DNA of 64,000 nt from Betaproteobacteria bacterium (GTDB lineage Bacteria; Pseudomonadota; Gammaproteobacteria; Burkholderiales; SG8-39), in NCBI GenBank assembly GCA_004297625.1, contig SCTY01000028.1, forward strand, positions 8,848-72,847. Direction: 5' to 3'. How positions within the stretch are numbered: the first letter of the stretch is position 1; each line of letters starts with the position of its first letter. The notes below the pieces were generated by a model. The model was given only the letters and a program-made list of their open reading frames with translations, was not told the DNA's origin and ran no database searches. Positions 1-64,000 of the stretch are shown here, piece by piece. The translations under genes and the position numbers were made by a program.

Positions 1-248
1 TGGATGTCGCGGTCGTTGGCGCGGCACAGGCCGCAGACGGTCGAGTCCTTCACCGCGTTGGCGATCGCGCGCACCGCCTCGAAGTCGCCGTTCGAGGACG
101 CGGGGAAGCCCGCCTCGATGACATCCACGCGCATGCGCTCCAGCGCCCGCGCGATGCGCAGCTTCTCGTCCTTGGTCATGGACGCGCCGGGGCTCTGCTC
201 GCCGTCGCGCATCGTGGTGTCGAAAATGATCAGTTTCTGCTTGCTCAT
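1..248 (-). CDS. leuA: 2-isopropylmalate synthase, 5' part only (gene continues past the left edge)
   Basis: Own minus-strand translation from ATG at 246-248 gives [52 protein letters not shown]..., a classic LeuA N-terminus. It is absent from the ORF track because no stop lies in the window. Confidence 0.85.
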
Positions 249-308
249 GGAGTTATCCCTTGGCCTGGGTCAGGCCAGCTCAGCTTCTCGGATTGTGGGC
301 AGGAGTAT

Positions 309-392
309 TTAGCGCGCGGGGCGCAGCAGCAGGCCGCCCAGCGCGAGGAGCGCCAGGGGAAGGAGACCGCAAAGAAGCTTGGCCTGTTGCAC
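309..392 (-). other. 27-codon leucine-rich mini-ORF in the leuA 5' region (candidate leader peptide, speculative)
   Basis: GTG..TAA ORF MQQAKLLCGLLPLALLALGGLLLRPAR has 11 Leu of 27, three of them CTT codons. A hairpin tggcctg-ggt-caggcca at 261-277 lies between it and the leuA ATG. Confidence 0.2.
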
Positions 393-420
393 CGGCCGAC
401 TATAGCTTTACTCTAGGAAC

Positions 421-687
421 ATGACAAGAGAAGCGCTGAAGCGGGTCGAAGCCGGCCTGCCCGGGAGCTGGTATCGCGACCCGGCCCACTACCAGCGCGA
501 GCTCGACTCTGCGCTATGGGAGATCACCAACCGCCAGGACGCGCGCAACTGCGAATGGCAGCAGCAGGGACTGCAGTCGCGGGAATTCGTGCATGGCGTG
601 TACGTTCCGCAGGAGTTCGACGCACACCGCTTCGCGCAGTGGGTGCGCGAAGGTCTCGCCGCTAACGCGTCAGGAGCCAGCCGATGA
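421..687 (+). pseudogene. Internally deleted remnant of a Rieske-type ring-hydroxylating oxygenase alpha subunit
   Basis: The 88-aa ORF joins a typical N-terminus (LPGSWYRDPAHYQRELD) directly to a typical C-terminal tail (LWEITNRQDARNCEWQQQGLQSREF...PQEFDAHRFAQWV). The Rieske and catalytic core are missing. Confidence 0.45.
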
Positions 688-817
688 AGCCGAGCGCGGC
701 GAGCAGCCCGATGACCGCGCCGAGGACGCGCGAAGCGGTGCGCGCCGGCTGCTGCTCAGACTCGCTTTCCGTCTGCAGCGGCTGAAAACGCGGATAGCTT
801 CGTCCGATGCGGCCCAT
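662..817 (-). CDS. Possible 51-aa small membrane protein
   Basis: Own translation is MGRIGRSYPRFQPLQTESESEQQPARTASRVLGAVIGLLAALGFIGWLLTR. It has one C-terminal TM helix, a purine-rich GGGAGGGGAG run upstream and high GC3. It is below the ORF-track size cut-off. Confidence 0.25.
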   Translation of the reverse strand: MGRIGRSYPRFQPLQTESESEQQPARTASRVLGAVIGLLAALGFIGWLLTR

Positions 818-884
818 GGCCGCATCATCTCCCCTCCCGCGCGAACGGAGAAGGAATAAGGAAGTTGCTTGAAAGATTTTTACA

Positions 885-1670
885 CTACTCTTCGGGCAGC
901 ACCGGCCGCGCGCGGTGGCCCATTCCCCACATGACGTAGCCCGAGATGCCGTAAGACATGAAGAGCGCCCAGAGCACGAGGGACGGGCGCCAGGCCACCA
1001 CGGAGATGCCGATGACGCAGGCGAGGATTACCCAGAGCGGCACGCGCTTCTTCCAGTTCACTTCCTTGAAGCTCCAGAAGGGGACGTTCGACACCATCGT
1101 GATGCCGGCGAACACCGCCACCACCCACACCAGCCCCGCCGCCCAGCCGGTGGGCCGGAACTCGAAGTCGACGAGGACCCAGATGAGCCCGGTGAGCACC
1201 GCGGCGCCCGAGGGGCTCGGTAATCCCTGGAAGTAGCGCTTGTCGACCACCGCGATGTTGGCGTTGAACCGTGCAAGGCGAATCCCGGCCCCCGCGCAGT
1301 AAATGAAGGCGCCGATCCAGCCGAGCGTTCCGAGGTCCTTGAGCACCCAGATGTAGGACACGAGCGCCGGCGCCGCGCCGAAGGCCACCATGTCGGCGAT
1401 GCTGTCGAACTGCGCGCCGAACTCGCTCTGCGTGTTGGTCCAGCGCGCGACGCGCCCGTCCATGCCGTCGAGCACCATGGCGACGAAGATCGCGATCGCG
1501 CCGGTCTCGAAGCGCCCGTTCATCGCCTGCACGATGGCGAAGAACCCGCAGAAGAGCACTCCCGTGGTGAACAGGTTGGGCAGCAGGTAGATGCCGCGGC
1601 GGCGCAGGCCGCCGAGCCGCCCAGGCGGGGCGGCTACTTCCGGCTCGAACTCGGGGTCGTCGTCAGCCAT
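885..1670 (-). CDS. pssA: CDP-diacylglycerol--serine O-phosphatidyltransferase
   Basis: The 261-aa product starts at [10 protein letters not shown] and carries the CDP-alcohol phosphatidyltransferase motif (DGMDGRVAR...FDSIADMV) plus multiple TM helices. The track ORF 885..2204 is an over-extension. Confidence 0.9.
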
Positions 1671-2302
1671 GCGAGCACGCTTTCCGCTGCAAAAACCTTT
1701 TCTCCGATCGCCGCCTTCACCTGCGCATCGATCGGCAGATACACGTCGACGCGTGAGCCGAAGCGGATGAAGCCGAAGCGCTGGCCCCGGGTCAGCTCGG
1801 CGCCTGCGCCAACATAGCACAGGATGCGCCGCGCGATCAGCCCGGCGACCTGCACGCAGGTGATGTCCGCGCCCTCTCGCGTGCGCAGCCAGATCGCGTT
1901 GCGCTCGTTGGAAAGCGACGCCTTGTCGAGCGCCGCGTTGACGAACGCGCCCGGGAAGTACCAGCGCTCCTTGACAACGCCGTCCACGGGAGAGCGGTTG
2001 GAATGCACGTTGAACACGTTCATGAACACCGAGACCTTCAGCGCCTGGCGCCGCAGGTACGGGTCCTCGGAGCGGCTCACTTCCACGATCCGCCCGTCCG
2101 CCGGCGCGACCACCGCGCGCGGATCGTCGGGCACCTCGCGCGCCGGATCCCTGAAGAACTGCAGGATGAACAGCGTGACGAGCCACAGCGGAAGCGACCA
2201 CCAACCGAAGAAATATGCGGTCAGGAACGAAACCCCGACTGCAATGGCGAGGAAAAGCCAGCCCTCGCGCGCGATCAGCGGGTGCGGCCAGGGCGCCTTC
2301 AC
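1634..2302 (-). CDS. psd: Phosphatidylserine decarboxylase (short Asd-type proenzyme)
   Basis: 222 aa with an N-terminal TM segment and an FGSRVD self-cleavage-type motif. It is adjacent to and overlaps pssA. Confidence 0.9.
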
Positions 2303-2305
2303 GCG

Positions 2306-3995
<1,690 letters not shown>

Positions 3996-3999
<4 letters not shown>

Positions 4000-5708
4000 A
4001 GCTCTTCGGAGAGGATCATTTCCGTCATCCCCTTGCCGCCGGGGATCATCGGATAGACGTTTTCCGTCTGGTCGGTGATGAAGTCGAGGAACACGAGCTC
4101 TTTCTTGCTGGCAAAGGCCTCGCGCAGCGCCGGCTCCACGTCGGCGGGCTTCTCGATCAGCACGCCGCGATGCCCGTAGCCCTCGGCGAGCTTCACGAAG
4201 TCGGGCAGCGCGTTCATGTAGGACTCGGAATAGCGGTTGCCGTGGAAGAACTCCTGCCACTGCCGCACCATGCCCATGTACCGGTTGTTGAGGTTCACGA
4301 TCTTGATGGGCAGGCGGTACTGCTTGCAGGTGGAGAGCTCCTGCAGGCACATCTGGATCGAGGATTCGCCGGTCACGCAGGCGACCGTCGCGCCGGGATT
4401 CGCGAGCTGCACTCCCATGGCGGCGGGCAAGCCGAATCCCATCGTCCCGAGGCCGCCCGAATTGATCCAGCGCCGCGGCTGGTTGAACTTGTAGAACTGC
4501 GCCGCCCACATCTGGTGCTGGCCGACATCGGACGTGACGAACGCCTCGCCCTTCGTGACCTCGTAGAGCTTCTCCAGCACGAACTGCGGCTTGATGATCT
4601 TCGAATTGCGGTCGTAGCGCAGGCAATCCTTCGCGCGCCACTCGTCGATCTGCTTCCACCACGCCTGAAGATCGTTCTTCGGCGCGCCTTGCAACAGCTT
4701 GTGGAGATCTTCCAGCACGTCGGGAATGTTGCCGACGATGGGCACGTCGACCTTTACGCGCTTGGAGATCGACGACGGGTCGATGTCGATATGGATGATC
4801 TTGCGCGGATTCTGCGCGAAGTGCGCCGGATTGCCGATGACGCGGTCGTCGAAGCGCGCGCCGATGGCGAGCAGCACGTCGCAGTGCTGCATGGCCATGT
4901 TGGCCTCGTAGGTGCCGTGCATGCCGGGCATGCCGAGGAATTGCGGATCGGTGCCCGGATAGCCGCCGAGGCCCATCAGCGTATTCGTGCAGGGGAAGCC
5001 CAGGAGCTTCACGAGCTCGCGAAGCTGGGGCGCGGCATTCGAAAGCACCACGCCGCCGCCGGTGTAGACCATCGGGCGCTCGGCTTCGCGCAGCAGTTGC
5101 ACCGCTTTCTTGATCTGCCCGGCGTGCCCCTTGCGCACCGGGTTGTAGGAGCGCATCGACACGCTGTCCGGGTAGTGGAACTCGGTGACAGCGGCCGTCA
5201 CGTCTTTCGGAATGTCGAGCACTACGGGCCCAGGCCGGCCGGTAGTGGCGATATGAAACGCCTTCTTGATGGCCGAGGCGAGGTCCTTCACGTCTTTCAC
5301 CAGCATGTTGTGCTTCACGATCGGACGCGTAATGCCCACCGCGTCGCACTCCTGAAAGGCGTCGAGGCCGATCGCGTGGGTAGGCACTTGCCCGGTGAGC
5401 ACGACCATGGGAATCGAATCCATGTACGCCGTCGCGATGCCGGTGACCGCGTTCGTCACGCCCGGGCCGGAGGTCACGAGACATACGCCGACCTTGTTCG
5501 AGGAGCGCGAGTAACCGTCGGCCGCGTGCGCCGCGCCCTGCTCGTGGCGCACCAGCACGTGGCGCACCTTGTCCTGCTTGAAAAGCTCGTCGTAGATGAA
5601 GAGAACCGCGCCGCCGGGATAGCCGAACACGTACTCGACCCCCTCCTCCTGGAGGCAGCGCACCACGATTTCGGCGCCGGTGAGCCGGCTGGTCTTGACT
5701 CGGTCCAT
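3996..5708 (-). CDS. ilvI: Acetolactate synthase large (catalytic) subunit
   Basis: ThDP enzyme: MDRVKTSRLTGAEIVVRCLQEEGVEYVFGYPGGAVL...GGLGTMGFGLPAAMG. ATG at 5708 is preferred over the TTG at 5747 used by the track. Confidence 0.95.
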
Positions 5709-5757
5709 AGTCCCCAGAGGAAAAAGCGGCGGAAAAGCTTTGAACAATAATGGCTTG

Positions 5758-6414
5758 GTGCGGTGCGGTCAAGCCGCGCGGCCGGTCGCCGCAGAGCGTT
5801 TTTGGTACCATCGGACGCAAACAAACACCGCTCCGGCAGAGGGTCACCTGGCATCCCGCAGCGAACTCTCGACGTTCCTGCAGGGCATCGAGCGACGGGC
5901 GTTCAAACAAGCGGTTTTCGCGGTCCGCGAAGAAGAAGCGGCGCTCGACATCGTGCAGGACGCGATGCTGCGGCTCGCCGAGAAATACGGCGATCGGCCG
6001 GTTGCGGAGCTGCCGCTGCTCTTCCACCGCATCATGCAGAACGCGATCCGCGACTGGTTTCGGCGGCAGAAGGTGCGCTCGCTATGGACGACGCTGCTTT
6101 CCTCCCTGTCGCCGGGGCGCGAGGACGACGACCACGACCCTTTGGAAACCTTGGAGGCTGGCGCCGACTCGAATGCGGAGGAGGCGCCTGCCAGCGCTTT
6201 GGAGCGGGCTCAAGTGCTTGAAATCATTGAGCAAGAGCTCGCACGGTTGCCGCAGCGTCAACGGCAGGCTTTCATCATGCGTTATTGGGAGGAATTGGAC
6301 GTCGCCGAAACCGCCCGGGTCATGGGCTGCTCGGAGGGCAGCGTGAAAACGCATTGCTCCCGGGCGGCGCATACTTTGGCGGCTGCGCTTAAGACGCGCG
6401 GCATAACGCTGTGA
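5758..6414 (+). CDS. ECF-type RNA polymerase sigma-70 family factor
   Basis: Sigma2/sigma4 regions are present (ALDIVQDAMLRLAEKY...RQRQAFIMRYWEELDVAETARVMGCSEGSVKTHCSRA). The start is uncertain: GTG 5758, or CTG 5848 preceded by AGAGGG. Confidence 0.85.
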   Translation: MRCGQAARPVAAERFWYHRTQTNTAPAEGHLASRSELSTFLQGIERRAFKQAVFAVREEEAALDIVQDAMLRLAEKYGDRPVAELPLLFHRIMQNAIRDWFRRQKVRSLWTTLLSSLSPGREDDDHDPLETLEAGADSNAEEAPASALERAQVLEIIEQELARLPQRQRQAFIMRYWEELDVAETARVMGCSEGSVKTHCSRAAHTLAAALKTRGITL

Positions 6415-6435
6415 GGGGCAACGTCCGCTAACACG

Positions 6436-6816
6436 ATGAACGAGATGCAATTCGGAAACAAGGTCCGCCAGGTCCTCAACCAGGGACTGCGAGTCGACGC
6501 GAGCATCGCGCAGCGGCTGAAAGCCGCCCGCGAGTCGGCGCTCGCCCGCCAGCGCCCGGAGCCGGCGCCCGCCCTCGCCTGGGCGGACAACATCGTCGGA
6601 CGCTTCGGCGGGTGGAGGGGATTGGTGCTGTACGTGATCGTGCCGCTCGCCTTCCTGCTCATCGGCGGTGCGGGCGCGTACACCTGGCAGCAGAACCGCA
6701 TCATCGCCGAGCTCGAGGAGATCGATACGCAGTTGCTTACCGACGATCTGCCGATCGACGCGTACCTCGATCGCGGATTCCAGAACTGGCTGAAAAAGCG
6801 CGCCGCGGAGCAGTGA
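6436..6816 (+). CDS. DUF3619-family membrane protein (probable ECF-sigma partner)
   Basis: 126 aa with a single TM helix. It sits in the conserved position after this ECF sigma type. Confidence 0.7.
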   Translation: MNEMQFGNKVRQVLNQGLRVDASIAQRLKAARESALARQRPEPAPALAWADNIVGRFGGWRGLVLYVIVPLAFLLIGGAGAYTWQQNRIIAELEEIDTQLLTDDLPIDAYLDRGFQNWLKKRAAEQ

Positions 6817-7286
6817 TGGTGCGCGCGGCGCTCTTCGTCCTGGCGCTGTGCGTCGCGGCAGTCGCGGGAGCCCAGCAAGTCCCCGCAAAACCGGCGCCCG
6901 CCAAGCCGGCGGTTACGGCCAAAGCGCAGAAGCGGCCGGCATGGGCCGAGCTCACCGCGGACCAGCAGATGATCCTCGCTCCCCTGAAATCCGACTGGGA
7001 CAGCCTTACGCCGGAGCGCCGGCGCAAGTGGATCGGCATCGCCAACCGCTATCCCGGCATGAGCGCGAAGGAGCAGGAGCGCGTGCAGCGGCGCATGCAG
7101 GCGTGGGCGAAGCTCACCCCCGAGCAACGCCGCATCGCTCGCGAGAACTACAAGCGCATCGCCAAGCAGCGTGCCGAACAACGGCAGCAGCTAGCCGAGC
7201 GCTGGGCGGAGTACCAGGCATTGCCGCCTCACGAGCGCTGGAGCCACGTGCCGCCTCCGGGCAACCCGCCTAGAAACCTGAAATAG
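6816..7286 (+). CDS. DUF3106-family secreted protein
   Basis: ATGA overlap with the upstream gene. It has a signal peptide (MVRAALFVLALCVAAVAGAQQ) and repeated W-x-x-L-(T/S)-P-E-(Q/R)-R motifs. Confidence 0.7.
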   Translation: MVRAALFVLALCVAAVAGAQQVPAKPAPAKPAVTAKAQKRPAWAELTADQQMILAPLKSDWDSLTPERRRKWIGIANRYPGMSAKEQERVQRRMQAWAKLTPEQRRIARENYKRIAKQRAEQRQQLAERWAEYQALPPHERWSHVPPPGNPPRNLK

Positions 7287-7290
7287 CGTC

Positions 7291-7683
7291 GTGCCGACCG
7301 CCGGCCTGCCGCGCCGCCTCGCGGCCATGGCTTACGAGGCCGTGCTGCTTTTCGCCGTGGGGTTCTTCGCGGCGTGGGTCTTCTTTTTTGCGAGCGGCGG
7401 CGTCCAGGCCACGACCGGCTGGCAGCGCCATCTGCTGCAGCTTTTCATTGCCCTCGTGTTCGCCGGCTACTTCCTGTGGAGCTGGCTGCGCGGCGGCCAG
7501 ACGCTCGCCATGAAGACCTGGCGCGTACGCCTCGTGAACGTGACGCCCGGCAAAGCGCTCCTGCGCTTCGCGCTCGCGCTGATCCTCGTGCCTGCCGGCA
7601 TTGCCATCGTCTGGGCGCTGTTCGACCGCGACCGGCAGTTCCTGCACGATCGGCTTGCCGGCACGCGGCTCGTGTCCGCGTAG
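7291..7683 (+). CDS. RDD-family membrane protein
   Basis: 130 aa with hydrophobic helices and a C-terminal DRxxQFLHDRLAGT motif typical of RDD domains. Confidence 0.75.
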   Translation: MPTAGLPRRLAAMAYEAVLLFAVGFFAAWVFFFASGGVQATTGWQRHLLQLFIALVFAGYFLWSWLRGGQTLAMKTWRVRLVNVTPGKALLRFALALILVPAGIAIVWALFDRDRQFLHDRLAGTRLVSA

Positions 7684-7695
7684 GAGCTGCCTCTT

Positions 7696-7716
7696 AAATG
7701 GGGTCTGTCCCCATTT
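7696..7716. terminator. Bidirectional stem-loop between convergent RDD gene and lptG
   Basis: aaatgggg-tctgt-ccccattt forms an 8-bp stem. It is flanked by T-rich sequence on the plus side and A/T-rich sequence on the minus side. Confidence 0.55.
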
Positions 7717-8803
7717 ATCTTCTTTCCACCCACCACATCATCAGCACGGCCGCCGCAAGAAAGGCGGCGCTCGGGACCACCGCGGCGGAGAACGGCGGCC
7801 AGTTCTGCAGCAGGCCGATGTGCGAAAAAAGGCTGTTCAGCATGTGGAAGAAGATGCCCAGCATGATGCCGAGGAATACCTTCACGCCGACCGCGCCGGC
7901 GCGCGCCGACATGTATGCGAAAGGCAGCGCGAGCGCCATCATCACCAGCGCCGCGAGCGGATAAAGCAGCTTCTTCCAGAACGCGATTTCGTAGCGCTCG
8001 GTCTTCTGCCGGTTGCCGGCGAGGTGCTGGGTGTACTTGTGCAGCGCCCAGGCCGACATGTGCTCGGGGCGCACGATGAGCGCATCGAGCATCTCGGGAT
8101 TCACTGCCGAGCGCCATTCCTCCTCGGGCATGCGCGTGGTGCGCGGACCGTCGCGCGTGAACTCGGTCTGGACCACGTCCACCAGCCGCCAGCGCCCGCC
8201 GCTTTCGTATTCGGCGCGCTGCGCTGCAGTCATGCGCCGCAGGCGGTAATCGGCATCGAAGTCGAAGATGCGCACCCCTGAGAGCGAGTTCGCCTGGCGC
8301 GCCTCGCGGACGTTGATGAAGGCGCCCTCGTCCTTGAACCACAGCCCGGACTGCAAATCCTGCCCGATGAGCGAGCTCATCGCGCGCAGCTTCACCTTCT
8401 GCGCCTGCTCCTCCGCATTCGGGGCCAGCCATTCGCCGATGACGAAGGTGAACACGACGAACGCCAGGCCGATCTTGGCGAGCGCGAGCGCTGCGCGGCC
8501 CGGCGAGAGCCCCGAGCCGCGCATCACCGTGTACTCCGAGTTGCTGGCGAGGTGCGCGAGCACGTACAAGGTGCCGATGAGCACTGCCACCGGGAACAGC
8601 TCGTAGGCGTTCGTCGGCATGGAAAGCAGCACGAACGTGAACACCTGGCGCAGGTTGTAGTCGCCCGTGCCGAGATCGGCGAGCTCCTTGATCAGGTCGA
8701 AAAACGCGAACAGCGAGAGGAAGCCGAGCAGCACGAAGCCGACGGTGGCGTAGATCTGGCGCGCGAAGTAGCGCTCGAGCGTCGGAATTTGCCTTAGCGC
8801 CAT
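7715..8803 (-). CDS. lptG: LPS export ABC permease LptG
   Basis: 362 aa of the YjgP/YjgQ permease family, paired with lptF. Confidence 0.9.
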   Translation of the reverse strand: MALRQIPTLERYFARQIYATVGFVLLGFLSLFAFFDLIKELADLGTGDYNLRQVFTFVLLSMPTNAYELFPVAVLIGTLYVLAHLASNSEYTVMRGSGLSPGRAALALAKIGLAFVVFTFVIGEWLAPNAEEQAQKVKLRAMSSLIGQDLQSGLWFKDEGAFINVREARQANSLSGVRIFDFDADYRLRRMTAAQRAEYESGGRWRLVDVVQTEFTRDGPRTTRMPEEEWRSAVNPEMLDALIVRPEHMSAWALHKYTQHLAGNRQKTERYEIAFWKKLLYPLAALVMMALALPFAYMSARAGAVGVKVFLGIMLGIFFHMLNSLFSHIGLLQNWPPFSAAVVPSAAFLAAAVLMMWWVERR

Positions 8804-8813
8804 GCGCGCAGCC

Positions 8814-9890
8814 TCATCGGCCGATGCGCAGGCGTATCAGCTGCATGCGGCGGGCGAACATCACGACGAGCAGCACCACCATGCCGGCATGCACCAGCCA
8901 CCAGCCGACGCCGAAATCGAGGCGCCCCTGCACGACCTTCGCCTGGCTCACGCTGAGCAGGTTCGAGTACACGATGTAGGTGAAGAGCGCGAACAGCAGG
9001 TTGACCGAGCGTCCCGCGCGCGGATTGACGAAGCTCATCGGGATGGCGAGCAGCACGAGCACGATGGCCGAGATCGGCACGCCGATGCGCCATAAGAGCT
9101 CGCCGAGGTTGGCGTTGCTCGGATCCATGATCAGCGCCCAGGTCGGCAGATTCTTTTGCGTCGGCGGCGGCGCCGCGCTTTCCTTGGTCTCGATGCGCGC
9201 GGCGTAGCGCTCGAACTCCATCACGCGGTACTCCTCGTCGCCGGGCGAGCCCTCGTAGCGCCTGCCCTGCTCCAGCACGATGAAGTGGTCGCCGTTCGGC
9301 GCCGTTTCCGTGCGCCCGGTGCGGCTCATGATGACGCCGCTTTTCTGCTGCTGCACCGAGCTCACGAATACGTTCTGCACGGCGGAGGAGTCGCCGGAGA
9401 TCGACTCCACGAAGAACACGCGATCCTTGCTCGAGGTCTCGCCGAACACGCCGGGACTGACGCGCGAGACGTCGTCGCGCGCTTCGAGACGCGAGCTGAA
9501 CTGCTCGGCCATCTCCGCCGCCCACGGCGCGATGAACAAGGACAGCGCCGAGATCACCGCGATGAGCGGCAGCGCGAACAGCATCACGGGCTTGAGCCAC
9601 GCGGTGAGCGAAAGCCCCGAGCCGAACCAGATCACCATCTCGGAATCGCGCCAGCTGCGCGTGAGCGTGAGCAGCACCGAGATGAACATCGTGAGCGACA
9701 GCAGCACGGGCAGCGCATTGAGCGCGAAGAAGCCGAGGAACGCGACGACCGCGTCGGACGGAATCTTGCCGCCCGCTGCCTGGCCGAGCAGGCGGATGAG
9801 CCGCGTGGTGAGCGCGATGGCGAACAGCGTCATGAACACCGCGCCCGCGAGGCCGGCGAATTCCCTGAGGAGCGCCCGGTGGAAGATCAT
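8814..9890 (-). CDS. lptF: LPS export ABC permease LptF
   Basis: 358 aa of the YjgP/YjgQ family, divergent from pepA as in many proteobacteria. Confidence 0.9.
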   Translation of the reverse strand: MIFHRALLREFAGLAGAVFMTLFAIALTTRLIRLLGQAAGGKIPSDAVVAFLGFFALNALPVLLSLTMFISVLLTLTRSWRDSEMVIWFGSGLSLTAWLKPVMLFALPLIAVISALSLFIAPWAAEMAEQFSSRLEARDDVSRVSPGVFGETSSKDRVFFVESISGDSSAVQNVFVSSVQQQKSGVIMSRTGRTETAPNGDHFIVLEQGRRYEGSPGDEEYRVMEFERYAARIETKESAAPPPTQKNLPTWALIMDPSNANLGELLWRIGVPISAIVLVLLAIPMSFVNPRAGRSVNLLFALFTYIVYSNLLSVSQAKVVQGRLDFGVGWWLVHAGMVVLLVVMFARRMQLIRLRIGR

Positions 9891-9904
9891 GCGATACTTT
9901 CGCC

Positions 9905-11383
9905 ATGGAATTTAGCATAAAGGCTCTCTCTCCCGAGGCGGCAAAAACAGGCTGCGTGGTGCTCGGGTTTCATTCGGGAAAGGAGCTCACGCCGGCGGCG
10001 AAGCGAGTCGACCAGGCGGCGCGCGGCGCGCTGCGCAAGGCGCTCGGAGACGTGTCGGGCAAGACCGGCTCGACGCTGCTGCTGCGCGGATTGCCCGGGG
10101 TGGCCGCCGAGCGCGTGCTGCTCGTCGGCTTGGGCGAGCGCAAGGAGTTCGGCGAGAACGCCTATCGCGATGCCGTGCGCGCCGCCGCCAACGCGCTGCG
10201 CGAGCTGGGCGCAAAGGACGCGGCGCTGTTCCTCGTGGACACGAAGGTCGGCACGCGGCCGGTAAGCTGGAACCTGCGCCACGCGGTTCTCGGCACGCGC
10301 GAAGCGTTCTATCGCTTCGAGCAGCTCAAGACGCGGAAAAAAACGAGCGCGCCGGCGCTCTCGCACGTCGTGCTTCCGCTGAGCCCGAGCGCGCAGCTTG
10401 CGAGCGCGCTCGCCGAAGCGCGCGCTACCGCCGACGGCGCGGCGCTCGCGCGCACCCTCGGCAACCTGCCGGCGAACATCTGCACGCCCGGCTATCTCGC
10501 CGACGAGGCGAAAAAGCTCGCGCGCCAGTACAAGCTCCAGGTCGAGGTCCTCGAGCGCCGCGACATGGAAAAGCTCGGCATGGGCGCGCTGCTGTCGGTG
10601 GCGCGCGCGTCGCACCAGCCGCCCAAGCTCATCGTCCTGCGCTATTCGGGCGGCGCGAAAGGCCGCAGGCCGCTCGCGCTGGTCGGCAAAGGCATCACCT
10701 TCGACACGGGCGGCATCTCGCTCAAGCCCGCCGGTGAGATGGACGAGATGAAGTTCGACATGTCGGGAGCAGCGAGCGTTCTCGGCGCCCTGCACGCCCT
10801 TGCGGGCATGCGCGCGCCGGTGAACGTGGTCGGCGTCATCCCGACGTGCGAGAACATGCCGGGCGGATCGGCGTCCCGCCCGGGCGACGTGGTAACGACT
10901 CTTTCCGGCCAGACGGTGGAGATACTCAATACCGACGCCGAAGGGCGCCTGATCCTGTGCGATGCGCTCACCTACGCGGCGCGCTTCCAGCCCGAAGCGG
11001 TGCTCGACATCGCCACGCTCACCGGGGCCTGCGTCGTCGCTCTCGGGCACGTCGCCACCGGGCTTTTCGCCAACGACCAGAAGCTCGCGGACGAGGTACG
11101 CGCCGCCGCCGACGAGGCGTGGGACCGCGTCTGGCAGATGCCGCTCTGGGAGGACTACCAGGAGCAGCTGCGCTCGAACTTCGCCGATTTCGCGAACATC
11201 GGCGGCCGCCCCGCGGGCAGCATTACCGCGGCGTGCTTTCTTGCCCGCTTCGCGCGCGAGATGCGCTGGGCGCACCTCGACATCGCGGGCACCGCCTGGA
11301 AAAGCGGCCGTGAAAAGGGCTCCACCGGAAGACCCGTGCCGCTGCTGGTGCGCTTCGCGTTGCGACATGCAGGCAGGAAGTGA
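9905..11383 (+). CDS. pepA: Leucyl aminopeptidase (M17)
   Basis: 492 aa with the NTDAEGRLILCDAL signature. Confidence 0.95.
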   Translation: MEFSIKALSPEAAKTGCVVLGFHSGKELTPAAKRVDQAARGALRKALGDVSGKTGSTLLLRGLPGVAAERVLLVGLGERKEFGENAYRDAVRAAANALRELGAKDAALFLVDTKVGTRPVSWNLRHAVLGTREAFYRFEQLKTRKKTSAPALSHVVLPLSPSAQLASALAEARATADGAALARTLGNLPANICTPGYLADEAKKLARQYKLQVEVLERRDMEKLGMGALLSVARASHQPPKLIVLRYSGGAKGRRPLALVGKGITFDTGGISLKPAGEMDEMKFDMSGAASVLGALHALAGMRAPVNVVGVIPTCENMPGGSASRPGDVVTTLSGQTVEILNTDAEGRLILCDALTYAARFQPEAVLDIATLTGACVVALGHVATGLFANDQKLADEVRAAADEAWDRVWQMPLWEDYQEQLRSNFADFANIGGRPAGSITAACFLARFAREMRWAHLDIAGTAWKSGREKGSTGRPVPLLVRFALRHAGRK

Positions 11384-11814
11384 CGAGCATTGACTTCTAT
11401 TTCAACGCCGAAGACCGCCTGCAGGTAGCGTGCCGCCTCGCCGGCAAGGCCCTAGCCCAGCGCAAGCGAATGCTCATCTACGCACCCGAAGCCGAAATCG
11501 CGAGCCGCGTCGACCGGATGCTCTGGACCTGGCCGGCGATCGGCTTCGTGCCGCACTGCGCGGCGCACGACCCGCTTGCCGCCGACACGCCGGTCCTCAT
11601 AGCGTCGGATCCGCAAACCTCGCCCGACTGCGAGGTGCTGCTCAACCTCGGCGCGGAGTGCCCGCCGCATTTCGAGCGTTTCGAGCGCCTGCTGGAAGTG
11701 GTGTCCGGCGAGGAGTCCGAGCGCCAGGCGGGGCGCAGCCGCTACCGTTTCTACCTCGAGCGCGGGTACGAGATCGCGAATCACGACCTCGGCAAGGAGC
11801 AAACCGGTGAGTGA
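11380..11814 (+). CDS. holC: DNA polymerase III chi subunit
   Basis: 144 aa, ...IDFYFNAEDRLQVACRLAGKA..., in the conserved pepA-holC-valS context. Confidence 0.85.
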   Translation: MTSIDFYFNAEDRLQVACRLAGKALAQRKRMLIYAPEAEIASRVDRMLWTWPAIGFVPHCAAHDPLAADTPVLIASDPQTSPDCEVLLNLGAECPPHFERFERLLEVVSGEESERQAGRSRYRFYLERGYEIANHDLGKEQTGE

Positions 11815-12133
11815 CGCGGCACGCCCGGAGCACGACGCGCTGGTGCCGGTGCTCACCGAAATCGTCGAGGACGAGGCCGGCACGCGCTCGCCCGCGGTCA
11901 GCGCCGCCGCGCTGGAAGCGCTGGCGCGCGAGCTGGAACGCGCCGTGCTTGAGCGTCTCGGACCCGAGGTGGATCGCGTGATCGAGGAGCGCCTGGCGCG
12001 CACGCTGTCCAAAGTGCTCGGGCTGGCGCTCGACACGGTGCGCGCGGAGCTCACGGTGAGCGTCACCCAGATGGTGCGCGAGGCGGTCGCCGCCTCGGTC
12101 GCGCACGCGCTCGCTCTTCCCCCGAAGGACTGA
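11807..12133 (+). CDS. Hypothetical protein
   Basis: 108-aa ORF with coding-like GC3. It overlaps the holC stop by 8 nt and ends 2 nt before valS. Confidence 0.55.
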
Positions 12134-12134
12134 A

Positions 12135-14906
12135 GTGCTCGACAAGAGCTTCAACCCGGCCGCGATCGAGCAGGCCTGGTACCAGCGATGGGAGTCGGCC
12201 GGCCACTTCGCCGACAAGGGCCATCAGCAGCCGGCGTACTGCATCCAGCTGCCCCCGCCGAACGTCACCGGCACGCTGCACATGGGTCACGCGTTCCAGC
12301 AGACGCTGATGGACGCGCTCGTCCGTTACCACCGCATGCGCGGCTTCAACACCAACTGGGTCGTCGGCACGGACCACGCCGGCATCGCCACGCAAATCGT
12401 CGTCGAGCGCCAGCTCGAGGAAGAAGGCAAAAGCCGCCACGACCTCGGGCGCGAGAAATTCGTCGAGCGCGTGTGGCAGTGGAAGCAGCGATCGGGAGCG
12501 ACGATCACGCGGCAGATGCGCCGGCTCGGCACCTCGGCAAACTGGAGCTATGCCGACACCGAGAAGCAGAAAGCCGGCTACTTCACCATGGACGCGCACA
12601 TGTCGCGCGCCGTGGTGGAAGTATTCGTCCAGCTGTTCGAGCAAGGGCTGATCTACCGCGGCAAGCGCCTCGTCAACTGGGACCCGGTGCTCGGCACCGC
12701 GGTATCGGACCTCGAGGTCGATATCGAAGAAGAGGACGGCAAAATCTGGGAGATCCGCTATCCGTTCGAGGACGGCGGCGGCGCGCTCGTCGTCGCGACG
12801 ACGCGGCCGGAAACCATGCTCGGCGACCTCGCCGTTGCCGTTCACCCGGATGATGCGCGCTACAAACCTCTCGTCGGAAAGCGCACGCGGCTACCGCTTA
12901 CGGGCCGCACGATCCCGGTGATCGCCGACGAATACGTGGATCCGGCGTTCGGCACCGGATGCGTGAAGATCACGCCGGGCCACGACTTCAACGACTACCA
13001 GGTCGGCAAGCGCCACGGCCTCGAGCCGATCAGCATTCTTACGCTCGACGCACGCCTGAACGACCAGGCGCCCGCGCAATACCGGGGACTCGAGCGCTTC
13101 GAGGCCCGCAAACGAATCATCGAGGACCTGAAGAAGCAGAATCTCCTCGTTTCGGAGAAACCGTACAAGCTGCGCGTGCCGCGCTCGGGGCGCACCGGCG
13201 TCATCGTCGAGCCGATGCTCACCGATCAATGGTTCGTAAGCATGGAAAGCCTGGCGCGCGACGGGCTCGAGGTGGTGGCGCGCGGCGAGGTCAAGTTCTT
13301 TCCCGAGCACTGGACCGTCACCTACAACCAGTGGCTCGAGAACATCCAGGACTGGTGCATCTCGCGCCAGCTATGGTGGGGTCACCAGATTCCCGCGTGG
13401 TACGACGACCGCGGGAAAGTTTTTGTAGGCAGAACCGAAGAAGAAGTAAGACGAAAACATGGCATCCGTTCTCCTCTGAGGCGCGATCCGGACGTGCTCG
13501 ACACCTGGTTCTCCTCGGCGCTCGTGCCCTTCTCTTCGCTCGGCTGGCCGGAGAAGACGCAGGACCTGGAAACGTTCCTGCCCTCCTCCGTGCTCGTCAC
13601 GGGGTTCGACATCATCTTCTTCTGGGTGGCGCGCATGGTCATGATGACGCGCCACTTCACCGGCAAGGTGCCCTTTCGCCACGTGTACATCAACGCCATC
13701 GTGCGCGATGCCGAGGGCGAGAAGATGTCGAAGTCGAAGGGCAACACGCTGGATCCGCTCGACCTCATCGACGGCATCACTTTCGACAATCTGCTGAAGA
13801 AGTCCACGGTGGGGCTGCTGAGAGCCGAGCACCGGCAAAAAATAGAAGCCTACGTGCGCGCGCATTTTTCGAAGGGCATCCCGGCATTCGGCGCCGACGC
13901 GCTGCGCTTCACCTTCGCCTCGCTCGCGAGCTTCTCGCGCACGCTCAACTTCGACCTCAGCCGCTGCGAAGGCTACCGCAACTTCTGCAACAAGCTCTGG
14001 AACGCGACCCGCTTCGTCCTCATGAACACCGAGGGAAAGGATTGCGGGCGCGACGAGAAGCTGCCCGTGAAGCTCGGCTTCATCGACCGCTGGATCGTGA
14101 GCCGCCTGCAGCGCGTGGAAGCGGAAGTCGAGCAGGGGTTCGCGGAGTACCGCTTCGACAACGTGGCGAACGCGATCTACCGGTTCGTATGGGACGAGTA
14201 CTGCGACTGGTACGTGGAGCTCGCGAAGCTCCAGCTGCAAAGCGAGGATCCCGAGGTGCAAAGGGGCACCCGACGCACCCTGGTACGGGTGCTCGAAACC
14301 GCCTTGCGGCTCGCGCATCCGATCATCCCGTTCATCACCGAGGAGCTCTGGCAGAAGGTCGCGCCGCTCGCCGCAAAGCGGGGCGACACGGTGATGCTGC
14401 AGCCGTACCCGAAATCGCAGCCGGAAAAGCTCGACGAGTCGGCCGAACGCGACATGGCCGTGCTCAAGGAATGGACGGTGGCGGCGCGCAACCTGCGGGC
14501 CGAGGCAAAGATCGCTCCCGCCGAGAAGGTGCTGCTGCTCAGAACGGGCGATCCCGCGCTTTCGGATCCGGCGAGCGCCGCAAGCGCGATTTCGGCGCTT
14601 GCCCGCCTGAGCGGCTTCGAAAAGCGCGCACAGCTGCCCGATTCAACAGCGCCCGTGGCGGTCGTCGGGGACGCGCGCATCATGCTCTACAAGGAAGTCG
14701 ATCCCGCCGCGGAGCGCGAGCGCCTGAGCAAGGAATCGGCGCGCCTCGAAAGCGAGATCGGCAAGGCCAAAGCGAAGCTCGGCAACGCGTCGTTCGTCGA
14801 GCGGGCGCCGGCGAAGGTGGTGGAGCAGGAGCGCGAGCGCCTCGCCAGCTTCCAGACCACGCTCACCAAGGTTAGGGAGCAGCTCGAGAAGCTCGCCTCG
14901 CAGTGA
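12135..14906 (+). CDS. valS: Valine--tRNA ligase
   Basis: 923 aa with the HMGH and KMSKS motifs and a C-terminal coiled coil. Confidence 0.97.
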
Positions 14907-16147
14907 GGCTCGCGCACGGCCTGCGGGCGCTGCGGCACCGCAATTTCCGCCTGTTCTTCGCCGGCCAGGGCGTATCGCAGATCGGCACCTGGCTGCAGCT
15001 CATCGCGACGAGCTGGCTCGTATACCGCCTGTCGGGCTCTGCTTTCCTGCTGGGACTCGCCGCCTTCGCGATGCAGATTCCGTTCCTCGTCCTCGCTCCG
15101 CTCGCCGGCGTGTTCGTCGACCGGCTCGATCGGCGCCGGGTCCTGCTCGTGACCAATAGCGTGGCCGCCGCGCAGGCAACGGCCATGTTTTCCGTCGTAG
15201 CGCTCGGCGTGGTGCAGCCGTGGCACCTCGTCGCCGGCAACCTGGTGCTCGGTATCGTCAATGCGTGCGACTCTCCCGCACGCCAGGCGCTGCTCATCCA
15301 GCTGGTCGGAGGGCGCGCCGATCTGCCGAGCGCAATCGCGCTCAATTCGATCATGATGAACATGGCGCGCTTCGTCGGACCGATGCTGGGCGGGGCGCTG
15401 ATCGCCACGCTCGGCGAGCGCTGGGGCTTCGCCGCGAACGCCGCGTCGTATTTCGCCATGCTGCTCGCGCTGTCACGCATACCGAGCGTCGCCAGCGTTT
15501 TCGTGCCGGCCGAGCAAGGCCTGCTGCGCCAGCTCGCGGCCGGCGTGCGCTATGCGTTCGGCTTTCTGCCGGCGCGCAGCGCCCTGCTGCTGCTCGCAGC
15601 GACCAGCGTCACCGCGGGGTCCTATGCCGCGCAGATGCCCTGGTTCGCGCGCGAGGCGTTCGACGGCGACTCGCGCACGCTTGGCTGGCTGATCTCTTCG
15701 GCCGGTCTCGGCGCCGTGACCGGCATGTTCTATCTCGCCATGCGCCCGGGAATCCGCGGGCTCTTCAGGCTCCTCGCATGGACCGCGGCGACGACCAGCG
15801 CAGCGCTTTCGGTGTTTTCCCTGTCGACGTCGCTGTGGGTCGCGCTGCCCGCGCTTTACATCATCGGGCTGGGGCTCATGCTGACCGCCGCGTCCACGAA
15901 CACGCTGCTGCAAAGCATCGTGCCCGACGAGCTGCGCGGACGCGTCGCTTCGCTTTACATCATGTCGTTCATCGGCATGACGCCGCTCGGCGCGCTAGCG
16001 ACGGGCTGGGTCGCCGAGCGCGCGGGACCGCCGCATACCCTCGCCGTGTGCGGACTGCTCGGCATCGCGGCCGCGGCGCTGTACCGCACGCGGCTGCACG
16101 CCATCCGCCGCGAGATTCGTCCGCTCTACGAGAAGCTGGGCGCGTAG
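14903..16147 (+). CDS. MFS transporter (EntS/MFS_3-like)
   Basis: 414 aa with about 12 TM segments, beginning [34 protein letters not shown] overlap with the valS stop. Confidence 0.85.
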
Positions 16148-16620
16148 GCGAGCGCTTTTTCCGGCTCGCTCGGCCACGAGTAATCGAACTCCCAGCCGTG
16201 CTGCGCCTCGAGACGCAGCCGGAACGCTTCCTCCAGCGCCGCCGAGGGCGTTTCCAGGCACTGCGCCGGAAAATGCAGCAGGAAGCTCGACGCGACCACG
16301 GCGCATTCGCCGATTGCCCTTACGGTGCTGTCGGCGATCCTGCGCCCGTGCAGCCAGATCGCCTCGCCTTCGAGATAGGCCGCGAGGCCGAATTGGCGAT
16401 ACGTCGCGATGGCGGGCGCGAGACCCCACGACAACCAGCGCGCGGCACGGCCCGGCGCGAGCTTGCGCGGCGCAATCAGCGCGAAGAGATACTGCGTTTG
16501 CGACTGCGCCCACAGCAGCACAGGCGGCGCGCCGGCGACTTGCGCGGCGGCGAGCCGCGCCGCCACCGCCTCGAAGTCGTAAGACTCGGTTGCGCCGAGC
16601 CGGATCCAGCGCGCTTTCAT
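16126..16620 (-). CDS. Hypothetical protein (product unassigned)
   Basis: 164 aa from ATG at 16620 with coding-like GC3. Only a vague resemblance to the BPL/LplA fold, which I do not rely on. Confidence 0.45.
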   Translation of the reverse strand: MKARWIRLGATESYDFEAVAARLAAAQVAGAPPVLLWAQSQTQYLFALIAPRKLAPGRAARWLSWGLAPAIATYRQFGLAAYLEGEAIWLHGRRIADSTVRAIGECAVVASSFLLHFPAQCLETPSAALEEAFRLRLEAQHGWEFDYSWPSEPEKALAYAPSFS

Positions 16621-16646
16621 GCGACCGATTATTTCACAATCCGCGA

Positions 16647-17132
16647 CTAAAGCTCGATGTCTTCGCGGATCGCTTCGATGCCCGCTTCGGCGCAGGCGTC
16701 GTCCTCGCGTCCGCCGGGCGCGCCCGACACGCCGATCGCGCCAAGCAGCGAGCCGCCCGCTTCGATCATCTTGCCGCCGCCGACGGCAGCGACGCCGGGA
16801 CGGTTGCGAACGCCGCTCTGCGCGCTGCCCGGCTGAGTCGCGGCGGCGAGCTCGCTCGTATTGGTGCGAAAGCTCACCGCGGTGTAGGCCTTGGCAGTTG
16901 CCATGTCGGGCGTGTGCGGACCGGCGAAGCGATCCCGCAGCAAGACTTGCACCACGCCCATGCGGTCGACGACCGCGACGGTTGCCTGGTAGCCCGCATC
17001 GCGGCATTTCTTGAGCGCGGCCTGGGCCGCCTTGAGCGCGGTTTCGGGAGTAAGCACGCGAACCGCAAAGGTCGCCTGAGCGCCCGCGCAGGCAGACAGC
17101 ATGAGCAACGTGACAAAAGCCGCAAGCCTCAT
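16647..17132 (-). CDS. GlcG/HbpS-like (DUF336) haem-binding family protein, probable lipoprotein
   Basis: 161 aa with a signal peptide and an LSAC lipobox. It has the GGGxxI...GAIGVSG motif typical of DUF336. Confidence 0.8.
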   Translation of the reverse strand: MRLAAFVTLLMLSACAGAQATFAVRVLTPETALKAAQAALKKCRDAGYQATVAVVDRMGVVQVLLRDRFAGPHTPDMATAKAYTAVSFRTNTSELAAATQPGSAQSGVRNRPGVAAVGGGKMIEAGGSLLGAIGVSGAPGGREDDACAEAGIEAIREDIEL

Positions 17133-17158
17133 TTGTTCACAGTATAAGATGTGGGCCG

Positions 17159-18094
17159 ATGGAGTCCTGGCTCGCCACGGTCACGCAGCTCTCCACCGAG
17201 GATCCGGCCGCGCGCATGCGCGTGCTGCGCACCCTGGAGTCGCTCGGTGCCGCAGTCATGCGCGAGGGCGTCTACCTGCTTCCCGACACGCCGGCGAACC
17301 GCGAATCGCTGCATGCGCTCATCGAGTACGTGGGCAAGGGCGCCGGAGCCGCGCAGGTGCTGCACGTGACGCCGGCTTCGCCCGCGCAGGACGAAGCGTT
17401 CAAGCGGCTGTTCGACCGCTCCGCTCGTTACGACGACCTGACCAAGACCGTGGAGAGCTTGAGCATAGGCTACGGGAAGGCGGATCCGAGCGCCATTTCC
17501 CGCGTGCTGCATAAGCAGCGCCGCGATTTGAACGCCATCGCGGCGCTGGATTTCTTCCCGACGCCCGCGCGCAGCCGCGCGCAACAGGCGATCGCGACAG
17601 CGGAAGCGGCGGTCAAGAAACTGCTTTACGCGCAGTCGCAGACCGACATCGCGCCGAGCGAGAGCCTGCAGCGGCGCACCTGGGCAACGCGCAAGCCGCT
17701 GTGGGCCGACCGGCTGGCAAGCGCCTGGCTGCTGCGCCGCTTCGTCGACCCGGAAGCCACGATCGTCTGGCTCGAAAAAGGCCAGGAGCCGCCCGAAGGA
17801 GCGCTCGGCTTCGGCTTCGACGGCGCGCATTTCCCGAACAGCGAGGCGCGCGTCAGTTTCGAGGAGATGCTCGCGCAGCTCAAGCTGGCCGACAACGCCG
17901 CGCTCGTGAAGATCGGGAGCATGGTGCACTTCCTCGAAGTGGGCGGCACGCCCGTTCCGGAAGCCGCGGGGGTCCAGACGCTGCTCCAGGGCGCATCGCG
18001 CCGCGCGCGCACCCCGGACGAGCTCCTCGCCGAAGCCGAAAAGACCTTCGATCTCCTCTACGAGGCGTACTTCGAGCCGGCGAAGCGCGGCTAG
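17159..18094 (+). CDS. ChrB-domain protein
   Basis: 311 aa. The C-terminal half (WATRKPLWADRLASAWLLRRFVDPEATIVWL...) matches the Chrome_Resist/ChrB family. No chrA lies nearby. Confidence 0.7.
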   Translation: MESWLATVTQLSTEDPAARMRVLRTLESLGAAVMREGVYLLPDTPANRESLHALIEYVGKGAGAAQVLHVTPASPAQDEAFKRLFDRSARYDDLTKTVESLSIGYGKADPSAISRVLHKQRRDLNAIAALDFFPTPARSRAQQAIATAEAAVKKLLYAQSQTDIAPSESLQRRTWATRKPLWADRLASAWLLRRFVDPEATIVWLEKGQEPPEGALGFGFDGAHFPNSEARVSFEEMLAQLKLADNAALVKIGSMVHFLEVGGTPVPEAAGVQTLLQGASRRARTPDELLAEAEKTFDLLYEAYFEPAKRG

Positions 18095-19521
18095 CGCTTG
18101 GCTTCCTGCGACTGCAGCGTGCGCAGCTCCTTGAGCCGCGCGTCCACCACCGAGAGCTGGTAGAAATCGCCGTCGCCGGCGCTGCGCGCGAGCTGCAGCT
18201 GCTCGATCGCCGCCGGGAGGCTGCCTTGCAAAGCGTAATACTCGGCCTGCGCCTGGTGCTGGAGCAGCCGCTTGCCCAGCGCTGCATACGATCTCGACTG
18301 CAGCTCGCGAAGCCGCGGGTCGCTCGGATAGGAGCGCACCGCGTCCACGAGCGCTGCGGCAGCGTCGGCCTCCCGTCCCGAATCGAGCAGCGCGCCGACA
18401 TGCGCGTACAGCAGCGGCCGCGAGTGCGGGTAGTGCGCGCGCGCCTGGGCGAGCAGCTTTTCGGCGCCCGAGCTGTCGCCGAGCGCCTGCTTTACGCGGG
18501 CGGCGAGCGTTTCGATCATGGGGTCCGCTGCGCCGCTCGCGCGCAGCCGCGCGAGCTCCGCGTCGGCTTCCTTGGCGCGCCGGACGCGCAGCAGCGCGCT
18601 TACCAGACCGTAGCGCGCGGCCGCCTCGCTGGCGTAGCGCTTCTCGGCAACCGAGCTCTGGAAGTGCGCTACCGCGTCGTCCGCGTCGCCGCCCTCGGCG
18701 CGCAGCTTCGCCCGCACGAGGTAGAACTCCAGGCTGTCGAGATGCTGCTTGTACGGCAGCGACGCGACTTTGTTCTGCATGTCCGCGATGCGCTCGGTGG
18801 TCAGCGGGTGCGTACGCATATAGCCCGGGACCACGCTGTCGTCGCTCACGCGCTGGGTGCGCTGCATCTTCTCGAAAAACGCCGCCATCGCGCGCGCGTC
18901 GAAACCCGCGGCGGCGAGTGCCTCCAGGCCGACGCGGTCGGCTTCGCGCTCGAAATCCCGGGAGTACGAAAGCTGGGTGGATACGGCGCCCGCCTGGGCG
19001 GCGGCGGCCGCACCGGAAGCGAGATCGGGTCGCGAGCGTCCGAACAGGATCGCCGCCGCGATCGCTGCCATGACGGGCAGCTGCATCCGCTGCTCCTGCC
19101 CGAGCATGCGCGCGATGTGCCGCTGCGTGACGTGCCCCATTTCGTGCGCCAGCACTGAAGCGAGCTCGGATTCGTTGTCGGCCGTGGCGATCAGGCCGGT
19201 ATTCACGCCGATGAAGCCGCCGGGCAACGAGAACGCGTTGATCGACGAGTCGCGCACGGCGAAGAACTCGAAATCCTGGCGCGTGCCGGGCATGGCGCGG
19301 GCGATGCGCGCCCCGATCACCCCGAGGTACGCGGAGATCTCCGGGTCGTCGATGAACGACGGATCGCGCCGCATGTCGCGCATGATGCTTTCGCCCAGGC
19401 GCCGCTCCATCTGCGGCGAGAGCACGGCCTCCGCGCTGCCGCCGAGATCGGGCAGCGCCTGCGCCCAGGCGCGCGGCGCAGCCGCGATGGCGGCTGCAGC
19501 AAGAATCGCAAGCACTCGCAT
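18091..19521 (-). CDS. M48-family periplasmic metalloprotease with TPR domain (BepA/YfgC-like)
   Basis: Signal peptide [25 protein letters not shown] zinc motif and C-terminal TPR repeats. The track ORF is over-extended to 19788. Confidence 0.9.
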
Positions 19522-19554
19522 ATGTTTATGATAACGCCCCGCATGGGCCGAAAA

Positions 19555-20043
19555 ATGACACGCGCGCTCAGCCACTTCGATGCGCAAGGCGCGGCGCACA
19601 TGGTGGACGTGGGCGCGAAGGACAGCACGCACCGGATTGCCATCGCCTCGGGGCGCATCCACATGAGCCCGGCGACGTTCCGCCTGGTGGCGGCCGGCCG
19701 CGCGAAAAAGGGCGACGTGCTCGGCGTGGCGCGCATTGCCGCGATCCAGGCCGCCAAGCGCACGCCGGAGCTGATTCCGCTCGCGCACCCGCTGCCCATC
19801 ACGCGGGTCGCGGTGGATTTCGAGCTGCAGGCGAAGACTTCGTGCATCGCGATCCGGACGCAGGTGGAATGCCGCGGCCAGACCGGCGTGGAAATGGAGG
19901 CCCTCACCGCGGCGGCCGTCGGCCTGCTCACGATCTACGACATGGTGAAGGCGGTGGACCGCGGCATGCGGCTCACCGAGCTGCGCCTTGAGGAAAAACG
20001 CGGCGGCAAATCGGGCACGTACGCGCGCAGGCGCGGCAAATGA
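19555..20043 (+). CDS. moaC: Cyclic pyranopterin monophosphate synthase
   Basis: [29 protein letters not shown]...[18 protein letters not shown]. The start is uncertain (ATG at 19522, 19543 or 19555). Confidence 0.9.
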
Positions 20044-21899
20044 GGCAAGTGCGCGTCATCGACACCGGCATCCGCGCCGGCACGCAGAACGTGGCGTTCG
20101 ACCAGGCGCTCATCGAGGCGCGCAACGCCGGCCGCGTGCCGGAGACGGTGCGCTTCCTGAAGTTTCGCCCGTCGGCGCTTGTCGGCCTGCACCAGATACT
20201 CAGCCATGAAGTCCGGCTCGAGTACTGCCGCGCCCACGGGATCGAGGTGGGACGGCGCATCACCGGCGGCGGCGGGCTGTACCTCGACGGCGGCCAGATC
20301 GGCTGGGAGCTCGCCCTCGAGCGCCGCGCCATGGGCGCGGGCCTCGCCTCGATCGCGGCCCGGATCTGCACCGCGGCCGCGGCGGGCTTGCGACGGCTCG
20401 GCGTTCCGGCCGAGTTCCGCCCGCGCAACGACATCGAAGTACACGGCCGCAAGGTGAGCGGCACGGGCGGGCTGGTCGATGGGGAGACGCTCTTTTTCCA
20501 GGGGACGCTGCTCATCGATTTCGACCCGACGCGCATGATCGAAGCGCTGCGCGTGCCGGTCGAGAAGCTGGCGAAGCGCGACCTGGAGGACGCCCGCCGC
20601 CGCGTCACTTCGCTGCGCGAGGTTCTCGGCCGCGTGCCACCGCTCGCCGAGATCCAAAACGCGCTTCTGGAGGGATTCCGCGAGCATCTCGGGCTCGAGC
20701 CCCGATGGGGCGAGGCCACCGAGTACGAGGAGCGCCTCGCGCGCCGGCTGCACGAAGAGGAGTTCGGCACGGACGAATTCATCCGCCTGCTCGACGCGCC
20801 GGCCGACCCCGCGGAGCTGGTGTCGGCATCCCTGGTGCGCCGCGGCGGCACGCTGCGCGCCGACATCCGGCTGGAAGGCCCTGGCCGCGGCCGAATCCGC
20901 GAGGCGCTCATCACCGGCGACTTCTTTGTCAGCCCGCCGCGGGTAGTGTTCGATCTCGAGGCCGCGCTGCGCGGGGTGGCGGTCGCGCAAGCCGGCGCGG
21001 CGGTGGAAGCCTTTTTCGCGCGCAGCGGCGGCGAGCTCGTCGGCTTGAGCCCGCTCGACTTCCGCGAGGTCGTCGAGACCGCCTTAAATCAAATTATCTT
21101 GAATGTAGGCGGGCACGCGTTGCGCGGCCATTGGCGCGGTCCCGCGCCGCAAAGCGCGCCGACGCTCGTTTTCCTGCACGATGCGCTGGGCAGCGTGCGC
21201 CTGTGGCGCGATTTTCCCGACCAGCTCGTGCGCGCCACGGGTTGCGGCGCGCTCGTCTACGATCGCTGGGGCTCGGGCGACTCCGAGCCGCTTGTTCCGC
21301 CTTATTCAAAAAAGTATCTGGCTGAAGAAGCCCTGAAAGCGCTGCCCGAAGTGCTCGACCAAACGGGCGTACGCGAAGCGATCCTCGTCGGCCAATCCGA
21401 CGGCGCGTCCATTGCGCTCGCGCACGCCGGAGCGTTCCCCGAGCGCGTGCGCGGCGTGATCGCGCTCTCGCCGCACCTGTGGCGAGAAGAGAAAACGCTC
21501 GCCGCGATCCGTGACCAGATCGAGGATTTCGAGCACGGCGACCTCAAGGCGCGTCTGCGCCGCCATCACGGCTCGGCCACCGAAGCGCTGTTCGCGCGGC
21601 TGGTGAAGGTATGGACCGCCGAAGGCCCCGGCGCAGGCTGGGGCCTGGAAGAGCATGTCGCGAAACTGCGCTGCCCGGTGCTCGCGATTCAAGGCGAAGA
21701 CGACGAGTTCTTCTCGGTGGCGCAACTCGAGGCGCTGGGGCGACTGATTCCAGGGCGCCTGGAAACGCTGCGCATTCCGGGCAGCGCGCACTACCCGCTG
21801 CATCAGGCGCGCAACGAGGTGCTCGCCGCCTCGATCCGCTTCATCCGCGCCGCTACGGCTTCAGATAGGCATAGCCCTCGCGCTGCTGCAGGCGGGTGA
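20040..21899 (+). CDS. Lipoate--protein ligase (LplA-like, sLpl(AB)-type) fused to a C-terminal alpha/beta-hydrolase
   Basis: 619 aa. The N-terminal ~345 aa is a BPL/LplA catalytic plus C-terminal domain (GRKVSGTGG). The C-terminal ~270 aa is a hydrolase with a GQSDG nucleophile elbow, a GEDDEF Asp and a SAHYPLH His. ATGA overlap with moaC. Confidence 0.85.
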
Positions 21900-22281
21900 C
21901 CTCGGCCACGCCTGAGGGCACGTAGGTGACGTACTCGATGAACTGGTCCTTGCTCAGCTTGCGGTTGCGCAGCGTGATCTGGCAGACGTCGAACTGCACG
22001 CCGCGCATCTTGAGCTGCTCGACCAGGTCCTCGTACTTGTTGCCGTTCTTATCCTTGACGCCTTTCATGAGGAAGTCGACCCCGCGCGCATGGGAAACCA
22101 CCACGATCTTGGCGTCGGGGTTGACCTCGAGATGATTGCCGATGTTGCGCAGGCCGTTGGACGCCTGCTCGAGACCGTCGCTGAAGTGATAGACCACCTT
22201 GTCCTGCTTCTCGCCGATCGCGGCACATCCCGCCGCCGCCAGCGCTACCGCGCAAGCCATTGCCCAATTCTTGATCTTCAC
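21853..22281 (-). CDS. DsrE/DsrF-like family protein (COG1416-type), probable lipoprotein
   Basis: 142 aa from a GTG start with signal peptide plus AAAGC lipobox. GTGA overlap with the yeeE stop. It is a paralogue of the ORF at 40033. Confidence 0.75.
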   Translation of the reverse strand: MKIKNWAMACAVALAAAGCAAIGEKQDKVVYHFSDGLEQASNGLRNIGNHLEVNPDAKIVVVSHARGVDFLMKGVKDKNGNKYEDLVEQLKMRGVQFDVCQITLRNRKLSKDQFIEYVTYVPSGVAEVTRLQQREGYAYLKP

Positions 22282-23402
22282 ACCGCCTCCTCGCGGGAAA
22301 GCCGCCAGTATTGGTACTTCATTGTAACGGCGGAGCCGGCGACGATCGCGAGGAAGGTGATGATCGAGCCGAGCGCGAGCGTCGAGAAACCCGAGATCGC
22401 CTGGCCGATGGTGCAGCCGAGGGCCGTGATGCCGCCAAAACCCATGAGCAGCCCGCCGACGACGTGGTTGGCGGTGTCCTCGGCATCGCGGAATCCTTCC
22501 CAGCGGAAGCTGCGCGTGGCGAGCGCGTAGGCGGCGGAACCGGCGATCACGCCGAGGGCGGAGGCGATGCCGTAGGTGACGATCTTCGAGCGGTCGGTCC
22601 ACAGCATCAGGTATTCGAGCGTGTAGGCCATCGGGGAGACGAAGGAAAAGGATTCCATGCGCCCGGTGTTCGTCGCGACGAACGCTTCCTGGAGCGTGTT
22701 CGGGTCCTCGGCGACATAGCCAACGACGCCGCTCACGTACCAGCCGCCAACGACGACCAGGCCGGTGACCACGCCGCCCAGCGTGTAGTCGAAGCTCGAG
22801 CGAAAATCCCTGCTCGAGTAGATGAATACGAGGAGCGCCCCGCCAATCGCCGCCGCGAGGATGCCGGTCCAGGCCGCCTTGGACAAGCCCATCCACGCCG
22901 AAAACAGCGAAGGCAGGTCCTGCCCCGTCGGCAGCGTGATCGAGGCTTTCTCCAGCACGCCGACGCGAAACGCGCCGAACAGGCCGCGCAGCGTCATGTA
23001 AGCCGCAATGCCGAGGAAGACGTAGACGATGAGCGACTTGAGGTTGCCCGCGCCGACGCGGATCAGCGTCTTCGAGCCGCAGCCCGAGCCGAGCGTCATG
23101 CCCACCCCGAAGAGGAAGCCGCCGACGAGATACGAAAGCCAGGTGAAGTTCGCGCCGGTGTAAATCGACTTGGAGAGGTCCACGAACCCGCCGAGCTGCA
23201 GCGCGCTCGAGCCCAGCAGCGCGACCGCCATGGCGAGCAGCCACATGCGCAGCCGGCGGGTGTCGCTCATGTTGACCCAGTCCGACACCGCGCCCATGGT
23301 GCAGAAGTTCGTCTTGTTGCCGATGGCGCCGAAGACGAAGGCGAGCACGAAAGCGCCGCCGGTCACGTACGGCACGAGCTGCGCGGGATTTGTTTCGCTC
23401 AT
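22278..23402 (-). CDS. YeeE/YedE-family sulfur-compound (thiosulfate-type) transporter
   Basis: 374 aa, polytopic, with duplicated Sulf_transp halves carrying conserved Cys (FCTMGA, SGCGSK, LGCTIGQ). Confidence 0.9.
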   Translation of the reverse strand: MSETNPAQLVPYVTGGAFVLAFVFGAIGNKTNFCTMGAVSDWVNMSDTRRLRMWLLAMAVALLGSSALQLGGFVDLSKSIYTGANFTWLSYLVGGFLFGVGMTLGSGCGSKTLIRVGAGNLKSLIVYVFLGIAAYMTLRGLFGAFRVGVLEKASITLPTGQDLPSLFSAWMGLSKAAWTGILAAAIGGALLVFIYSSRDFRSSFDYTLGGVVTGLVVVGGWYVSGVVGYVAEDPNTLQEAFVATNTGRMESFSFVSPMAYTLEYLMLWTDRSKIVTYGIASALGVIAGSAAYALATRSFRWEGFRDAEDTANHVVGGLLMGFGGITALGCTIGQAISGFSTLALGSIITFLAIVAGSAVTMKYQYWRLSREEAV

Positions 23403-23426
23403 GGTTGCGAACTATACAATTGCCGC

Positions 23427-23789
23427 ATGCGCTTGCTGCAAGACCTGGAGCGCCTCGCGGGGGCCGAAGAAAGCCTGTTTCGCGCGCAGCTCCTGCGCGA
23501 GGATGTTGCGCGCCTGCGCAAGCTCGAGGGGCTCGCGCGCGCGGCGCCCGACCTCGAAACGTTCATCGGGAGCGGCATGCGCGTCGGCTGGACGCAGGGT
23601 GACGCCCGCACCTCGGAGCTTCGCGAGCCGTTGGAAGCGCTGCTGCAAGCGGTTTATGCGTTCGAGCGCGGCGCGCACGGCCCGGAACAGGAAGCGCGCA
23701 TCGTGGACTGCTGGAACGCTTTGCATCGCGTGCGCATGGAGCGCTTGCTAGGCTGCCTGTCGACTCCGGCTCCGCGGCCTGCCGGCTAG
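23427..23789 (+). CDS. Hypothetical protein
   Basis: 120 aa with coding-like GC3 and no recognisable domain. It is divergent from yeeE by only 24 bp and overlaps the regulator's 3' end. Confidence 0.35.
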   Translation: MRLLQDLERLAGAEESLFRAQLLREDVARLRKLEGLARAAPDLETFIGSGMRVGWTQGDARTSELREPLEALLQAVYAFERGAHGPEQEARIVDCWNALHRVRMERLLGCLSTPAPRPAG

Positions 23790-24125
23790 GGCGCCTGCCG
23801 CGCCTTCCCGGCAGAAAACCTCGTAGAGCGTTTGCATCACGGCCGCGGCTTCCGCGCTCGCCAGAAGATAGAACACGTTCTGCCCGGCGCGGCGCGCCTT
23901 GACTACCTGCTCGCGGCGCAGCACCGCGAGATGCTGCGACAGCGCCGATTGGCTCAAGCCCACCGCGCGCTCCAGCTGACCGACCGATTTTTCGCCGTCG
24001 GCGAGCTGGCAAAGAACGAGCAGCCGCGACGGATTCGCCATCGCCTTGAGAAAGCGCGTCACCGTGCTCGCCCGGGCTTCGAGCTCCTCGGGCTTCATGC
24101 CCGCAAGGCGGCTCAAGTGGCGCAT
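23748..24125 (-). CDS. ArsR/SmtB-family, BigR/sHdrR-like (probable sulfane-sulfur-responsive) repressor
   Basis: Winged HTH (SVGQLERAVGLSQSALSQHLAVLRREQVV) with two Cys, one in LLVLCQL and one in the C-terminal LYEVFCRE. The start is either 24125 or 24098. Confidence 0.85.
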   Translation of the reverse strand: MRHLSRLAGMKPEELEARASTVTRFLKAMANPSRLLVLCQLADGEKSVGQLERAVGLSQSALSQHLAVLRREQVVKARRAGQNVFYLLASAEAAAVMQTLYEVFCREGAAGALAGRPRSRSRQAA

Positions 24126-24562
24126 CCGCACCCGGCGAAGCCGTCGGCGGCCATCTTCGCTTCGTATTTGGCCGCCACCTGCGCGCCCGGAGTGAGCGTC
24201 GCCTTGACCGCGGTCCAGTCCTGCGGCTTGAGGATCACCAGCCAGCCGGCGCCGTAGGGATCCTCGTTCGCGAGGGACGGCTTGCCGACGAGCGCCTCGT
24301 TCACTTCCGCGACCGAGCCCCCGGCCGCGGACTTGGCCGGCCCGACCCACTTGCCGGACTCGACGGTCGCGCAGGACTTGCCCGCGTCGACCGAGCGCCC
24401 GACTTTCTTCGGCGTGAAGGCGACGAGCTGTCCGGCCATCGCGGTCGCGACCGTGGTCATGCCGATCTTCACGTTGCCGTCCGCAAGCTCCTGAAACCAG
24501 ATGTGGTTGTCCACGTCGTAGAGCAGCTCGTCCGGCAAGTGGCAGCCGCGCACGTTAGCCAT
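24113..24562 (-). CDS. lbpA: GcvH-like lipoate-binding protein LbpA
   Basis: 149 aa with a glycine-cleavage-H fold and the lipoyl-lysine motif TVESGKWVGP. No gcvT or gcvP lies nearby, and it sits directly downstream of the shdr genes. Confidence 0.9.
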   Translation of the reverse strand: MANVRGCHLPDELLYDVDNHIWFQELADGNVKIGMTTVATAMAGQLVAFTPKKVGRSVDAGKSCATVESGKWVGPAKSAAGGSVAEVNEALVGKPSLANEDPYGAGWLVILKPQDWTAVKATLTPGAQVAAKYEAKMAADGFAGCGCAT

Positions 24563-24926
24563 GGTTCGCGCCTTCGGGGATTTTTGCGGGCGCCGATTCT
24601 AGGCGCAGCGCCCGCGAGGAGCAACAGAATTCCCCGAGCCCATTGACTTCCAGCTTGCCGCGCACGAAGAGCTCGAGATGCCGCACGAGCATCTGCATCA
24701 TCGCCTGCGTACGCTCGTCTTTTGAGCTTTCCAAAAGATTGTAGTGATACGCGATCTCACGGCAGGTCTCCCGGCAGGCGTTGAAGCTCGGCACGCCGCG
24801 CGCGCCCTGGCGATGCAGCGCGAGCAGGCGGAAACCTTCGCTCGTCTCGCTCGTCGGGACCTCGCCGCGCGCCTTGATCCACTGCTCGAGCGCCCGCTCT
24901 GCGGCGGCCAGCAGTTCTTCCCTCAT
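24555..24926 (-). CDS. Hypothetical 123-aa four-cysteine protein
   Basis: ATGA overlap with the shdrB2 stop and an 8-nt overlap with the lbpA start. Cys residues lie in NACRETCRE and EFCCSS. Confidence 0.6.
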   Translation of the reverse strand: MREELLAAAERALEQWIKARGEVPTSETSEGFRLLALHRQGARGVPSFNACRETCREIAYHYNLLESSKDERTQAMMQMLVRHLELFVRGKLEVNGLGEFCCSSRALRLESAPAKIPEGANHG

Positions 24927-25840
24927 AGGATTTTTTTCAAGACTTCCATTCCATCGGAGACGTTCTCGTGCACGCCGAGCTTGCGCGGCGCCACGCCGAG
25001 CGCGATGCCGAGGAGCTGCGTGAAATAGAGCATCTTCACCGTGGTCTTCTCGCCGAGCACCTTCTCCGCGCGCACCTGGTGCATCTCCAGGCCCGAATGG
25101 CACGTCGGGCATTCGGTCGCGATCACGTCCGCGCCCGCCGCCTCGGCCGCGCGTAGGATGTTGAGCACGAGCTGAGTCGACGTATCGCTGTCGGAGAGCG
25201 TGTGCGCGCCCCCGCAGCAAGCGGTCTTCAGCGGGAAGTCGACGTTCTGCGCGCCCGCCGCGGCGAGCAGATCGTCCATGAAGTGCGGCTGCAGCGTCGA
25301 CTCGCTGCCCGGACCCTTGTCCTTCTCCGGAAAAATGTGCCGCGGCCGCGTGTACATGCAGCCGTAGTAATTGGCGACCTTGAGCCCCTTAAGAGAGTTC
25401 TTCAGCCGGCGCTTGAGCTCCTCTTCGCCGACGCCGTCCTTGATCCAGTCGAGGGCGTGGATCGTCTCCACCTGCCCGGCCTGGTAGGTTTCGTGGCCGG
25501 CTTTTTCCGAGATGCGCGCTACGGTTTCGCGCGACGAGGCGTCGTGCTCGAGGTCGTACTCGGCCTTTTTCAGGTTGTGGTAGCAGCCGTTGCACGGCGC
25601 CATGACCACTTTCGCATGCATCTCGTTCGCCGCGATCGACATGACGCGCGAGGAAAGATAGGTCTGCACCTTCGGGTCGATGTTCTTCACCTCCATCGCC
25701 CCGCAGCAGTTCCAGTCCTTGACTTCGTCGAGCTTGAGGCCGAGCGCGCTTCCGACCGCCTTGGTGGACTCGTTGTACGCATGGCCCGTGCCTTCGAGCG
25801 CGCAGCCCGGGTAGTACGCCACTCGTTGATATTTACTCAA
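24923..25840 (-). CDS. shdrB2: sHdrB2 (heterodisulfide-reductase B-like, two CCG domains)
   Basis: YYPGCALEG...NCCGAME...ACCGGAH...CPTCH. Start is TTG 25840 or GTG 25822, overlapping the shdrC2 stop. Confidence 0.9.
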   Translation of the reverse strand: MSKYQRVAYYPGCALEGTGHAYNESTKAVGSALGLKLDEVKDWNCCGAMEVKNIDPKVQTYLSSRVMSIAANEMHAKVVMAPCNGCYHNLKKAEYDLEHDASSRETVARISEKAGHETYQAGQVETIHALDWIKDGVGEEELKRRLKNSLKGLKVANYYGCMYTRPRHIFPEKDKGPGSESTLQPHFMDDLLAAAGAQNVDFPLKTACCGGAHTLSDSDTSTQLVLNILRAAEAAGADVIATECPTCHSGLEMHQVRAEKVLGEKTTVKMLYFTQLLGIALGVAPRKLGVHENVSDGMEVLKKIL

Positions 25841-26561
25841 GATTAAGAGCCTTTCGTTGCCGGGTTTCCTGCTCGTGGACGTACTCGGTGAGCGCCGCGC
25901 GCGCTTTGCTCCACTTCCGGGTTCTGGGACGAAACACCGCGGCAAGCGCCATCGCGATGCCCTGCTTGAACGGCAGCCGGCGCGCGACGCGCTTCGCCAT
26001 CTCGACGAGCCAGTCCTGCATGAGCGGCTGCCCGGTGCGCGCGAAGAAGCCGCGGATGGTGCGGCCTTCCTCGATCTTGCCGGTGGCGATCACCTGCTCG
26101 GCGAACACCTCGTCGAAGATCGTCGACTTGGATTTCGGCGTGTGGCCCTTGAGCTGCAGCCAGTGCGCGGTCGCCTTCATCACCCCTTCCGGGAACACGT
26201 CGCGCGGGCAGGCGTAGGTGCACTTGTTGCACGACACGCACTGCCAGATGATGTCCTTGTCGCGCAGCAGCTCGGATTCCATGCCCATGCGGATGAGATA
26301 GATCCAGAAGCGCGGGTTGAAGTCCGGGTTGACCGCGTTCACCGTGCAGGCGTTGGTGCACGAGCCGCATTGCCAGCAGCGGTGGATGTGCTCGCCGCCG
26401 GGCAGCGCGGCGATCTCGTCCTGCAGCGCCTCGTTGTAGTCCGTGACGACGCGCGACTGGATGAAGGTGCTCCAGTGCCCGGAGACGTCGACCCCGTCGA
26501 TCACGAGCTTGTCGTGCGTCTTCAGGTTCTCCGGCCGGATCAGCGACTTCTCGTGGATCAT
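25833..26561 (-). CDS. shdrC2: sHdrC2 (HdrC-like, two 4Fe-4S motifs)
   Basis: 242 aa with the motifs CWQCGSCTNAC and CVSCNKCTYACP. Confidence 0.9.
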   Translation of the reverse strand: MIHEKSLIRPENLKTHDKLVIDGVDVSGHWSTFIQSRVVTDYNEALQDEIAALPGGEHIHRCWQCGSCTNACTVNAVNPDFNPRFWIYLIRMGMESELLRDKDIIWQCVSCNKCTYACPRDVFPEGVMKATAHWLQLKGHTPKSKSTIFDEVFAEQVIATGKIEEGRTIRGFFARTGQPLMQDWLVEMAKRVARRLPFKQGIAMALAAVFRPRTRKWSKARAALTEYVHEQETRQRKALNLE

Positions 26562-27361
26562 TCGATAACCTCTGCGCGGCCGTCCACGCTCTTCAGGCGC
26601 GTGCGGCCCCGGTCGTCGACTCCCTCGAGCCCGAGAATGCGCCGCGTATGCTCCATGGGATCCATTGGCGAGGAGAAGTCCACACGCAGGTACGAGCCGG
26701 CGCGCTCGCCGATATAGCCGGCATAGACCTGCGCGGCGAGGACGTCGACATAGAAGAGCGTGTCGCGGTAAACGCCGTTCGCGGCGAGATACTGAGCGAG
26801 CTCTTCGCGCAGCACGAGGAAGGCGGCGTAGCCATCCGGCACATCGAGCCTGAGGTGGTCGACCTCTTCGCCGTGCCAGATTTCGCGCAGCACGCCGGTG
26901 TTCGCTTCAGCGTCCCAGACCCAGCGCGTCATCAGCGGATAGCGCTCGGGATCGGCGAAGTGCAGCAGCTCGGCGGCGAGGTCGCGCACCCAGCGATGCT
27001 CGCGGTCCTGCGGAAAGGCGGCGCAGAATTCCGCCATGCGCGCGTCTGCCGTGGAAGCGTCTTCGCTGCCTTGGAACAGGTGCGCCACCCGCCGGGCAAG
27101 CGCGTCGTACCTCTCGGGAAGCAGATACGGCCCGATGCGCCGGCGCACCGTCGCCATGTGCGCGCAAAGCGTCTTGAATTTCTTGAGATCGGGTTGCGCG
27201 CCGCGCGCATCGCGGAACATCGCCGACTTCACCCGCAGCGCCTCGATGTAGGCCTCGACGCCGCCCTGCTCCTCGGAGCGCGCGACCAGGGTCTCGAGCG
27301 CGAGGGAGAGCTTCGGCCCGGAAAGCTCGAGCCGCGGCCGTTGCAGTGCCGTCAGTTGCAT
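26558..27361 (-). CDS. shdrH: sHdrH (conserved hypothetical protein of shdr clusters)
   Basis: 267 aa from MQLTALQRPRLEL. It occupies the conserved 'hyp' position between shdrA and shdrC2. ATGA-type overlap with shdrC2. Confidence 0.75.
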   Translation of the reverse strand: MQLTALQRPRLELSGPKLSLALETLVARSEEQGGVEAYIEALRVKSAMFRDARGAQPDLKKFKTLCAHMATVRRRIGPYLLPERYDALARRVAHLFQGSEDASTADARMAEFCAAFPQDREHRWVRDLAAELLHFADPERYPLMTRWVWDAEANTGVLREIWHGEEVDHLRLDVPDGYAAFLVLREELAQYLAANGVYRDTLFYVDVLAAQVYAGYIGERAGSYLRVDFSSPMDPMEHTRRILGLEGVDDRGRTRLKSVDGRAEVIE

Positions 27362-27363
27362 CG

Positions 27364-28410
27364 TTACGCCGCGACCGCGGTCCTTTGGCTCAGCAGCGCG
27401 AACGCGGCCATCGCCGCGGCCTTGCCCTGCGCGATCGAGTCGTCGATGGTCTCCGGGCCCGTCGCCGCGCCGGCGACGAACACCCCCGGCCGCGACGTCT
27501 CGCCGAGCGAGCCGTAGGAATTGCCCTTGCCGATGTGCCCGTGCTCCTGCAGCTGCACGCCGAACACGGCCGCGATGGACTTGTTCTCGACGTTGGGATC
27601 CATGCCGATCGCATGCACCACCATGTCGAATGGAATGGTGATCGGCCGCTTCACCAGCGTGTCCTCGCCCTTGACGATCAGCTTGTGGCCGTCGGAGGTC
27701 ACCTCGGCGATGCGCGCCTTGATGTACTTCACCTTGAACTCCTCCTGGCTCCTCCAGTAGTAGGCCTCGTTGAGGCCGTAGGTGCGGATGTCCATGTAGT
27801 AGATGTACACGTGGCAGTCGGGCAGCTCCTCGCGGATCTCCATAGCGATGTTGCACGACACCGTGCAGCAGATCTTCGAGCACCATTCGCGGCCGATCTG
27901 CCGGTCGCGCGAGCCGACGCAGAGCAGGATCGCCACGCGCTGCGGCTTACGGCCGTCGGAGGGGCAGCGGATGCCTTTGCCCGTCGAGATCATCTGCTCG
28001 ACCTGCGTGGTGGTGACCACGTCCGGGAAGGTGCCGAAGCCCCACTCGGGCTTGTTCACCGAGTCGAAGTGCGTGAAGCCCGTGGTGAGGATCGCGGCGC
28101 CGGCTTCCAGGGTCGAGCCGTCGGAGAGCCTTGCCGTGAAATTCCCGGGTTCGCCGTTGAACTGCTCGACACGGCAATTGCGCTTCAGGGCGATCGAAGA
28201 GCTCTGCTCGACCCGCTTGACCATGCCGCCGATGGCGTCCTTCGCCCATTCTCCGGAAGGCACGAGCTTCGCGTAGCCGGAGAGGATCGGCGCGCCGCCG
28301 AGGCGCGGCTCCTTCTCGACGAGGAGGGAGCGCTGGCCTATGCTGGCCAGCGCGTGCGCGGCGGCGAGGCCCGCGGGCCCGCCGCCGACGATGAGAATCG
28401 GTTTAGTCAT
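27364..28410 (-). CDS. shdrA: sHdrA (HdrA-like FAD/FeS flavoprotein)
   Basis: MTKPILIVGGGPAGLAAAHAL (FAD fold) and CVGSRDRQIGREWCSKICC (HdrA-type cluster motif). The ATG at 28410 is preferred because the track start lies inside the repeat element. Confidence 0.9.
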   Translation of the reverse strand: MTKPILIVGGGPAGLAAAHALASIGQRSLLVEKEPRLGGAPILSGYAKLVPSGEWAKDAIGGMVKRVEQSSSIALKRNCRVEQFNGEPGNFTARLSDGSTLEAGAAILTTGFTHFDSVNKPEWGFGTFPDVVTTTQVEQMISTGKGIRCPSDGRKPQRVAILLCVGSRDRQIGREWCSKICCTVSCNIAMEIREELPDCHVYIYYMDIRTYGLNEAYYWRSQEEFKVKYIKARIAEVTSDGHKLIVKGEDTLVKRPITIPFDMVVHAIGMDPNVENKSIAAVFGVQLQEHGHIGKGNSYGSLGETSRPGVFVAGAATGPETIDDSIAQGKAAAMAAFALLSQRTAVAA

Positions 28411-28424
28411 GGGTGTTCTCTGCC

Positions 28425-28531
28425 GACCCCCTGTTAAGGGGGTCATGAGCCGAAGGCGAATGGGGGGTTGAATTTTGCGAAAAGCGAACCCCCCGCTCGC
28501 GTCGCTCGCTTCCCCCCTTGACAGGGGGGCG
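28425..28531 (-). repeat. ~107-bp three-hairpin intergenic repeat element, copy A (shdrB1-shdrA spacer)
   Basis: Hairpins are GACCCCC-tgttaa-GGGGGTC, gcgaatggggggtt...aaccccccgctcgc and CCCCCC-ttgaca-GGGGGG. Its reverse complement aligns along its full length with 49265-49374. Confidence 0.85.
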
Positions 28532-28542
28532 GCCAGAAATCG

Positions 28543-29880
28543 TCATCGTGCCGCCTTAATCGGGATGTAGCCCGGCCCCGACGTGAGCATGCGGCGCGGG
28601 TCGTAGAGGTTTTCCTGCTTGCCCGCCTTGATCTCTTCGAGATAGGCGACGAACTCGGCCTTCTTCGCTTCCCAGTCGATGCCGAGCTTTTCCATCAGGG
28701 TTTCGGTCGGCGAGGCGTGCCAGTGCGACTGCACGATCTTGTACGGATGCGCGCCGCACGCGAGCGCGGCGAACTGGCAGTCGGCGAGGATCGGCAGCTC
28801 GTAGCCCTTGCCGGCCGCTTTTCCGATCCACTGGTTCTTGTCGAGCGTGGTGATGCAGCCGGTATCGTGGCCGATCATCACGTCGGCGTGCGCTTCCTCG
28901 ACCGCCACCTTGACCTTGCGGTCGATGGCGAAGGAGCGCGTGAACTCGCGCTCGGAGATGATATGGCGGAAGCCGAAGCCGCAGCAGTCGTACCAGGTCG
29001 AATAGTCGATCACCTGCGCGCCGAGCGCCTGCATGATGCTGGTCGAGTTGGCGAGGCGGTTGCCGCCGTTGATGCTGTCGTCGTAGATCGCGTCCTCGGG
29101 CACCATCTTGTAGACATGGCACGCCGGATGGATGGTCGCGCGAATGCCGCTGCAGTCGATCTGGCGCATCTCGGCGATTCGATTGCGCATGACGTGCAGC
29201 CACTCCGAGTAGTGCACCACTTCCTCGGGGATGAGGAGCTTGCCGTCCACCAGGCGCCCGAGCTTTCCAAGGATCGTGCGCACGCGTTCGCGCAGCTTGG
29301 CCGAGCGCAGCAAATACGCCCGCACCTCCTTGTAGTTGCCGAACGAGGTGCCGCAATGCACGAGCGGGTAGTAGTACGACTCCGGCAACCCCTGCGCCTT
29401 GGCCGATACGTAGGCCTGGTGAAAGTTGCGCAGGAACACCGCGGCGAGGCTTTCCAGGTTGCCGATGCCCGAGCCGTGGTAGTTCCAGGCGGTGCACGAG
29501 GTCTGGTCGGTCTCGTCGAGGTACTCGACGTTCATCTTGTTCATGAGCCACAGCAGCGACGCCGGGTAGCCCGGAATGTTGCCGCACTGGCCGCAGGACT
29601 TGTGGTGCCAGAGGCGCTGCGTCGGGATCTTCTTGTCCCAGCCGTAGAGCGTCTTCACCGTCACCGGGTCGTGCTGCTCGGAGATGCGGTGCACGACGAT
29701 CTCGCCGTCCTTCTCGAGATCCCACATGATGTCGCGCACGTCCTCGACGCGATCCTTCTGCGTGAGCATCGAGCGCTTGTCGATCTTCAGCTCGACCCAG
29801 GAGGTCGCGATCTTCGCCTCCACCGGCGAGAGGTTCGAATCGCGCCACTCGGGTCCGTGGCCGGTGAATCGTTCATTCAT
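28543..29880 (-). CDS. shdrB1: sHdrB1 (HdrB-like, CCG domains)
   Basis: 445 aa, ...WHHKSCGQCGN...YDCCGFGFRH... Confidence 0.9.
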   Translation of the reverse strand: MNERFTGHGPEWRDSNLSPVEAKIATSWVELKIDKRSMLTQKDRVEDVRDIMWDLEKDGEIVVHRISEQHDPVTVKTLYGWDKKIPTQRLWHHKSCGQCGNIPGYPASLLWLMNKMNVEYLDETDQTSCTAWNYHGSGIGNLESLAAVFLRNFHQAYVSAKAQGLPESYYYPLVHCGTSFGNYKEVRAYLLRSAKLRERVRTILGKLGRLVDGKLLIPEEVVHYSEWLHVMRNRIAEMRQIDCSGIRATIHPACHVYKMVPEDAIYDDSINGGNRLANSTSIMQALGAQVIDYSTWYDCCGFGFRHIISEREFTRSFAIDRKVKVAVEEAHADVMIGHDTGCITTLDKNQWIGKAAGKGYELPILADCQFAALACGAHPYKIVQSHWHASPTETLMEKLGIDWEAKKAEFVAYLEEIKAGKQENLYDPRRMLTSGPGYIPIKAAR

Positions 29881-30631
29881 CTTTGTCCTCCTCCTGATCG
29901 GCGAGGAAGTCCTTCCAGTCCTCGCGCTTCTCGTCCATGATGTCGCTGATCACGTCGTAGAGGTTTTCGTCGATGCCTTCGAGCTGCTTCAGCACCCCGG
30001 TCATTTCCCAGATGGTGTAGAGCTCGACCGAAGTCTTGAGGTTCACTTCCCAGGCGGTCGCGGTGGTGTTCAGCGTCGGCATCGGGATCGCCTTGCGCAG
30101 GAGCTTGAGCGGCGCGTCCACCTTGGAGATGTTCGGCCCCCAGTCGGCGAAGTGATCCTTGTTGATCATGTCCGGGGAGAGCTGGTTGCCGGTCGAGATC
30201 AGCTTCAGCATCACGCGCGAGAACGGTCTCAGGACGTCCTTCGCCGATTTCATCTGGTGCTTGATCGCCGTCTCGCGCATCAGCATCACCAGGCCGCCGG
30301 GCGAGTTGCCGAACGGGCAGCGCGCCGCGCAGGTGTAGCACTGCGCGCAGGCCCAGATCTTCTCCTGCATCGCGTCGTAGATGCCCTCGAGGTTCTCGGT
30401 CCAGAGGAGCTGGACGATCTCGCGCGGGCTGAAGTCGTAGTAGTGCGCCGCCGGGCAGGTGGCGGTGCAGATCCCGCAGTTCAGGCACCCGTTCAGCTCG
30501 TGGTCGAAGCGCAGGTCCGACTGGATGTCGGCGAAGATCTCCTCGAGCTTCGTACGCGCCACCGGCGCGTTGTCGCGCACGGGATCGCCGATGTGCTTCT
30601 GGACGCGGGTCCCTTCTGCAGCGTGCGACAT
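29873..30631 (-). CDS. shdrC1: sHdrC1 (HdrC-like, two 4Fe-4S motifs)
   Basis: From MSHAAEGTRV, with the motifs CLNCGICTATCP and CAQCYTCAARCP. It overlaps the dsrE3-like stop by 1 nt. Confidence 0.9.
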   Translation of the reverse strand: MSHAAEGTRVQKHIGDPVRDNAPVARTKLEEIFADIQSDLRFDHELNGCLNCGICTATCPAAHYYDFSPREIVQLLWTENLEGIYDAMQEKIWACAQCYTCAARCPFGNSPGGLVMLMRETAIKHQMKSAKDVLRPFSRVMLKLISTGNQLSPDMINKDHFADWGPNISKVDAPLKLLRKAIPMPTLNTTATAWEVNLKTSVELYTIWEMTGVLKQLEGIDENLYDVISDIMDEKREDWKDFLADQEEDKDE

Positions 30632-31008
30632 CAGTACGTCATCACCTTGCAGTCTTCTTCCATCACCTCTTCGATGAGGTGCGCGCCGCCGACCACGCCC
30701 TCGCACTCGGGGATGAGGTCGCCCTGCGTCATGTTGAAAAGGTCGAGGTTCGGCGAGCAGCAGTAGAACTTGACGCCCGCCTCGTGCGCTTCCTTGATGA
30801 AGTCGTACACCGACTTGGGCGAGCCCTCCTTGACGAAGAGCTTCTCGGCGACGCCTTTCTTCATCAGGCGCCCGGCGGTCGCGGTGCAGATGACCTCGAC
30901 CTCGTAATCCATGGCGGCCGCGACCGACGCTTGAAAGATCGGCGCGCCCAGCTCCTCGCCGTTGCGCGGGTCGGTGTTGGCCATGACGATGACCAGCTTC
31001 TTAGACAT
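30631..31008 (-). CDS. dsrE3: DsrE3-type sulfurtransferase (DsrE family)
   Basis: 125 aa, MSKKLVIVMANTDP...KFYCCSPNL. First gene of the shdr operon, preceded by a GAGGAGG RBS. Confidence 0.85.
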   Translation of the reverse strand: MSKKLVIVMANTDPRNGEELGAPIFQASVAAAMDYEVEVICTATAGRLMKKGVAEKLFVKEGSPKSVYDFIKEAHEAGVKFYCCSPNLDLFNMTQGDLIPECEGVVGGAHLIEEVMEEDCKVMTY

Positions 31009-31025
31009 CGCTTAGTTCCTCCTCG

Positions 31026-31069
31026 GAATATGCTCAGAATATATTAGAAAAATCTAAAACTCAAATCCA
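31026..31069 (-). promoter_or_regulatory. Putative promoter/operator of the dsrE3-shdr operon
   Basis: This is the only AT-rich spacer in the cluster. On the transcribed strand it reads TGGATT-17 nt-TAATAT, with the inverted repeat TTAGA-N4-TCTAA inside the spacer and a GAATAT direct repeat downstream. Confidence 0.35.
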
Positions 31070-31107
31070 CTCATTGTCGCGCCCGCTCATGCTGCATCGC
31101 AACGAAA

Positions 31108-31806
31108 TTAGACGGAAACGTTGATCCAGCCGGTGAGCTGGACGAGCCCGGTCATGATCGGCACCAGCGCATCTTCGATGTCGCGCTGGACGGCTCTCAG
31201 TCGCGCGAGTCCTGTTGCCACCTCCTGCGGCGCTTCTTCGAACTCCATGATGAGATCCTCGACCATCGCGACCTTCAGGCCCGGATGGCCGGCAAATCCG
31301 AACGCGCGGGCGCCGACTTGCCAGAGCGCTGCGCGGCCCTTCTCGTCGCGCGCGAGGATTTCGGCGTGCGCCGGCGGCACCGGCCAGTCGCGCATGTAGA
31401 TGGCGAGCGGATATTCGGGCGGCAGGTAGCCGCTCAAAGCCTTTTCGCTGACTCTTGCGGCTTTTCCTACCGAAAACTCGAGAGCCGAAGGTTCGGAGCG
31501 GCCGCCGGCGGCGATGGCGAGGATCTGCGCGCCGAGCCCGACGCCGACGATCGGCAGCTCTTTCTCAAGGCATTTCGTCGCGAGCAGAATCTCCTGTGAA
31601 AGCGTAGGCACGTCGCGCGTGCCGGCGCTGCCCCAAGGGCCGCCGCCGAGAAGGATCAGCCCGTCGCCGAGCGCGTCGGGCTTGGGCAACGGCGTCTTGC
31701 CGGCGAACGGGCGGCAGTAGCGAAAGCGCATGCCCCGGCCCTCGAGGTGATCCTCGATGAGCCCGAGGTACTCCGCCGAAGTGTGCTGAACGACCTGAAT
31801 AGTCAC
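31108..31806 (-). CDS. Class-I glutamine-amidotransferase-like protein lacking the catalytic Cys
   Basis: 232 aa with a GATase1 fold. The nucleophile elbow reads GVGLGAQ instead of G-x-C-x-G-x-Q, and the HPE position reads GHPG. Confidence 0.8.
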   Translation of the reverse strand: MTIQVVQHTSAEYLGLIEDHLEGRGMRFRYCRPFAGKTPLPKPDALGDGLILLGGGPWGSAGTRDVPTLSQEILLATKCLEKELPIVGVGLGAQILAIAAGGRSEPSALEFSVGKAARVSEKALSGYLPPEYPLAIYMRDWPVPPAHAEILARDEKGRAALWQVGARAFGFAGHPGLKVAMVEDLIMEFEEAPQEVATGLARLRAVQRDIEDALVPIMTGLVQLTGWINVSV

Positions 31807-31823
31807 GTCGAGCCAGCGAGCCT

Positions 31824-33032
31824 TTAGTCCTTTTCCACGATGCGCAGCTGGCGGCGGATCTTGCGCAGGTCGTGGCCGTTCGGCGGGAACGGGTAACTCG
31901 CGATGTTCGAGGGCGGCGAATCGCCGTATGGCCGGTCGCAGGCCGACACGTCGTCGCGGAACTTGCCGGGGCAGCCGGAAGTGCGGAAGGCCACGCCTTC
32001 CCCGATGATTTTTTCCAATTCATCTTTTGCAACACCAAAATCGACGACGCGCCCGTTACCGTCGAACTTCATGCGCTCCGCGCGGCCGCCCTTGTAATCG
32101 ATGAGATAGCGCCCGAGCTGCACCCGGCGCCACTGGTCGCGCGGCGTCGCGGGCAGGTGGTCCATGAGCGAGCCGTTCTCGGGGAAGAAGCAGAACATGT
32201 GGCTGTGGCCGCCGAGGTCGACGAGCTTCTGCACCAGCACCAGGACGTCGCGCTCGGTCTCTCCCATGCCGACGATGATGTGCGCGCCGAATTTCTGCGG
32301 CCCGAAAACGTCGCGCGCGTCCATGAGGATTTCCCAGTATTTCGCCCACGAGTGCGGCGAGCGCACGCCCTTGCCGCGCGTACGCTCGAAGATCTCCGGC
32401 GTCGCGGCGTCGAGCGCCACGGTGAAGATATCGGCGCCGAGATCCTTCAGCCGCTTCACGTCTGCGCGCGTCATCGTGGTCGGATTGGACAGGATCGACA
32501 CCGGAATGGTCTTGGGATCGATGCGGTCGGTCCACTGCTTGAGCACCGTGCGCGTGTCCTCGTCGGAGCGCGGATGCGTGATCATCGAGATGCACATGCG
32601 GTGGAACGGGCTCTTCGCCGGATCGCGCGCGACGATGTCGATCGTCCTCTGGAGCGGCACGGCCGGCCAGTCGACACGAATGAAGTTGCGATCGGCGTAA
32701 TCGCGCTCGGCTTCACGATGGCGTGCGAGCCCGCAGTACGCGCAGTTTGCGCGGCAGCCCTCCGGATAGGTGAGCAGCAGATTGAGGCAGCGCGTGCACG
32801 CCGTACGGTGCATCCGGCCGTTCATGATGCCGAGCGTGATCCCAGCCGCCGTCGACATCTGCACGTACTGCGGCGAGCGCATGTTCGGCGTGAGGATGTT
32901 GTAGTTCGGCATGTACACGCCCTGCGGCGCGATGTCGTTCGCCTTGACGCGCGCGCCGTTCTTCAGCTCGACGGGAATGACCCCGGGCGCCCGCGGCGCC
33001 ATGGATTTGACCGGATGTTCGAAGCAGCTCAT
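31824..33032 (-). CDS. Radical-SAM protein, LipS1/LipS2-type lipoyl synthase component
   Basis: 402 aa from MSCFEHPV with the CRANCAYCG (CxxxCxxC) motif, in a shdr-lbpA lipoate-assembly context. S1 versus S2 is not assigned. Confidence 0.85.
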   Translation of the reverse strand: MSCFEHPVKSMAPRAPGVIPVELKNGARVKANDIAPQGVYMPNYNILTPNMRSPQYVQMSTAAGITLGIMNGRMHRTACTRCLNLLLTYPEGCRANCAYCGLARHREAERDYADRNFIRVDWPAVPLQRTIDIVARDPAKSPFHRMCISMITHPRSDEDTRTVLKQWTDRIDPKTIPVSILSNPTTMTRADVKRLKDLGADIFTVALDAATPEIFERTRGKGVRSPHSWAKYWEILMDARDVFGPQKFGAHIIVGMGETERDVLVLVQKLVDLGGHSHMFCFFPENGSLMDHLPATPRDQWRRVQLGRYLIDYKGGRAERMKFDGNGRVVDFGVAKDELEKIIGEGVAFRTSGCPGKFRDDVSACDRPYGDSPPSNIASYPFPPNGHDLRKIRRQLRIVEKD

Positions 33033-33043
33033 GTCGTTTAACC

Positions 33044-34063
33044 TTACGTCCAATACTCCGGGTAGGCGATCCAGCCGCGGCGCAGCGCGGCCTTTCCATG
33101 ATTGGAGCCGAGAAGCTCGCGCCGGCGGCGCATTGCGCGCTCCAGCGCCGCGCGATACACGTCCTCCAGCTCTTCTACGTAATCGGCTATTGCCCCGGTC
33201 GCAGCCGCCTGGCCCGCGAGCCTTCCCGAATGCACGGCGGCCGCGATGCCCGCGCCGGTGACCGGATTCGCGAGCCCGGCCGCGTCTCCCGCCAGCAACA
33301 CGACAGTCTTTTCCAAAGCCCCGTACGGCTCGAGCATGCCGCCTACCGGGATCGCGCCGCCAGTCAGGCGGACGATCTTCGCGCCGACGCGTCCTTCCTC
33401 GACCAGCTTCGAATGCAGCCGGGCGATGATCGGCTTGAGGCGCGCCTTGTGCCGCGGAACGACGCCGGCGCCGAGGTTCGCCACGTCGCCCTTCGGAAAC
33501 AGCCAGCCGTAGCCGCCGGGAATGCCGCGCGAAAGGAAGATATCGGTGGCGTGATACGGCTCGAGCAGGCCTACGGTGATCTGCCGCGTCTCGACGAGCT
33601 CGCTGTTCACGGCTCCGATCGCCTTGCCGGCGCGCGAGCGCGGGCCGTCGGCGCCGACGATGACGGGTGCGCTAAGTCGCCTGCCTGCGGCTTCGACGAT
33701 TCCCTCCCGGGAAATTTTTCTCACGTAGGAAGAAAAGCGCACCTGCGCGCCGGCGCGGCGTGCTGCTTCCACGAGCGCCGCGTCGAATGCGGCGCGGTCG
33801 AGCATGTGCCCCGGAAAATCCGGCTTTACGTCCGGCGCGTCATCCTCGACGAAGGTCGCCATCGCATCGATGCGCTGCCGGACGCTGCCGGAGAGCTCGG
33901 CGCCGATCATCGCAGGGACGAGCTCCGCGCACTGCACCGGCTTTCCGGGCTCGTGCTTGCGGTCGAGCGCGATCACCTTGCACCCTCGGCGCGCGGCTTC
34001 GGCCGCCGCGCTCGCGCCGGCGGGGCCCAGGCCAAGGACGATCACATCGGCCGTTTCCATCAC
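33044..34063 (-). CDS. Geranylgeranyl-reductase-like FAD-dependent oxidoreductase (LipT-like)
   Basis: 339 aa with the dinucleotide fold DVIVLGLGPAGASAAAEAARRG. It lies between the two radical-SAM genes and has a 4-nt overlap with the upstream gene. Confidence 0.85.
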   Translation of the reverse strand: MMETADVIVLGLGPAGASAAAEAARRGCKVIALDRKHEPGKPVQCAELVPAMIGAELSGSVRQRIDAMATFVEDDAPDVKPDFPGHMLDRAAFDAALVEAARRAGAQVRFSSYVRKISREGIVEAAGRRLSAPVIVGADGPRSRAGKAIGAVNSELVETRQITVGLLEPYHATDIFLSRGIPGGYGWLFPKGDVANLGAGVVPRHKARLKPIIARLHSKLVEEGRVGAKIVRLTGGAIPVGGMLEPYGALEKTVVLLAGDAAGLANPVTGAGIAAAVHSGRLAGQAAATGAIADYVEELEDVYRAALERAMRRRRELLGSNHGKAALRRGWIAYPEYWT

Positions 34064-35097
34064 AGCTTCATTTCAACGCGCGGATGAAGCTTGATCGTGC
34101 GGCCGGCCTTCATCGAGCAGCACGCATGCTCCTGCGCGGCCGGGCGGCCGATCGCGTGCGCCACGCCGAGCGCGCCGTCCGCCGGGAAAGCGATGCCGTC
34201 GAGGCCCGCCATCACGGCGTAGGCGTCGGTCACGCGCCGATGCATGCCGGGCGGGCGAGCGCAGCCCAGCAGCACCTGCCGCTCGGCGATTCTTGTTCTT
34301 GTCTCGATAAAAATGCGTCCGACGTCCGTCGTACTCGGCGTCGCAAAGGTGCCGGGCTTCGCGTAGAAGGGCATGATGACGACCAGCACGAGCGAATGAA
34401 TGCGCTGCCGGCTCACGATGTCGAGCGCCGCCGGCTCGCCGAGGATGCGCCCGTAGTGCAGGCCGATCACGATGTGCGGCACGACTTCCATCGGCGTGGC
34501 GCAAAGCGCGGCAAGCGTCGACTCGAAGTCGTCCACCGCGCGCTCGAGGTGATAGACCTCGCGAATGGTCTCCTGCGCACCGATCACGTCCATCATGGCG
34601 GTGTCGACGCCCGCGTCCGCCATGCTGCGCGCGCGCGGCGCATCGAGGAGCGCCGAGTGGATCGCCACCTTGAGGCCCGGATGGTCGCGCTTGAGGCGCT
34701 CGATCACCGGGTAGTAGCGCTCGTAGCGGATCTCGTTGCGGCGTGTCGATCCGCCGGAGAGCAGGAAACCCTGCAGCTCCTGCGTCGCGATCATCTCGCG
34801 CACTTTGCGCTCGAGCGTCTCCGGGCTCGTCGCCGGGATCATGGGCTCGAGGATCTTCGCCTGGCAGTGATCGCACATCAGCGCGCAGCCGCCCGCGGTG
34901 ACCGAGAACGCCGGGAAGCTGTTCTTGCCGCAGCCCTCGAGATCGCAGCTCGAATAGGCCTTGAAGGTGGGCGTCGAGAAGCGGATCGGCCGTCCTGCCA
35001 CGCGCGGTGCGGCGCGCTCGAACTCCCGGACGAGCTCCGGGTCGAGCGGCGCGTCCTCGAGCGCCTCGACGGCGGACAACTTTTCAAACCAGCTCAT
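34060..35097 (-). CDS. Radical-SAM protein, LipS1/LipS2-type lipoyl synthase component
   Basis: 345 aa from MSWFEKLSAV with the CALMCDHCQ (CxxxCxxC) motif. Confidence 0.85.
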   Translation of the reverse strand: MSWFEKLSAVEALEDAPLDPELVREFERAAPRVAGRPIRFSTPTFKAYSSCDLEGCGKNSFPAFSVTAGGCALMCDHCQAKILEPMIPATSPETLERKVREMIATQELQGFLLSGGSTRRNEIRYERYYPVIERLKRDHPGLKVAIHSALLDAPRARSMADAGVDTAMMDVIGAQETIREVYHLERAVDDFESTLAALCATPMEVVPHIVIGLHYGRILGEPAALDIVSRQRIHSLVLVVIMPFYAKPGTFATPSTTDVGRIFIETRTRIAERQVLLGCARPPGMHRRVTDAYAVMAGLDGIAFPADGALGVAHAIGRPAAQEHACCSMKAGRTIKLHPRVEMKL

Positions 35098-36166
35098 GGA
35101 TCTCCTTGCGCACCGGCCCCGGGCGCGGCGCGTCGGCGAGCGACGCGCGCCATTCGGGGAGCACGTCCTCCTCGTCGATGAGCTCGCATGCCAGCGGCGC
35201 GAGCACCGCCCTCGCTTCGTCGGGAAGGCTCGCGGGAATGACACGGCCGGACAACCGGCCCCACAGCCCGGACCAGTAGCGCGCGACCGTCCAGGGGTTG
35301 TAGCCGCCGCCGCCGAGAACCACTGCCACGGGCGCGGCCGCGGCAAGGCGCTCGGTCACCGACCAAAGGGCCACGTTCGAGAGCTGCATCGAGGAAAGCG
35401 GGTCGCCGGCGAGCGCGTCCGCGCCGCAAGTGATGACGACAGCCTCGGGCGCCACGCGTCGCGCGAGCGGCAGGACGATTTTCTCTGTTAAAAAATCGAG
35501 CTCGGAATCATTGAACGCGCGCGGTACCGGCAGATTGCGCGCGCGTCCGGCGCCGATATCCGACGCCGCACCCGTGTACGGCCAGCGGCCCGCCTCGTGG
35601 AGGGACACCGTGTGCACGCGCTCGTCGTTCTCGAACGCGTCCTGCACGGCATCGCCGTGATGCGCATCGAGGTCCACGTAGAGCAGGCGCTCGATGCCGC
35701 CGCCGAGCAGCGTGAGCATCGCGAACACCGGATCGTTGAAGTAGCAGAAGCCGCTCGCGCGGTCGGGGCGTCCATGGTGCGTGCCGCCGGCGGGATGAAA
35801 CGCCATGCGTCCTGCGAGCGCCAGCTCCGCCGCGCGGATCGAGCCGCCCACGCTCGTCGATGCGCGCTCGAAGACGCCGGGGAAAAGCGGGTTTTCCATG
35901 GTGCCGAGGCCGTAGCGCTGTCTTGCTTCGTAGGACACGCTTCCCGTTTCCGAGGCTGTGCGCAACGCTCTCACATAGTGCGGAGCGTGGAACGCCGTGA
36001 GTTGCTCCTCGCTTGCGCACGGGCTTACGGCGAACTCGCCTTCGCCGAACCAGCCGAGTGCCCGGCAAAGGTCGGTCGCGGTCTCCACGCGCGGTATCGC
36101 GAGCGGGTGGTGGCTGCCGTACGCGGCCTGCCGGTAGAGGTCGTGGCCGACGAACACCGGCGGCAT
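35084..36166 (-). CDS. Zn-dependent histone-deacetylase-family (AcuC/HDAC class I-like) deacylase
   Basis: 360 aa with an intact catalytic set: GGTHHG, DLDAHHGD, GADALAGD and GGGGY. Its stop overlaps the lipS start by 14 nt. Confidence 0.9.
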   Translation of the reverse strand: MPPVFVGHDLYRQAAYGSHHPLAIPRVETATDLCRALGWFGEGEFAVSPCASEEQLTAFHAPHYVRALRTASETGSVSYEARQRYGLGTMENPLFPGVFERASTSVGGSIRAAELALAGRMAFHPAGGTHHGRPDRASGFCYFNDPVFAMLTLLGGGIERLLYVDLDAHHGDAVQDAFENDERVHTVSLHEAGRWPYTGAASDIGAGRARNLPVPRAFNDSELDFLTEKIVLPLARRVAPEAVVITCGADALAGDPLSSMQLSNVALWSVTERLAAAAPVAVVLGGGGYNPWTVARYWSGLWGRLSGRVIPASLPDEARAVLAPLACELIDEEDVLPEWRASLADAPRPGPVRKEIHELV

Positions 36167-36178
36167 TTTTCCGGGAAG

Positions 36179-36406
36179 CTACTTGCGCTTCATGTAGAAC
36201 GTGAACTCCTTCTGCGCCTCGCTGTGCGAAAGGAGCTCATTGCCGGTCTGCTTGGAGAATGCCTGGAAATCTTTCACCGAGCCCGGGTCGGTCGCCACGA
36301 TCTTCAGCACCTGGCCGGCCTGCATATCGTTGAGCGCCTTTTTTGCGCGCAGGATGGGAAGCGGGCAGTTGAGGCCGCGGGCGTCGAGTTCTTTATCGAA
36401 GTTCAT
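36179..36406 (-). CDS. tusA: Sulfur carrier protein TusA
   Basis: 75 aa, MNFDKELDARGLNCPLPILRAKKAL, with the CPxP active-site motif. Confidence 0.92.
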   Translation of the reverse strand: MNFDKELDARGLNCPLPILRAKKALNDMQAGQVLKIVATDPGSVKDFQAFSKQTGNELLSHSEAQKEFTFYMKRK

Positions 36407-36440
36407 AAGGAAATACTAGTATGGGGGTCCATGGAAGTCA

Positions 36441-36716
36441 TCAGCCGAACCGCGCCAGCAGCTCGGCCACCTTGGCTGCGTGCTCCGTACGTCCCTGGCG
36501 CCCCGGAGCGGGCTCCTCGCGGATCATGCACGACACCATCTCGTAGAACGCGCGGTCGAGCGCCCTGCGCGCCGCGGCAAGCTGCTGCGCGATGCTCTCG
36601 CAAGGGTGGTCTTCCGCGATCATCCGCCGTACCGCGTGCACCTGGCCCTCGATGCGCGCCAGGCGCGCATCCATCGCCTTCTTGGCCTCGGGGTCGTGCA
36701 TCCGTGGGTCGTTCAT
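36441..36716 (-). CDS. CsoR/RcnR/CstR-family (DUF156) transcriptional repressor
   Basis: 91 aa, ...RLARIEGQVHAVRRMIAEDHPCESIAQQLAAARRAL...MVSCMI. Two Cys residues and no obvious Cu-type C-H-C triad. Confidence 0.85.
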   Translation of the reverse strand: MNDPRMHDPEAKKAMDARLARIEGQVHAVRRMIAEDHPCESIAQQLAAARRALDRAFYEMVSCMIREEPAPGRQGRTEHAAKVAELLARFG

Positions 36717-36726
36717 GGCGGCGCAC

Positions 36727-36744
36727 TATACACCACCGGGTATA
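36727..36744. promoter_or_regulatory. Candidate CsoR-family operator 1
   Basis: TATAC-accaccgg-GTATA inverted repeat in the 145-bp divergent spacer. Confidence 0.35.
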
Positions 36745-36820
36745 CAAAACGCTTTTTCTCTCATGATGCGTTGCCGCATAAGCGAAATAGCACGGTCCCA
36801 TCAGAGGAATTTTTTCACGC

Positions 36821-36837
36821 ATACTCCCCTCCTGTAT
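36821..36837. promoter_or_regulatory. Candidate CsoR-family operator 2
   Basis: ATAC-tcccctcct-GTAT inverted repeat with the same half-sites as operator 1, 25 nt upstream of the 36862 start. Confidence 0.35.
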
Positions 36838-36861
36838 TAACCTCAGCCGCGAAAGGGAATC

Positions 36862-37467
36862 ATGGCCACTACCACAGACCTCCAGTCGCTCGATCAATTG
36901 ATCGAACAACGCCTCGACGCGCTGCTGCCGAAGAAGCTCGCCGAGCTGCGCGAGAAGCAGACGCCCTCGCTGACGATCATTGCCACCAAAGGCACGCTCG
37001 ACTGGGCGTATCCCCCGTTCATTCTTTCGAGCACCGCAGCGGCGCTCGGCTGGAACGTGTCGGTGTTCTTCACGTTCTATGGATTGAACCTCCTGAAGAA
37101 GGACATCAGCGACCTCAAGGTGAGCCCGCTCGGCAACCCGGGCATGCCGATGAAGATGCCTTTCGGTCCCGAGTGGTTCAAGAGCATCAACTGGAACATC
37201 CCGAACGCGGTGCAGAGCATCGTGCCCGGCTTCGAGACGCTCGCCACCGCGCTCATGAAGCAGACCATCCACAACAAGGGCGTCGCCGGCGTGGAAGAGC
37301 TGCGCACCGCGTGCGTCGAAGGCGGCGTGAACCTGATCGGCTGCCAGATGACCGTCGATCTCTTCGGCTTCACGCGCGACGATTTCATTCCGGAAGTGAA
37401 GGAGTATTGCGGCGCCGCCACGTTCCTGCCGATGGCGCGCGACGCCGACGTGAGCCTATTCATCTGA
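36862..37467 (+). CDS. DsrE/DsrF/DsrH-like (DsrE_2) family protein
   Basis: 201 aa, ...LTIIATKGTLDWAYPPFILSSTAAALGWNVSVFFTFYGL...GVNLIGCQMT. Divergent from the CsoR-like gene. Confidence 0.75.
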   Translation: MATTTDLQSLDQLIEQRLDALLPKKLAELREKQTPSLTIIATKGTLDWAYPPFILSSTAAALGWNVSVFFTFYGLNLLKKDISDLKVSPLGNPGMPMKMPFGPEWFKSINWNIPNAVQSIVPGFETLATALMKQTIHNKGVAGVEELRTACVEGGVNLIGCQMTVDLFGFTRDDFIPEVKEYCGAATFLPMARDADVSLFI

Positions 37468-37494
37468 TCTAGACCGAAACCAAAGGAGGGGGAA

Positions 37495-38823
37495 ATGAGG
37501 AAGACACTGGTGGCCGCGGCCACCGCGGCGGCGCTCGTGCCCGCCATCGCAACGGCGACCGACGGCTATTTTTCGCACGGCTACGGCATGAAGTCGAAAG
37601 GCCGCGGCGGCGCCTCGACCGCCATGGCGACCGATAGCTTCGGCGGCGCAGTCAACCCGGCCACCATGGTATGGGCCGGCGACCGCCTCGATGTCGGCAT
37701 CGACTGGTTCAGCCCGAAGCGCAAAGCCGAGCGCACCGACAGCGCGGCCGGGATGAACGGTAGTGCGGACAGCGGCAGCGAGAACTTCCTCGTCCCGGAG
37801 TTCGGCTACAACAAGATGCTGAATCCGAGCATGTCGCTCGGCGTCACGGTCTACGGCAACGGCGGCATGAACACCGACTATCCCGGGGACCAGATCGCCG
37901 CCGGAAACCCGGTGTGCGCGGGCTTCAATCCCGGCTCCACCGGCCCTTACAACCTGCTGTGCGGCGACGGCAAGCTGGGGGTTGACCTCATGCAGCTCAT
38001 CGTCGCGCCGACCTTCGCCATGAAAGCGCTCGGCGGCAACCACTCGTTCGGCATCTCGCCGCTCCTCGGCTACCAGCGCTTCAAGGCCGATGGCCTGCAG
38101 GGCTTCCAGGGCTACACGCCCAACCCGGCGACCTTCGCCACCGACAACCACCTCACCAACCGCGGCTATGACACCTCGACCGGCTACGGTCTGCGTTTCG
38201 GCTGGATGGGCAAGGTGACCCCGACGGTGGCTCTCGGCGCGGCGTACTCGACGAAGATGAACATGAAGAAGTTCGACAAGTACCGCGACCTCTTCGCCGA
38301 CCAGGGCGACTTCGACATTCCGGAGAACTGGAACCTCGGCGTCGCGTTCAACGCCACGCCGCGCGTCACGATCGCCGCCGATTACCAGCGCATCAACTAC
38401 AGCGGAATCAATTCCGTCGGCAATCCCAGCACCAATGGCGGGCTCACGACGGTCGGCACGCTGGGCTGCAGCACCTGCCGGGGATTCGGATGGCAGGACG
38501 TGAACGTGATCAAGATCGGCGTCGAGTACCAGTACACCTCGGCGCTCACGCTGCGCGCGGGCTACAACCATAGCGACAACCCGATCCAGTCGCGCGACGT
38601 GACGTTCAACATCCTCGCGCCGGGCGTGGTGCAGGATCACCTTACCGCGGGCTTCACCTACGCGCTGAGCCAGTCGTCCGAGATCACGATGGCGTACATG
38701 CACGCGTTCAACAAATCGGTGACCGGCGCGAGCCTGTTCAACAACTGGGTCCCGGGCGCGGGCAACGAGAAGATCCAGATGCACGAGGACTCGCTCGGCA
38801 TCGCGTTCGGCTGGAAGTTCTAA
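37495..38823 (+). CDS. FadL/OmpP1/TodX-family outer-membrane channel for hydrophobic compounds
   Basis: 442 aa with a signal peptide, an aromatic-rich beta-barrel pattern, the NPA/NPS hatch region near the N-terminus and a C-terminal ...GIAFGWKF. Confidence 0.85.
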   Translation: MRKTLVAAATAAALVPAIATATDGYFSHGYGMKSKGRGGASTAMATDSFGGAVNPATMVWAGDRLDVGIDWFSPKRKAERTDSAAGMNGSADSGSENFLVPEFGYNKMLNPSMSLGVTVYGNGGMNTDYPGDQIAAGNPVCAGFNPGSTGPYNLLCGDGKLGVDLMQLIVAPTFAMKALGGNHSFGISPLLGYQRFKADGLQGFQGYTPNPATFATDNHLTNRGYDTSTGYGLRFGWMGKVTPTVALGAAYSTKMNMKKFDKYRDLFADQGDFDIPENWNLGVAFNATPRVTIAADYQRINYSGINSVGNPSTNGGLTTVGTLGCSTCRGFGWQDVNVIKIGVEYQYTSALTLRAGYNHSDNPIQSRDVTFNILAPGVVQDHLTAGFTYALSQSSEITMAYMHAFNKSVTGASLFNNWVPGAGNEKIQMHEDSLGIAFGWKF

Positions 38824-38912
38824 GGCTCAGGCCACCGGCACGGACTTGCCGAACTGCTCGGCGAGCAGGCTCTCGCCCTGGTCGAGGACGAAGTAGCGGA
38901 ACGACTCGGCCG

Positions 38913-39478
38913 CAGGCGATCCTGCAGGCCGCCAACGAGTGCGACAGCCCCGGTCATCCTGCAGACCTCGGCGGGCGCGCGCAAGTACGCCGGCGAGCCC
39001 TTCCTCAGGCACCTCGTCGCCGCCGCGGTCGAGTCGTACCCGCATATTCCGGTGTGCGTCCACCAGGACCACGGCGCGAGCCCCGCGGTGTGCCAGGCAT
39101 CGATCCGCTCGGGCTTCACGAGCGTAATGATGGACGGATCGCTGAAGGAAGACATGAAGACGCCGGCGCCTTACGAGTACAACGTGCAGGTGACGCGCCG
39201 CGTCGCCGAACTGGCGCACGCGGTCGGCGTTTCGGTCGAAGGCGAGCTCGGCTGCCTCGGCTCTCTGGAGAGCGGCGAGGCGGGCGAGGAGGACGGCGTC
39301 GGCGCGCAAGCTCGCCCGCCAGCCGACCGGCGAGGTGCTGGCGATCGACCGCATCCGCGCGATCCTGCAGGGCATCCGCAACGGGGACGCGAGCGCTTCG
39401 AGCAGTTCGGCTGCGCCGGCCGCGCCGCGCGCATCCGTCCGGCGCCGCTAGAGATGCTTGCCCGCCGCTACGCCGTTC
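38913..39478 (+). pseudogene. Decayed class-II fructose-bisphosphate aldolase (CbbA/Fba-type)
   Basis: Homology runs [13 protein letters not shown] (frame 3), then a +1 shift near 38951. Frame 1 then reads [21 protein letters not shown]...HQDHGASP...SVMMDGS...GEEDGVGA, followed by a deletion. Frame 2 reads [23 protein letters not shown], followed by a deletion. Frame 1 then reads [29 protein letters not shown]. The N-terminal ~30 aa are absent. Confidence 0.8.
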
Positions 39479-39873
39479 AGGCCCCGGCGCATCATGGGAA
39501 TGACGACGTCGTCGAACGCCTCGTTCCACGCTTTCTCGGCCGCAGGGGTCCATTGCGCGCCGAGCTGAGGCGCCAGCACCTCCAGGAACACCTCCTTGAA
39601 GTTGCCGAGATCGTGCCCGTCGAGCGCGAACGGCTTGTGCGCCGCGCCGAGCTTGCGCAGGCGAGGCGCGATGTCGGTGCGATCGTCGGCGAGATCGGCC
39701 AGCAGCGCCGCGGTGAACAGCATCTTTTCGATATCGGCAACCTGCAGCTTGCGCGGAAAGAGCTTGCGATAGCCCGGGAAGCGCTCGAAAAACCGCTGGT
39801 AGAACTCCTCGACGAATTGCTCCCGGCGATCGCCGAGCAGTTGCCATGTTTCTTCTATGAGCTCGGTATTCAT
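39448..39873 (-). CDS. Single-domain globin (sensor/protoglobin-like family)
   Basis: 141 aa, [33 protein letters not shown]...[13 protein letters not shown]. It has a B10-type Tyr and a proximal His. Confidence 0.8.
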
Positions 39874-39958
39874 TGAACAGTCCCTGGAGTGCGCGTCTGC
39901 GCTCATTTTCCCCCGGGTATTCCGAGGCGGGTTTTGATCTGGGTCATACGGCAATCTG

Positions 39959-39976
39959 ATGTTTCCATCGAAACAT
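39959..39976. promoter_or_regulatory. Palindrome in the globin/dsrE-like divergent spacer
   Basis: ATGTTTC-catc-GAAACAT with perfect 7-bp arms. Confidence 0.25.
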
Positions 39977-40032
39977 TGGTTTGACAGATGGCGCGGGCCG
40001 GCCATGATGGCGTTCTTTCCTGAGGAGGAAGC

Positions 40033-40494
40033 ATGAAACCGTCTAGCGCAATTTCGAGGCTCGCGTCGGCTCTTCTGCTGGCTGCAGCCGCCGTCCTGGC
40101 CCCGGTCATGTCGCATGCGCAAGCGACCGCGCAGGGCACGCAGAAAGCCGACCGCTACAAGGTCGTGCTGCAGGTGAGCGACAACGATCCCGCGAAATGG
40201 AACCTCGCGCTCAACAACGCGCGCAACATCCAGCAGGACCTGGGCAAGGGCAATGTCGACGTGGAGATCGTCGCCTACGGTCCCGGCCTCGGGATGCTGA
40301 AAATGGAGTCCAAGGTGGCCGACCGCCTGGCGCAGGCGCTTGACAATAACGTCGCGCTGCTCGCGTGCGAGAACACCATGCGCAACACCAAAGTGCAGAA
40401 GTCCGACATGTACGGTGGCATCGGCTACGTCGATGCGGGCGTGGTCCACATCATGAAACGCCAGCGCGAGGGCTGGGCCTACGTCCGCCCGTAA
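40033..40494 (+). CDS. Periplasmic DsrE/DsrF-like family protein (COG1416-type)
   Basis: 153 aa with a Sec signal (..APVMSHA-QA). It is a paralogue of 21853-22281. Confidence 0.75.
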   Translation: MKPSSAISRLASALLLAAAAVLAPVMSHAQATAQGTQKADRYKVVLQVSDNDPAKWNLALNNARNIQQDLGKGNVDVEIVAYGPGLGMLKMESKVADRLAQALDNNVALLACENTMRNTKVQKSDMYGGIGYVDAGVVHIMKRQREGWAYVRP

Positions 40495-40851
40495 GGCGCT
40501 CTTGCGCGCAGCCTTAGCCGCCGCGAGATCGCGATCCTTTCCGATCCGAACTGCCCGTTCTGCCGCCGCTTCGAGCGCGATCTGGCGACGCTCGACGACC
40601 TGACCGTTCATATCTTCGTGTATCCGGTGATCAGCCCGGAGTCGGTGCGCCAGGCAACAGCGGTGTGGTGCTCGAGCGACCGGCTCAGCGCATGGAACGA
40701 CCTGACGCAGCGGCGTGTCGAGCCGGCGGCAAAGCGCGACTGCGATGCCCCCGTCGCGGAGCTCGTGGCCCTGCCCTCGGGCGAGATGCATTCGGGGGCG
40801 ATGAAGATAACCGACCTCGTGCCGCTGCTCGATGCGGCCGGCAGGAAATAG
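40495..40851 (+). pseudogene. N-terminally truncated DsbC/DsbG-type thiol:disulfide interchange protein fragment
   Basis: In-frame directly after the stop at 40492-40494: ...REIAILSDPNCPFCRRFERDL...AVWCSSDRLSAWNDL...RDCDAPV. It has no start codon, signal peptide or dimerisation domain, and the C-terminal part is diverged. Confidence 0.55.
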
Positions 40852-40856
40852 GTGCG

Positions 40857-41279
40857 CTAGCGCAGGCCGAGCGCCTCGCGCGCAATGCCGTCGAGCAGCC
40901 TCTCGACTTCCCTGAGCGCCGCCTTCGAGGCCGTTGAGCCGTCAGGACGCCACGGCCGCCGGTAGGCGACGTGGACCGTCCCCGGCTGCTGCGCGGTGGC
41001 GTACACGACCATGCTGTACGGGCAGAAGGCGACGTTGGCCGGATCCGCCTCCATCGTCCTGCGCGAAAGCGCCGCGCTGCAAAACAGGAATGCCTGCGCG
41101 TCCGCATAGAGCTTGCGCGAGGAGCCGACGTCTTTGCCCGTGCGCTCGAGCATGCGGTTGACGAACGACTCATGGTCGACCACCAGACCCCTGCCCTCGA
41201 TGGCGAGCTTGAGGTCGTCGCGCACGTCTTCGAACTTCGCGGCCTTCGAGTAGGTCACGATGGGATGCGGATCCGCCAT
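40857..41279 (-). CDS. DUF302-domain protein
   Basis: 140 aa from MADPHPIVTYSKA, ...LFCSAALSRRTMEADPANVAFCPYSMVVYA... Only the 3' end of track ORF 40857..42851 is real. Confidence 0.8.
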   Translation of the reverse strand: MADPHPIVTYSKAAKFEDVRDDLKLAIEGRGLVVDHESFVNRMLERTGKDVGSSRKLYADAQAFLFCSAALSRRTMEADPANVAFCPYSMVVYATAQQPGTVHVAYRRPWRPDGSTASKAALREVERLLDGIAREALGLR

Positions 41280-41293
41280 GGCGGGCTCCCTGA

Positions 41294-42190
41294 TCAAGCA
41301 ATCGCCTGATAGTAGAGGTTCTGCGGGTGCCTTGCTTCGGCGAAGAAGTACCAGCGCTCTGCAAGCAAGCCGGCGAACTGCAAGAGGAAGGCGGGGATTG
41401 GGAAGCCCGACACGAGAAACAACGCCGGCAGTGGAAAGACGAGCGCGAGGAACGCCCAACGCGCCGCGCGTACCACTTCGCGCGGCCGGCCATGGAAGAA
41501 CTCGCGCGTATTGAACGAGCCGCCCATGGCGCCTTGCGCGATCTGCGCGATGCGCGGGTGCTTGACGCCGATCGCCGTGGCGGGAGTCGACTTGGGACGA
41601 AGGCGCGCATTGCGCGCGAGCGCGGCGAGCCGCGCAAGGTAGGCAAGCGCGCCCGCGGCGAGCGCCGCGGCAGCGTACGCCGGCGCGAGCGGCGGATGCA
41701 GCCATGCCGCCATGGCCGCGGCGGCCGTAAGGCCCGAAGCGCATCCGAGTAGCGTGTAGTTGAGCGGCGTAAGAGGTGTGTGCCACTCCTGCAGGAACTT
41801 GAGGCAGGCGTAAATCATCCCCGTGCACACGAACAACGCGATCGCCAGCATCACTGCCACAACGTTGAACCAGAGAGTTTTCATCTGAAGCCAGTGTGCG
41901 ACAGCCCATGCGAATACGGCGGCCATGAACAGCGGCAGAACGATCACCTCGCGGGAGAGCCAAGACGTACGCCACATCGCCGCCGAGCGCCACGCGCGCT
42001 CGGGATGGCCGAGGTGAAAGAAGGAGGCGACAAGCCCGCCGGCAAGCAGCACCAGCGAAACCGCCGCGCCGGCCACGAAAAAGCGTGCCGGCGCTTCGCC
42101 GAACGCGTCGGCCGCGGCCAGAGCGAGGTACAAGCCCTGCCCGGCGCCGATGAGCGTCGTAAGAAGAATCACCGACCAGGCGGGACGCAC
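41294..42190 (-). CDS. soeC: DmsC/NrfD-type membrane anchor, SoeC-like
   Basis: 298 aa with about 8 TM helices, downstream of the FeS and Mo subunits. Confidence 0.75.
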   Translation of the reverse strand: MRPAWSVILLTTLIGAGQGLYLALAAADAFGEAPARFFVAGAAVSLVLLAGGLVASFFHLGHPERAWRSAAMWRTSWLSREVIVLPLFMAAVFAWAVAHWLQMKTLWFNVVAVMLAIALFVCTGMIYACLKFLQEWHTPLTPLNYTLLGCASGLTAAAAMAAWLHPPLAPAYAAAALAAGALAYLARLAALARNARLRPKSTPATAIGVKHPRIAQIAQGAMGGSFNTREFFHGRPREVVRAARWAFLALVFPLPALFLVSGFPIPAFLLQFAGLLAERWYFFAEARHPQNLYYQAIA

Positions 42191-42193
42191 GGC

Positions 42194-42925
42194 TTACCAG
42201 CTCGTCACGTCGTCGAGCGCCGGCTCGCCGGCCGCGGGCCGCGGCAGCTTGCCGTCCACCTTGAGCGGGTTGTCTTCGCGCTGCAGCTCGTCGGGATGCA
42301 GCTTGATCGAAGTCTTGCGCCGCGGCAGGTAGTGGTTCGCCGGCTGCGTACCCCATTCGGGCATGAGCGCGTAGCCGCCCTGCTCGCGGATGGCGCGCGC
42401 GGCTTGCGAATCCGGGTCGTGGATATCGCCGAAAATGCGCGCGCTCGTCGGGCAGGCGAGCACGCAGGCGGGCTTGCGCTCGGCCTCGGGGAGCTTCCCG
42501 TCGTAGATGCGGTCGACGCACAACGTGCACTTCTTCATCACCTTCTGCTGCTCGTCGAGCTCGCGCGCGCCGTACGGGCAGGCCCACGAGCAGTACTTGC
42601 AGCCGATGCACTTGTCGTAATCGACGAGCACGATGCCGTCCTCGGCGCGCTTGTAGCTCGCGCCGGTCGGGCATACCGGCACGCACGGCGGTTCCTCGCA
42701 ATGCAGGCACGATTTCGGGAAATGCACCGTCTCGGTCTTGGGAAATTCGCCGACCTCGTAGGTCTGCACGCGGTTGAAGAACGTGCCGCTCGGCTCGGCG
42801 CCGTAGGGATTGGCGTCGGAGAGCGGACCGGCCTCGCCCGAGTGGTTCCACTGCTTGCAGCTGGTGACGCAGGCGTGGCAGCCCACGCAGACGTTGAGGT
42901 CGATCACCAAAGCGAGCTGTGTCAT
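42194..42925 (-). CDS. soeB: 4Fe-4S ferredoxin subunit (DmsB/PsrB-type), SoeB-like
   Basis: 243 aa from MTQLALVIDLNVCVGCHACVTSC with four Cys clusters. ATGA overlap with soeA. Confidence 0.85.
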   Translation of the reverse strand: MTQLALVIDLNVCVGCHACVTSCKQWNHSGEAGPLSDANPYGAEPSGTFFNRVQTYEVGEFPKTETVHFPKSCLHCEEPPCVPVCPTGASYKRAEDGIVLVDYDKCIGCKYCSWACPYGARELDEQQKVMKKCTLCVDRIYDGKLPEAERKPACVLACPTSARIFGDIHDPDSQAARAIREQGGYALMPEWGTQPANHYLPRRKTSIKLHPDELQREDNPLKVDGKLPRPAAGEPALDDVTSW

Positions 42926-45714
42926 GCCGAAACCTTTGTCAGCGTCCGGAATTGCGGCCACGCGCCCGCTTCCTCGGCGGCATAGATGCGCACGCGCACG
43001 TCGTACCAGCCCGCCTGGCCCGTAACCGGATCCGAGTTGGAGATTCGGCCGGGAAGCTCGTCCGTGATCAGGTGATTCAAGAGAAAGCCTTTGCGGGCCT
43101 CGTTGGCGTCGGGTGCGAGCGCCCATGCGCCCGGCTGCTTGCCGATCGCGTTCCAGGTCCATACGGTGCCCGGCTCCACCGCTTCGCTATGGCGGCCCAT
43201 GCAACGCACGCGGCCCCAGGGCGACTCGACCCATAGCCAGGCGCCGTCCTCGATGCCGCTCGCGCGTGCGGTGCGCGGGTTGATGAAAAGGTAGTTGTGC
43301 GTGTGGATCTGGCGCAGCCACGCGTTCTGCGAGTCCCACGAGTGGTACATCGCCATAGGCCGCTGCGTGATGGCCGTGAGCGGATAGCGCTCGAGGTCGG
43401 TCAGCTGGTGTTCCAAAGGGGAAAAATAAAAAGGCAGCGGGTCGAAATAGGTCTCTATGCGCTTCGCCAGGCGCTCGGGCGGGCGCCGGCCCGGCCATTT
43501 GCCTTGCGCGGCGAGCCGGAAACGCTGCAGCACCTCGGAATACAGATGCACGAGGATCGGCTCGCCCCAGCGGCGCAGGCGCACGCGCTGCGCCCATTCC
43601 ATGTAGCCGCGGTTCCAATTGCGCATGTAGCGATACGACGGCGGCAGCTCGTGCTTGAAGACGCAGTTGTTCTCCGCGTAGCGCGCCCATTGCTCCGGGT
43701 TCGGCTCGCCCCGCAGCGCTTTTTTGCCGTCGGTGCCGCGCCACCCGGCGAGAAAGCCGATCCCCGAGCCCGGCTCGGTCTCGTGCCGGACGATGAAGTC
43801 GGGATAATCCCTGTACTTTCTCGAGCCATCCTTGTTGGTGAAGGCGGGTAACTGCAAACGCCCGCCGAGCTCGATCAGCACTTCCTGGAACGGCTTGCAT
43901 TCGCCCAGCGGCGGCACCACCGGCACGCGTACCGAGTCCATGGGGCCGTCGAACTCCGAGATCGGCCGGTCGAGGAGCGACATGACATCGTGGCGCTCGA
44001 GGTACGTGGTGTCCGGCAGCACGAGGTCCGCGAATGCCGTCATCTCGGACTGAAACGCGTCGCACACCGCCACGAAAGGGATCTTGTATTCGCCGTCGGC
44101 GCCGCGGTCGTTCAGCATGCGCCGCACCTCCACGGTGTTCATCGTGGAGTTCCACGCCATGTTCGCCATGAAGATCATCAGCGTGTCGATCGGGTAAGGA
44201 TCGCCGCGCCAGGCGTTGGTGATGACGGTGTGCATGAGGCCATGCACCGAGAGCGGGTACTCCCAGGAGAAACCCTTGTCGACGCGCACCGGCTCGCCTT
44301 GCGCGTCGACGAAAAGGTCTTCGGGCGACCCGGGCCAGCCGAGCGCCAGGCCGCCAAGCGGCGTGTTCGGCTGCACGCCCTCGGGGCCGGTCGGCGTCTT
44401 TGCCGAAGGCGGGATGGCGCGCGGAAACGGCGCCTTGTGGCGAAAACCGCCCGGCCGGTCGATGGTGCCGAGCAGGCTCATCAGGATCGCGAGCGTGCGC
44501 ACGGTGTGGAAGCCGTTCGAGTGCGCCGCGAGACCGCGCATCGCGTGGAAGGCGACCGGATTGCCGGTCACCGTCTGGTGCTCGTTGCCCCAGCAGTCCG
44601 TCCAGGCGATCGGCAGCTCGATTTTCTCGTCTCGCGCCGTCACGCCCATCTCGTGCGCCAGGCGCCGGATGGTGGCCGCCGGGATGCCCGTAATCGGCTC
44701 GGCCCATTCGGGGGTGAGATCGCGCACGCGCTCGGCGAGCAGCTGGAACGCCGGCTGTACCCGTGTGCCGTCGGCGAGCCGGAAATCGCCGAACAGGCTC
44801 GGATCGGCCTGCGGCGTGTGGCTGAGGACCGGCCTGCCGGAATGGCGGTCCCACCACAGCTTATTTTGCGGTTGAGCCGGATTTTCGGGTTCCGCATCCT
44901 CTTCGTCGGTCGCGAGCAGGCCATGGCTCGGGGAGTGCGGATCGGCGATCACGAGGTGGCCGCCGTTCGTGTAGCGCGCCACGAACTCGCGGTCGTAGAG
45001 GCCCTGCGCGATGAGCTCGTGGACGAGCGCAAGCAGCAGCGCGCCGTCGGTGCCCGGGCGGATGGGCACCCACTCATCGGCGATTGCCGAGTAACCGGTG
45101 CGTACAGGGTTGACCGAGACGAAGCGTCCGCCCGCGCGTTTGAAACGCGAGATGGCGATCTTGAGCGGATTGGAGTGGTGGTCCTCGGCGGTGCCCAGCA
45201 TGACGAAAAGCTTCGCGCGCTCGAGGTCCGGCCCGCCGAACTCCCAGAACGAGCCGCCGATCGTGTAAATCATGCCGGCGGCCATGTTCACCGAGCAGAA
45301 GCCGCCGTGCGCGGCGTAATTCGGAGTGCCGAACTGGCGCGCGAAAAGACCGGTGAGCGCCTGCATCTGGTCGCGCCCGGTGAACAAGGCGAACTTCTTC
45401 GGGTCGTTCGACCTTATCGCCTTCAACCGGTTTTCGAGGATTGAAAAAGCTTGTTCCCAGGAAATCGGCTGGAACTCGCCCGCGCCCCTTTCGCTGCCCG
45501 GTTTTCGAAGCAATGGACGTGTCAGGCGTGCCGGCGAGAGCTGCTTCATGAGGCCGCTCGCGCCTTTGGCGCAGATCACGCCCTTGTTGAGCGGATGCTC
45601 GGGGTTGCCCTCGATGTAGCGCACGACGGCGCGCCCGTCTTTCTCATCCACGTGCACGCGGATGCCGCAGCGGCACGCGCACATGTAGCAGGTGGTCGTC
45701 TTGATCTCGGTCAA
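42922..45714 (-). CDS. soeA: Molybdopterin (bis-MGD) oxidoreductase catalytic subunit without Tat signal, SoeA-like sulfite dehydrogenase
   Basis: 930 aa. The N-terminus MTEIKTTTCYMCACRCGIRV puts the CxxCxxxC FeS motif at residue 9, so there is no twin-arginine leader and the enzyme faces the cytoplasm. TTG start. Confidence 0.8.
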   Translation of the reverse strand: MTEIKTTTCYMCACRCGIRVHVDEKDGRAVVRYIEGNPEHPLNKGVICAKGASGLMKQLSPARLTRPLLRKPGSERGAGEFQPISWEQAFSILENRLKAIRSNDPKKFALFTGRDQMQALTGLFARQFGTPNYAAHGGFCSVNMAAGMIYTIGGSFWEFGGPDLERAKLFVMLGTAEDHHSNPLKIAISRFKRAGGRFVSVNPVRTGYSAIADEWVPIRPGTDGALLLALVHELIAQGLYDREFVARYTNGGHLVIADPHSPSHGLLATDEEDAEPENPAQPQNKLWWDRHSGRPVLSHTPQADPSLFGDFRLADGTRVQPAFQLLAERVRDLTPEWAEPITGIPAATIRRLAHEMGVTARDEKIELPIAWTDCWGNEHQTVTGNPVAFHAMRGLAAHSNGFHTVRTLAILMSLLGTIDRPGGFRHKAPFPRAIPPSAKTPTGPEGVQPNTPLGGLALGWPGSPEDLFVDAQGEPVRVDKGFSWEYPLSVHGLMHTVITNAWRGDPYPIDTLMIFMANMAWNSTMNTVEVRRMLNDRGADGEYKIPFVAVCDAFQSEMTAFADLVLPDTTYLERHDVMSLLDRPISEFDGPMDSVRVPVVPPLGECKPFQEVLIELGGRLQLPAFTNKDGSRKYRDYPDFIVRHETEPGSGIGFLAGWRGTDGKKALRGEPNPEQWARYAENNCVFKHELPPSYRYMRNWNRGYMEWAQRVRLRRWGEPILVHLYSEVLQRFRLAAQGKWPGRRPPERLAKRIETYFDPLPFYFSPLEHQLTDLERYPLTAITQRPMAMYHSWDSQNAWLRQIHTHNYLFINPRTARASGIEDGAWLWVESPWGRVRCMGRHSEAVEPGTVWTWNAIGKQPGAWALAPDANEARKGFLLNHLITDELPGRISNSDPVTGQAGWYDVRVRIYAAEEAGAWPQFRTLTKVSA

Positions 45715-45795
45715 GCGCGCAATTGTCCGTACCGCGCGCTCGCGCGGCCAACGAGTTAATCTGATTTCTCCATAAGAGGCGGCGATTCACGCGCT

Positions 45796-45809
45796 CTATG
45801 CCGGCATAG
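45796..45809. promoter_or_regulatory. Perfect 14-bp palindrome in the soeA/qmoA divergent spacer
   Basis: CTATGCCGGCATAG, flanked by the imperfect outer repeats gcgattc...gaatcg. Confidence 0.4.
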
Positions 45810-45854
45810 CGAATCGTTGCCGGCGCGCAGCGCCGCCCCGAATAAAATCGAGCC

Positions 45855-47084
45855 ATGCGCGACATCGCAACGAGCCAGACGATCCTGGTGGTCGGCGGGG
45901 GCGTGAGCGGCATGACCGCTGCGCTCGAAGCCGCGGAATGCGGCAAGCAGGTGCTCCTCGTGGAGAAATCGCCGACGCTCGGCGGCCGCACCGCGCTTCT
46001 CTACCGCTACTTCCCGAAGCTCTGCCATCCGACGTGCGGGCTGGAAATCAACCTGCGCCGCCTGAAGGGCAACCGCAATGTGCGCGTGATGACGATGGCG
46101 GAGGTCGTCAGGGTCGAAGGCCGCCGCGGCGATTACAGCGTCACGCTGCGCGTCGCGCCGCGCTTCGTGAACGAAAACTGCACGGCCTGCGGCGCCTGCG
46201 CCGAGGCGGTGGGCGCCGAAATTCCGAATCCCTGGAACTACAACCTCAACCGCATGAAGGCGGCGTACCTGCCCCATGCCATGGCTTACCCGCAGCGCTA
46301 CGTGCTCGATGCGTCGATCGCCGGCACGCCGGACGCCGAGAAGGCAAGAACGGCGTGCAAGTACGGCGCCATCGATCTCGAAATGAAGGAGCAGACGCTC
46401 ACGGTGAGCGCCGGCGCGGTCGTGTGGGCGACGGGCTGGAAGCCGTATGACGCGGCCAAGATCCAGCCCTACGGCTATGGGCGCTACGCGAACGTGATTA
46501 CCAGCGTGGAATTCGAGCGCCTGGCCGATCCGCACGGCCCGACCGGCGGGCGCATCGTGCGGCCCTCCGACGGCAAGGAGGCGAAGAACATCGCCTTCAT
46601 CCAGTGCGCGGGATCGCGCGACGAGAACCATCTGCGCCACTGCTCGCGCATCTGCTGCATGGCCTCGCTCAAGCACACGCAGTTCGTGCGCGAGGCCTAC
46701 GGCGAGGCGGCGCGCTCGACGATCTACTACATCGACATCCGCGCCATCGACCGCTTCGAGGACTTCTACCGCAAGGTGCGCGCCGACCGCACCGTGAAGT
46801 TCGTGAAGTCCAAGCCGGCGCGCATCGCGGAGGACCGGGCCAGCGGCGATGTCGTGCTGCACGGTGTCGATACCGAGGGCTATCACCGCTACGCTGCGCA
46901 GCACGATCTCGCGGTGCTTGCGATCGGCATGGAGACCGCCGTGCCGCTGCCGCAGGACGCCGAAGTGTTCCCCGCGGGCTGCGCCGCCGACGCGCTCGAT
47001 GTCAACCGCTCGGTGCAAAGCTCGACCGCCGCCGCGCTGCGCGCGATCCAGGTCGTCAACCGCGCGGCCCGGGCCGAATCATGA
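45855..47084 (+). CDS. qmoA: QmoA (HdrA-like flavoprotein)
   Basis: 409 aa, ILVVGGGVSGMTAALEAAECG...CAGSRDENHLRHCSRICC. Confidence 0.85.
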   Translation: MRDIATSQTILVVGGGVSGMTAALEAAECGKQVLLVEKSPTLGGRTALLYRYFPKLCHPTCGLEINLRRLKGNRNVRVMTMAEVVRVEGRRGDYSVTLRVAPRFVNENCTACGACAEAVGAEIPNPWNYNLNRMKAAYLPHAMAYPQRYVLDASIAGTPDAEKARTACKYGAIDLEMKEQTLTVSAGAVVWATGWKPYDAAKIQPYGYGRYANVITSVEFERLADPHGPTGGRIVRPSDGKEAKNIAFIQCAGSRDENHLRHCSRICCMASLKHTQFVREAYGEAARSTIYYIDIRAIDRFEDFYRKVRADRTVKFVKSKPARIAEDRASGDVVLHGVDTEGYHRYAAQHDLAVLAIGMETAVPLPQDAEVFPAGCAADALDVNRSVQSSTAAALRAIQVVNRAARAES

Positions 47085-49246
47085 AGACCGCGGCCTATCT
47101 CTGCGGCGGCTGCGGCATCGCCGAGCAGCTCGACACCGCACGCCTTGCCGCGATCGCCGAGCGCGAGGGCAAGGTGGATCTCGTGCGCGAGCATCCGTTC
47201 CTTTGCTCGGCCGAAGGGGTGCAGGCGATCCGCGAGGGCATCGACAAAGACGGCGCCACCCACGTGATGCTCGCCGCCTGCTCGCGGCGCGCGAAAACGG
47301 AGGCCTTTTACTTCCCCGACGTCGCGGTGGCGCGCGCCAACTTGCGCGAAGGCGTGGTCTGGATCCAGGAGAAGGGAGAAGCGGCGCAAGAGATGGCCGA
47401 CGACTACGTGCGCATGGCGTGCGCGGAACTGAAGCGCATGCAGGTGCCGAAAGCCGGCCCCGACACCGGGAAGAGCAAGCGGGTGCTCGTGGTCGGCGGC
47501 GGCATTTCGGGACTGACGGCGGCGCTCGAGGCGGCCGAGGCCGGCTACGAGGCGCTCATCGTCGAGAAGGAAGCGGCGCTCGGCGGCTGGGCTGCGCGCC
47601 TGCACCGCCGCATTCCGGAGCGCGCGCCTTTCAAAGATCCCGCGGAAACGGGCGTGCCGGCGCTTGTCGATGCCGTAACTCGAAATTCAAGAATTAAACT
47701 GCAATTGGGAACCACGGTTGCGCAAACCGCGGGCGCGCCCGGGCGCTTTCGCGTCACGCTGTCCAACGGGCGAACCGAAGAGGTCGGCGCCATCGTGCAG
47801 GCGAGCGGCTTCTCGCTCTACGACGCCGCGCGCCTCGCCGAGTTCTCCTACGGAAAGTCGCCCGACATCGTGGACCAGGCGGGGCTTGAGGCATTGGCGA
47901 AAAAATCGATCCCGATTCGTCGCCCGTCGGACAACAAGGAAGTCAAGCAGGTGGTTTTCGTGCAGTGCGCGGGGCAGCGCGACGACTCGGGCAAGCACCT
48001 GCCCTACTGCTCGGGCCACTGCTGCGCCACCTCGATGAAGCAGGCGATGTACTTCAAGGACGCGAATCCGGCCGTCGACACGGTGGTGATCTACACCGAC
48101 CTGCGCGTGCCGGGGAACGGAGAAGACTTCTACCGCTCTGCGCAGGCGAAGGGCGTCACCTTCACCAAGGGCAAGGTGTCGGCTGTCGAGGCCGACGGCG
48201 CGGTGAAGTTCAGGGACCTGATCCTTGATGAGGACACTCAAATTAAAGCCGACTTGGTGGTGCTCGCGACCGGGCAGGTGCCCAATTCCGGCGTCAACAT
48301 CGACAACCCCGACGAGCCGGACGCGAACGGCGCGAAGCCGATCTCGATCCTGAACCTCGAGTACCGGCAGGGAAGCGACCTGCCGCGGCTCGCGCACGGA
48401 TTCTCCGACTCGCACTTCATCTGCTTCCCGTACGAGACGCGCCGCACCGGCATCTACACCGCCGGGCCGGTGCGCCGGCCGATGGACATCGCGCAGGCGG
48501 TGGAGGACGCGACCGGCGCCGCGCTGAAGGCGATCCAGGCGACCGAGAACGCGGCGCTCGGGCGCGCGGCGCATCCGCGCTCCGGCGACCTCTCGTTCCC
48601 GCTGGTGCGTCTCGACGGTTGCACGCAGTGCAAGCGCTGCACCGTGGAATGCCCGTTCGGCGCCATCGACGAGGACGAGAAGCGCTACCCCGTCTTCAAC
48701 GAGAGCCGCTGCCGGCGCTGCAGCACGTGCATGGGCGCCTGCCCGGTGCGCGTGATCTCCTTCGAGAACTACTCGGTGGACTCCGTCGGCGCGCAGATCA
48801 AGGCGGTCGGGATCCCCGACGAGACCGAGGAGAAGCCGCGCATCCTCATCCTCGCGTGCGAGAACGACGCCTATCCGGCGCTCGACATGGCCGGGCTGCA
48901 GCGCGTCAAGTACTCGGCCGCGGTGCGCGTGATACCGGTGCGCTGCCTCGGCTCGGTGAACCAGGTCTGGGTGACCGACGCCCTGAATGCCGGCTACGAC
49001 GGCATCATGCTGCTGGGCTGCAAGCACGGCGACGACTACCAGTGCCACTTCGTGCGCGGCTCGGCGCTCGCGGCCGAGCGCATGAGCAAGATCGACGATA
49101 CGCTGAAGCAGCTCGCGCTCGAGAACGAGCGCGTCATCACCTGCGAGGCCGCGATCACCGACATCGCGAGGCTGCCGCGCCTGATCGACGAGTACGCGCA
49201 GACCATCGAGCGCATCGGCCTTTCGCCGCTCAAGGGGTTCGCATGA
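47081..49246 (+). CDS. qmoB: QmoB (HdrA-like flavoprotein with ferredoxin and MvhD-like C-terminal domains)
   Basis: 721 aa, VLVVGGGISGLTAALEAAEAG...CAGQRDDSGKHLPYCSGHCC...CTQCKRCTVECP...CRRCSTCMGACP...ILILACENDAYPALD. ATGA overlap with qmoA. Confidence 0.85.
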   Translation: MKTAAYLCGGCGIAEQLDTARLAAIAEREGKVDLVREHPFLCSAEGVQAIREGIDKDGATHVMLAACSRRAKTEAFYFPDVAVARANLREGVVWIQEKGEAAQEMADDYVRMACAELKRMQVPKAGPDTGKSKRVLVVGGGISGLTAALEAAEAGYEALIVEKEAALGGWAARLHRRIPERAPFKDPAETGVPALVDAVTRNSRIKLQLGTTVAQTAGAPGRFRVTLSNGRTEEVGAIVQASGFSLYDAARLAEFSYGKSPDIVDQAGLEALAKKSIPIRRPSDNKEVKQVVFVQCAGQRDDSGKHLPYCSGHCCATSMKQAMYFKDANPAVDTVVIYTDLRVPGNGEDFYRSAQAKGVTFTKGKVSAVEADGAVKFRDLILDEDTQIKADLVVLATGQVPNSGVNIDNPDEPDANGAKPISILNLEYRQGSDLPRLAHGFSDSHFICFPYETRRTGIYTAGPVRRPMDIAQAVEDATGAALKAIQATENAALGRAAHPRSGDLSFPLVRLDGCTQCKRCTVECPFGAIDEDEKRYPVFNESRCRRCSTCMGACPVRVISFENYSVDSVGAQIKAVGIPDETEEKPRILILACENDAYPALDMAGLQRVKYSAAVRVIPVRCLGSVNQVWVTDALNAGYDGIMLLGCKHGDDYQCHFVRGSALAAERMSKIDDTLKQLALENERVITCEAAITDIARLPRLIDEYAQTIERIGLSPLKGFA

Positions 49247-49264
49247 TGCTGACAGCAGGCCGTT

Positions 49265-49374
49265 GCCCCCCTGACAAGGGGGGAGCGAGCGTTTTCTGCG
49301 AGCGGGGGGTTTGCATTTCGCGAAAACCAACCCCCCGTTCGCCTTCGGCTCACGCCCCCCTTGACAGGGGGGCG
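49265..49374 (+). repeat. ~110-bp three-hairpin intergenic repeat element, copy B (qmoB-hdrC spacer)
   Basis: Hairpins are CCCCCC-tgacaa-GGGGGG, gcgagcggggggtt...aaccccccgttcgc and CGCCCCCC-ttgaca-GGGGGGCG. It has the same orientation relative to transcription as copy A. Confidence 0.85.
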
Positions 49375-49391
49375 GCAGCGCAGGTGTATCC

Positions 49392-49991
49392 ATGAGCGCC
49401 TACCAGGGCGACTTCCTCAAGGAAGTCGAGGCCCGCGTCGAGGAAGGCGAATGGGTGAAGATGTGCATGCAGTGCGGCGTGTGCGCCGGCTCGTGCCCCT
49501 TCGGCCCGCACTGGGAGCATTCGCCGCAGAAGATCTTCATGATGATCCGCGCGGGCAAGCGCGAGGAGGTGCTCACCTCGGATGCGATGTGGATGTGCAC
49601 CTCCTGCTACAACTGCGTGGTGCGCTGCCCGCGCAAGCTGCCGATCACGCAGATCATGCATGGGCTCGCGACCTATGCCCATCGCCTGGGCCTCGCGCCG
49701 AAAATGCAGCCGACGCGGCGCTTCTCGGTCACGTTCTGGAGCAACCTCACCCGCACCGGGCGCGTGAACGAGTTGAAGCTCGTCCTCCAGGTCTATTTCC
49801 GCAACGGGTTCGCCGCAGGCCTCAAGGAGTTCTGGAACATGCGGCGCGTCGGGCTGCGGCTGCTCGCCGCGAAGCGCATGAACCCGTTCGAGCTCGTCTT
49901 TCCGCACCGCTGCAAGGACGCGAAGGGCATCCAGCGCATGCTCGCGAAAGCCTGCGAGATCGAGAACCGCAAGCGAGGATTCAGCCAATGA
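49392..49991 (+). CDS. hdrC: HdrC-like iron-sulfur protein (replaces QmoC)
   Basis: 199 aa with the motifs CMQCGVCAGSCP and CTSCYNCVVRCP. Confidence 0.85.
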   Translation: MSAYQGDFLKEVEARVEEGEWVKMCMQCGVCAGSCPFGPHWEHSPQKIFMMIRAGKREEVLTSDAMWMCTSCYNCVVRCPRKLPITQIMHGLATYAHRLGLAPKMQPTRRFSVTFWSNLTRTGRVNELKLVLQVYFRNGFAAGLKEFWNMRRVGLRLLAAKRMNPFELVFPHRCKDAKGIQRMLAKACEIENRKRGFSQ

Positions 49992-50902
49992 AGAAGGAAT
50001 ACGCGTTCTACCCCGGTTGCTCCTCGCAACTGCGCGGTTCGGCGTCGAACTACCTCACCAGCGTCAACAGCATGTGCCAGACGCTCGAGGTGAAGATGAC
50101 GCCGATCCCGGACTGGAACTGCTGCGGCGCCTCGATCGGCTACGCCGGCTCGGGAGAGCTCGCGCGGCACGTGATGAACGCCCGCAATTTCGCGCTCTCG
50201 GAAAAGCACCTGCCCGGGCAGGACGTCGTCGCGACCTGCGCCGCGTGCTGGCTCGGCGCCAAGGAAACCAAGCAGAAGCTCGACGCGAGCCGCGCCTTGA
50301 TGGAGGATACCAACGAGGCGTTGAAGGAAGCGGGGCTGCGCTACGAGGCGAAGACCGAGGTGCGCCACATGGTCGAGGTCCTGATCGAGGACATCGGCTA
50401 CGAGGAGATCCGCAAGCACGTCGTGAAGCCCCTCGAGGGCATCAAGTTCGCCGGCTACGTCGGCTGCCAGACCAACCGGCCGTTCGGCATCGCCGGCGAG
50501 TCGTTCGAGAACCCGATGTACCTGGACAAGCTCGTCGAGACCGTCGGCGGCGAGGCGCTCGTCAAGTACGAGCAGAAAGTCGCCTGCTGCGGCGGCGCGC
50601 TGGCGTTTTCCGAGCCCGACAAGAGCCAGAAGCAGATCAAGGAGATCGTCGAGGCGGCGTACGACCAGGGCGCCGACATGATCGTCACGCCCTGCCCGCT
50701 GTGCCAGGCCAACGTCGAGATCTACCAGGCCGAGATCAACCGCAAGCAGGGCACCAAGCTCGACATGCCGGTGATGTACTACTCGCAACTCCTCGCGGTG
50801 GCTTACGGCGCGGCGCCGAAGCAGGCGGGGCTCGACGGCCACGTGATCCAGCCGAAGAAGCTGCAGGACATCGCCGTCAAGGTCGTGCCGGCCAGGAAGT
50901 AG
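49988..50902 (+). CDS. hdrB: HdrB-like protein (two CCG domains)
   Basis: 304 aa, YPGCSS...NCCGASIG...ACCGGALAF...CPLCQ. ATGA overlap with hdrC. Confidence 0.85.
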   Translation: MKKEYAFYPGCSSQLRGSASNYLTSVNSMCQTLEVKMTPIPDWNCCGASIGYAGSGELARHVMNARNFALSEKHLPGQDVVATCAACWLGAKETKQKLDASRALMEDTNEALKEAGLRYEAKTEVRHMVEVLIEDIGYEEIRKHVVKPLEGIKFAGYVGCQTNRPFGIAGESFENPMYLDKLVETVGGEALVKYEQKVACCGGALAFSEPDKSQKQIKEIVEAAYDQGADMIVTPCPLCQANVEIYQAEINRKQGTKLDMPVMYYSQLLAVAYGAAPKQAGLDGHVIQPKKLQDIAVKVVPARK

Positions 50903-51238
50903 CGCGCTTCAACCCGCCGCTATCAAGCGCGGAATGTGCTGGGGACAATTGAGATCCCAGGCGTCAATGCTGAACACGATGGCGAATTCCGCAGCGCGTG
51001 ATGGTTACGCGCGTTACGCATCGGACCTACTGAGTCTCCATCAGTGTGTGTTGTCTGCTTTACGCTCCGGCTCAGGATGTTATGAGGAGCTTGCTCGACC
51101 AGTAGGCACCGCGTAGGCGGCGCAGACGGAAATCCAAAGCGTGGTGCAATTGATTGCACCGGCACCCAGCTTATGGATGCCTACGTCCTGCCTGCGGTCG
51201 GCCGCTCTGCTCGGATAAACGGACGAACGTAAGAGAAA

Positions 51239-52405
51239 TCAAATAAGCGCCCTTCCTCGTAGGTCTTTCCTCCGATCCACAGAAATGCCAAGTTCCTGCA
51301 GCACCTCGTCCGTGTGCTCGCCGAGATCCGGAGGCGGCCGTAATTGCGCTTCACGCTCGCCATCGAAGCGTAACGGTCGCCGCATGCCCCTGACCTCGCC
51401 GTGGACACCATGCAGTGACTTAAACAGTAAATTGAGGTGGCGTACCTGCGGATCGTCAAAGAGCTCATTCACCCGGCGTTCAGGCGCAAACGGTACGTCG
51501 TTCGCTTCAAGTACTTGCATCCATTCGTCTCGATTACGCTTGCGGAATATTCCGGCCAGCTCCTTTGCGATGTCCTCATAGCGCGAGATCCGAGCCCTGC
51601 GATCCGGATATTTCTGAAGGAAGTCAGGCCGCTCAATTGCTTTTGCGAGCGATTCCCAGAACTTGTTCGGTGACGAAAGTTGAAGGCCTATTCGTTTGCC
51701 ATCCCTGCATTCAAGCAAATAAGCCTGGGAAGTCGCACCCCGGGAATACTGGGTGGGAGCTTGGCCGGTCGCGAGATATTGGCCGATTGGTTCAGCCCCA
51801 AAAGCCATGGTGGCTTCCAGCATGCTGGTGTCCACCCTTCGCCCAACACCACTCTTTTCGCGATCAAACAGCGCGGCGAGAATGCCCAGGCAGGCGAAGA
51901 GCCCCGTAAGTGCATCTGAAACGGCTGGTCCGGCGACTCTCGGATCGCTTCCGTCATGAAAGAGTGAGAGCCAGCCACTCAATGTCTGGCCAACATTGTC
52001 ATACGCCGGCCTGGATGCATAAGGGCCATCGAAACCGAATCCCGTAATGGAGCAGTACACGAGCCGCTGATTGACCCCATGGAGTCGATCGTAGTCGACC
52101 CCCAGTTTTTCTGACACGCCAGGCCGATTGTTGAGAATGACCACATCCGCGTTGCTGACCAGCTTGTGCAATATTTCGAGGCCTTCAGGCTTCGAATAAT
52201 CCAGCGCGAGGCTTCGCTTGTGCCGGTTATATGACTGGAAATGAGGGCTATAAAGTCCGCCCTCAAAGGAGCGGAACGGATCACCGGTCCCGGGACGCTC
52301 GACCTTGACAACGTCCGCGCCCAGCTCGGCCAACAACATCGCTGCATAAGGCGCAGTAATGAAATTCCCGAGGTCTATTACCCGAATGCTGTGGAGAACA
52401 TTCAT
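51239..52405 (-). CDS. Family-III (CaiB/BaiF) CoA-transferase
   Basis: 388 aa, IRVIDLGNFITAPYAAMLLAELGADVVKVERPGTGDP... Confidence 0.9.
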   Translation of the reverse strand: MNVLHSIRVIDLGNFITAPYAAMLLAELGADVVKVERPGTGDPFRSFEGGLYSPHFQSYNRHKRSLALDYSKPEGLEILHKLVSNADVVILNNRPGVSEKLGVDYDRLHGVNQRLVYCSITGFGFDGPYASRPAYDNVGQTLSGWLSLFHDGSDPRVAGPAVSDALTGLFACLGILAALFDREKSGVGRRVDTSMLEATMAFGAEPIGQYLATGQAPTQYSRGATSQAYLLECRDGKRIGLQLSSPNKFWESLAKAIERPDFLQKYPDRRARISRYEDIAKELAGIFRKRNRDEWMQVLEANDVPFAPERRVNELFDDPQVRHLNLLFKSLHGVHGEVRGMRRPLRFDGEREAQLRPPPDLGEHTDEVLQELGISVDRRKDLRGRALI

Positions 52406-52417
52406 GATTTTTCCTAT

Positions 52418-53884
52418 CTAATTGCCTTCCTTACCGGCAATAAGCACAGAACCCGCGCCTTTCCGCACGTAGACATATGCGGGCCTTTTCTGCCTGGTCA
52501 AACCGTTAATCAACCCCTGCAGGTCTCGCGTCCCGTCAGAGCTCCGGCTTTGTGACCGTTCTGCGCGCATGGTAATGACCTCCTCCTTGCCGGCGACATA
52601 ACGAAGCAAGAGCTCGTCGTCCGAGATGTTCGAATCGCCATATTGTTCGCGCATTTCCGCCAGCGTCGGCTGAGGAGGTTGCCAGCGCGCGAGTTCGTCA
52701 GCGCGAGATCGGCGAAGAATGACATCCTTGATGGTCGGATCTATGGCATCACTTTCCTCTTCACCCCAGTGACCTAGGGCGTACTGGATGATCTCATCAG
52801 TGACTGTCTTGTATCGCTCCCCGGCCACTACATTTATGGCTGCCTGAACGCCGACATACTGCGAGTACGGCGTCACCATGATGGGATAGCCAAGATCCTC
52901 TCTTACTCTGGCAGTCTCCTTCAGCACTTCGTCAAGCTTGTTACCCAAGCCAGCACTTGCCAGTTGATGCCTGAGATTTGAGATCATGCCGCCGGGAACT
53001 TGATGAATAAATTGCTCATGGTCGTATGGCGCAGGGACACCAAGAGGCAATCCCTCTTGAATCGCAACGGAAGTGAGATGCTTCTCGACTGCTTTAATTG
53101 CGTCTTCATCAACTGATGACGAGTAACCGAGCGCCCTCGCATTCTTGACAATGTTCAAGATTGAGGGATTGGACGATCCGTCGGCAAGCGGTGGAATCGC
53201 AGTATTTATGTGCCGTATACCAAGCTTGATGGCCTCGAGACAGCAAAGAGGTCCGAGGCCAGTATGGCAATGAGTATGGAATTCAAGCGGGATTCCGTTG
53301 ACGTTCTTGAGGACCACCGGGACCAGAGTCCGTGTTCTTTCTGGTGTAAGCAAACTGCCGGGATCCTTGATGCAAATTCGGACAACGTCGAGCTTTGCCG
53401 CTTCCCTGGCCTTCTCGGCGTAGTACTCATCCGTGTGCTTTGGGGAATACGTATATATAAGGTTCAGGATAGGTGCGATTCCAACTTTCCGCGCCTGCCC
53501 GACGAGATAGCGCCATCGAGCGACCGTATTGGATGGATCTGCGAGGCGCGCTTCGCGTATTCCATGAGCAGCAATCCTCTTCCACCAGATTTCATCAATG
53601 GAGAGTGGGGTAATCTGAAAAGCCGCCAGGTAGCGGCTTCGGATCATGCGAAGCGGCGTCTTCTTGACCCGTTCTCCTACGAGATCAATTCTTTCCCAGG
53701 AGTCCTCGCCTAGCTCACGGACTATTTTCTTATCGAAGTTTGTGGCAAGAATTTCTATCGCCACGAATCCGGCTTCATCCATGTAGCTTGCGACGGCCAA
53801 CATCATCTCCGTCCTCATCCCGGTTGCCCATAGACTCATCTGCCCATCGCGAAGCGTGGTATCGATGTACGTGATATCCGGCAT
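52418..53884 (-). CDS. Carboxyltransferase subunit of a biotin-dependent 2-oxoacid carboxylase/decarboxylase (PycB/OadA 5S-type), no BCCP domain
   Basis: 488 aa, ITYIDTTLRDGQMSLWATGM...LEFHTHCHTGLG (HMGL-like TIM barrel plus PYC_OADA). The C-terminus carries no biotinyl domain. Confidence 0.85.
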   Translation of the reverse strand: MPDITYIDTTLRDGQMSLWATGMRTEMMLAVASYMDEAGFVAIEILATNFDKKIVRELGEDSWERIDLVGERVKKTPLRMIRSRYLAAFQITPLSIDEIWWKRIAAHGIREARLADPSNTVARWRYLVGQARKVGIAPILNLIYTYSPKHTDEYYAEKAREAAKLDVVRICIKDPGSLLTPERTRTLVPVVLKNVNGIPLEFHTHCHTGLGPLCCLEAIKLGIRHINTAIPPLADGSSNPSILNIVKNARALGYSSSVDEDAIKAVEKHLTSVAIQEGLPLGVPAPYDHEQFIHQVPGGMISNLRHQLASAGLGNKLDEVLKETARVREDLGYPIMVTPYSQYVGVQAAINVVAGERYKTVTDEIIQYALGHWGEEESDAIDPTIKDVILRRSRADELARWQPPQPTLAEMREQYGDSNISDDELLLRYVAGKEEVITMRAERSQSRSSDGTRDLQGLINGLTRQKRPAYVYVRKGAGSVLIAGKEGN

Positions 53885-53932
53885 GGCGGTTATTGCGCAG
53901 CTCCTGTCAGGGCACCGTGTGCGTGATTCCGA

Positions 53933-55291
53933 TCAGCCCGCAGGCATTTCGGGCATCAGCGCCTCGACGAGTCTGGTGCTGACCCGGCCCGATTCAAACT
54001 CGGGATGCCCGACCACGAAACGCAGGAATTCCAGAGTTGTACCGACGCCGGCAACCACAAAGTGATCGAGCGCCCATCGCATCCGCTGGAGTGCTTCGCC
54101 TCGATCTGCTCCGTGGACGATCAGCTTTGCCAACAGTGAATCGTAGTGTGGAGGCACCGTATAGCCCGCATAACAGTGTGTATCCAGCCTGACGTGCGCC
54201 CCTTCCGGTGGCACCCAAGTGCCGATCCGGCCAGGACATGGACGAAAATTTTCTTTGGGTATTTCTGCGTTTATTCGGCACTCAATGGCGTGACCACTGA
54301 ACCTCACATCCGACTGCTTAAAGCGTAGGGCGTCGCCGCCCGCCACACGAATCTGTTCCTGAACCAGGTCGATCCCAGTGATCATTTCAGTGACCGGATG
54401 CTCGACTTGGATGCGTGTGTTCATTTCGAGAAAATGAAACGTTTTCGCATCCTGATCCAGAACAAATTCAACGGTTCCGGCATTCTCGTACTGCATTTCC
54501 CGGGCGAGCGTGACTCCGGCCTCGTGAATCCGTTCCCTAAGTCGTTCATCAATTCCGGGCGCTGGTGTCTCCTCGATAAGCTTCTGGTGTCGCCGCTGCA
54601 GTGAACAATCCCGCTCGCCCAGATGGATCACATTGCTGTATCGATCACCGAAAACCTGTACCTCGATGTGGCGTGCATTCGGGATAAATCGCTCGACGTA
54701 GAGCGAGTCGTCACCAAACGCTGCACGTGCCTCAGCAGCTGCCGATTCAAACGCTCGTTGCAGGTCTGCGGCGTTTGTAACCACCTTCATACCGCGGCCT
54801 CCTCCGCCTGCGGCCGCCTTGATCATTACAGGCAACCCAACCTTCTCGGCAATTGTCAAAGCGTGCTTGTACGAGAAGAACTTTTCCGACCCGGGAAGAA
54901 CGGGCAAGCCGTAACGATCGGCAAGTGTCCGGGCAAGGACCTTGTTGCCCATAACTCGGATCTGCTCGGGAGTCGGACCGATAAACGTAATACCTGCTGA
55001 GCGACACGCCTGAGCAAGCTCAGCGGACTCGGCGAGAAATCCATAACCCGGATGGATTGCATCTGATCCGGTGCCGAGAGCCGACGCGACGATGGCCTTG
55101 ATGTTCAGATAGCTGTCCGCCGCCCTTGCGGGGCCAATACACACAGTACGACCGGCCATCCTGCTCGGAAGGCTGTCGCGATCAGCCTCGGAAATCGCAA
55201 GTACCGTATCAATTCCAAGTGCCTGGCAGGCCGTAATGATTCGAACGGCAATTTCGCCCCGATTGGCAACAAGGACGCGCGATATGCTCAT
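53933..55291 (-). CDS. Biotin carboxylase subunit
   Basis: 452 aa with an ATP-grasp fold, MSISRVLVANRGEIAVRII...GGGGRGMKVV...EMNTRIQVEHPVTE. Confidence 0.92.
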   Translation of the reverse strand: MSISRVLVANRGEIAVRIITACQALGIDTVLAISEADRDSLPSRMAGRTVCIGPARAADSYLNIKAIVASALGTGSDAIHPGYGFLAESAELAQACRSAGITFIGPTPEQIRVMGNKVLARTLADRYGLPVLPGSEKFFSYKHALTIAEKVGLPVMIKAAAGGGGRGMKVVTNAADLQRAFESAAAEARAAFGDDSLYVERFIPNARHIEVQVFGDRYSNVIHLGERDCSLQRRHQKLIEETPAPGIDERLRERIHEAGVTLAREMQYENAGTVEFVLDQDAKTFHFLEMNTRIQVEHPVTEMITGIDLVQEQIRVAGGDALRFKQSDVRFSGHAIECRINAEIPKENFRPCPGRIGTWVPPEGAHVRLDTHCYAGYTVPPHYDSLLAKLIVHGADRGEALQRMRWALDHFVVAGVGTTLEFLRFVVGHPEFESGRVSTRLVEALMPEMPAG

Positions 55292-55319
55292 GTGGTTCGT
55301 TCGCCAGCTCGAGCCGCGC

Positions 55320-55823
55320 TCAGCGGCTTGGTCGCACTCTCATAAGAACGGCGCCATATTCAACGAACTGCTCATCCTTGGCGCAGATCTCCACAATCAC
55401 ACCACTTGCTGCGGCCGGAACCGCGGTGAATACCTTCATTACTTCAATGAGTCCAACTGTCGACTCGGCAGTCACCTCTGAGCCAACCGAGACAAAGGGG
55501 GGCGCCTTCGGCTCGGGTCTTGTATAGAAACGCCCGACCATGGGAGCCTTGACATCGAGGAGTCCATCTGCGGGCGCTTTCTCCTGCACGCCATGGGCTA
55601 TGCCGTCGGCCAAAGCGGGAGTCGACCCGCCTGTCTGCTCGGCAACATCAGCTTCGGGAGCTGCCACGTCCAATGTAGCTGGCATGGTTCCCTTGCCAAT
55701 GGTTACCTGCATCTGCCCGGCCCTGATCTGCAAAAAATCGAACGTCGAGCGATCGAGTATTTGAACCAGTCGGGCAATTTTCTGGATTTCCTCGTCGCTA
55801 AGCAGATCGCGTTGGTCGGTCAC
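55320..55823 (-). CDS. Stand-alone biotin carboxyl carrier protein
   Basis: The C-terminal biotinyl domain reads ...VGLIEVMKVFTAVPAAASGVIVEI. GTG 55823 with an AAGGGA RBS is preferred; the alternative is GTG 55886. Confidence 0.8.
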   Translation of the reverse strand: MTDQRDLLSDEEIQKIARLVQILDRSTFDFLQIRAGQMQVTIGKGTMPATLDVAAPEADVAEQTGGSTPALADGIAHGVQEKAPADGLLDVKAPMVGRFYTRPEPKAPPFVSVGSEVTAESTVGLIEVMKVFTAVPAAASGVIVEICAKDEQFVEYGAVLMRVRPSR

Positions 55824-55959
55824 TTTACGTTTCCCTTTGTGTCCGAGGAAACGACTTCCGTCTCCTCGTCGCTCCGCTGACTCCACTGCCCAGCGGGAGA
55901 ATCATTTCTCATAGCCGCTTCGCCGCTGACACGTTCCGTCCATTCGTTCGAGTTGAGCT

Positions 55960-57060
55960 CTAAATGGCGCGACCGCGCCAGGTATAGGGAAGCCGGGTCC
56001 CAATACCTTTTGCTTCGGCGGCCTCGATCATTCGAGCGCCAATGGCCGCGAACTGGATTCCCATTCCGGTGTTATTGAAGTGAAACGTTATGTCGTCAAA
56101 TGCACGTTGCGGCGGCGCCTTCCCGACAATCTGAGAGAGCTCCACAATCTGATCCATCGATACCTTACCGTTCTTTATAAGCGGGAGGATGTCGGGCTGC
56201 TCGTCCAGCTCAACTTGCACCTTGGAATTAACAACGACCAATGAAGAACGTGTAACGGTCTCCTCGTCAATCTCTTTTCTTTGATCCAGTCGGTCGCCGC
56301 CCGAGATTGATATCACGTGAGCGCCCGGCTTGATCCATTCCCCCTTCATCACGGGCTCTATTGCGTTGGTAGCAGCCACCACAACGTCTGCGCCGCGAAC
56401 CGCCTTCTCGCCGGTATCGACCGCTACAAACTCGACTCCGGGGGTTCGCTCCTGCTGCTGCTTGACGAATCGCGTGCGGTGCTCAGGATTCGGCGAATAA
56501 ATATTGATGCGTTCGAAGTTCCGCACACTCATCATCGCCGTGAGGTGCCAGCGAGCTTGCCAACCGGTACCCAGAAGTCCCATGGTTCTGCAATCTTTCC
56601 GTGCCATGTATCTCGCGCCCAGCGCACTCGTACAGGCAACGCGAATCGGATTGATGTAGAAGTCATGAATGATGCCGCGAAGGGTGCCGGTCTCCAGATC
56701 GAATACATGTACTAGCCCGACCAGAGTGCCAGGGAACTCCATTCGTCGTGTGCCGAACTGTGTGACGAACTTCACTTTGCCGGAGTTCACTCGTAGCGCA
56801 CCAGTGTTCGTTCCGGGGACGAGTCCTGCGTGGAGATTGAACCAGTGGTGCGTGTCTGGCTCGCCCAGCGGCACGAACAAGCGTTGACGCGGCATGTTCT
56901 GGGCGACACCCTCCCCGAGTTGCCGATATGCAATTTCGAGAGCATCTACATAGGAGGGAATATCGAGGATGGCCTTGGTGTCATCGTTGGTCAGGAGAAG
57001 AGGACCGTCCTTCATGGACATTTTTGTGTTACGGGCTTTGGCTGGCGAAGGTGAATTCAC
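55960..57060 (-). CDS. Ornithine cyclodeaminase/mu-crystallin-family NAD(P)-dependent enzyme
   Basis: 366 aa with the Rossmann motif GLLGTGWQARWHL. GTG start with a GGGGAGG RBS, and GTGA overlap with the upstream SBP gene. Confidence 0.85.
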   Translation of the reverse strand: MNSPSPAKARNTKMSMKDGPLLLTNDDTKAILDIPSYVDALEIAYRQLGEGVAQNMPRQRLFVPLGEPDTHHWFNLHAGLVPGTNTGALRVNSGKVKFVTQFGTRRMEFPGTLVGLVHVFDLETGTLRGIIHDFYINPIRVACTSALGARYMARKDCRTMGLLGTGWQARWHLTAMMSVRNFERINIYSPNPEHRTRFVKQQQERTPGVEFVAVDTGEKAVRGADVVVAATNAIEPVMKGEWIKPGAHVISISGGDRLDQRKEIDEETVTRSSLVVVNSKVQVELDEQPDILPLIKNGKVSMDQIVELSQIVGKAPPQRAFDDITFHFNNTGMGIQFAAIGARMIEAAEAKGIGTRLPYTWRGRAI

Positions 57061-58091
57061 GGAAGCCTCCCCGCAAACTGAAAGTCTGCGAACTCAGAAA
57101 CCGGAATGTCGCGCTTGAGAATGCCTATTCCACGGTACACCTTCAGATCGTTTTCCAGCCTTGAGGCGCTGATGCCAAATTCCTTTCCGTAACCCGATCG
57201 GATCGAGGACACAACCTTCAAGGCATTTTCTTCGTCGAGTTTCATATCCGGAGCGAGAAGCTCCGCAACTAGCTCGTCAGATGCTGAAGTTATGAAGTCG
57301 TGTCCCTTATGCGTGGCCTTGAGCACCTTCGCCAACACATCCTTCTTCTCACTTATTTGCTTTTCGGTTGTGAACATCGCCATGGAGGCAACTTCGCCGC
57401 CAAACCATTCCACTGAGGCTCCGGGCTTTCTTAGATCAACCAGCGGTTGGGCGATCCCGCGGTTAACCAGGACGTTCTGAATCGGTTGCCACACGACACC
57501 GGCCTCCGCTTCCTTGCGTTCGAACAGATTTATCCAGACGGGTGGCGCGTAATCTGTGATGTGGATGACCTTGACGTCCGAGCGGTAATCAAGACCTCCC
57601 TTTTGCAGCACGGCCATGCCGACGGCCCAGGCGGCGGCACCTGCTTGCGGAGTAATTACGCGCATACCTTTCAGATCGGAGATCTTCTTGATCTTTCCTA
57701 CGAGGTCCGAACGAATCATCACGGCGAAGCTCTCTGCGTTGTACCAGAGCCCGATCAGCTTGAAGGGCAGACCAGACTGGCGTGCAATTGCGCCTACAGG
57801 TACCGTAATAAGCGCAACGTCGATGTCTCCGGATGCGAGCGCATCGCGGGTTCTGGGCCCGCCTAAATAGATAAGCTGCGGATCCACGCCTTCGTCGCGG
57901 AAGTAGCCTTTGCGCACTGCCGCCCAGACGGGGCCGTTCAGCTCATAGGCCGGTACCGTCCCGATCTTTACCTTCTGTGCCTGTGCACTGGCTTCCAGCG
58001 GGATTAAAAGAACAAGGCCCGCAACTGCCGTTATGCATGCTGCGAGGCGCTTTTTCCAGGAAGCGGGATTCGCCGATTTTTCCTGTTTCAT
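57057..58091 (-). CDS. ABC transporter periplasmic substrate-binding protein (NMT1/THI5, NitT/TauT family)
   Basis: Start at MKQEKSANPAS with a GAGGAGG RBS and a signal peptide ending ..LEASAQAQ. Confidence 0.85.
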   Translation of the reverse strand: MKQEKSANPASWKKRLAACITAVAGLVLLIPLEASAQAQKVKIGTVPAYELNGPVWAAVRKGYFRDEGVDPQLIYLGGPRTRDALASGDIDVALITVPVGAIARQSGLPFKLIGLWYNAESFAVMIRSDLVGKIKKISDLKGMRVITPQAGAAAWAVGMAVLQKGGLDYRSDVKVIHITDYAPPVWINLFERKEAEAGVVWQPIQNVLVNRGIAQPLVDLRKPGASVEWFGGEVASMAMFTTEKQISEKKDVLAKVLKATHKGHDFITSASDELVAELLAPDMKLDEENALKVVSSIRSGYGKEFGISASRLENDLKVYRGIGILKRDIPVSEFADFQFAGRLP

Positions 58092-58221
58092 GATGCCTCC
58101 TCTGTGGATGAGAGCCGTATGGGACGGTGGCAAGAAGGTGCTCTCACTTCATCTCCTTGCGGTAATGCTGTTTGCCATCCTATGCACTATGAAAAAATCT
58201 CCGGCTTCCGTTCTAAGCGCG

Positions 58222-58998
58222 TCAGATTGACACCGCAGGCGGACGCCAGCGAAGCAACCGCTTCTCAACGCGCTGCGCCAGGCTTGTGAGCGTGACTCCA
58301 ACCACCATCAGCAGGACAAGAATCGCGTAGACCATGTCCGTCTGAAGCAAACCTTCTGAAACAAGCAGGCGATAGCCCAAGCCCTCCGTAGCGCCAGCAA
58401 ATTCGCCGACAATCGCCCCAAGAAGCGAAAACGCCACGCTCACACGAAGGGCAGCAAAGATCCATGACACGACTGATGGCACGACTACAATGCTGACGAT
58501 CTGTCCGCTCGAAGCCCCCAGCAATCGAATCGCGCGAATGTAATCAGGATCGATTGCCTTCACTCCCGCGTAGACGTTGTAGAACACGACAAAGAACACC
58601 GCCGACCAGCTCGCGAGGATCTTCGAGCTCATACCCAAACCGAACCAGATCACCAGAAGCGGAGCAAGTGCGGGCCGTGGTACTGCGTTTACCGCCTGAA
58701 AGAAAGGCTCAAATACCCGGTCGAGCAACCGGTAGCGCGCAAACAGGACTCCAATCAGAACACCGGTGATCGTTCCGGATACGAGTCCGGCGAAGGCCTC
58801 AACAAGCGTTACAACGAGATCAGTGAAGAGGACTACGTATTCGTGCTGGAATGCCCCAATGATCTTGAGAGGCGAACTGAAGTAGAGAGCTGTGGGACTG
58901 GTTGCCTTTATCCACCCGCCCGTCAACAACTCCCAGCCGATCAGAAATGCACCAAGCACTCCGAACCGCAGAAAGTGAATCGTGGCATTGTCTTTCAC
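58222..58998 (-). CDS. ABC transporter permease (NitT/TauT family)
   Basis: 258 aa of the BPD_transp_1 type. GTGA overlap with the ATPase stop. Confidence 0.9.
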   Translation of the reverse strand: MKDNATIHFLRFGVLGAFLIGWELLTGGWIKATSPTALYFSSPLKIIGAFQHEYVVLFTDLVVTLVEAFAGLVSGTITGVLIGVLFARYRLLDRVFEPFFQAVNAVPRPALAPLLVIWFGLGMSSKILASWSAVFFVVFYNVYAGVKAIDPDYIRAIRLLGASSGQIVSIVVVPSVVSWIFAALRVSVAFSLLGAIVGEFAGATEGLGYRLLVSEGLLQTDMVYAILVLLMVVGVTLTSLAQRVEKRLLRWRPPAVSI

Positions 58999-59825
58999 GC
59001 GATTCCTTTCGCTGCCGAATTCTTCAGCTGCGAGAGTTCGATATCACCTTTCAGCTCCTTCCAGATTTCCCGGTAGGCGTCCTGGAAGGCCGGAGCGACC
59101 CTTGCATCTATGACGGATCGCGGATGCGGGATATCAATGTCAAAAACCCTGTGAATCTTCGCCGGTCGTCGACTCATCAGGACAACGCGATTACCGAGCA
59201 GGATGCTTTCCTCTACATCATGCGTGACGAAGAGGATAGTTGTCTTGGCGGCATGCCAGAGGTCGATCAGCAACTGCTGAAGTGTCATTCGGGTCTGTGC
59301 ATCGAGCGCACCGAATGGCTCGTCCATGAGAACCACTTCAGGATTGCATGCGAGCGTTCGGATGATGTTCGCTCTTTGCCTCATGCCTCCCGACATGGCG
59401 AATGGATAGGATTTTTCGAATCCCGCAAGTCCTACCCGATGAATCCACGATTGGACCTGGGCTTCTCGCTCATGGGACGGCATACCCATGATTTCAAGCC
59501 CTACGCCAACATTGGCCTCGAGAGTTCTCCATGGAAGCAAGGTGTCTTTCTGAAGTACGTAACCCAGTCTATGGGCCGCGTTCGAACGCCAGGCGATATC
59601 GATGGTGCCCTCGAATTGGTCTGCCGCATGCTCCACGGTCTTGCTTACAAGGTTCATGAGCGTCGACTTTCCGCAACCGGATGGTCCGATTACGGTGACG
59701 AACTCGCCTTCCTTTATTGCGAGATCGATCCCGTCCAGCACCCGAACGGGGCCGGCTTCCGATGGGAAAGTCAGCCTCACCCTCTGAATCCGAATCTTGT
59801 CGGGTTGGCTCAAATTAGAGTTCAT
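58995..59825 (-). CDS. ABC transporter ATP-binding protein (NitT/TauT family)
   Basis: Walker A GPSGCGKST, signature MSGGMRQR and Walker B VVLMDEPFGALD. Confidence 0.9.
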   Translation of the reverse strand: MNSNLSQPDKIRIQRVRLTFPSEAGPVRVLDGIDLAIKEGEFVTVIGPSGCGKSTLMNLVSKTVEHAADQFEGTIDIAWRSNAAHRLGYVLQKDTLLPWRTLEANVGVGLEIMGMPSHEREAQVQSWIHRVGLAGFEKSYPFAMSGGMRQRANIIRTLACNPEVVLMDEPFGALDAQTRMTLQQLLIDLWHAAKTTILFVTHDVEESILLGNRVVLMSRRPAKIHRVFDIDIPHPRSVIDARVAPAFQDAYREIWKELKGDIELSQLKNSAAKGIA

Positions 59826-59858
59826 GAGGCAAAGCAAACGGCGCTGAGCAGGGATATT

Positions 59859-60758
59859 TCATGACGCGCGCTGAGCCTTGGGGACGCCGGACATGACTCG
59901 TTCGGTGCCGTTTGTGCCGCTCCGAGAGCCCGCTGATCTCAGAGCCGGCCGTCTACCGCCTGCAACTTCGGGTTTGCGCTTTGCACGCGGTTGTGCATGG
60001 TGGCCCAGCTCGGCCGATATCTGCCGGGCAGCGTCCATTACAAGTTGGGCGAGCTTCACGCGCGACGACTTCATTCGCGCCTTCAGACCCGCTACAGTGA
60101 GCGCTGCGACGACTGCACCAGACTGATCTCTGATTGCCGCAGCGATTCCCAGCGCGCCGACATAATTTTCCTCATCGCTTTCGGCAAACCCCTGCCTGCG
60201 AACCTTCAACAGTTCCTGATGAAATTCGGCTCGATCTGTAATGGAGGCGGCCGTACGACTCGGCAAGCCCGTATCGTCTAGGATCCGATCAACCTCTTCG
60301 TCGTCGAGTCCGGCAAGGATCGCCTTCCCGAGCGCTGAGGAATGGACGTAGGCCCGGACGCCGACGTTCTCATCAAACCGAATGCCGTGAGCGCCTCCGA
60401 CCTTGTGAATGATTACCACCCGGCCAACTTCACATACTCCTAGGTAGACGGCTTCGCCGGTCTTTTCAGCGAGTCGTCGAGCGATCGGGCTCGCTACATC
60501 CAGTAACGTGATATGGCTCAGAACCTCCGAACCCAGTGAAAGAATTTTCAGCCCGATGTAGTACTTAAGATCTTCCGGCGTTTGGCGCACCCAACCGCGC
60601 CGACACAGGGTGCCCAGAAGTCGGTGCGCCGTGCTTCTCTTCATTGCAAGGATCCGGGCGATCTCGCGCACCCCATGCGCTCCGGGGTTGCGCGCCAGCC
60701 ACTCGAGAAGGACCAACGCCCGCTCGACAATACGACTGGTTTGAGCCTCCTCCGGCAT
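59859..60758 (-). CDS. IclR-family transcriptional regulator
   Basis: N-terminal wHTH (VERALVLLEWLARNPGAHGVREIARILAMKRSTAHRLL) plus an IclR effector domain and a basic C-terminal tail. Confidence 0.9.
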   Translation of the reverse strand: MPEEAQTSRIVERALVLLEWLARNPGAHGVREIARILAMKRSTAHRLLGTLCRRGWVRQTPEDLKYYIGLKILSLGSEVLSHITLLDVASPIARRLAEKTGEAVYLGVCEVGRVVIIHKVGGAHGIRFDENVGVRAYVHSSALGKAILAGLDDEEVDRILDDTGLPSRTAASITDRAEFHQELLKVRRQGFAESDEENYVGALGIAAAIRDQSGAVVAALTVAGLKARMKSSRVKLAQLVMDAARQISAELGHHAQPRAKRKPEVAGGRRPALRSAGSRSGTNGTERVMSGVPKAQRAS

Positions 60759-60761
60759 CAA

Positions 60762-60780
60762 TTCGGGACGTTGTCCCGAA
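60762..60780. promoter_or_regulatory. Perfect inverted repeat abutting the iclR start codon
   Basis: TTCGGGAC-gtt-GTCCCGAA with 8-bp arms, 3 nt upstream of the ATG at 60758. Confidence 0.35.
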
Positions 60781-61100
60781 ATTCGTACGCTGTCAAGAGT
60801 CGCCGAAGAGAGACCGGGCTGGCGTCAATGCGGGGGCTCCGGGCTGTCTGGCCAGTCGATGGGACGACCGATGTGAACGCTCCAAGCGCCGCTGACAGGG
60901 GTGCCGCCCAACCTGAGGCACCGCCGATGCCTACGGTCCACCTACGGGCGTAAGCATGTCATGGCGGCGGCGTGTGATTTCCGCAGGTTGCGCAAGGGAC
61001 CTGCTAATGCTGCCTTAGTGCATAGGCTTAGTCGTAGCGTCGCTATTTATAAAAAAGGGCTTTCGGTGAACTAGGCGATGCGTGGCTTAACTGCTCGAGA

Positions 61101-61898
61101 CTATTTCTCGCGAACCACGCGGTTCGAAAGGATGCCGATCTTATCGTTTATAACTTCGACCAGATCACCAGGCTCGAGGGCAGGTAGCGTGGGGCCATCG
61201 CAGCCCAACCATATGACGTCGCCGGGCTGGAGTGTCAAGTATGCTGTCATGCGTGCAATGTAGTGCTGGAGGCTAAAGATCGCGCGCTTCGTCGTATACG
61301 ACGTGGCGATCTTACCATTGACTCGCACGGTAATGTTTTGATCCATGGGGTCCAGATCTGCGACGACCACGGGGCCCATGGGTTTGAACGTGTCAATGTT
61401 CTTCGCGCGCCATAGCGTGCGATCGCTTTTTTGGAAACTACGCTCGCTGAGATCGTTGCCCAACGTGTAGCCGGCGATGCAATCCAGCGCCTGCTCCTCG
61501 GTTAGGTGCTTAGCGCGCCTGCCCACGACGGCAACAAGTTCCCCTTCAAAGTGGACAGGCCCCGGAGCGTCCTTCGGAATGACGATATCGGCACCGCTAC
61601 CGATCAACGCGTTCGCGGAGCGGTAGCCGATGTCCGCCTGGGTCGGAGCTTTCAGGGACATGCCGAGGTACTGGTTTGCCCACTCGATGTGATCGCGAAA
61701 ATTGATACCTGCGGCGTAGAAGTTTGGCGGTGTAACGGGAGCCATGAGCTTCGCCGTCGCGAGCGGTACCCGCTCGCCGGTATGCTTGTGCGGTCCATAG
61801 GGCGCGCCATCAATGAGCGCTATTTCGTTGTCAATAACAATACCGAAGGAGGGTCCGCCATTTACATCCAGGCGGCACCATTTGATAGCTTCTTTCAT
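61101..61898 (-). CDS. Fumarylacetoacetate hydrolase (FAH)-family protein
   Basis: 265 aa, ...HFEGELVAVVGRRAKHL...GYTLGNDLSERSFQ...KNIDTFKPMGP... Confidence 0.9.
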   Translation of the reverse strand: MKEAIKWCRLDVNGGPSFGIVIDNEIALIDGAPYGPHKHTGERVPLATAKLMAPVTPPNFYAAGINFRDHIEWANQYLGMSLKAPTQADIGYRSANALIGSGADIVIPKDAPGPVHFEGELVAVVGRRAKHLTEEQALDCIAGYTLGNDLSERSFQKSDRTLWRAKNIDTFKPMGPVVVADLDPMDQNITVRVNGKIATSYTTKRAIFSLQHYIARMTAYLTLQPGDVIWLGCDGPTLPALEPGDLVEVINDKIGILSNRVVREK

Positions 61899-62052
61899 CT
61901 CTTACCCCGCCTTGCTGTGTGCGGATGCCAGTTTCCGCAATGACCATGCTATAGCCGTCGGGTGCCCATTCAGCAGTGTTCCGCCCCGACGTTGGCACTG
62001 GACCCCGAACGCCAACTCAAGCCAGCGCTAGAAGCCCGTAGCCGTTCGCAAC

Positions 62053-63210
62053 TCACGCCTGAACTGCTATTGCGTTCAGGCAGACTTGCGAAAGGCCCGG
62101 CAGCTCTGCACCGCCTACTACGACGGCAGGTAGCTCTTTGCTGAAGCGCGAACGAAGAATCTCTTTTAGCTGATTCATGCGATAGATGTCCGTCAGGTAG
62201 ACATCCAGTCGGGCTATCGATTGAAGATCGCAATTACAGGTATCTAGACGCTTCGCCAAGGTATTAAGCGCGTTCTGGACTTGCGCTTCAAAGTCGCCAG
62301 CAAGTGCAATGGCCGCCTTCCCATTATCACCATCGAGCGCACCCAAACATTCGCCCACAAACGCGAACCCGCCGGCGGATACAGCGAGAACACCGTTGCC
62401 GCCGCTCGCGTACACCTTTTTGACTTTCTGGCCAGGCGCAAGAGCGAGCGCAGTCACCTCAATTTCACCTCGCGCACCCAGCGGCAATCCTACGGTCGTA
62501 GCAGCAACAGCCGTGTCACCGACTATGGCCCGCCTCGCCGCGCGATCCTCGTCAGCTCGGCCGATCTCCCGCAGAAAGCAATCAATACGCAAGAGGCTTT
62601 CACTGGTCGCTCCACACTTTTTGAGGATCTCGCACATGACCTCGTAGCAAACCCGAGCCTGCGCTGACAGAGACTCTTGCGTTTCCTCCGCGACGGCTCG
62701 TCCTGACCTGGGATCGACCGTACCTCGAAGGCCAGAAAGAAATACGAAAGGTCCGCCCAATACAGCCGACGAGATATTGCCCATGCCGTACTCGGGACCC
62801 GTAACTAGCACCTTCTTCCTGTTTGCGTCACGCACGGCGACAACTGCAGTGGTGAGCATGTTAAGTCCCGCCATCTTCGCAGCGACTCCCGTGCTCGCCA
62901 GTGGTGCGGGCCTACCGAAGAACTTTCCCCGCACCGTCTGTCGACGCGGCAGCCAGTCCTGGCTACTGGTAAAGTGGTCAAGACGAACGACCGCATTCAT
63001 TTCCGCATTCGCCTTGCCTAATACAGCGGCCACCGCCCCGTATGAGTTTTCACATTGCGCCTCGGCAGCGCCAGCCAAGCCCGGCTCTATCTTTTGGGTT
63101 TTGAGATCTCGGATGCCGTCGTAACCTGAGGTAAAAAGTAAGGGCCCTGCCTCTACCACTCCAGCACCAATTGCTGGCCCTTCCTGGACCAGTACTCGCT
63201 TGCTTATCAT
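62053..63210 (-). CDS. Triple tandem RidA/YjgF/TdcF-like domain protein
   Basis: 385 aa, about 3 x 128. Each third repeats GP(L/F)xF(T/L)SG... and ..AQxxxxxxxxxxxLxxxxxxxxxxxRLDxx(T/L). None of the thirds has a PAR(S/T) motif. Confidence 0.8.
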   Translation of the reverse strand: MISKRVLVQEGPAIGAGVVEAGPLLFTSGYDGIRDLKTQKIEPGLAGAAEAQCENSYGAVAAVLGKANAEMNAVVRLDHFTSSQDWLPRRQTVRGKFFGRPAPLASTGVAAKMAGLNMLTTAVVAVRDANRKKVLVTGPEYGMGNISSAVLGGPFVFLSGLRGTVDPRSGRAVAEETQESLSAQARVCYEVMCEILKKCGATSESLLRIDCFLREIGRADEDRAARRAIVGDTAVAATTVGLPLGARGEIEVTALALAPGQKVKKVYASGGNGVLAVSAGGFAFVGECLGALDGDNGKAAIALAGDFEAQVQNALNTLAKRLDTCNCDLQSIARLDVYLTDIYRMNQLKEILRSRFSKELPAVVVGGAELPGLSQVCLNAIAVQA

Positions 63211-63228
63211 TGCCTTCCTCTCTACAGC

Positions 63229-63558
63229 TCAGGTCAATTCGGGTATCACTTCATAGATTTCCGCCTCGGGTTTCTTCACCCAGAGGTTTCCAGCGGCAGA
63301 GGCAACCTTTTTGCGAACGTCGCTCTCTGCCCACTTCTTCTGTGCTTCCTCGGTTTCCCAAACGGTAACCGTAGATATCTTTCGCGGGCTGCCTTCCGCT
63401 GTAAGCGTGAATCTGGTCACGAAGCCTTCGAAGGCACGCATATTGCGGCCGTTCGTGCATATCAGCGTCTCGGCTTCTGCTTGTTTTCCTGGTATCGCGT
63501 AATGATGTACGAGCGCCGCGATCATTCTCTTCTTCCCGTCCCTTCCAACGTTGTTCAT
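63229..63558 (-). CDS. Small ABM/Dabb-like (ferredoxin-fold) protein
   Basis: 109 aa from MNNVGRDGKK with an AAGGAAGG RBS. ...VTVWETEEAQKKWAESD... resembles antibiotic-biosynthesis-monooxygenase-like domains. Confidence 0.55.
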   Translation of the reverse strand: MNNVGRDGKKRMIAALVHHYAIPGKQAEAETLICTNGRNMRAFEGFVTRFTLTAEGSPRKISTVTVWETEEAQKKWAESDVRKKVASAAGNLWVKKPEAEIYEVIPELT

Positions 63559-63594
63559 TTCGCCTTCCTTTAGCGCACTGCAGTGGCAACACAA

Positions 63595-64000
63595 TTAGCA
63601 TTCATGACAGGCAACAAAATGACCCGGTCGGGTTTCGCGTCGCAGCGGCGCACTACGCAGACAGGTCGCATTGAATTGCGGGCAGCGGGGTGCAAAATTG
63701 CACCCGTCGTTTGCCTTCGAGGGAAGCGTTGCCTCGGCTGCACGATAGCTATGTTGAACTCCGGGTTGGCCTTTCCATCGCGGAAGGGCCGCGGCTCTGA
63801 GCAGCTGGGTATACGGGTGCAGCGGGCCTGACAGGACCGCGTCTGCCGGCCCTTCCTCAATTGCGCGACCCAGGTACATGACAGCGATGCGCTGGCAAAG
63901 GTACCGAACGCTGCTCAGGTCGTGAGAGATGAAAAGATATGCTAGCTGTTCATCTCTCTGCAGTTGCCTCAATAAATTGAGTACCTGAGCCCGTATCGAT
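63595..64000 (-). CDS. Oligopeptide/dipeptide-type ABC transporter ATP-binding protein, 3' part (gene continues past the right edge)
   Basis: ...SIRAQVLNLLRQLQRDEQLAYLFISHDLSSVRYLCQRIAVMYLGRAIEEGP...PLHPYTQLL...GCNFAPRCP. This is the DppD/F-type C-terminal extension. Confidence 0.85.
   Translation of the reverse strand, partial: SIRAQVLNLLRQLQRDEQLAYLFISHDLSSVRYLCQRIAVMYLGRAIEEGPADAVLSGPLHPYTQLLRAAALPRWKGQPGVQHSYRAAEATLPSKANDGCNFAPRCPQFNATCLRSAPLRRETRPGHFVACHEC

Follow-up and report, generated by a model that had tools for sequence, protein, structure and literature searches.

The Correia/NEMIS elements of Neisseria and the ERIC elements of Yersinia are repeats of 100-150 bp that have terminal inverted repeats, duplicate a short target and are co-transcribed with the genes that flank them. 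They form long hairpins and have been reported to alter the processing and stability of mRNA. The Betaproteobacterial repeat element (BRE) described by Hot et al. (2011, BMC Genomics 12:207, PMC3110155) is a GC-rich element of ~90 bp found in Bordetella, Polaromonas, Delftia and other Betaproteobacteria (Bordetella and the Comamonadaceae). BRE copies are mostly intergenic, with some overlapping the ends of ORFs by a few bases and some lying wholly within ORFs; the element is transcribed as BprJ1/J2 and has been described as tandem and VNTR-like, with up to 29 copies per genome (PMC3110155). Further palindromic repeats include the REPs and REPINs with their RAYT transposases (Bertels & Rainey 2011, PMC3116915; Nunvar et al. 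2010, PMC2817692; Di Nocera et al. 2013, PMC3733652) and the Rickettsia palindromic elements (RPEs; Ogata et al. 2000, cited in PMC3184786), which insert within genes and are incorporated into the protein.

We analysed a stretch of 64,000 nucleotides (the window) from a Betaproteobacteria bacterium, for which the related loci come from Burkholderiales metagenome-assembled genomes (MAGs). A sequence-only reading of the window had drawn attention to a repeat that occupies spacers in two Hdr-like operons; both copies, here A and B, were recovered where that reading had placed them, and Pfam upheld the names that it had given to the flanking genes (Table 1). The finding is ordinary in kind, a mobile palindromic repeat and not an Hdr regulator. 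What is apparently unusual and undescribed is the habit of the family to which the repeat belongs, namely insertion into ATGA stop/start overlaps together with a bridging ORF of conserved phase. Literature searches on the sequence of the hairpin, and on MITEs or REPs in combination with translational coupling or ATGA, returned no description of such an ATGA-insertion habit.

Two palindromic copies and their empty sites

Copy A stands in a dsrE-hdrC1-hdrB1-hdrA... cluster and copy B between a QmoB-like and an HdrC/QmoC-like gene. The QmoB-like gene has its true start downstream of position 46604, probably at the qmoA/qmoB ATGA near 47081.

Table 1 Positions in the window of copies A and B, their units, bridging frames, junctions and flanking genes
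Feature	Position	Strand	Remarks
HdrA-like flavoprotein gene, downstream of A	27364..28410	-	Pfam
Relay ORF of A	28403..28546	-	47 codons + TAA; MTISGRPPVKGG...ENTHD, stop
Downstream ATGA of A	28407..28410	-	HdrA-like start codon; second copy of the duplicated tetranucleotide
Copy A, 132-nt inserted palindrome	28411..28542	-	limits from empty-site comparison; repeat itself about 28420-28535
Beta unit of A, inverted	28427..28469	-	AA-C6-ATTCGCCTTCGGCTCATGA-C5-TTAACA-G5
Alpha unit of A	28487..28529	-	C6-TGTCAA-G6-AAGCGAGCGACGCGAGC-G6-TT
Upstream ATGA of A	28543..28546	-	HdrB1-like TGA stop overlapping the old ATG, now the relay ORF start
HdrB1-like gene (CCG domain), upstream of A	28543..29880	-	Pfam
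QmoB-like gene (FAD/4Fe-4S domains, FlpD C-terminus), upstream of B	46604..49246	+	5' limit is that of a mechanical ORF
Upstream ATGA of B	49243..49246	+	QmoB-like TGA stop overlapping the old ATG
Relay ORF of B	49243..49395	+	50 codons + TGA, exactly ATGA to ATGA; MMLTAGRCPPDKGG...AAAQVYP, stop
Copy B, 145-nt inserted palindrome	49247..49391	+	limits from empty-site comparison; repeat itself about 49262-49378
Alpha unit of B	49266..49311	+	C6-TGACAA-G6-AGCGAGCGTTTTCTGCGAGC-G6-TT
Beta unit of B, inverted	49329..49372	+	AA-C6-GTTCGCCTTCGGCTCACG-C6-TTGACA-G6
Downstream ATGA of B	49392..49395	+	HdrC-like start codon overlapping the relay ORF's final TGA
HdrC/QmoC-like 4Fe-4S gene, downstream of B	49392..49991	+	Pfam

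In a MAFFT alignment, B and the reverse complement of A share a mean column identity of 86% with their flanks counted in, which agrees with the by-eye estimate of 80-90%, and the pair forms the longest inverted repeat of the window (81 nt, 88%). Core patterns of A and B, expected 0.0-0.4 times by chance according to shuffles, were seen solely at the two loci, and an HMM built from 66 family members matches A and B alone, in keeping with the claim that the 64 kb holds no further copies. Both copies have the same orientation in the mRNA, as had been proposed, with the alpha half (see below) at the 5' side; the HMM scores for the two strands are 110 vs 79 bits for one copy and 108 vs 67 bits for the other. 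The copies also fill their spacers much as described: the first C6 run begins 13 nt (A) or 19 nt (B) past the upstream stop, and 16 nt (A) or 19 nt (B) separate the end of the last G run from the downstream ATG.

Both copies consist of a ~45-nt unit, C6-TGNCAA-G6-(AGCGAGC..GCGAGC)-G6-TT, arranged as an inverted doublet. The first half of the doublet, the alpha unit, has the consensus C6-TGNCAA-G6-A(A)GCGAGC-x-GCGAGC-G6-TT, and the second half, the beta unit, is a diverged form in reversed orientation, AA-C6-G(C/T)TCGCCTTCGGCTCAC-C5-6-TTGNCA-G5-6. The outer arms GCCG-C6-TGNCAA-G6 ... C6-TTGNCA-G6-CGGC pair with each other in the predicted fold and give the doublet terminal inverted repeats of the MITE kind; in family copies the inverted repeat extends to GGTTTTGCCG / CGGCAAAACC.

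Two structural proposals of the sequence-only reading found no support in the predicted fold. Three separate hairpins had been suggested, yet at minimum energy both A and B are predicted to form one long imperfect hairpin with nested pairing, and the supposed terminal C6/G6 hairpins pair with one another in it. A G-quadruplex is not favoured, as each strand has only three G runs and the predicted fold pairs every one of them with a C run. The predicted energies are -70.6 kcal/mol for A (z = -6.8) and -85.4 kcal/mol for B (z = -9.5), and both copies are predicted to fold about equally well on either strand. The two copies continue into CGGCAG... with no T run of the sort that marks an intrinsic terminator, and neither a terminator-like site nor a promoter was detected around copy B. 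Searches of the window against Rfam gave no match at the gathering score; at E<=1 the matches were generic long-hairpin (miRNA precursor) models alone, far under threshold.

The limits of both insertions follow from empty sites in related genomes. For copy A, the comparison comes from GCA_040960765.1 (locus L243), which encodes a homologue 98% identical to the HdrA-like protein; there hdrB1 (8667-10004) and hdrA (10001-11047) overlap by ATGA, ...GTCAAATGAACAAACCG..., without the element. The window reads ...CACG-ATGA-(132 nt)-ATGA-CTAAACCG at the same place, the C-terminal length of HdrB1 is equal in the two genomes, and the N-terminus of HdrA is MTKPILIVGGG in the window vs MNKPILIVGGG in the relative. 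For copy B, a locus that encodes the same 199-residue HdrC-like protein (L246, 77% identity) has a qmoB/hdrC ATGA overlap, ...GGGGTTCGCATGAGCGCCTAC..., also without the element; the window reads ...GGGGTTCGC-ATGA-(145 nt)-ATGA-GCGCCTAC..., and the bases adjoining ATGA are identical to those of L246 on each side. ATGA is thus present once in each empty site and on both sides of each insert in the window, an arrangement that fits the short target duplication of a MITE. As judged from these alignments, A and B are shown to be precise insertions into ATGA stop/start overlaps, and because ATGA now stands on either side of the insert, the upstream stop and the downstream start have both been kept.

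Beyond ATGA, the bases that flank the insert on the left and right match no more than their composition predicts, so that a 4-bp target-site duplication and an ATGA-ended element inserting beside ATGA are indistinguishable here. In another relative (84%), which lacks the element, the junction reads qmoB-TGAcATG-hdrC and the N-terminus of HdrC is longer. In a relative whose HdrA is 88% identical, the corresponding hdrB1-hdrA junction contains a decayed copy, which is probably a separate, older insertion; the insertion in the sHdr operon of the window is recent.

A dispersed family and the junctions it occupies

A first family scan covered one genome per species, with the 18-nt terminal hairpin CCCCCCTGNCAAGGGGGG as query. 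Among the matches listed, this hairpin occurs in MAG records from many phyla, and the longer BLAST matches to A and B come only from Burkholderiales/Betaproteobacteria MAGs, mostly from soil. A metagenome scan with an alpha-specific pattern returned at least 120 soil and sediment contigs; from this abundance, together with the Burkholderiales MAGs, we conclude that the repeat is a member of a large dispersed family. The 126 sites among the matches listed comprise ~77 doublets and 49 singlets, the combination that characterizes REPINs. The ~45-nt unit is also found alone and in tandem, with at least 7 units within 8 kb of one MAG locus (L067), and single units occur as in-frame parts of ABC-F ATPase genes and of a helicase-like ORF. 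Two copies occur in the 64-kb window, and none in the 21 kb of the 98% relative. On the soil Burkholderiales contigs, family members sit between dozens of unrelated gene pairs among the matches listed. The suggestion of a REP/MITE-like element is therefore borne out by doublets and singlets at many unrelated soil Burkholderiales loci and by two empty sites that show insertion.

The singlets are heterogeneous, and many are internally deleted doublets; they display no clear pattern of the relay type described below.

The position of doublets relative to genes was evaluated with flanking genes called by a GC3-minus-GC2 frame test. Among the matches listed, the flanks of 55 doublets could be called, and in 50 of these the neighbouring genes are co-directional (41 have alpha first in the mRNA and 9 beta), while the remainder are between convergent (3) or divergent (2) genes. 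Once orthologous sites are merged, which leaves 38 independent co-directional sites, the orientation count among the matches listed is 30 with alpha first and 8 with beta first, and ATGA is found at the upstream stop in 28 of the 38. By comparison, ATGA overlaps make up 6 of 19 co-directional junctions in an annotated relative locus, which gives a descriptive binomial value of 2e-7 for 28/38. The commonest distance from the upstream stop to the first C6 run is 13 nt among the matches listed.

A bridging frame recurs at these junctions. Among the matches listed, a start codon overlaps the upstream stop at 40 of 47 unique sites, the ORF that opens there spans the whole palindrome in 36 of those 40, and at 31 sites the ORF ends on a TGA that overlaps ATG, GTG or TTG. 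We applied a strict phase test that admits one site per orthology cluster and requires an independently called downstream start, which left 30 testable sites. The start-to-start distance is 2 mod 3 at 22/30 of these among the matches listed, and the stop of the ORF falls exactly at +1 of the downstream start at 20/30 (binomial 2e-4 vs 1/3, a descriptive value since the pattern was found and tested on one sample); at the other 10/30 the strict relay is not seen. An independent check is available in three Burkholderiales MAG loci that had been collected before the pattern was noticed. Two are exact, one with 45 codons from GTGA to ATGA (L087) and one with 50 codons from ATGA to ATGA (L040), and the third is near, with its stop 2 nt ahead of the ATG (L076).

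The in-phase distances are 125, 128, 131 (three times), 134, 137 (five times), 140 (twice), 149 (twice), 152 (three times), 167 and 182 nt, so phase is kept over many lengths. When the same junction is compared between genomes, several indels, including 2-nt pairs, sum to multiples of 3, and the bridging peptides at one junction drift out of register and then back into it. These compensating indels and drifting peptides indicate that the conserved property is the phase of the total length and not the peptide sequence. Stop-free frames number 1.89 per element on the alpha-to-beta strand, compared with 1.00 for the opposite strand and 1.18 for shuffled sequence; the favoured strand could owe its surplus of open frames to the founder of the element and not to selection. 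The orientation bias fits a reading in which the bridging frame acts as a relay. Comparison of the two strands revealed no sign of selection on the sense-strand RNA (99 vs 109 G-U pairs, -87.2 vs -88.5 kcal/mol), and since the sense strand has no excess of G-U pairs or stability, the palindrome has the look of a mobile-element feature at the level of DNA and not of a structure shaped in mRNA.

Proposed relay translation and competing explanations

Taking these observations together, we consider it probable that A and B are MITE/REPIN-like, plausibly BRE-related insertions in ATGA overlaps, which would be tolerated because a translated relay ORF keeps the neighbouring genes coupled. Both inserts retain the parts that such a relay would use. 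Shine-Dalgarno-like runs still stand upstream of the old ATG (for B, AAGGGG, 6 nt before it and identical in the empty site), and a frame of 47 or 50 codons opens on that ATG (Table 1). In copy A this frame starts on the ATG that overlaps the hdrB1 stop and reaches its TAA 4 nt past the first base of the hdrA ATG (ATGACTAA); copy A is out of exact phase, as insert and duplication sum to 136 nt (1 mod 3).

A scanning model is used to describe termination-reinitiation. Termination-reinitiation at overlapping or nearby start codons is itself established (reviewed in PMC12548453). A small non-autonomous palindromic repeat has inserted precisely in the ATGA overlap of an upstream TGA and a downstream ATG, and the old ribosome-binding site and the old ATG now open a 47-50 codon frame through the palindrome. 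In the mechanism that we propose, ribosomes that end the upstream gene would restart at the old ATG, translate the relay ORF and thereby unwind the hairpin, terminate at the start of the next gene and re-initiate there, so that the translational coupling of the operon would survive. A translational coupling breaker, one of the functions that had been suggested for the repeat, would be the opposite; if anything, the inserts preserve a start-to-stop relay. When untranslated, the hairpin of -70 to -85 kcal/mol would probably act as a 3'-exonuclease barrier or an RNase III substrate, by analogy with REP and MITE hairpins, and by the same analogy an effect on mRNA processing, stability, decay or RNase III cleavage is possible.

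An alternative that we regard as unlikely is that the repeat is a REPIN/REP moved by a single-copy, IS200/IS605-like RAYT. The spacer location would then be a by-product, neutral or mildly useful (e.g., through a hairpin that protects an mRNA 3' end), and the bridging ORF and its phase would be functionless. The architecture suits this explanation, with two short palindromic units in inverted order, many singlets that resemble decayed halves, and a palindrome that looks DNA-symmetric for want of any G-U strand asymmetry. So do the locations, as spacers between co-directional genes are typical for REPs, and REPs that supply stop codons to neighbouring ORFs or lie inside ORFs are known (PMC3733652). 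However, neither the alpha nor the beta units, in the window or in the Burkholderiales loci L123-L242, carry the GTAG or CGTC tag of REPINs; among the matches listed, GTAG between the G runs occurs only in a variant from sponge-symbiont and Nitrospinota MAGs. IS200/IS605-type transposition is not known to leave a target duplication, whereas here ATGA flanks the insert on either side and is single in the empty sites. A tblastn search with E. coli RayT found no cognate RAYT near copies in 1.46 Mb (window and loci), and the one genuine Y1_Tnp gene, a RAYT-like gene at locus L068, is flanked by a different REP of the GTAGGGGCGG type (GTAG-type). The excess of in-phase sites (22/30 among the matches listed), spread over many lengths, would also be hard to obtain without constraint.

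A MITE-like mode of movement is in line with the small size of the inserts (132 and 145 nt) and with their lack of a transposase, the sole ORF being the 47-50 codon frame. As for a parent insertion sequence, clustering of 1,120 neighbouring ORFs from 119 loci revealed no recurrent neighbour family. The clusters obtained were spurious GC-rich frames, ABC ATPases and, in Poribacteria, Cas1; ORFs that lie between paired copies encode ordinary metabolic or housekeeping enzymes and no transposase.

It is very improbable that the repeat is a dedicated cis-regulatory RNA of Hdr-like operons, one that would set stoichiometry through processing, stability or uncoupling, as an Hdr-operon-specific role would have it. 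Both window copies belong to Hdr-like operons, have one and the same orientation in the mRNA and fill their spacers, and the decayed copy at the hdrB1-hdrA junction of the 88%-identical relative adds a third, but the element is absent from hdrB1-hdrA of the 98% relative and from qmoB-hdrC of relatives, has no Rfam match and no terminator-like tail, and lies between all kinds of genes elsewhere in the family. Because the presence of A and B varies among close relatives, a conserved Hdr-specific element is ruled out. The coincidence of two copies in such operons has a simpler source. With an intact ATGA junction defined as one that has at least 80 open codons with coding-type GC3 on both sides, the window holds five (20040, 47081 and 49988 on the + strand; 24926 and 26561 on the - strand), and with the two filled ones they make seven, of which 6/7 belong to the sHdr and Qmo-like operons. 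If ATGA is the landing site, two insertions in these operons are therefore the expected outcome; the element owes its place in them to their ATGA overlaps and not to operon function.

We give least credence to a real small-protein gene of 47-50 codons to which the palindrome would be secondary: most copies do have an ORF with a start, a Shine-Dalgarno-like run upstream and a defined stop, but the peptides differ by internal frame shifts that are later restored, with the length phase alone kept, the ORFs occur in either orientation of the element, peptide similarity does not exceed what DNA similarity implies, and the insert is missing from close relatives.

Returning to insertion with relay translation, the two copies matter little for Hdr biology, where the spacers are recent passengers and no part of the sHdr or Qmo design; the interest rests on the family-level pattern and not on the Hdr context. 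Members of the family insert precisely in 4-nt gene overlaps and regenerate both the stop and the start codon, and the conservation of the length phase suggests that an insert is tolerated at the cost of being translated. For the family as a whole we suggest, tentatively and with somewhat less than even confidence, that mobile palindromes use ATGA overlaps and have their length phase held by selection, so that ribosomes relay through the hairpin and the insert is translationally transparent. If true, this would be a previously undescribed route for selfish DNA into the most compact operon junctions and a natural test bed for termination-reinitiation over ~50 codons of extremely stable structure. 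Confirmation would also account for hairpins of -70 to -85 kcal/mol that stand between tightly coupled genes of respiratory complexes without loss of expression. It would further be a warning for annotation, in that 'hypothetical' ORFs of 40-60 codons between overlapping genes may be repeat-borne relay frames.

Comparison with described repeat elements

BRE is the closest published relative. Like the family described here, it has betaproteobacterial hosts and copies that are intergenic and sometimes inside ORFs, and its 3' ~52 nt align block by block with the ~45-nt unit, in the shared order GCCCCC-loop-GGGGG(G)-(C)AGC(A/G)AGC-insert-GC(G)AGCG (GCGCAGCG)-G5-8-TT. The two differ in the loop, which is TCG or TTG in BRE and TGNCAA here, and in an extra 5' T-run/GGCAAAAAA part of BRE; inverted doublets, ATGA junctions and a bridging ORF are not reported for BRE. 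The blocks are co-linear, with the loop and the 5' part differing, and homology on these grounds is plausible but not proven, as mean column identity over the alignment is low (55%).

With REPINs the family shares the inverted doublet of short palindromic units that forms one long hairpin, singlets as remnants, a preference for co-directional spacers, and copies that provide stop codons or sit inside ORFs. Unlike REPINs, it duplicates ATGA, is without the GTAG/CGTC tag and has no associated RAYT among the loci searched, and it strongly prefers one kind of junction and one length phase. Terminal inverted repeats and a short duplication recall MITEs, here with no parent insertion sequence found among the neighbouring ORFs. 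Correia/NEMIS and ERIC elements duplicate TA, and their sequences are unrelated to those of this family; we know of no stop/start-overlap targeting or bridging frame among them. RPEs are likewise palindromic repeats that are tolerated as translated sequence, a situation approached here by the in-frame units within ABC-F ATPase and helicase-like reading frames. The difference is that RPEs become part of a host protein, whereas the copies in the window are intergenic and, if translated, would form a short ORF of their own.

The hairpin core in other phyla

The core of the palindromic unit, C6-TG(A/T)CAA-G6 followed by an insert of 2-25 nt and G6-TT, also occurs outside Betaproteobacteria. Among the matches listed for genome contigs (L001-L119), it was found in Nitrospinota, Poribacteria, other sponge-symbiont MAGs, Geobacteraceae/Desulfuromonadales, Gallionella, Zoogloeaceae, Cloacimonadota, Omnitrophota and Parcubacteria. 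In these listed matches, a second G run follows almost every C6-TGNCAA-G6, the core is frequently multi-copy within one MAG, also as inverted pairs, and its insert differs group by group (e.g., GTA, ATTGA, or a small hairpin).

Positions of units and associated features, by locus
Locus	Positions	Feature
L003	1602-1689	Example core site
L009	4644-4729	Example core site
L011	1376	Example core site
L016	5200	Example core site
L017	3182-3232	Example core site
L067	1250-5660	Unit cluster, Burkholderiales MAG SMAG_U10032
L068	2466-3095	RAYT-like Y1 transposase, Nitrospinota MAG
L096	1640-1860	GTTTCCCCCCTGACAAGGGGGGTAGGGGGGTT repeats, Poribacteria MAG
L145	4679-4723	Single alpha unit inside 1009-aa helicase-like ORF
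L244	9893-9985	Decayed element copy, hdrB1-hdrA junction
L252	1035-1052	Hairpin in viral contig
Window	49392-49991	HdrC/QmoC-like protein
Window	52001-64000	Segment of lower G+C

Arrays, clusters and neighbouring genes

In the Poribacteria contig L096, the region immediately upstream of cas4- and cas1-like genes contains three to four occurrences of GTTTCCCCCCTGACAAGGGGGGTAGGGGGGTT at ~65-nt intervals, a layout that looks like a short CRISPR array with the C6/G6 unit as its repeat. Tandem Repeats Finder made no call of the GTTTCCCCCCTGACAAGGGGGGTAGGGGGGTT repeat in L096. Cas1-like ORFs adjoin the C6/G6 motif in two further loci among the matches listed (L024 and L062).

The Burkholderiales contig L067 holds at least seven units within 8 kb; some form a tandem alpha-alpha-beta cluster in the space separating two convergent genes, and units flank a restriction-endonuclease-like/zinc-finger ORF; local unit density is far greater there than in the window. 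The contig of L068, originally drawn in by its C6/G6 unit, encodes a RAYT-like Y1 transposase (PF01797) with HIH and Y motifs. The hairpins on either side of this gene are classical GTAGGGGCGG... REPs, not the C6/G6 unit.

Element copies at hdr junctions

A relative with an 88%-identical HdrA (L244) carries a decayed copy at the same hdrB1-hdrA junction as copy A, in which a beta-type unit is intact and the second half is degenerate; the upstream ATGA is retained, and the downstream flank reads GGAATGTCG. This copy is probably an independent, older insertion into the same site.

At the copy B junction, the HdrC/QmoC-like protein of the window and its homologues (P0121-P0240) take two forms: one of 199 residues, which begins MSAY... 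and has an ATGA overlap with qmoB, and one of 207-210 residues, which begins MG..LNL.ALAKY... and has a TGAcATG junction. The copy B insertion belongs to the short-form lineage. For homologue P0121 (87%, 199 aa), the matching place shows a gap of 147 nt, and the element is probably present there too.

In its final 12 kb, the window has a G+C of ~0.555-0.58, down from ~0.64-0.69, and this part may be a horizontally acquired segment.

Units in viral contigs and within coding genes

The C6/G6 hairpin is present in 28 IMG/VR viral contigs (L248-L275), there too with a second G6 run after it, and CACCCCCCTGGCAAGGGGGGTTGGGGGGTAG is common to ~10 related contigs among them. The stretch in L252 falls wholly within a mechanical ORF of 282 codons (583..1431) that runs along the other strand, and on the ORF strand it would contribute a short proline/glycine-rich addition to the predicted product.

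In four different soil contigs (L157, L200, L209 and L232), an ABC-F-type ATPase has a single in-frame alpha unit in its linker (ORF residues ~113-229), after ...GGYSDYLRQR and before KLSYKE.RELE.... An in-frame alpha unit amounts to ~15-20 extra residues (e.g., APLSRGE..ERGV), and such units in ABC-F-type and helicase-like ORFs resemble Rickettsia palindromic elements.

Follow-up and report, generated by a model that had tools for sequence, protein, structure and literature searches.

The window analysed here is a stretch of 64,000 nucleotides from a Betaproteobacteria bacterium (contig SCTY01000028.1). It carries a minus-strand string of genes for lipoate assembly and sulfur oxidation, in which a gene for a predicted Zn-dependent deacylase is embedded. 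The features of the locus are given in window coordinates:

37495-38823, plus strand, FadL/Toluene_X-type outer-membrane protein, lipY-like (weak NCBIfam FadL match)
36862-37467, plus strand, dsrE2, divergent (NCBIfam DsrE2 equivalog NF047629, 213.9 bits, above cut-off)
36441-36725, minus strand, CsoR-family (Trns_repr_metal) regulator heading the gene string (Pfam PF02583, 6.8e-19)
36179-36406, minus strand, tusA, sulfur carrier (Pfam TusA, 7e-25)
35084-36166, minus strand, HDAC-family Zn-dependent deacylase (class I / HDLP-like), 360 aa (Pfam PF00850 and fold)
34060-35097, minus strand, LipS1-type radical-SAM lipoyl synthase subunit, 345 aa (NCBIfam NF053742, Pfam Radical_SAM)
33044-34063, minus strand, lipT, geranylgeranyl-reductase-like FAD oxidoreductase (Pfam FAD_binding_3 and GGR_cat; TIGR02032)
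31824-33053, minus strand, LipS2-type radical-SAM lipoyl synthase subunit, 409 aa (NCBIfam NF053743)
31108-31806, minus strand, lipX, glutamine-amidotransferase class I-like (Pfam GATase, 1.9e-6; name from PMC10332631)
30631-31008, minus strand, dsrE3C-type sulfur transferase (Pfam DrsE_2 and DsrE)
24923-30628, minus strand, shdrC1-B1-A-H-C2-B2, type I sulfur-oxidising heterodisulfide-reductase-like complex (from the ORFs)
24113-24562, minus strand, lbpA, GcvH-like lipoate-binding protein (from the translation; target lysine in ESGKW)
20040-21899, plus strand, slpl(AB)-type lipoate-protein ligase with a fused C-terminal alpha/beta-hydrolase domain (Pfam, NCBIfam)

The deacylase ORF starts with an ATG at 36166 and ends with a TGA at 35084, in agreement with an earlier note on this DNA, which had described an intact HDAC-type frame of 360 aa there; the strand is minus. 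The Pfam family Hist_deacetyl (PF00850) matches residues 20-302 over profile positions 1-295 of 298 (E 5.7e-66). All four motifs quoted in the note are found in the translation, namely GGTHHG (127-132), DLDAHHGD (165-172), GADALAGD (248-255) and GGGGY (285-289). No NCBIfam model matches the protein, and its database name AcuC is due to automatic annotation alone.

The gene and the lipoate-assembly genes are arranged as in an operon, co-directional and tightly spaced. Its ATG starts 12 nt after the TAG stop codon of tusA, and the ATG of the lipS1-type gene at 35097, which follows a Shine-Dalgarno sequence (AAGGAG) at a distance of 4 nt, falls 14 nt inside the deacylase ORF; both the gap and the overlap had been reported before and were found again by reading the sequence. 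The start at 35097 yields the LipS1-type product of 345 aa, and an equal length was called in five related contigs. The translational coupling that had been proposed from this overlap holds in part: the overlap is real in the window but is not kept clade-wide. Among the loci listed, the spacing of the two genes is -14 or -13 nt in seven related loci and -4 nt in five more, whereas gaps of +1 to +150 nt occur in about 20, which makes translational coupling a trait of certain lineages and not a universal one. A scan of positions 30500-37600 returned no promoter-like sites, and terminator-like sites occurred at chance level, including at the tusA-deacylase-lipS1 junctions.

The CsoR-family gene is also located 5′ of tusA in two related loci (L001 and L003). 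The operon order 3′ of the deacylase is lipS1-type, lipT, lipS2-type, lipX, dsrE3C, shdrC1B1AHC2B2 and lbpA. The adjacent downstream gene had been called lipS-type; the radical-SAM lipS family stands, and the assignment was refined to LipS1-type by a match to NF053742 (LipS1; 1.4e-52, 179 bits) that lies below the curated 230-bit cut-off. The LipS2-type gene matches NF053743 (LipS2; 8.6e-55, 186 bits), below the cut-off of 270 bits, and lipT, whose role in lipoate assembly has been described (PMC10332631), exceeds the cut-off of TIGR02032 with 178 bits. The dsrE3C-type gene precedes shdrC1, as in Hyphomicrobium denitrificans, and the shdr orthologues in related contigs have Fer4, CCG and Pyr_redox_2 domains and an identical order. 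LbpA, which is presumed to be the substrate carrier, has NCBIfam GcvH-family matches that are all below cut-off; GCV_H genes occupy the lbpA position in the loci L006 and L008. The ligase gene is displaced from the lip operon, and its product matches Pfam LplA-B_cat (1.2e-41, residues 16-213) and Abhydrolase_1 (1.6e-17, residues 374-484) as well as NCBIfam LplAB and LplB. A Toluene_X domain is present in the orthologues of the lipY-like gene at related loci. The Pfam scan of the operon and the flanking ORFs detected no GNAT, CBS/ACT protein or acetyl-CoA synthetase.

The catalytic and zinc-binding residues are all present in the deacylase, as the earlier note had stated, and H130, H131, D165, D167, H169, D250, D255, Y289 and E91 are invariant in 40 of 40 clade members compared. 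H130/H131, D167/H169 and Y289 align with H131/H132, D168/H170 and Y297 of HDLP and with H142/H143, D178/H180 and Y306 of HDAC8, and D250 corresponds by motif to the GAD Asp of HDAC8 (D267); the key positions of the HDAC8 sequence used for this comparison were confirmed. Glu91 is aligned to Asp101 of HDAC8, which clamps the backbone of the substrate peptide in HDAC8 structures, and the residue is mostly Gly in the unlinked sister clade; clade-specific residues are fixed relative to this sister clade. The dN/dS values of 0.15-0.29 are similar to those of lipT and indicate purifying selection.

An AlphaFold2 model of the protein (pLDDT 96.1, pTM 0.95) was compared with known structures using Foldseek. 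The best match was 1c3r (TM 0.95, rmsd 1.7 Å, 36% identity), HDAC8-substrate complexes being next (TM about 0.86), with HDAC2 at about 0.84, and the modelled fold was confirmed as the arginase/deacetylase alpha-beta fold. From sequence and model, the deacylase is predicted to be a catalytically competent, cytoplasmic, class I (HDLP/HDAC8-like) Zn-dependent amide hydrolase. It has the Gly-rich motifs PAGGTHH and GGGGY where others have RPPxHH/EGGY, and Graf et al. (2024; PMC11532494) associate such motifs with a spacious foot pocket and with acyl chains of greater length. Gly-rich motifs of this kind and the acidic L2 residue are common to class I in general and do not specify long acyl chains.

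The linkage across shdr-lbpA genomes, a check suggested in the earlier note, is conserved: in 34 of the 39 informative loci listed, the deacylase gene is located directly 5′ of a lipS1-type gene on the same strand. The survey was queried with the deacylase itself, and these counts describe a sample among the matches listed. The linked loci span Beta-, Gamma- and Alphaproteobacteria (Burkholderiales, Usitatibacter, Casimicrobiaceae, Acidiferrobacteraceae, Woeseiaceae, Hyphomicrobiales, Hyphomonadaceae, Sphingomonadaceae and Rhodobacter sp. SW2) with deacylase identities down to 45%, and six additional metagenome loci have the same layout. The adjacency is kept where aprBA lies upstream (L006), where an ArsR gene lies upstream and the lipS1-type gene and lipT are fused 3′ of the deacylase (L008), where lipT is missing (several loci) and where slpl is displaced (the window, L001 and L003). 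The deacylase adjoins dsrE2/tusA about as often as lip genes (about 31 of 35 loci listed). Four loci (L025, L027, L030 and L062) have it beside dsrE2/tusA with no lip gene downstream, and in L028 a clade member is found in an unrelated context with zero sulfur genes.

In a neighbour-joining tree, the linked deacylases form one clade apart from 47 unlinked alphaproteobacterial homologues and Aquifex HDLP, with a bootstrap value of just 48-62%. Deacylase identity to the window tracks that of the adjacent radical-SAM protein (r = 0.86). The 47 unlinked homologues have no sulfur or lip neighbours; DUF192, O-methyltransferase, USP, NDUFS4-like protein and ABC transporter genes were found beside them, and a comparison of their neighbourhoods gave no consistent functional partner. 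Among sister lineages from metagenomes (P0127/P0133/P0155-like), 76 of 82 loci, many of them on short contigs, are without sulfur or lip genes, while the remaining six are linked and their deacylases belong to the linked clade.

The described sHdr lipoate-assembly set comprises lipS1, slpl(AB), lipT, lipS2, lipX and lipY (Tanabe et al., 2023; PMC10332631), and all six genes are recognisable in the window; the operon and its neighbours are the same. The deacylase is not part of this set and is unmentioned in the accessible portions of the main text and supplements. No deacylase is named in the searchable sHdr/LbpA/LipS literature, in line with the earlier note, which had placed the gene outside the described set. 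The lip clusters of H. denitrificans (Hden_0683-0687) and Thioalkalivibrio K90mix (TK90_0641-0644) have no place for a deacylase, and the four Thioalkalivibrio lip genes alone modify LbpA in E. coli (PMC10332631). The deacylase is therefore dispensable for assembly, accessory and not core. The same arrangement is found in dozens of species from three classes of Proteobacteria, so that the enzyme is probably an accessory of the sHdr lipoate pathway that has gone undescribed; about 400 shdr-containing assemblies have been reported for GTDB R207.

The protein was compared with characterised enzymes of related fold or proposed function. Aquifex aeolicus HDLP (PDB 1C3P/1C3R) was the first HDAC-family structure and is the best PDB sequence match over the full length (E 1e-68; the alignment covers residues 11-358 and takes in the C-terminal region). 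The two proteins are identical in the catalytic His pair, in the Asp-His-Asp zinc ligands and the Tyr, and at Y17, P22 and R27 of the pocket, but HDLP falls outside the lip-linked clade. It was rejected as a same-context orthologue: the copies in Aquifex pyrophilus and Hydrogenobacter thermophilus, which possess sHdr systems, are located in housekeeping neighbourhoods behind a gene for a USP or CBS-domain protein, and neither lip nor shdr genes lie within 8 kb of them.

Like the window protein, Bacillus subtilis AcuC (cluster 2c) is a bacterial class I-type Zn deacylase; its foot pocket is extended, and Graf et al. (2024; PMC11532494) report it to be promiscuous towards the acyl group. The window gene differs in lacking an acuA/acuB/acsA context, its partner being a cofactor-assembly operon. 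For human HDAC8 and HDAC11, Zn-dependent hydrolysis of N6-octanoyl- or N6-lipoyl-lysine with the chain in the foot pocket has been measured in vitro: HDAC11 takes lipoyl (KM 10.6 µM, kcat 0.025 s-1) and octanoyl groups off lysine, and HDAC8 de-octanoylates lysine (bioRxiv 10.1101/212043). Both differ from the window protein in being eukaryotic and having other physiological substrates, and HDAC11 belongs to class IV. We know of no dedicated cofactor-carrier substrate of either enzyme.

Lipoamidases are known from Enterococcus faecalis (Lpa, a Ser hydrolase of the Ser-Ser-Lys amidase-signature type) and among the NAD+-dependent sirtuins (SIRT4, SIRT2 and the bacterial CobB/SrtN). In net function they would match the proposal for the deacylase, taking lipoyl or octanoyl off the lysine of a lipoyl domain, but they are unrelated in fold and mechanism to a Zn-dependent enzyme with the arginase/deacetylase fold. 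With PF00850 as its sole domain, the deacylase belongs to neither lipoamidase family; for sirtuins, the lipoamidase role is described in PMC11339376. The best 60 PDB sequence and best 50 structural matches were HDLP, HDAC8, HDAC1/2, RPD3 and HDAC6, and no APAH was among them.

We tentatively propose, at somewhat less than an even chance, that the deacylase is an N6-acyl-lysine amidohydrolase which, as an accessory encoded by the first gene of the lip operon, edits or recycles acylated LbpA in type I sHdr oxidisers. LbpA as the substrate, the acyl groups removed and the physiological purpose are what we infer here. The acylated lysine at the LbpA hairpin tip would enter the active-site tunnel and its acyl chain would lodge in the class I 'foot pocket'; cleavage of the amide bond would then give apo-LbpA and the free acid. 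The groups cleared would be those blocking or poisoning the carrier, such as adventitious acetyl, wrong-length acyl from a promiscuous ligase, or aborted and damaged mercapto-octanoyl/lipoyl species, after which sLpl(AB), LipS2 and LipS1 could rebuild the functional cofactor. Such a role would be one of proofreading or recycling outside the core assembly line. By analogy to the HDAC8 and HDAC11 reactions, acyl removal from the LbpA lysine would be chemically precedented, and it is compatible with the sequence features. More specifically, the clade could be a dedicated Zn-dependent cofactor-editing lipoamidase/de-octanoylase that hydrolyses mis-acylated, half-sulfurated or damaged cofactor on LbpA so that the carrier can be rebuilt, a version that we consider doubtful. 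Set against editing of LbpA are the risk of a futile cycle, the deacylase being co-expressed with enzymes that acylate the same lysine unless it is selective, its equally frequent position beside dsrE2/tusA and its absence from the lip clusters studied in H. denitrificans and Thioalkalivibrio.

Instead of editing a cofactor, the enzyme might be a regulatory protein deacetylase in the sense of AcuC that tunes the activity of another pathway protein, with the adenylate-forming ligase sLpl(AB), LipS1/LipS2, TusA/DsrE and the sHdr subunits as candidate targets. We regard this as unlikely, although the name of the family and its best-studied member in bacteria both point there: in B. subtilis, AcuC restores the activity of acetylated AcsA, which is an adenylate-forming enzyme, according to two reports (PMC13121692, PMC13039410). 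The class I features kept in full and the position beside tusA/dsrE2, as consistent as that beside the lip genes, also fit regulation, and a CsoR-family regulator heads the operon, so that the deacylase would be expressed with the whole system. The operon, however, is without an acetyltransferase (AcuA/GNAT) or AcuB-like partner, the unlinked relatives, often near USP/CBS proteins, fall in different clades, and the tight same-strand coupling is specific to the lip genes. A hydrolase of small molecules, such as imported or endogenous lipoamide, lipoyl- or octanoyl-lysine from protein turnover or other N-acyl compounds, could feed free octanoate or lipoate to the ligase together with the FadL-like LipY importer. 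The requirement of sLpl(AB) for free octanoate or lipoate and the proposal of lipY as a fatty-acid importer (PMC10332631) agree with this, as do the lipY-like gene near the deacylase in many loci and the acetylpolyamine, dimethoate and propanil hydrolases in the HDAC family (PMC11532494). This explanation is nevertheless quite improbable: the best sequence and structure matches are class I protein deacylases, no polyamine deacetylase is among the best PDB matches listed, and the acidic residue equivalent to HDAC8 D101 is invariant. Moreover, the deacylase has no attached transporter or periplasmic signal, and the fused alpha/beta-hydrolase domain of the window ligase is a more obvious candidate for precursor release.

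Finally, an AcuC-like housekeeping deacetylase may have been captured once beside the lip operon of an sHdr island. Vertical descent and horizontal transfer would then have spread it together with the island, and it would have no function specific to the pathway. A single clade of linked proteins is compatible with one capture event, model sHdr organisms manage without the gene, one clade member has an unrelated context (L028) and the close alphaproteobacterial homologues are housekeeping-like. Passenger genes, however, are normally lost or separated over large distances, and here the adjacency holds down to 45% identity in three classes although flanking genes were inserted, lost, fused or inverted. 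Together with an invariant active site, purifying selection comparable to lipT and residues fixed relative to the sister clade, this makes a passenger very improbable.

To our knowledge, few physiological substrates of bacterial class I HDAC-type enzymes are known, and the natural role of HDLP is not established. For the clade described here, genomic context defines LbpA as a candidate substrate, and the reagents for approaching the LbpA hypothesis exist in the form of recombinant LbpA and a pACYC helper plasmid with lipS1-slpl(AB)-lipT-lipS2, which in E. coli gives a mercaptooctanoyl product of 157 Da (Tanabe et al., 2023). The lip operon gains a conserved, undescribed gene carried by at least about 30 species-level genomes, and with it, active editing or recycling of protein-bound lipoate becomes a possibility. 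We know of no lipoate-assembly pathway that includes such a step. If the cofactor-editing reading is true, the deacylase would be the first member of the HDAC family whose physiological substrate is lipoyl- or octanoyl-lysine, and it would add a seventh, proofreading component to the LipS1/LipS2 pathway; if it is a regulatory deacetylase instead, lysine acetylation would be linked to dissimilatory sulfur oxidation.

Gene fusions were also considered as a clue and set aside. The longer homologues P0060, P0111, P0112, P0052, P0053 and P0066 are without an extra Pfam domain, and for P0121, an AurF-deacylase fusion, AurF-like genes are located in L004 and L005 only, among 170 loci listed.

The deacylase is encoded within a string of minus-strand genes, with two genes on the opposite strand diverging from it:

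36725-36441, minus: CsoR-family regulator (PF02583)
36406-36179, minus: tusA, between the CsoR-family regulator and the deacylase
36166-35084, minus: deacylase, 360 aa, with its ATG at 36166 and its stop ending at 35084
34060-35097, minus: 345-aa radical-SAM gene of the LipS1 type (NCBIfam, below the curated cut-off), next after the deacylase
after the LipS1-type gene, minus: lipT, a geranylgeranyl-reductase-like flavoprotein
after lipT, minus: 409-aa radical-SAM gene of the LipS2 type (NCBIfam, below the curated cut-off)
after the LipS2-type gene, minus: lipX, GATase1-like
after lipX, minus: dsrE3C
after dsrE3C, minus: shdrC1B1AHC2B2
24555-24860, minus: small ORF of about 101 aa, between shdrB2 and lbpA
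24562-24113, minus: lbpA, with the target lysine in ESGKW
23748-24095, minus: ArsR-type (sHdrR-like) regulator, after lbpA
after the ArsR-type regulator, minus: YeeE/SoxT-type transporter and DsrE-like gene, the end of the listed string
36862-38823, plus: dsrE2 and a FadL/Toluene_X-type outer-membrane gene (lipY-like), divergent from the deacylase string

The LipS1 and LipS2 labels are NCBIfam assignments, in which each of the two radical-SAM genes matches its own model alone, both below the curated cut-offs. From the regulator through lipX, the intergenic distances are 34, 12, -14, -4, -10 and 17 nt. The four catalytic motifs claimed in the earlier note were all found in the translated deacylase (GGTHHG 127-132, DLDAHHGD 165-172, GADALAGD 248-255, GGGGY 285-289). 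The junctions agree with it as well: the tusA stop lies 12 nt ahead of the deacylase ATG, and the ATG of the downstream radical-SAM gene (35097) is located 14 nt within the deacylase ORF. This start codon has an AAGGAG 4 nt 5′ of it and results in a 345-aa product, a length that was called independently in five related contigs. The ORF and its placement as first noted are confirmed.

The Pfam histone-deacetylase domain PF00850 was detected in the deacylase with an E-value of 5.7e-66, covering nearly the entire profile. Among solved structures, the top match was HDLP of Aquifex aeolicus (E 1e-68, residues 11-358 aligned including the C-terminal region), and human HDAC8 was matched with 1e-52. 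An AlphaFold2 model built from a 20-sequence alignment (mean pLDDT 96.1) could be superposed on HDLP with a TM score of 0.95 and an rmsd of 1.7 Å, and on HDAC8 and HDAC2 with about 0.85. The enzyme is of the class I/HDLP type, not class II or polyamine-type. Since H130/H131, the zinc ligands D167/H169/D250, D165, D255 and the catalytic Y289 are invariant in the alignment and throughout the linked clade (40 of 40 members), the one that holds the homologues adjoining lip or sulfur genes, it is expected to be catalytically active. Glu91 is also invariant in this clade and mostly Gly in the unlinked sister clade. It aligns with Glu92 of HDLP and with Asp101 of HDAC8, which in HDAC8-substrate structures hydrogen-bonds to the peptide backbone beside the acyl-lysine; judged from this alignment, a protein or peptide substrate appears favoured. 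Graf et al. (2024; PMC11532494) link RPPxHH and EGGY motifs to strict deacetylases, and Gly-rich counterparts to a large foot pocket and to activity on long chains. The deacylase has PAGGTHH and GGGGY.

Exact-protein look-ups retrieved homologues at 70-76% identity to the deacylase, and in all of these loci the gene is directly followed by the lipS1-type gene, despite differing surroundings. L001 and L003 have the same layout as the window, L004 holds slpl(AB) within the operon, in L006 aprBA lies upstream, lbpA, dsrE and tusA lie downstream and lipT is missing, and in L007 dsrE2 is located upstream of the deacylase. In L008 the deacylase follows shdr-lbpA-arsR and precedes one 629-aa gene (10542-12431; Radical_SAM and FAD_binding_3/GGR_cat), whose parts are homologues of the lipS1-type gene 34060-35097 and of lipT by tblastn. 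This fusion supports LipT as direct electron donor to that radical-SAM subunit.

A family-alignment scan sampling one genome per GTDB species resulted in at least 80 loci with 45-70% identity, of which 33 of the 80 listed group with the window in tblastn searches using the window's proteins as queries. The earlier note had made its proposal depend on conserved linkage. Among the listed scan loci, the look-up loci and the window, 34 of the 39 with enough downstream sequence carry a lipS1-type gene after the deacylase on the same strand, in three proteobacterial classes and despite rearrangement. An overlap of -14, -13 or -4 nt was found in 12 of these loci, and most other linked loci have gaps of +1 to +150 nt. 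Insertions occur in three: a YeeE-type sulfur transporter in L011, a USP and an EAL/GGDEF gene in L032, and 616 nt in L036. The loci listed belong to Betaproteobacteria (Burkholderiales, Usitatibacter, Casimicrobiaceae), Gammaproteobacteria (Acidiferrobacteraceae, Woeseiaceae) and Alphaproteobacteria (Hyphomicrobiales, Rhizobiaceae, Robiginitomaculum, Hyphomonas, Sphingomonadaceae, Rhodospirillaceae and the isolate Rhodobacter sp. SW2). A metagenome scan directed at sister lineages yielded six further loci with this layout. On L016 (JBLMVY010000258.1), a contig labelled 'Candidatus Levyibacteriota', tusA, the deacylase and the lipS1-type gene are present; their identity to the betaproteobacterial window is 69-83%, and this looks like a mis-binned proteobacterial contig rather than a CPR occurrence.

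Exceptions are L025 and L030, with the deacylase beside divergent dsrE2/tusA and without a downstream lip gene, L027 and L062, where it is convergent with lbpA-shdr, and L028, where sulfur genes are wholly absent around it. In about 31 of 35 informative loci, dsrE2 and/or tusA lie within about 600 nt upstream, mostly on the opposite strand, so that the deacylase is typically the first lip-operon gene at a divergent promoter region. Its fidelity to the dsrE2/tusA pair is about equal to that to the lip genes.

The unlinked homologues comprise the 47 other listed genome loci (48-54% identity; Ruegeria, Azospirillum, Acetobacteraceae, Inquilinus and others). The window's sulfur and lip genes are absent within 10 kb at all 47, and the neighbours are mixed (DUF192, O-methyltransferase, USP, NDUFS4-like and ABC transporter genes). 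In a neighbour-joining tree, all 39 linked sequences fall into one clade together with L028 and two context-less representatives, apart from both the HDLP group and the unlinked alphaproteobacterial sequences, with only moderate bootstrap values (48/100 for the exact split, 62/100 under a relaxed definition). Residues fixed in the linked and differing in the unlinked clade include G97, A102, H124, F148, G254 and the C-terminal acidic motif C327-D/E-L-x-D331. Across linked loci, the identity of the deacylase to the window tracks that of the adjacent radical-SAM protein (r = 0.86); its median is 60%, versus 73-78% for the radical-SAM proteins, and its evolutionary rate is similar to that of lipT, sLpl and lipX. 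dN/dS ranges from 0.15 to 0.29 between the window and three close relatives. The linked sequences are one dedicated clade under purifying selection. In one homologue (P0121, 659 aa, 62% identity), the deacylase is preceded in the same protein by a fused AurF-like di-iron oxygenase, and in L004/L005 a stand-alone AurF-like gene (1975-2892) lies about 5 kb away; as no other locus has such a gene, P0121 may be either a rare fusion or an artefact of gene calling.

Because Aquificaceae possess sHdr systems, the context of HDLP was examined. Aquifex pyrophilus and Hydrogenobacter thermophilus have its orthologues among housekeeping genes, where the start of the deacylase is overlapped by a USP or CBS-domain gene upstream, and HDLP was rejected as the same functional unit. 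Outside the linked clade, HDLP/AcuC-like genes are repeatedly paired with a USP or CBS-domain gene (L089 7172-9137, L090 6721-9128, L032 5273-5929, and unlinked loci such as L078 and L043). This resembles how AcuB and AcuC are paired in Bacillus, and by analogy generic members may have nucleotide-sensing partners.

In the described pathway, sLpl(AB) loads LbpA with octanoate or lipoate (Tanabe et al., 2023; PMC10332631), sulfur is inserted by LipS2 at C8 and then by LipS1 at C6, LipT is the probable electron supplier, and lipX and lipY are accessory genes for a putative amidotransferase and a putative fatty-acid transporter (PMC10332631). Neither the searched text and supplements of that study nor the other sHdr papers searched tie a deacetylase/AcuC-type gene to the sHdr/lipoate system, in line with the earlier note, and as far as searched the literature does not describe the gene in this role. 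The tags Hden_0683 (lipS1) to Hden_0687 (lipX) of H. denitrificans leave no space for such a gene, and Thioalkalivibrio TK90_0641-0644 suffice for LbpA modification in E. coli (PMC10332631); the deacylase is therefore accessory. HDAC11 strips lipoyl (KM 10.6 µM, kcat 0.025 s-1) and also octanoyl from lysine, and HDAC8 de-octanoylates via the class I foot pocket (10.1101/212043), so the proposed chemistry is precedented in this enzyme family.

The gene is intact and embedded among lipoate-assembly genes as had been claimed: a class I deacylase in operon-style packing, linked to lip/sHdr genes across three classes. A known enzyme family is found here in a new, conserved and pathway-specific context. 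The interpretation in the earlier note is thus supported in part: what it says on linkage and novelty holds, and its biochemical role is a candidate one. Our tentative preference is for an N6-acyl-lysine amidohydrolase that would act on LbpA, the putative substrate, in proofreading or recycling. If a deacylase without selectivity were expressed together with the ligase, the two would run a futile cycle, which makes selectivity for wrong or dead-end acyl groups more coherent. We rate this reading somewhat short of an even chance because of the equal fidelity to dsrE2/tusA, the five exception loci (L025, L027, L028, L030, L062) and the moderate bootstrap values.

A regulatory deacetylase of another pathway protein is unlikely. 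Still less probable is a small-molecule amide hydrolase supplying the ligase with free octanoate or lipoate, against which the invariant Glu91 speaks. Least probable is that the deacylase is a passenger inherited along with the island: the clade is under purifying selection and keeps its place through rearrangement.

The slpl(AB) gene is located outside the lip operon in the window (20040-21899, plus strand) and is likewise missing from the operon in L001 and L003, the two closest relatives. It is a single 619-aa ORF with LplA-B_cat (16-213), LplB-like (271-349) and a C-terminal alpha/beta-hydrolase domain (Abhydrolase_1, 374-484), which might free octanoate for the ligase, e.g., as a thioesterase. 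The hydrolase portion is also similar to the non-lipoyl part of AcoC-type acetoin dehydrogenase E2 (PRK14875).

The system is bracketed by two regulator types, the CsoR-family gene (Trns_repr_metal) 5′ of tusA and the ArsR-type gene after lbpA. The former is kept in L001 and L003 and might sense persulfide and repress the tusA-deacylase-lip-shdr string in the manner of CstR. Pfam returned no match for the small ORF between shdrB2 and lbpA or for the ORF at the shdrH position (26558-27361, minus strand). Furthermore, a molybdopterin oxidoreductase set (41294-45714, minus strand), SoeABC-like by size and order, comprises a 930-aa Mo subunit, a 4Fe-4S subunit and a DmsC/NrfD-like membrane anchor, and a divergent set (45855-50902, plus strand) contains QmoA-like, QmoB-like (FlpD/MvhD domain) and CCG-domain HdrB-like genes. 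With both sets beside the sHdr island, the window is a large sulfur-oxidation island.

What the first reader, a model, noticed from the sequence alone, without database searches (positions are those of the whole stretch)
36441..38823. CsoR/CstR-like repressor divergent from a DsrE_2 protein and a FadL-type outer-membrane channel, with two matching operators
The 145-bp divergent spacer holds two inverted repeats with identical half-sites: TATAC-N8-GTATA at 36727-36744 and ATAC-N9-GTAT at 36821-36837. They are reminiscent of the AT-flanked, GC-core pseudo-palindromes used by CsoR-family tetramers. The regulator has two Cys and no obvious C-H-C copper site, so a persulfide-sensing (CstR-like) role fits the context. 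Its apparent target operon encodes a DsrE_2 sulfur-transferase-like protein and a FadL/TodX channel. FadL channels import hydrophobic molecules by lateral release into the outer membrane. In a sulfur-oxidation locus, this suggests uptake of a hydrophobic sulfur species such as S8, polysulfanes or an organosulfur compound. That step is poorly understood in sulfur oxidisers.
Basis: partly seen in the sequence, partly recalled or inferred. Interest (0 to 1): 0.6.

Follow-up and report, generated by a model that had tools for sequence, protein, structure and literature searches.

The report
Sulfur-sensing repressor controlling an outer-membrane channel
A small repressor of the copper-sensor (CsoR) family, very probably re-tuned to sense reactive sulfur, sits back to back with an operon for a sulfur-carrier protein and a FadL-type outer-membrane channel, and this channel is tied to sulfur-oxidation genes in dozens of sulfur bacteria, hinting at an undescribed entry route for a greasy sulfur compound.

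Summary
The genes and both inverted repeats lie at the stated coordinates.

- **Operators.** ATAC-N8/9-GTAT occurs only twice in the 64 kb, both times in this spacer. Both sites are the best-conserved non-coding blocks in 10 orthologous spacers, and they resemble the published streptococcal cst operator.
- **Regulator.** It is a CsoR/RcnR-family protein but not a canonical CsoR, CstR, FrmR or RcnR. Its two invariant cysteines are C39 (position X) and C63 (one residue before Y). This C-x23-C pattern holds in 80 of 136 nearest cluster representatives. Six of seven sampled divergent members lie beside persulfide dioxygenase, TauE, rhodanese, YeeE or sox genes. A persulfide-type sensor is therefore likely but unproven.
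tusA follows the regulator, possibly reading through into the lipoate-assembly and sHdr genes.
- **Channel linkage.** A dsrE2 gene lies directly upstream of the FadL-like gene in 62 of 76 genomic loci, including Thiobacillus denitrificans and T. thioparus. Only 7 of the 80 loci returned carry the regulator.
- **Substrate.** Unknown. A hydrophobic sulfur species is plausible. Octanoate or lipoate supply for LbpA is a serious rival.

I found no paper describing the linkage.

The parts
36441..36716 (-). CsoR/RcnR-family repressor, 91 aa, with a non-canonical dithiol (C39 and C63, i.e. C-x23-C)
   Evidence: It matches PF02583 at E 6e-19. C39, C63 and H7 are invariant in the 120 homologues of at least 77% identity. 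The AF2 model has pLDDT 88.9 and three helices at 9-34, 39-65 and 73-90, placing C39 at the start of helix 2 and C63 near its end. It scores far below the NCBIfam cut-offs for FrmR, RcnR and RicR.
36179..36406 (-). tusA sulfur-carrier gene, 34 bp downstream of the regulator on the same strand (probable reg-tusA operon)
   Evidence: It matches PF01206 at E 7e-25 and carries the CPLP motif. The reg-tusA pair is kept in every regulator-bearing locus that reaches the tusA side: L001-L006, L019, L051, L057, L058, L063, L072, L081 and L087.
36727..36744 (.). Operator site 1, TATAC-ACCACCGG-GTATA (ATAC-N8-GTAT core), 11 bp from the regulator's ATG
   Evidence: Sequence. It is conserved as TATAC(A/C)C-N4-(G)GTAT in 10 of 10 orthologous spacers. 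On the minus strand it overlaps a TATAGT/TATATT hexamer lying 6-8 nt before the ATG (read), which suggests autoregulation. The same ATAC-N8-GTAT type lies upstream of distant relatives L091, L092, L094 and L095.
36821..36839 (.). Operator site 2, ATACTCCCCTCCTGTATTA (ATAC-N9-GTAT core), 23 bp upstream of the dsrE2 ATG
   Evidence: Sequence. It is conserved as ATACT(C/G)C-N5-(A/G/T)GT(A/G)TTA in 10 of 10 spacers. It is the only match in the 64 kb, even with 2 mismatches allowed. The centre-to-centre distance to site 1 is 91.5-95.5 bp in 8 of 10 loci.
36717..36861 (.). Divergent promoter spacer. It also holds conserved blocks CCGCATAAG (36774-36782) and CCATCAGAGGAA (36798-36809) of unknown role
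   Evidence: Alignment A1. No sigma-70 consensus promoter was called. No Rfam family matched in the spacer.
36862..37467 (+). dsrE2 sulfur-carrier gene, 201 aa, with a 33-aa N-terminal extension
   Evidence: It matches PF13686 at E 3e-44. It passes NCBIfam DsrE2 equivalog NF047629, 213.9 bits against a cut-off of 210. Cys161 in CQMTVDLFG is invariant in 65 of 65 sequences. Maximum 19-residue hydropathy is 1.35, so there is no clear transmembrane helix. No signal peptide is visible.
37495..38823 (+). FadL/TodX-family outer-membrane channel, 442 aa, 27 bp after dsrE2 (same operon)
   Evidence: It matches PF03349 at E 6e-24. It has a signal peptide, an NPA hatch motif (N54-P55-A56, invariant in A2) and a C-terminal Phe. 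The AF2 model has pLDDT 84.7 and shows a beta-barrel with an N-terminal plug. Top Foldseek hits are E. coli FadL and TodX, at E about 1e-44 and TM about 0.7. A dsrE2 gene lies directly upstream in 62 of 76 homologous loci.
31108..36166 (-). Co-directional genes after tusA that may be read through from the regulated promoter: HDAC-like, radical-SAM LipS-like, FAD/GGR LipT-like, radical-SAM and GATase, followed by dsrE3, shdr and lbpA
   Evidence: Pfam assignments. Gaps are 12 bp or overlaps. No intergenic terminator-like site lies on the minus strand. Co-transcription is inferred, not shown.

Best explanation
This is a four-gene regulatory module, fadL<-dsrE2 | reg->tusA, embedded in a cytoplasmic sulfur-oxidation island (sHdr-LbpA, SoeABC).

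The 91-aa CsoR-family protein most likely binds as a tetramer to two pseudo-palindromic operators. Site 1 (ATAC-N8-GTAT) abuts its own start codon, so it autoregulates reg-tusA and perhaps the downstream lip and shdr genes. Site 2 (ATAC-N9-GTAT) lies about 20 bp before dsrE2 and represses dsrE2-fadL.

The only conserved candidate sensor residues are C39, at the N-terminus of helix 2, and C63, at the C-terminal end of helix 2. In the antiparallel CsoR dimer these should face each other across subunits. I infer that sulfane sulfur (persulfide or polysulfide) cross-links them as di-, tri- or tetrasulfide, as in CstR. That would release the DNA and induce the sulfur carriers TusA and DsrE2 together with the channel.

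The FadL-type channel gives a hydrophobic molecule passage across the LPS barrier. My preferred guess is zero-valent sulfur (S8, polysulfane or an organic polysulfane), which the cytoplasmic DsrE2/TusA relay then captures and feeds to sHdr or Dsr.

Shown: gene identities, operator conservation, Cys conservation and gene linkage.
Inferred: repressor action, the effector, the cross-link, the direction of transport and the substrate.
For: Operators:
- The sites are unique in the 64 kb.
- They are conserved in 10 orthologous spacers while the flanks diverge, and their positions relative to both start codons are kept.
- They resemble the experimentally used S. mitis cst operator (PMC8643695).
- ATAC-N8-GTAT sites lie upstream of four distant relatives.

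Sensor:
- C39 and C63 are invariant in 120 close homologues.
- Both Cys are kept in 80 of 136 nearest 50%-cluster representatives, where positions Y and Z are not His or Cys and H7 is not kept.
- Six of seven sampled divergent C-x23-C members sit next to PDO, TauE, rhodanese, YeeE-half or sox genes, the same repertoire as cst operons.
- The precedents are CstR and YrkD, which control DsrE/TusA-type genes and respond to sulfane sulfur (PMC9918477), and TTHA1953, which controls sox (PMC10318464).
- The model places C39 and C63 at opposite ends of helix 2.

Channel:
- It has the FadL fold and the NPA hatch motif.
- dsrE2 is directly upstream in 62 of 76 loci, and at least 71 of 76 lie in a tusA/dsrE2 or lip-shdr context.
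- T. denitrificans has soeABC-rhd-tusA-dsrE2-fadL with no lip genes nearby.
- A secreted SCP2-like lipid-carrier gene follows fadL in several loci.
- How sulfur is imported is acknowledged as open (PMC11094781).
Against: - No experiment bears on the effector.
- The second Cys is not at the canonical CstR Z position. A bis-thiolate Cu(I) site cannot be excluded from sequence.
- One sampled C-x23-C relative (L092, with an extra His at Z) sits beside HMA and RND metal-efflux genes.
- No consensus promoter or transcription start is known, so site 2 could be a promoter-overlap site or a roadblock.
- Most tusA-dsrE2-fadL loci lack this regulator, so it is not essential to the module.
- Nothing identifies the channel's substrate. 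fadL follows lipT-lipS directly in some genomes, and the sHdr-type ligase needs free octanoate or lipoate.
- FadL channels are passive, so the flux could equally be outward.
Confidence: 0.5

Rival explanations
1. The regulator and operators work as above, but the FadL-like channel imports free octanoate, lipoate or another fatty acid. These are needed to lipoylate LbpA through the sHdr-associated ligase and LipS/LipT pathway. The channel would then be a cofactor-supply gene, not a sulfur-substrate channel.
For: FadL is the fatty-acid channel family. fadL directly follows lipT-lipS in L039, L041, L053 and L059, and lipT-lipS-dsrE2-fadL occurs in L015, L026, L043, L050, L056, L060 and L070. In this window the lip genes lie in the divergent operon. 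The sHdr-type LplA uses free octanoate or lipoate and not octanoyl-ACP (PMC6067878). An SCP2-like lipid carrier follows fadL in some loci.
Against: The commonest neighbour is dsrE2 (62 of 76), not a lip gene. Thirty-six loci are tusA-dsrE2-fadL, and in the one I annotated (T. denitrificans, soeABC-rhd-tusA-dsrE2-fadL) no lip gene lies nearby. From general knowledge, C8 acids normally cross porins without FadL, and autotrophs cannot rely on external octanoate. The protein is very far from the E. coli FadL equivalog, 36.8 bits against a cut-off of 585.
Confidence: 0.2
2. The channel is an exit, not an entry. It would let hydrophobic zero-valent sulfur (or another hydrophobic by-product) made during sulfide or thiosulfate oxidation leave the periplasm or outer membrane. 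It would be induced when cytoplasmic sulfane sulfur rises, by analogy with TauE in cst operons.
For: FadL-type channels are passive, so direction follows the gradient (general knowledge of the family). CstR-type regulons are detoxification regulons that include exporters such as TauE, and TauE/PDO operons sit beside relatives of this regulator.
Against: The known FadL mechanism takes substrate from outside and releases it laterally into the outer membrane (general knowledge). Linkage to the cytoplasmic carriers DsrE2 and TusA fits supply better than disposal. There is no direct evidence either way.
Confidence: 0.1
3. The regulator senses something other than sulfane sulfur. Candidates are Cu(I) bound by the two thiolates (with or without Met64), or a general thiol oxidant or electrophile such as tetrathionate, sulfite-derived species, H2O2 or an aldehyde.
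For: Sources name the family 'metal-sensitive', 'FrmR family' or 'CsoR family' regulators. The best single-sequence PDB hits are FrmR and InrS. Relative L092 is next to HMA and RND efflux genes. TTHA1953 lost DNA binding on disulfide formation with Cu(II) or H2O2 but not with NaHS (PMC10318464).
Against: It has no C-H-C, H-C-H-H or Pro2 signature. Met64 and H7 are not conserved in the wider C-x23-C group. None of the annotated neighbours is a metal-efflux or formaldehyde-detoxification gene. Six of seven sampled relatives are in sulfur contexts.
Confidence: 0.15
4. The inverted repeats are chance features of an AT-richer spacer, and the gene adjacency is incidental.
For: The arms are only 4-5 bp. 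Allowing any 4-mer inverted-repeat family, two copies arise in 4% of shuffled spacers. The repeat finder did not report them at its default thresholds.
Against: Both sites are conserved in sequence and position in 10 independent loci. They are unique in the 64 kb. They match operators of relatives. The four-gene module recurs in different flanking contexts.
Confidence: 0.02

Closest known systems
CstR (S. aureus, E. faecalis, S. pneumoniae/mitis) and YrkD (B. licheniformis), the CsoR-family persulfide sensors
   Same: They share the PF02583 fold and two conserved Cys with no metal-binding His. The operators are pseudo-palindromes with ATAC/GTAT arms (cst operator ATATACCCTTATGGGGTATAT). They regulate sulfurtransferase genes, and the YrkD cluster includes DsrE-type YrkE and TusA-type YrkI (PMC8643695, PMC9918477).
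   Different: Canonical CstR is x-C-x-C, with Cys at X and Z. Here the second Cys is at Y-1 and Z is Glu. Sequence similarity to CstR structures is weak, at E 3e-4. The host is a chemolithotrophic betaproteobacterium. The targets are dissimilatory sulfur-relay genes plus an outer-membrane channel, not an SQR/PDO detoxification set.
TTHA1953 of Thermus thermophilus, a CsoR-family repressor of the sox pathway
   Same: It is a CsoR-family dithiol repressor of energy-yielding sulfur-oxidation genes. Its DNA site is a short AT-arm palindrome (TATACCTTGGTATGG), and binding is lost on Cys oxidation (PMC10318464).
   Different: TTHA1953 has C39 and C68 in canonical spacing. Its half-sites are 4 bp apart rather than 8-9 bp. 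Its targets lie far from the regulator gene, and it did not respond to NaHS.
FrmR, RcnR, InrS and CsoR (solved structures 5LCY, 5LBM, 5FMN, 4ADZ, 2HH7)
   Same: They share the family and the three-helix fold. FrmR is the best single-sequence PDB hit, at E 4e-10, and Cys X is conserved.
   Different: The regulator lacks Pro2/His60 (FrmR), H-C-H-H (RcnR), H-C-H-C (InrS) and C-H-C (CsoR). It falls far below the NCBIfam equivalog cut-offs.
rhd-tusA-dsrE2 sulfur-relay cluster of Allochromatium vinosum and other sulfur oxidisers
   Same: TusA and DsrE2 are encoded together beside cytoplasmic sulfur-oxidation genes. The role of DsrE2 is still unclear (PMC11094781). T. denitrificans has soeABC-rhd-tusA-dsrE2.
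   Different: Here tusA and dsrE2 are split onto divergent operons by an inserted regulator, and no rhodanese is adjacent. A FadL-type gene follows dsrE2. No paper in the library holds FadL, TusA and DsrE together.
FadL (E. coli) and TodX, TbuX, CymD, the hydrophobic-substrate outer-membrane channels
   Same: It matches Pfam PF03349, has a barrel with an N-terminal hatch and NPA motif, and gives Foldseek E about 1e-44 to FadL and TodX.
   Different: Foldseek identity to these structures is only 14-20%, and the score is 36.8 bits against 585 for the FadL equivalog. It has a near-invariant Cys pair (C141, C156) in predicted loop L2. The genomic context is sulfur oxidation, not beta-oxidation or aromatic catabolism.
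CT2230 of Chlorobaculum tepidum, a FadL-family gene in a sulfide-repressed regulon
   Same: [quoted passage not shown]
   Different: It is in a different phylum with a different putative operator and regulator, and no DsrE2/TusA linkage was reported. It is likewise untested.

Membership tests
CsoR/RcnR superfamily (PF02583, DUF156) | Profile match above the curated cut-off | tested here: met
   68.6 bits against a cut-off of 22.8, E 6e-19.
CsoR/RcnR superfamily (PF02583, DUF156) | Three-helix protomer with Cys X at the N-terminus of helix 2 | tested here: met
   AF2 model with pLDDT 88.9 and helices at 9-34, 39-65 and 73-90. C39 is the first residue of helix 2.
CsoR/RcnR superfamily (PF02583, DUF156) | Binds a pseudo-palindromic operator overlapping the regulated promoter | tested here: inconclusive
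   Conserved ATAC-N8/9-GTAT sites lie next to both start codons. There is no binding assay and no transcription start.
CsoR (Cu(I) sensor) | x-C-H-C ligand set at positions X, Y and Z | tested here: not met
   X is C39, Y is M64 and Z is E68.
CsoR (Cu(I) sensor) | Neighbouring copA or copZ genes | tested here: not met
   The neighbours are tusA, dsrE2, fadL, lip and shdr genes.
CstR (persulfide sensor) | x-C-x-C, with Cys at X and at Z (X+29) | tested here: not met
   The second Cys is at X+24, i.e. Y-1, and Z is Glu. The register was checked against the FrmR, CstR (7MQ1) and MtCsoR alignments.
CstR (persulfide sensor) | Regulates adjacent sulfurtransferase or sulfur-detoxification genes | tested here: met
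   tusA and dsrE2 flank it here. Relatives sit by rhodanese, TauE, PDO, YeeE and sox genes.
CstR (persulfide sensor) | DNA release on intersubunit di-, tri- or tetrasulfide formation by persulfides | not testable with these tools
   This needs protein chemistry.
FrmR (formaldehyde sensor) | N-terminal Pro2 plus Cys35 and His60, and the equivalog score | tested here: not met
   The N-terminus is MNDPRMH and Y is Met. NF008464 scores 42.4 bits against a cut-off of 133.
RcnR / InrS (Ni/Co sensors) | H-C-H-H or H-C-H-C ligand set | tested here: not met
   There is no His at Y or Z. NF011613 scores 39.3 bits against a cut-off of 138.
FadL/TodX outer-membrane channel family (PF03349) | Profile match above the cut-off | tested here: met
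   84.7 bits against a cut-off of 29.7.
FadL/TodX outer-membrane channel family (PF03349) | Beta-barrel plugged by an N-terminal hatch carrying the NPA motif | tested here: met
   AF2 pLDDT is 84.7. Foldseek gives E 1e-44 and TM about 0.7 to FadL and TodX. N54-P55-A56 is invariant in 40 sequences.
FadL/TodX outer-membrane channel family (PF03349) | Lateral opening (strand kink) releasing substrate into the outer membrane | not testable with these tools
   Model coordinates cannot be inspected.
E. coli FadL orthologue (long-chain fatty-acid transporter) | NCBIfam equivalog score | tested here: not met
   NF007988 scores 36.8 bits against a cut-off of 585.
DsrE2 sulfur carrier (NF047629 / PF13686) | Equivalog score and conserved active-site Cys | tested here: met
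   213.9 bits against a cut-off of 210. Cys161 is invariant in 65 of 65.
rhd-tusA-dsrE2 relay cluster | Rhodanese, TusA and DsrE2 genes adjacent | tested here: not met
   tusA and dsrE2 are present but divergent, and none of the adjacent genes is a rhodanese. The full rhd-tusA-dsrE2(-fadL) set is present in T. denitrificans locus L055.

The most novel reading that the evidence does not exclude
Neutrophilic betaproteobacterial sulfur oxidisers (Thiobacillus, Sulfuricella, Sulfuritalea, Sulfuriferula and Gallionellaceae relatives) have a dedicated uptake route for hydrophobic zero-valent sulfur. A FadL-type outer-membrane channel, sometimes with a periplasmic SCP2-like carrier, delivers S8 or polysulfane to the DsrE2/TusA relay that feeds sHdr or Dsr. 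In one lineage the route is switched by a previously uncharacterised class of CsoR-family persulfide sensor with a C-x23-C dithiol. That class is widespread in Proteobacteria next to PDO, TauE, YeeE and sox genes.
Probability: 0.25. Interest if true: 0.8.

Novelty: new variant of a known kind. Interest (0 to 1): 0.6.

Why it matters
Two open questions become testable.

1. How insoluble elemental sulfur crosses the outer membrane, and how sulfane sulfur reaches the cytoplasmic sHdr and Dsr systems, is explicitly unresolved (PMC11094781). A FadL-type channel gene sits directly after dsrE2 in 62 of 76 loci, including genetically tractable Thiobacillus denitrificans. That gives a concrete gene to delete. 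It also suggests a role for DsrE2, whose function is still unclear.

2. Known CsoR-family persulfide sensors are Gram-positive or Thermus x-C-x-C proteins. A large proteobacterial group with the second Cys shifted to Y-1, associated with PDO, TauE, rhodanese, YeeE and sox genes, would extend the W-X-Y-Z rule used to predict effector specificity. It would also give sHdr-type sulfur oxidisers a third regulator type beside ArsR-type SoxR and sHdrR.

If the channel instead supplies octanoate or lipoate, that would still explain where the sHdr lipoate-assembly pathway gets its free acid.

Tried and rejected
- **Further operators.** I searched the 64 kb for more sites, with degenerate patterns and up to 2 mismatches. 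None was found, so within this window the regulon is local.
- **RNA elements.** Rfam found nothing relevant in the spacer. Two sub-threshold archaeal snoRNA matches lie inside coding or fragment sequence and are dismissed as chance.
- **Promoters and terminators.** The sigma-70 consensus scan found no promoter in the spacer. The -10 and -35 assignments I read by eye (TATAGT in site 1, TATTAA in site 2, CATAAG in the middle block) are unproven and not relied on. Terminator scans gave only chance-level hits inside genes.
- **Dimer model.** I built a tandem regulator alignment with a linker to measure the C39-C63' distance.
- **DsrE2 as a membrane protein.** Maximum hydropathy is 1.35, and published DeepTMHMM doubts exist. 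I dropped it as a firm claim.
- **FadL cysteines as sulfur-activating thiols.** C141 and C156 are conserved but lie in a predicted extracellular loop and are most simply a disulfide. The CxxC of this window (C325, C328) is kept in only about 24 of 84 sequences. I do not use it as evidence.
- **PDB 6AHX as TTHA1953.** The paper does not mention the entry, so I make no claim.
- **Literature.** No paper holds FadL, TusA and DsrE together. None holds cyclooctasulfur with FadL. Only incidental hits combine FadL with 'sulfur-oxidizing'.

Full report
**1. Observation**

The window has about 66% G+C across this region.

- 36441-36716(-), 91 aa: PF02583, E 6e-19.
- 36862-37467(+), 201 aa: PF13686, E 3e-44. 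It also passes NCBI's DsrE2 equivalog model, 213.9 bits against a cut-off of 210.
- 37495-38823(+), 442 aa: PF03349 OMPP1/FadL/TodX, E 6e-24.

The 145-bp spacer holds TATAC-N8-GTATA at 36727-36744 and ATAC-N9-GTAT at 36821-36837. ATAC-N7-10-GTAT matches only these two places in the 64 kb, against 0.34 expected. Shuffling the spacer gives P = 3.5e-5 for two such sites. Allowing any 4-mer inverted-repeat family, P is only 0.042. On its own the window is therefore only suggestive.

**2. The operators are real**

The regulator has hundreds of close homologues. I obtained ten distinct orthologous loci with the same divergent arrangement, through contig look-ups and a genome scan with the FadL protein.

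In the alignment of their spacers (A1), the coding ends and two blocks stand out. One is TATAC(A/C)C-N4-(G)GTAT, 6-12 bp from the regulator's ATG in nine of ten loci (38 bp in L081). The other is ATACT(C/G)C-N5-(A/G/T)GT(A/G)TTA, 8-36 bp from the dsrE2 ATG. The centre-to-centre distance is 91.5-95.5 bp in 8 of 10 loci.

Site 1 is close to the S. mitis cst operator used for CstR binding assays, ATATACCCTTATGGGGTATAT (PMC8643695). ATAC-N8-GTAT sites also lie upstream of four regulators only 34-46% identical to this one.

No further site exists in the window. On the minus strand, site 1 overlaps a TATAGT/TATATT hexamer 6-8 nt before the ATG. This is read and suggests autoregulation and perhaps a leaderless transcript. 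That is inference only. No consensus promoter was called.

Two further conserved blocks, CCGCATAAG at 36774-36782 and CCATCAGAGGAA at 36798-36809, are unexplained.

**3. What kind of regulator**

The best PDB matches are FrmR (E 4e-10), InrS, 6AHX and then CsoR. CstR structures score only 3e-4. The regulator falls far below the NCBIfam cut-offs for FrmR, RcnR and RicR.

Aligned to FrmR, MtCsoR and CstR, C39 is position X, M64 is Y and E68 is Z. The second Cys, C63, sits at Y-1. It is therefore none of C-H-C (CsoR), x-C-x-C (CstR), P-C-H-x (FrmR) or H-C-H-H/C (RcnR, InrS), as those classes are defined in PMC8643695.

C39, C63 and H7 are invariant in 120 close homologues. A search of 1.84 billion cluster representatives shows a narrow immediate clade. 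It also shows that 80 of the 136 nearest full-length representatives keep both Cys at this spacing. In them Y and Z are not His or Cys and H7 is not kept. Only 17 are canonical x-C-x-C and 6 are C-H-C.

I sampled seven divergent members of this C-x23-C group:

| Locus | Neighbouring genes |
|---|---|
| L089 | Divergent YeeE halves and PDO; sox genes alongside |
| L090 | YeeE halves and PDO nearby |
| L091 | reg-rhodanese-TauE-PDO operon |
| L093 | Next to soxYZAXB |
| L094 | Divergent YeeE halves; reg-TauE-PDO |
| L095 | Divergent YeeE halves, PDO and SulP |
| L092 | HMA and RND efflux genes; this member has an extra His at Z |

Six of seven are in sulfur contexts. An AF2 model (pLDDT 88.9) gives the three-helix CsoR protomer, with C39 at the first residue of helix 2 and C63 two residues before its end. 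In the antiparallel dimer known for this family, those ends should meet across subunits. I could not test this.

Precedents exist for CsoR-family dithiol repressors of sulfur genes. They are CstR, YrkD with DsrE-type YrkE and TusA-type YrkI (PMC9918477), and TTHA1953 for sox (PMC10318464). I conclude that this is very likely a thiol-based sensor of reactive sulfur, of an uncharacterised variant type. The effector is not shown.

**4.

tusA (36179-36406, PF01206, E 7e-25) follows the regulator after 34 bp, in every regulator-bearing locus that reaches that side.

In this window tusA is followed on the same strand, with gaps of 12 bp or overlaps, by:

- an HDAC-like gene;
- two radical-SAM genes, a FAD/GGR-like gene and a GATase, i.e. 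the sHdr-type lipoate-assembly set;
- dsrE3, shdrC1B1A...C2B2 and lbpA.

YeeE lies beyond. No intergenic terminator-like site was found. Read-through from the regulated promoter into the sHdr-LbpA system is possible but unproven.

On the other side, beyond fadL, lie SoeCBA and Qmo/HdrA-like genes. The description of a sulfur-oxidation locus is correct.

**5. The FadL-like gene**

- It has a signal peptide, an invariant NPA hatch motif and a C-terminal Phe.
- The AF2 model has pLDDT 84.7 and pTM 0.82.
- Its best structural matches are E. coli FadL and TodX, at Foldseek E about 1e-44 and TM about 0.7.
- By sequence the nearest solved proteins are TodX, TbuX and CymD, at E 1e-16 to 1e-11. It scores 36.8 bits against 585 for the FadL equivalog. 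It is a family member but not an orthologue of any characterised channel.

The genome scan found 480 relatives. The best 80 come from Thiobacillus thioparus, T. denitrificans, Sulfuriferula multivorans and from Sulfuritalea, Sulfuricella, Gallionellaceae and other Burkholderiales or Nitrosomonadales MAGs.

Of 76 loci with upstream sequence:

- 62 have dsrE2 directly upstream on the same strand, with gaps of 14-375 bp;
- 5 have dsrE2 1-5 kb upstream;
- of the 9 without dsrE2, L039, L041 and L059 have lipT-lipS directly upstream by Pfam, and L053 has the same ORF layout as L059.

The 62 adjacent cases fall into three classes. Thirty-six are tusA>dsrE2>fadL, for example T. denitrificans with soeABC-rhd-tusA-dsrE2-fadL. 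Seven have the divergent regulator. Nineteen are other arrangements, typically lipT-lipS>dsrE2>fadL.

A signal-peptide SCP2-like gene follows fadL in L001, L017, L031, L039, L065 and L087.

The channel is thus an accessory of the cytoplasmic sulfur-oxidation gene sets, and the regulator is a lineage-specific addition. No paper in the library holds FadL, TusA and DsrE together. The only related idea is a speculation about CT2230 in Chlorobaculum tepidum.

**6. Mechanism and rivals**

My best reading is as follows. The reduced repressor occupies both operators. Sulfane sulfur cross-links C39 and C63' and relieves repression of reg-tusA(-...) and dsrE2-fadL. The channel admits a hydrophobic sulfur species, which DsrE2 and TusA capture (DsrE2 Cys161 is invariant).

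My confidence in each step differs:

| Step | Confidence |
|---|---|
| Repressor acts through these operators | about 0.8 |
| Effector is sulfane sulfur | about 0.6 |
| Channel substrate is a sulfur species | about 0.3 |

The strongest rival for the channel is supply of free octanoate or lipoate to the sHdr-type ligase (PMC6067878). It is favoured by the lipT-lipS-fadL arrangements. It is disfavoured by the tusA-dsrE2-fadL class; the one such locus I annotated (T. denitrificans) has no lip genes nearby. Export of S0, and a metal or general-oxidant effector, remain possible.

**7. Novelty**

The regulator is a new variant of a known kind: a CsoR-family dithiol sensor with a shifted second Cys, in proteobacterial lithotrophs. 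The dsrE2-fadL linkage appears undescribed. It makes the question of sulfur entry directly testable in cultured Thiobacillus.

Noticed in passing
window 38824-39876, compared with L087 7326-7960: In a relative whose FadL is 99% identical (GCA_040960765.1), fadL is followed by a 174-aa secreted SCP2-like gene, then cbbR, cbbLS, cbbX, FBPase and PRK. The window lacks the SCP2 gene cleanly. It keeps about 108 bp of the cbbR 3' end, then jumps at about 38932 into the middle of a class II fructose-bisphosphate aldolase gene (only Pfam profile positions 38-147 are present). This is a deletion, a strain variant or an assembly join.
   Followed up: partly
window 35084-36166 (-): A histone-deacetylase/AcuC-like gene (PF00850, E 6e-66) sits between tusA and the lipoate-assembly genes, 12 bp after tusA. 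The same neighbour is seen in L044, L081 and L087. Its role in an sHdr-LbpA cluster is unexplained; it could be a deacylase acting on LbpA or a regulator of it.
   Followed up: no
window 36774-36782 and 36798-36809: Blocks CCGCATAAG and CCATCAGAGGAA lie between the two operators and are conserved in eight of the ten orthologous spacers (diverged in L063 and L019). They match no consensus promoter. They could be promoter elements or the site of a second factor.
   Followed up: partly
L001 7330-7842, L087 7326-7850, also L017, L031, L039, L065: A secreted SCP2-like protein (PF02036; signal peptide; 4 Cys present in both sequences inspected) is encoded directly after fadL in a minority of loci. 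It is a candidate periplasmic carrier for the channel's hydrophobic cargo.
   Followed up: partly
FadL residues 141/156 and 325/328 (window 37915-37962 and 38467-38478): C141 and C156 are near-invariant in the FadL clade (75-78 of 84) and fall in predicted extracellular loop L2. A second Cys pair in loop L5 varies in position, and the CxxC of this window is kept in about 24 of 84. They are probably disulfides, but they recall the old idea of outer-membrane thiols activating S0.
   Followed up: partly
L089, L090, L091, L093, L094, L095 (relatives of the regulator): A large proteobacterial C-x23-C subgroup of PF02583 regulators lies beside split YeeE/YedE-like genes (PF04143 and DUF6691), persulfide dioxygenase, TauE, rhodanese and sox genes, often with an ATAC-N8-GTAT site upstream. 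It appears uncharacterised in the searched literature.
   Followed up: partly
L092 3588-4279: One C-x23-C relative, which has an additional His at position Z, is divergent from an HMA-domain gene and an RND efflux pair. The subgroup may therefore include metal sensors.
   Followed up: no
window 45846-49991 (+) and L004 2225-7258: A Qmo/HdrA-like set lies near the module both here and in unrelated contigs L004-L006. It comprises a FAD protein, a 740-930-aa HdrA-like protein with an MvhD/FlpD domain, a ferredoxin-like protein and a CCG-domain protein.
   Followed up: no
window 39150-39211 (+): A sub-threshold Rfam match to archaeal C/D-box sR45 (36.7 bits against 40, E 3e-6) lies inside the aldolase fragment. 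It is almost certainly chance in a bacterial, high-GC coding region.
   Followed up: no
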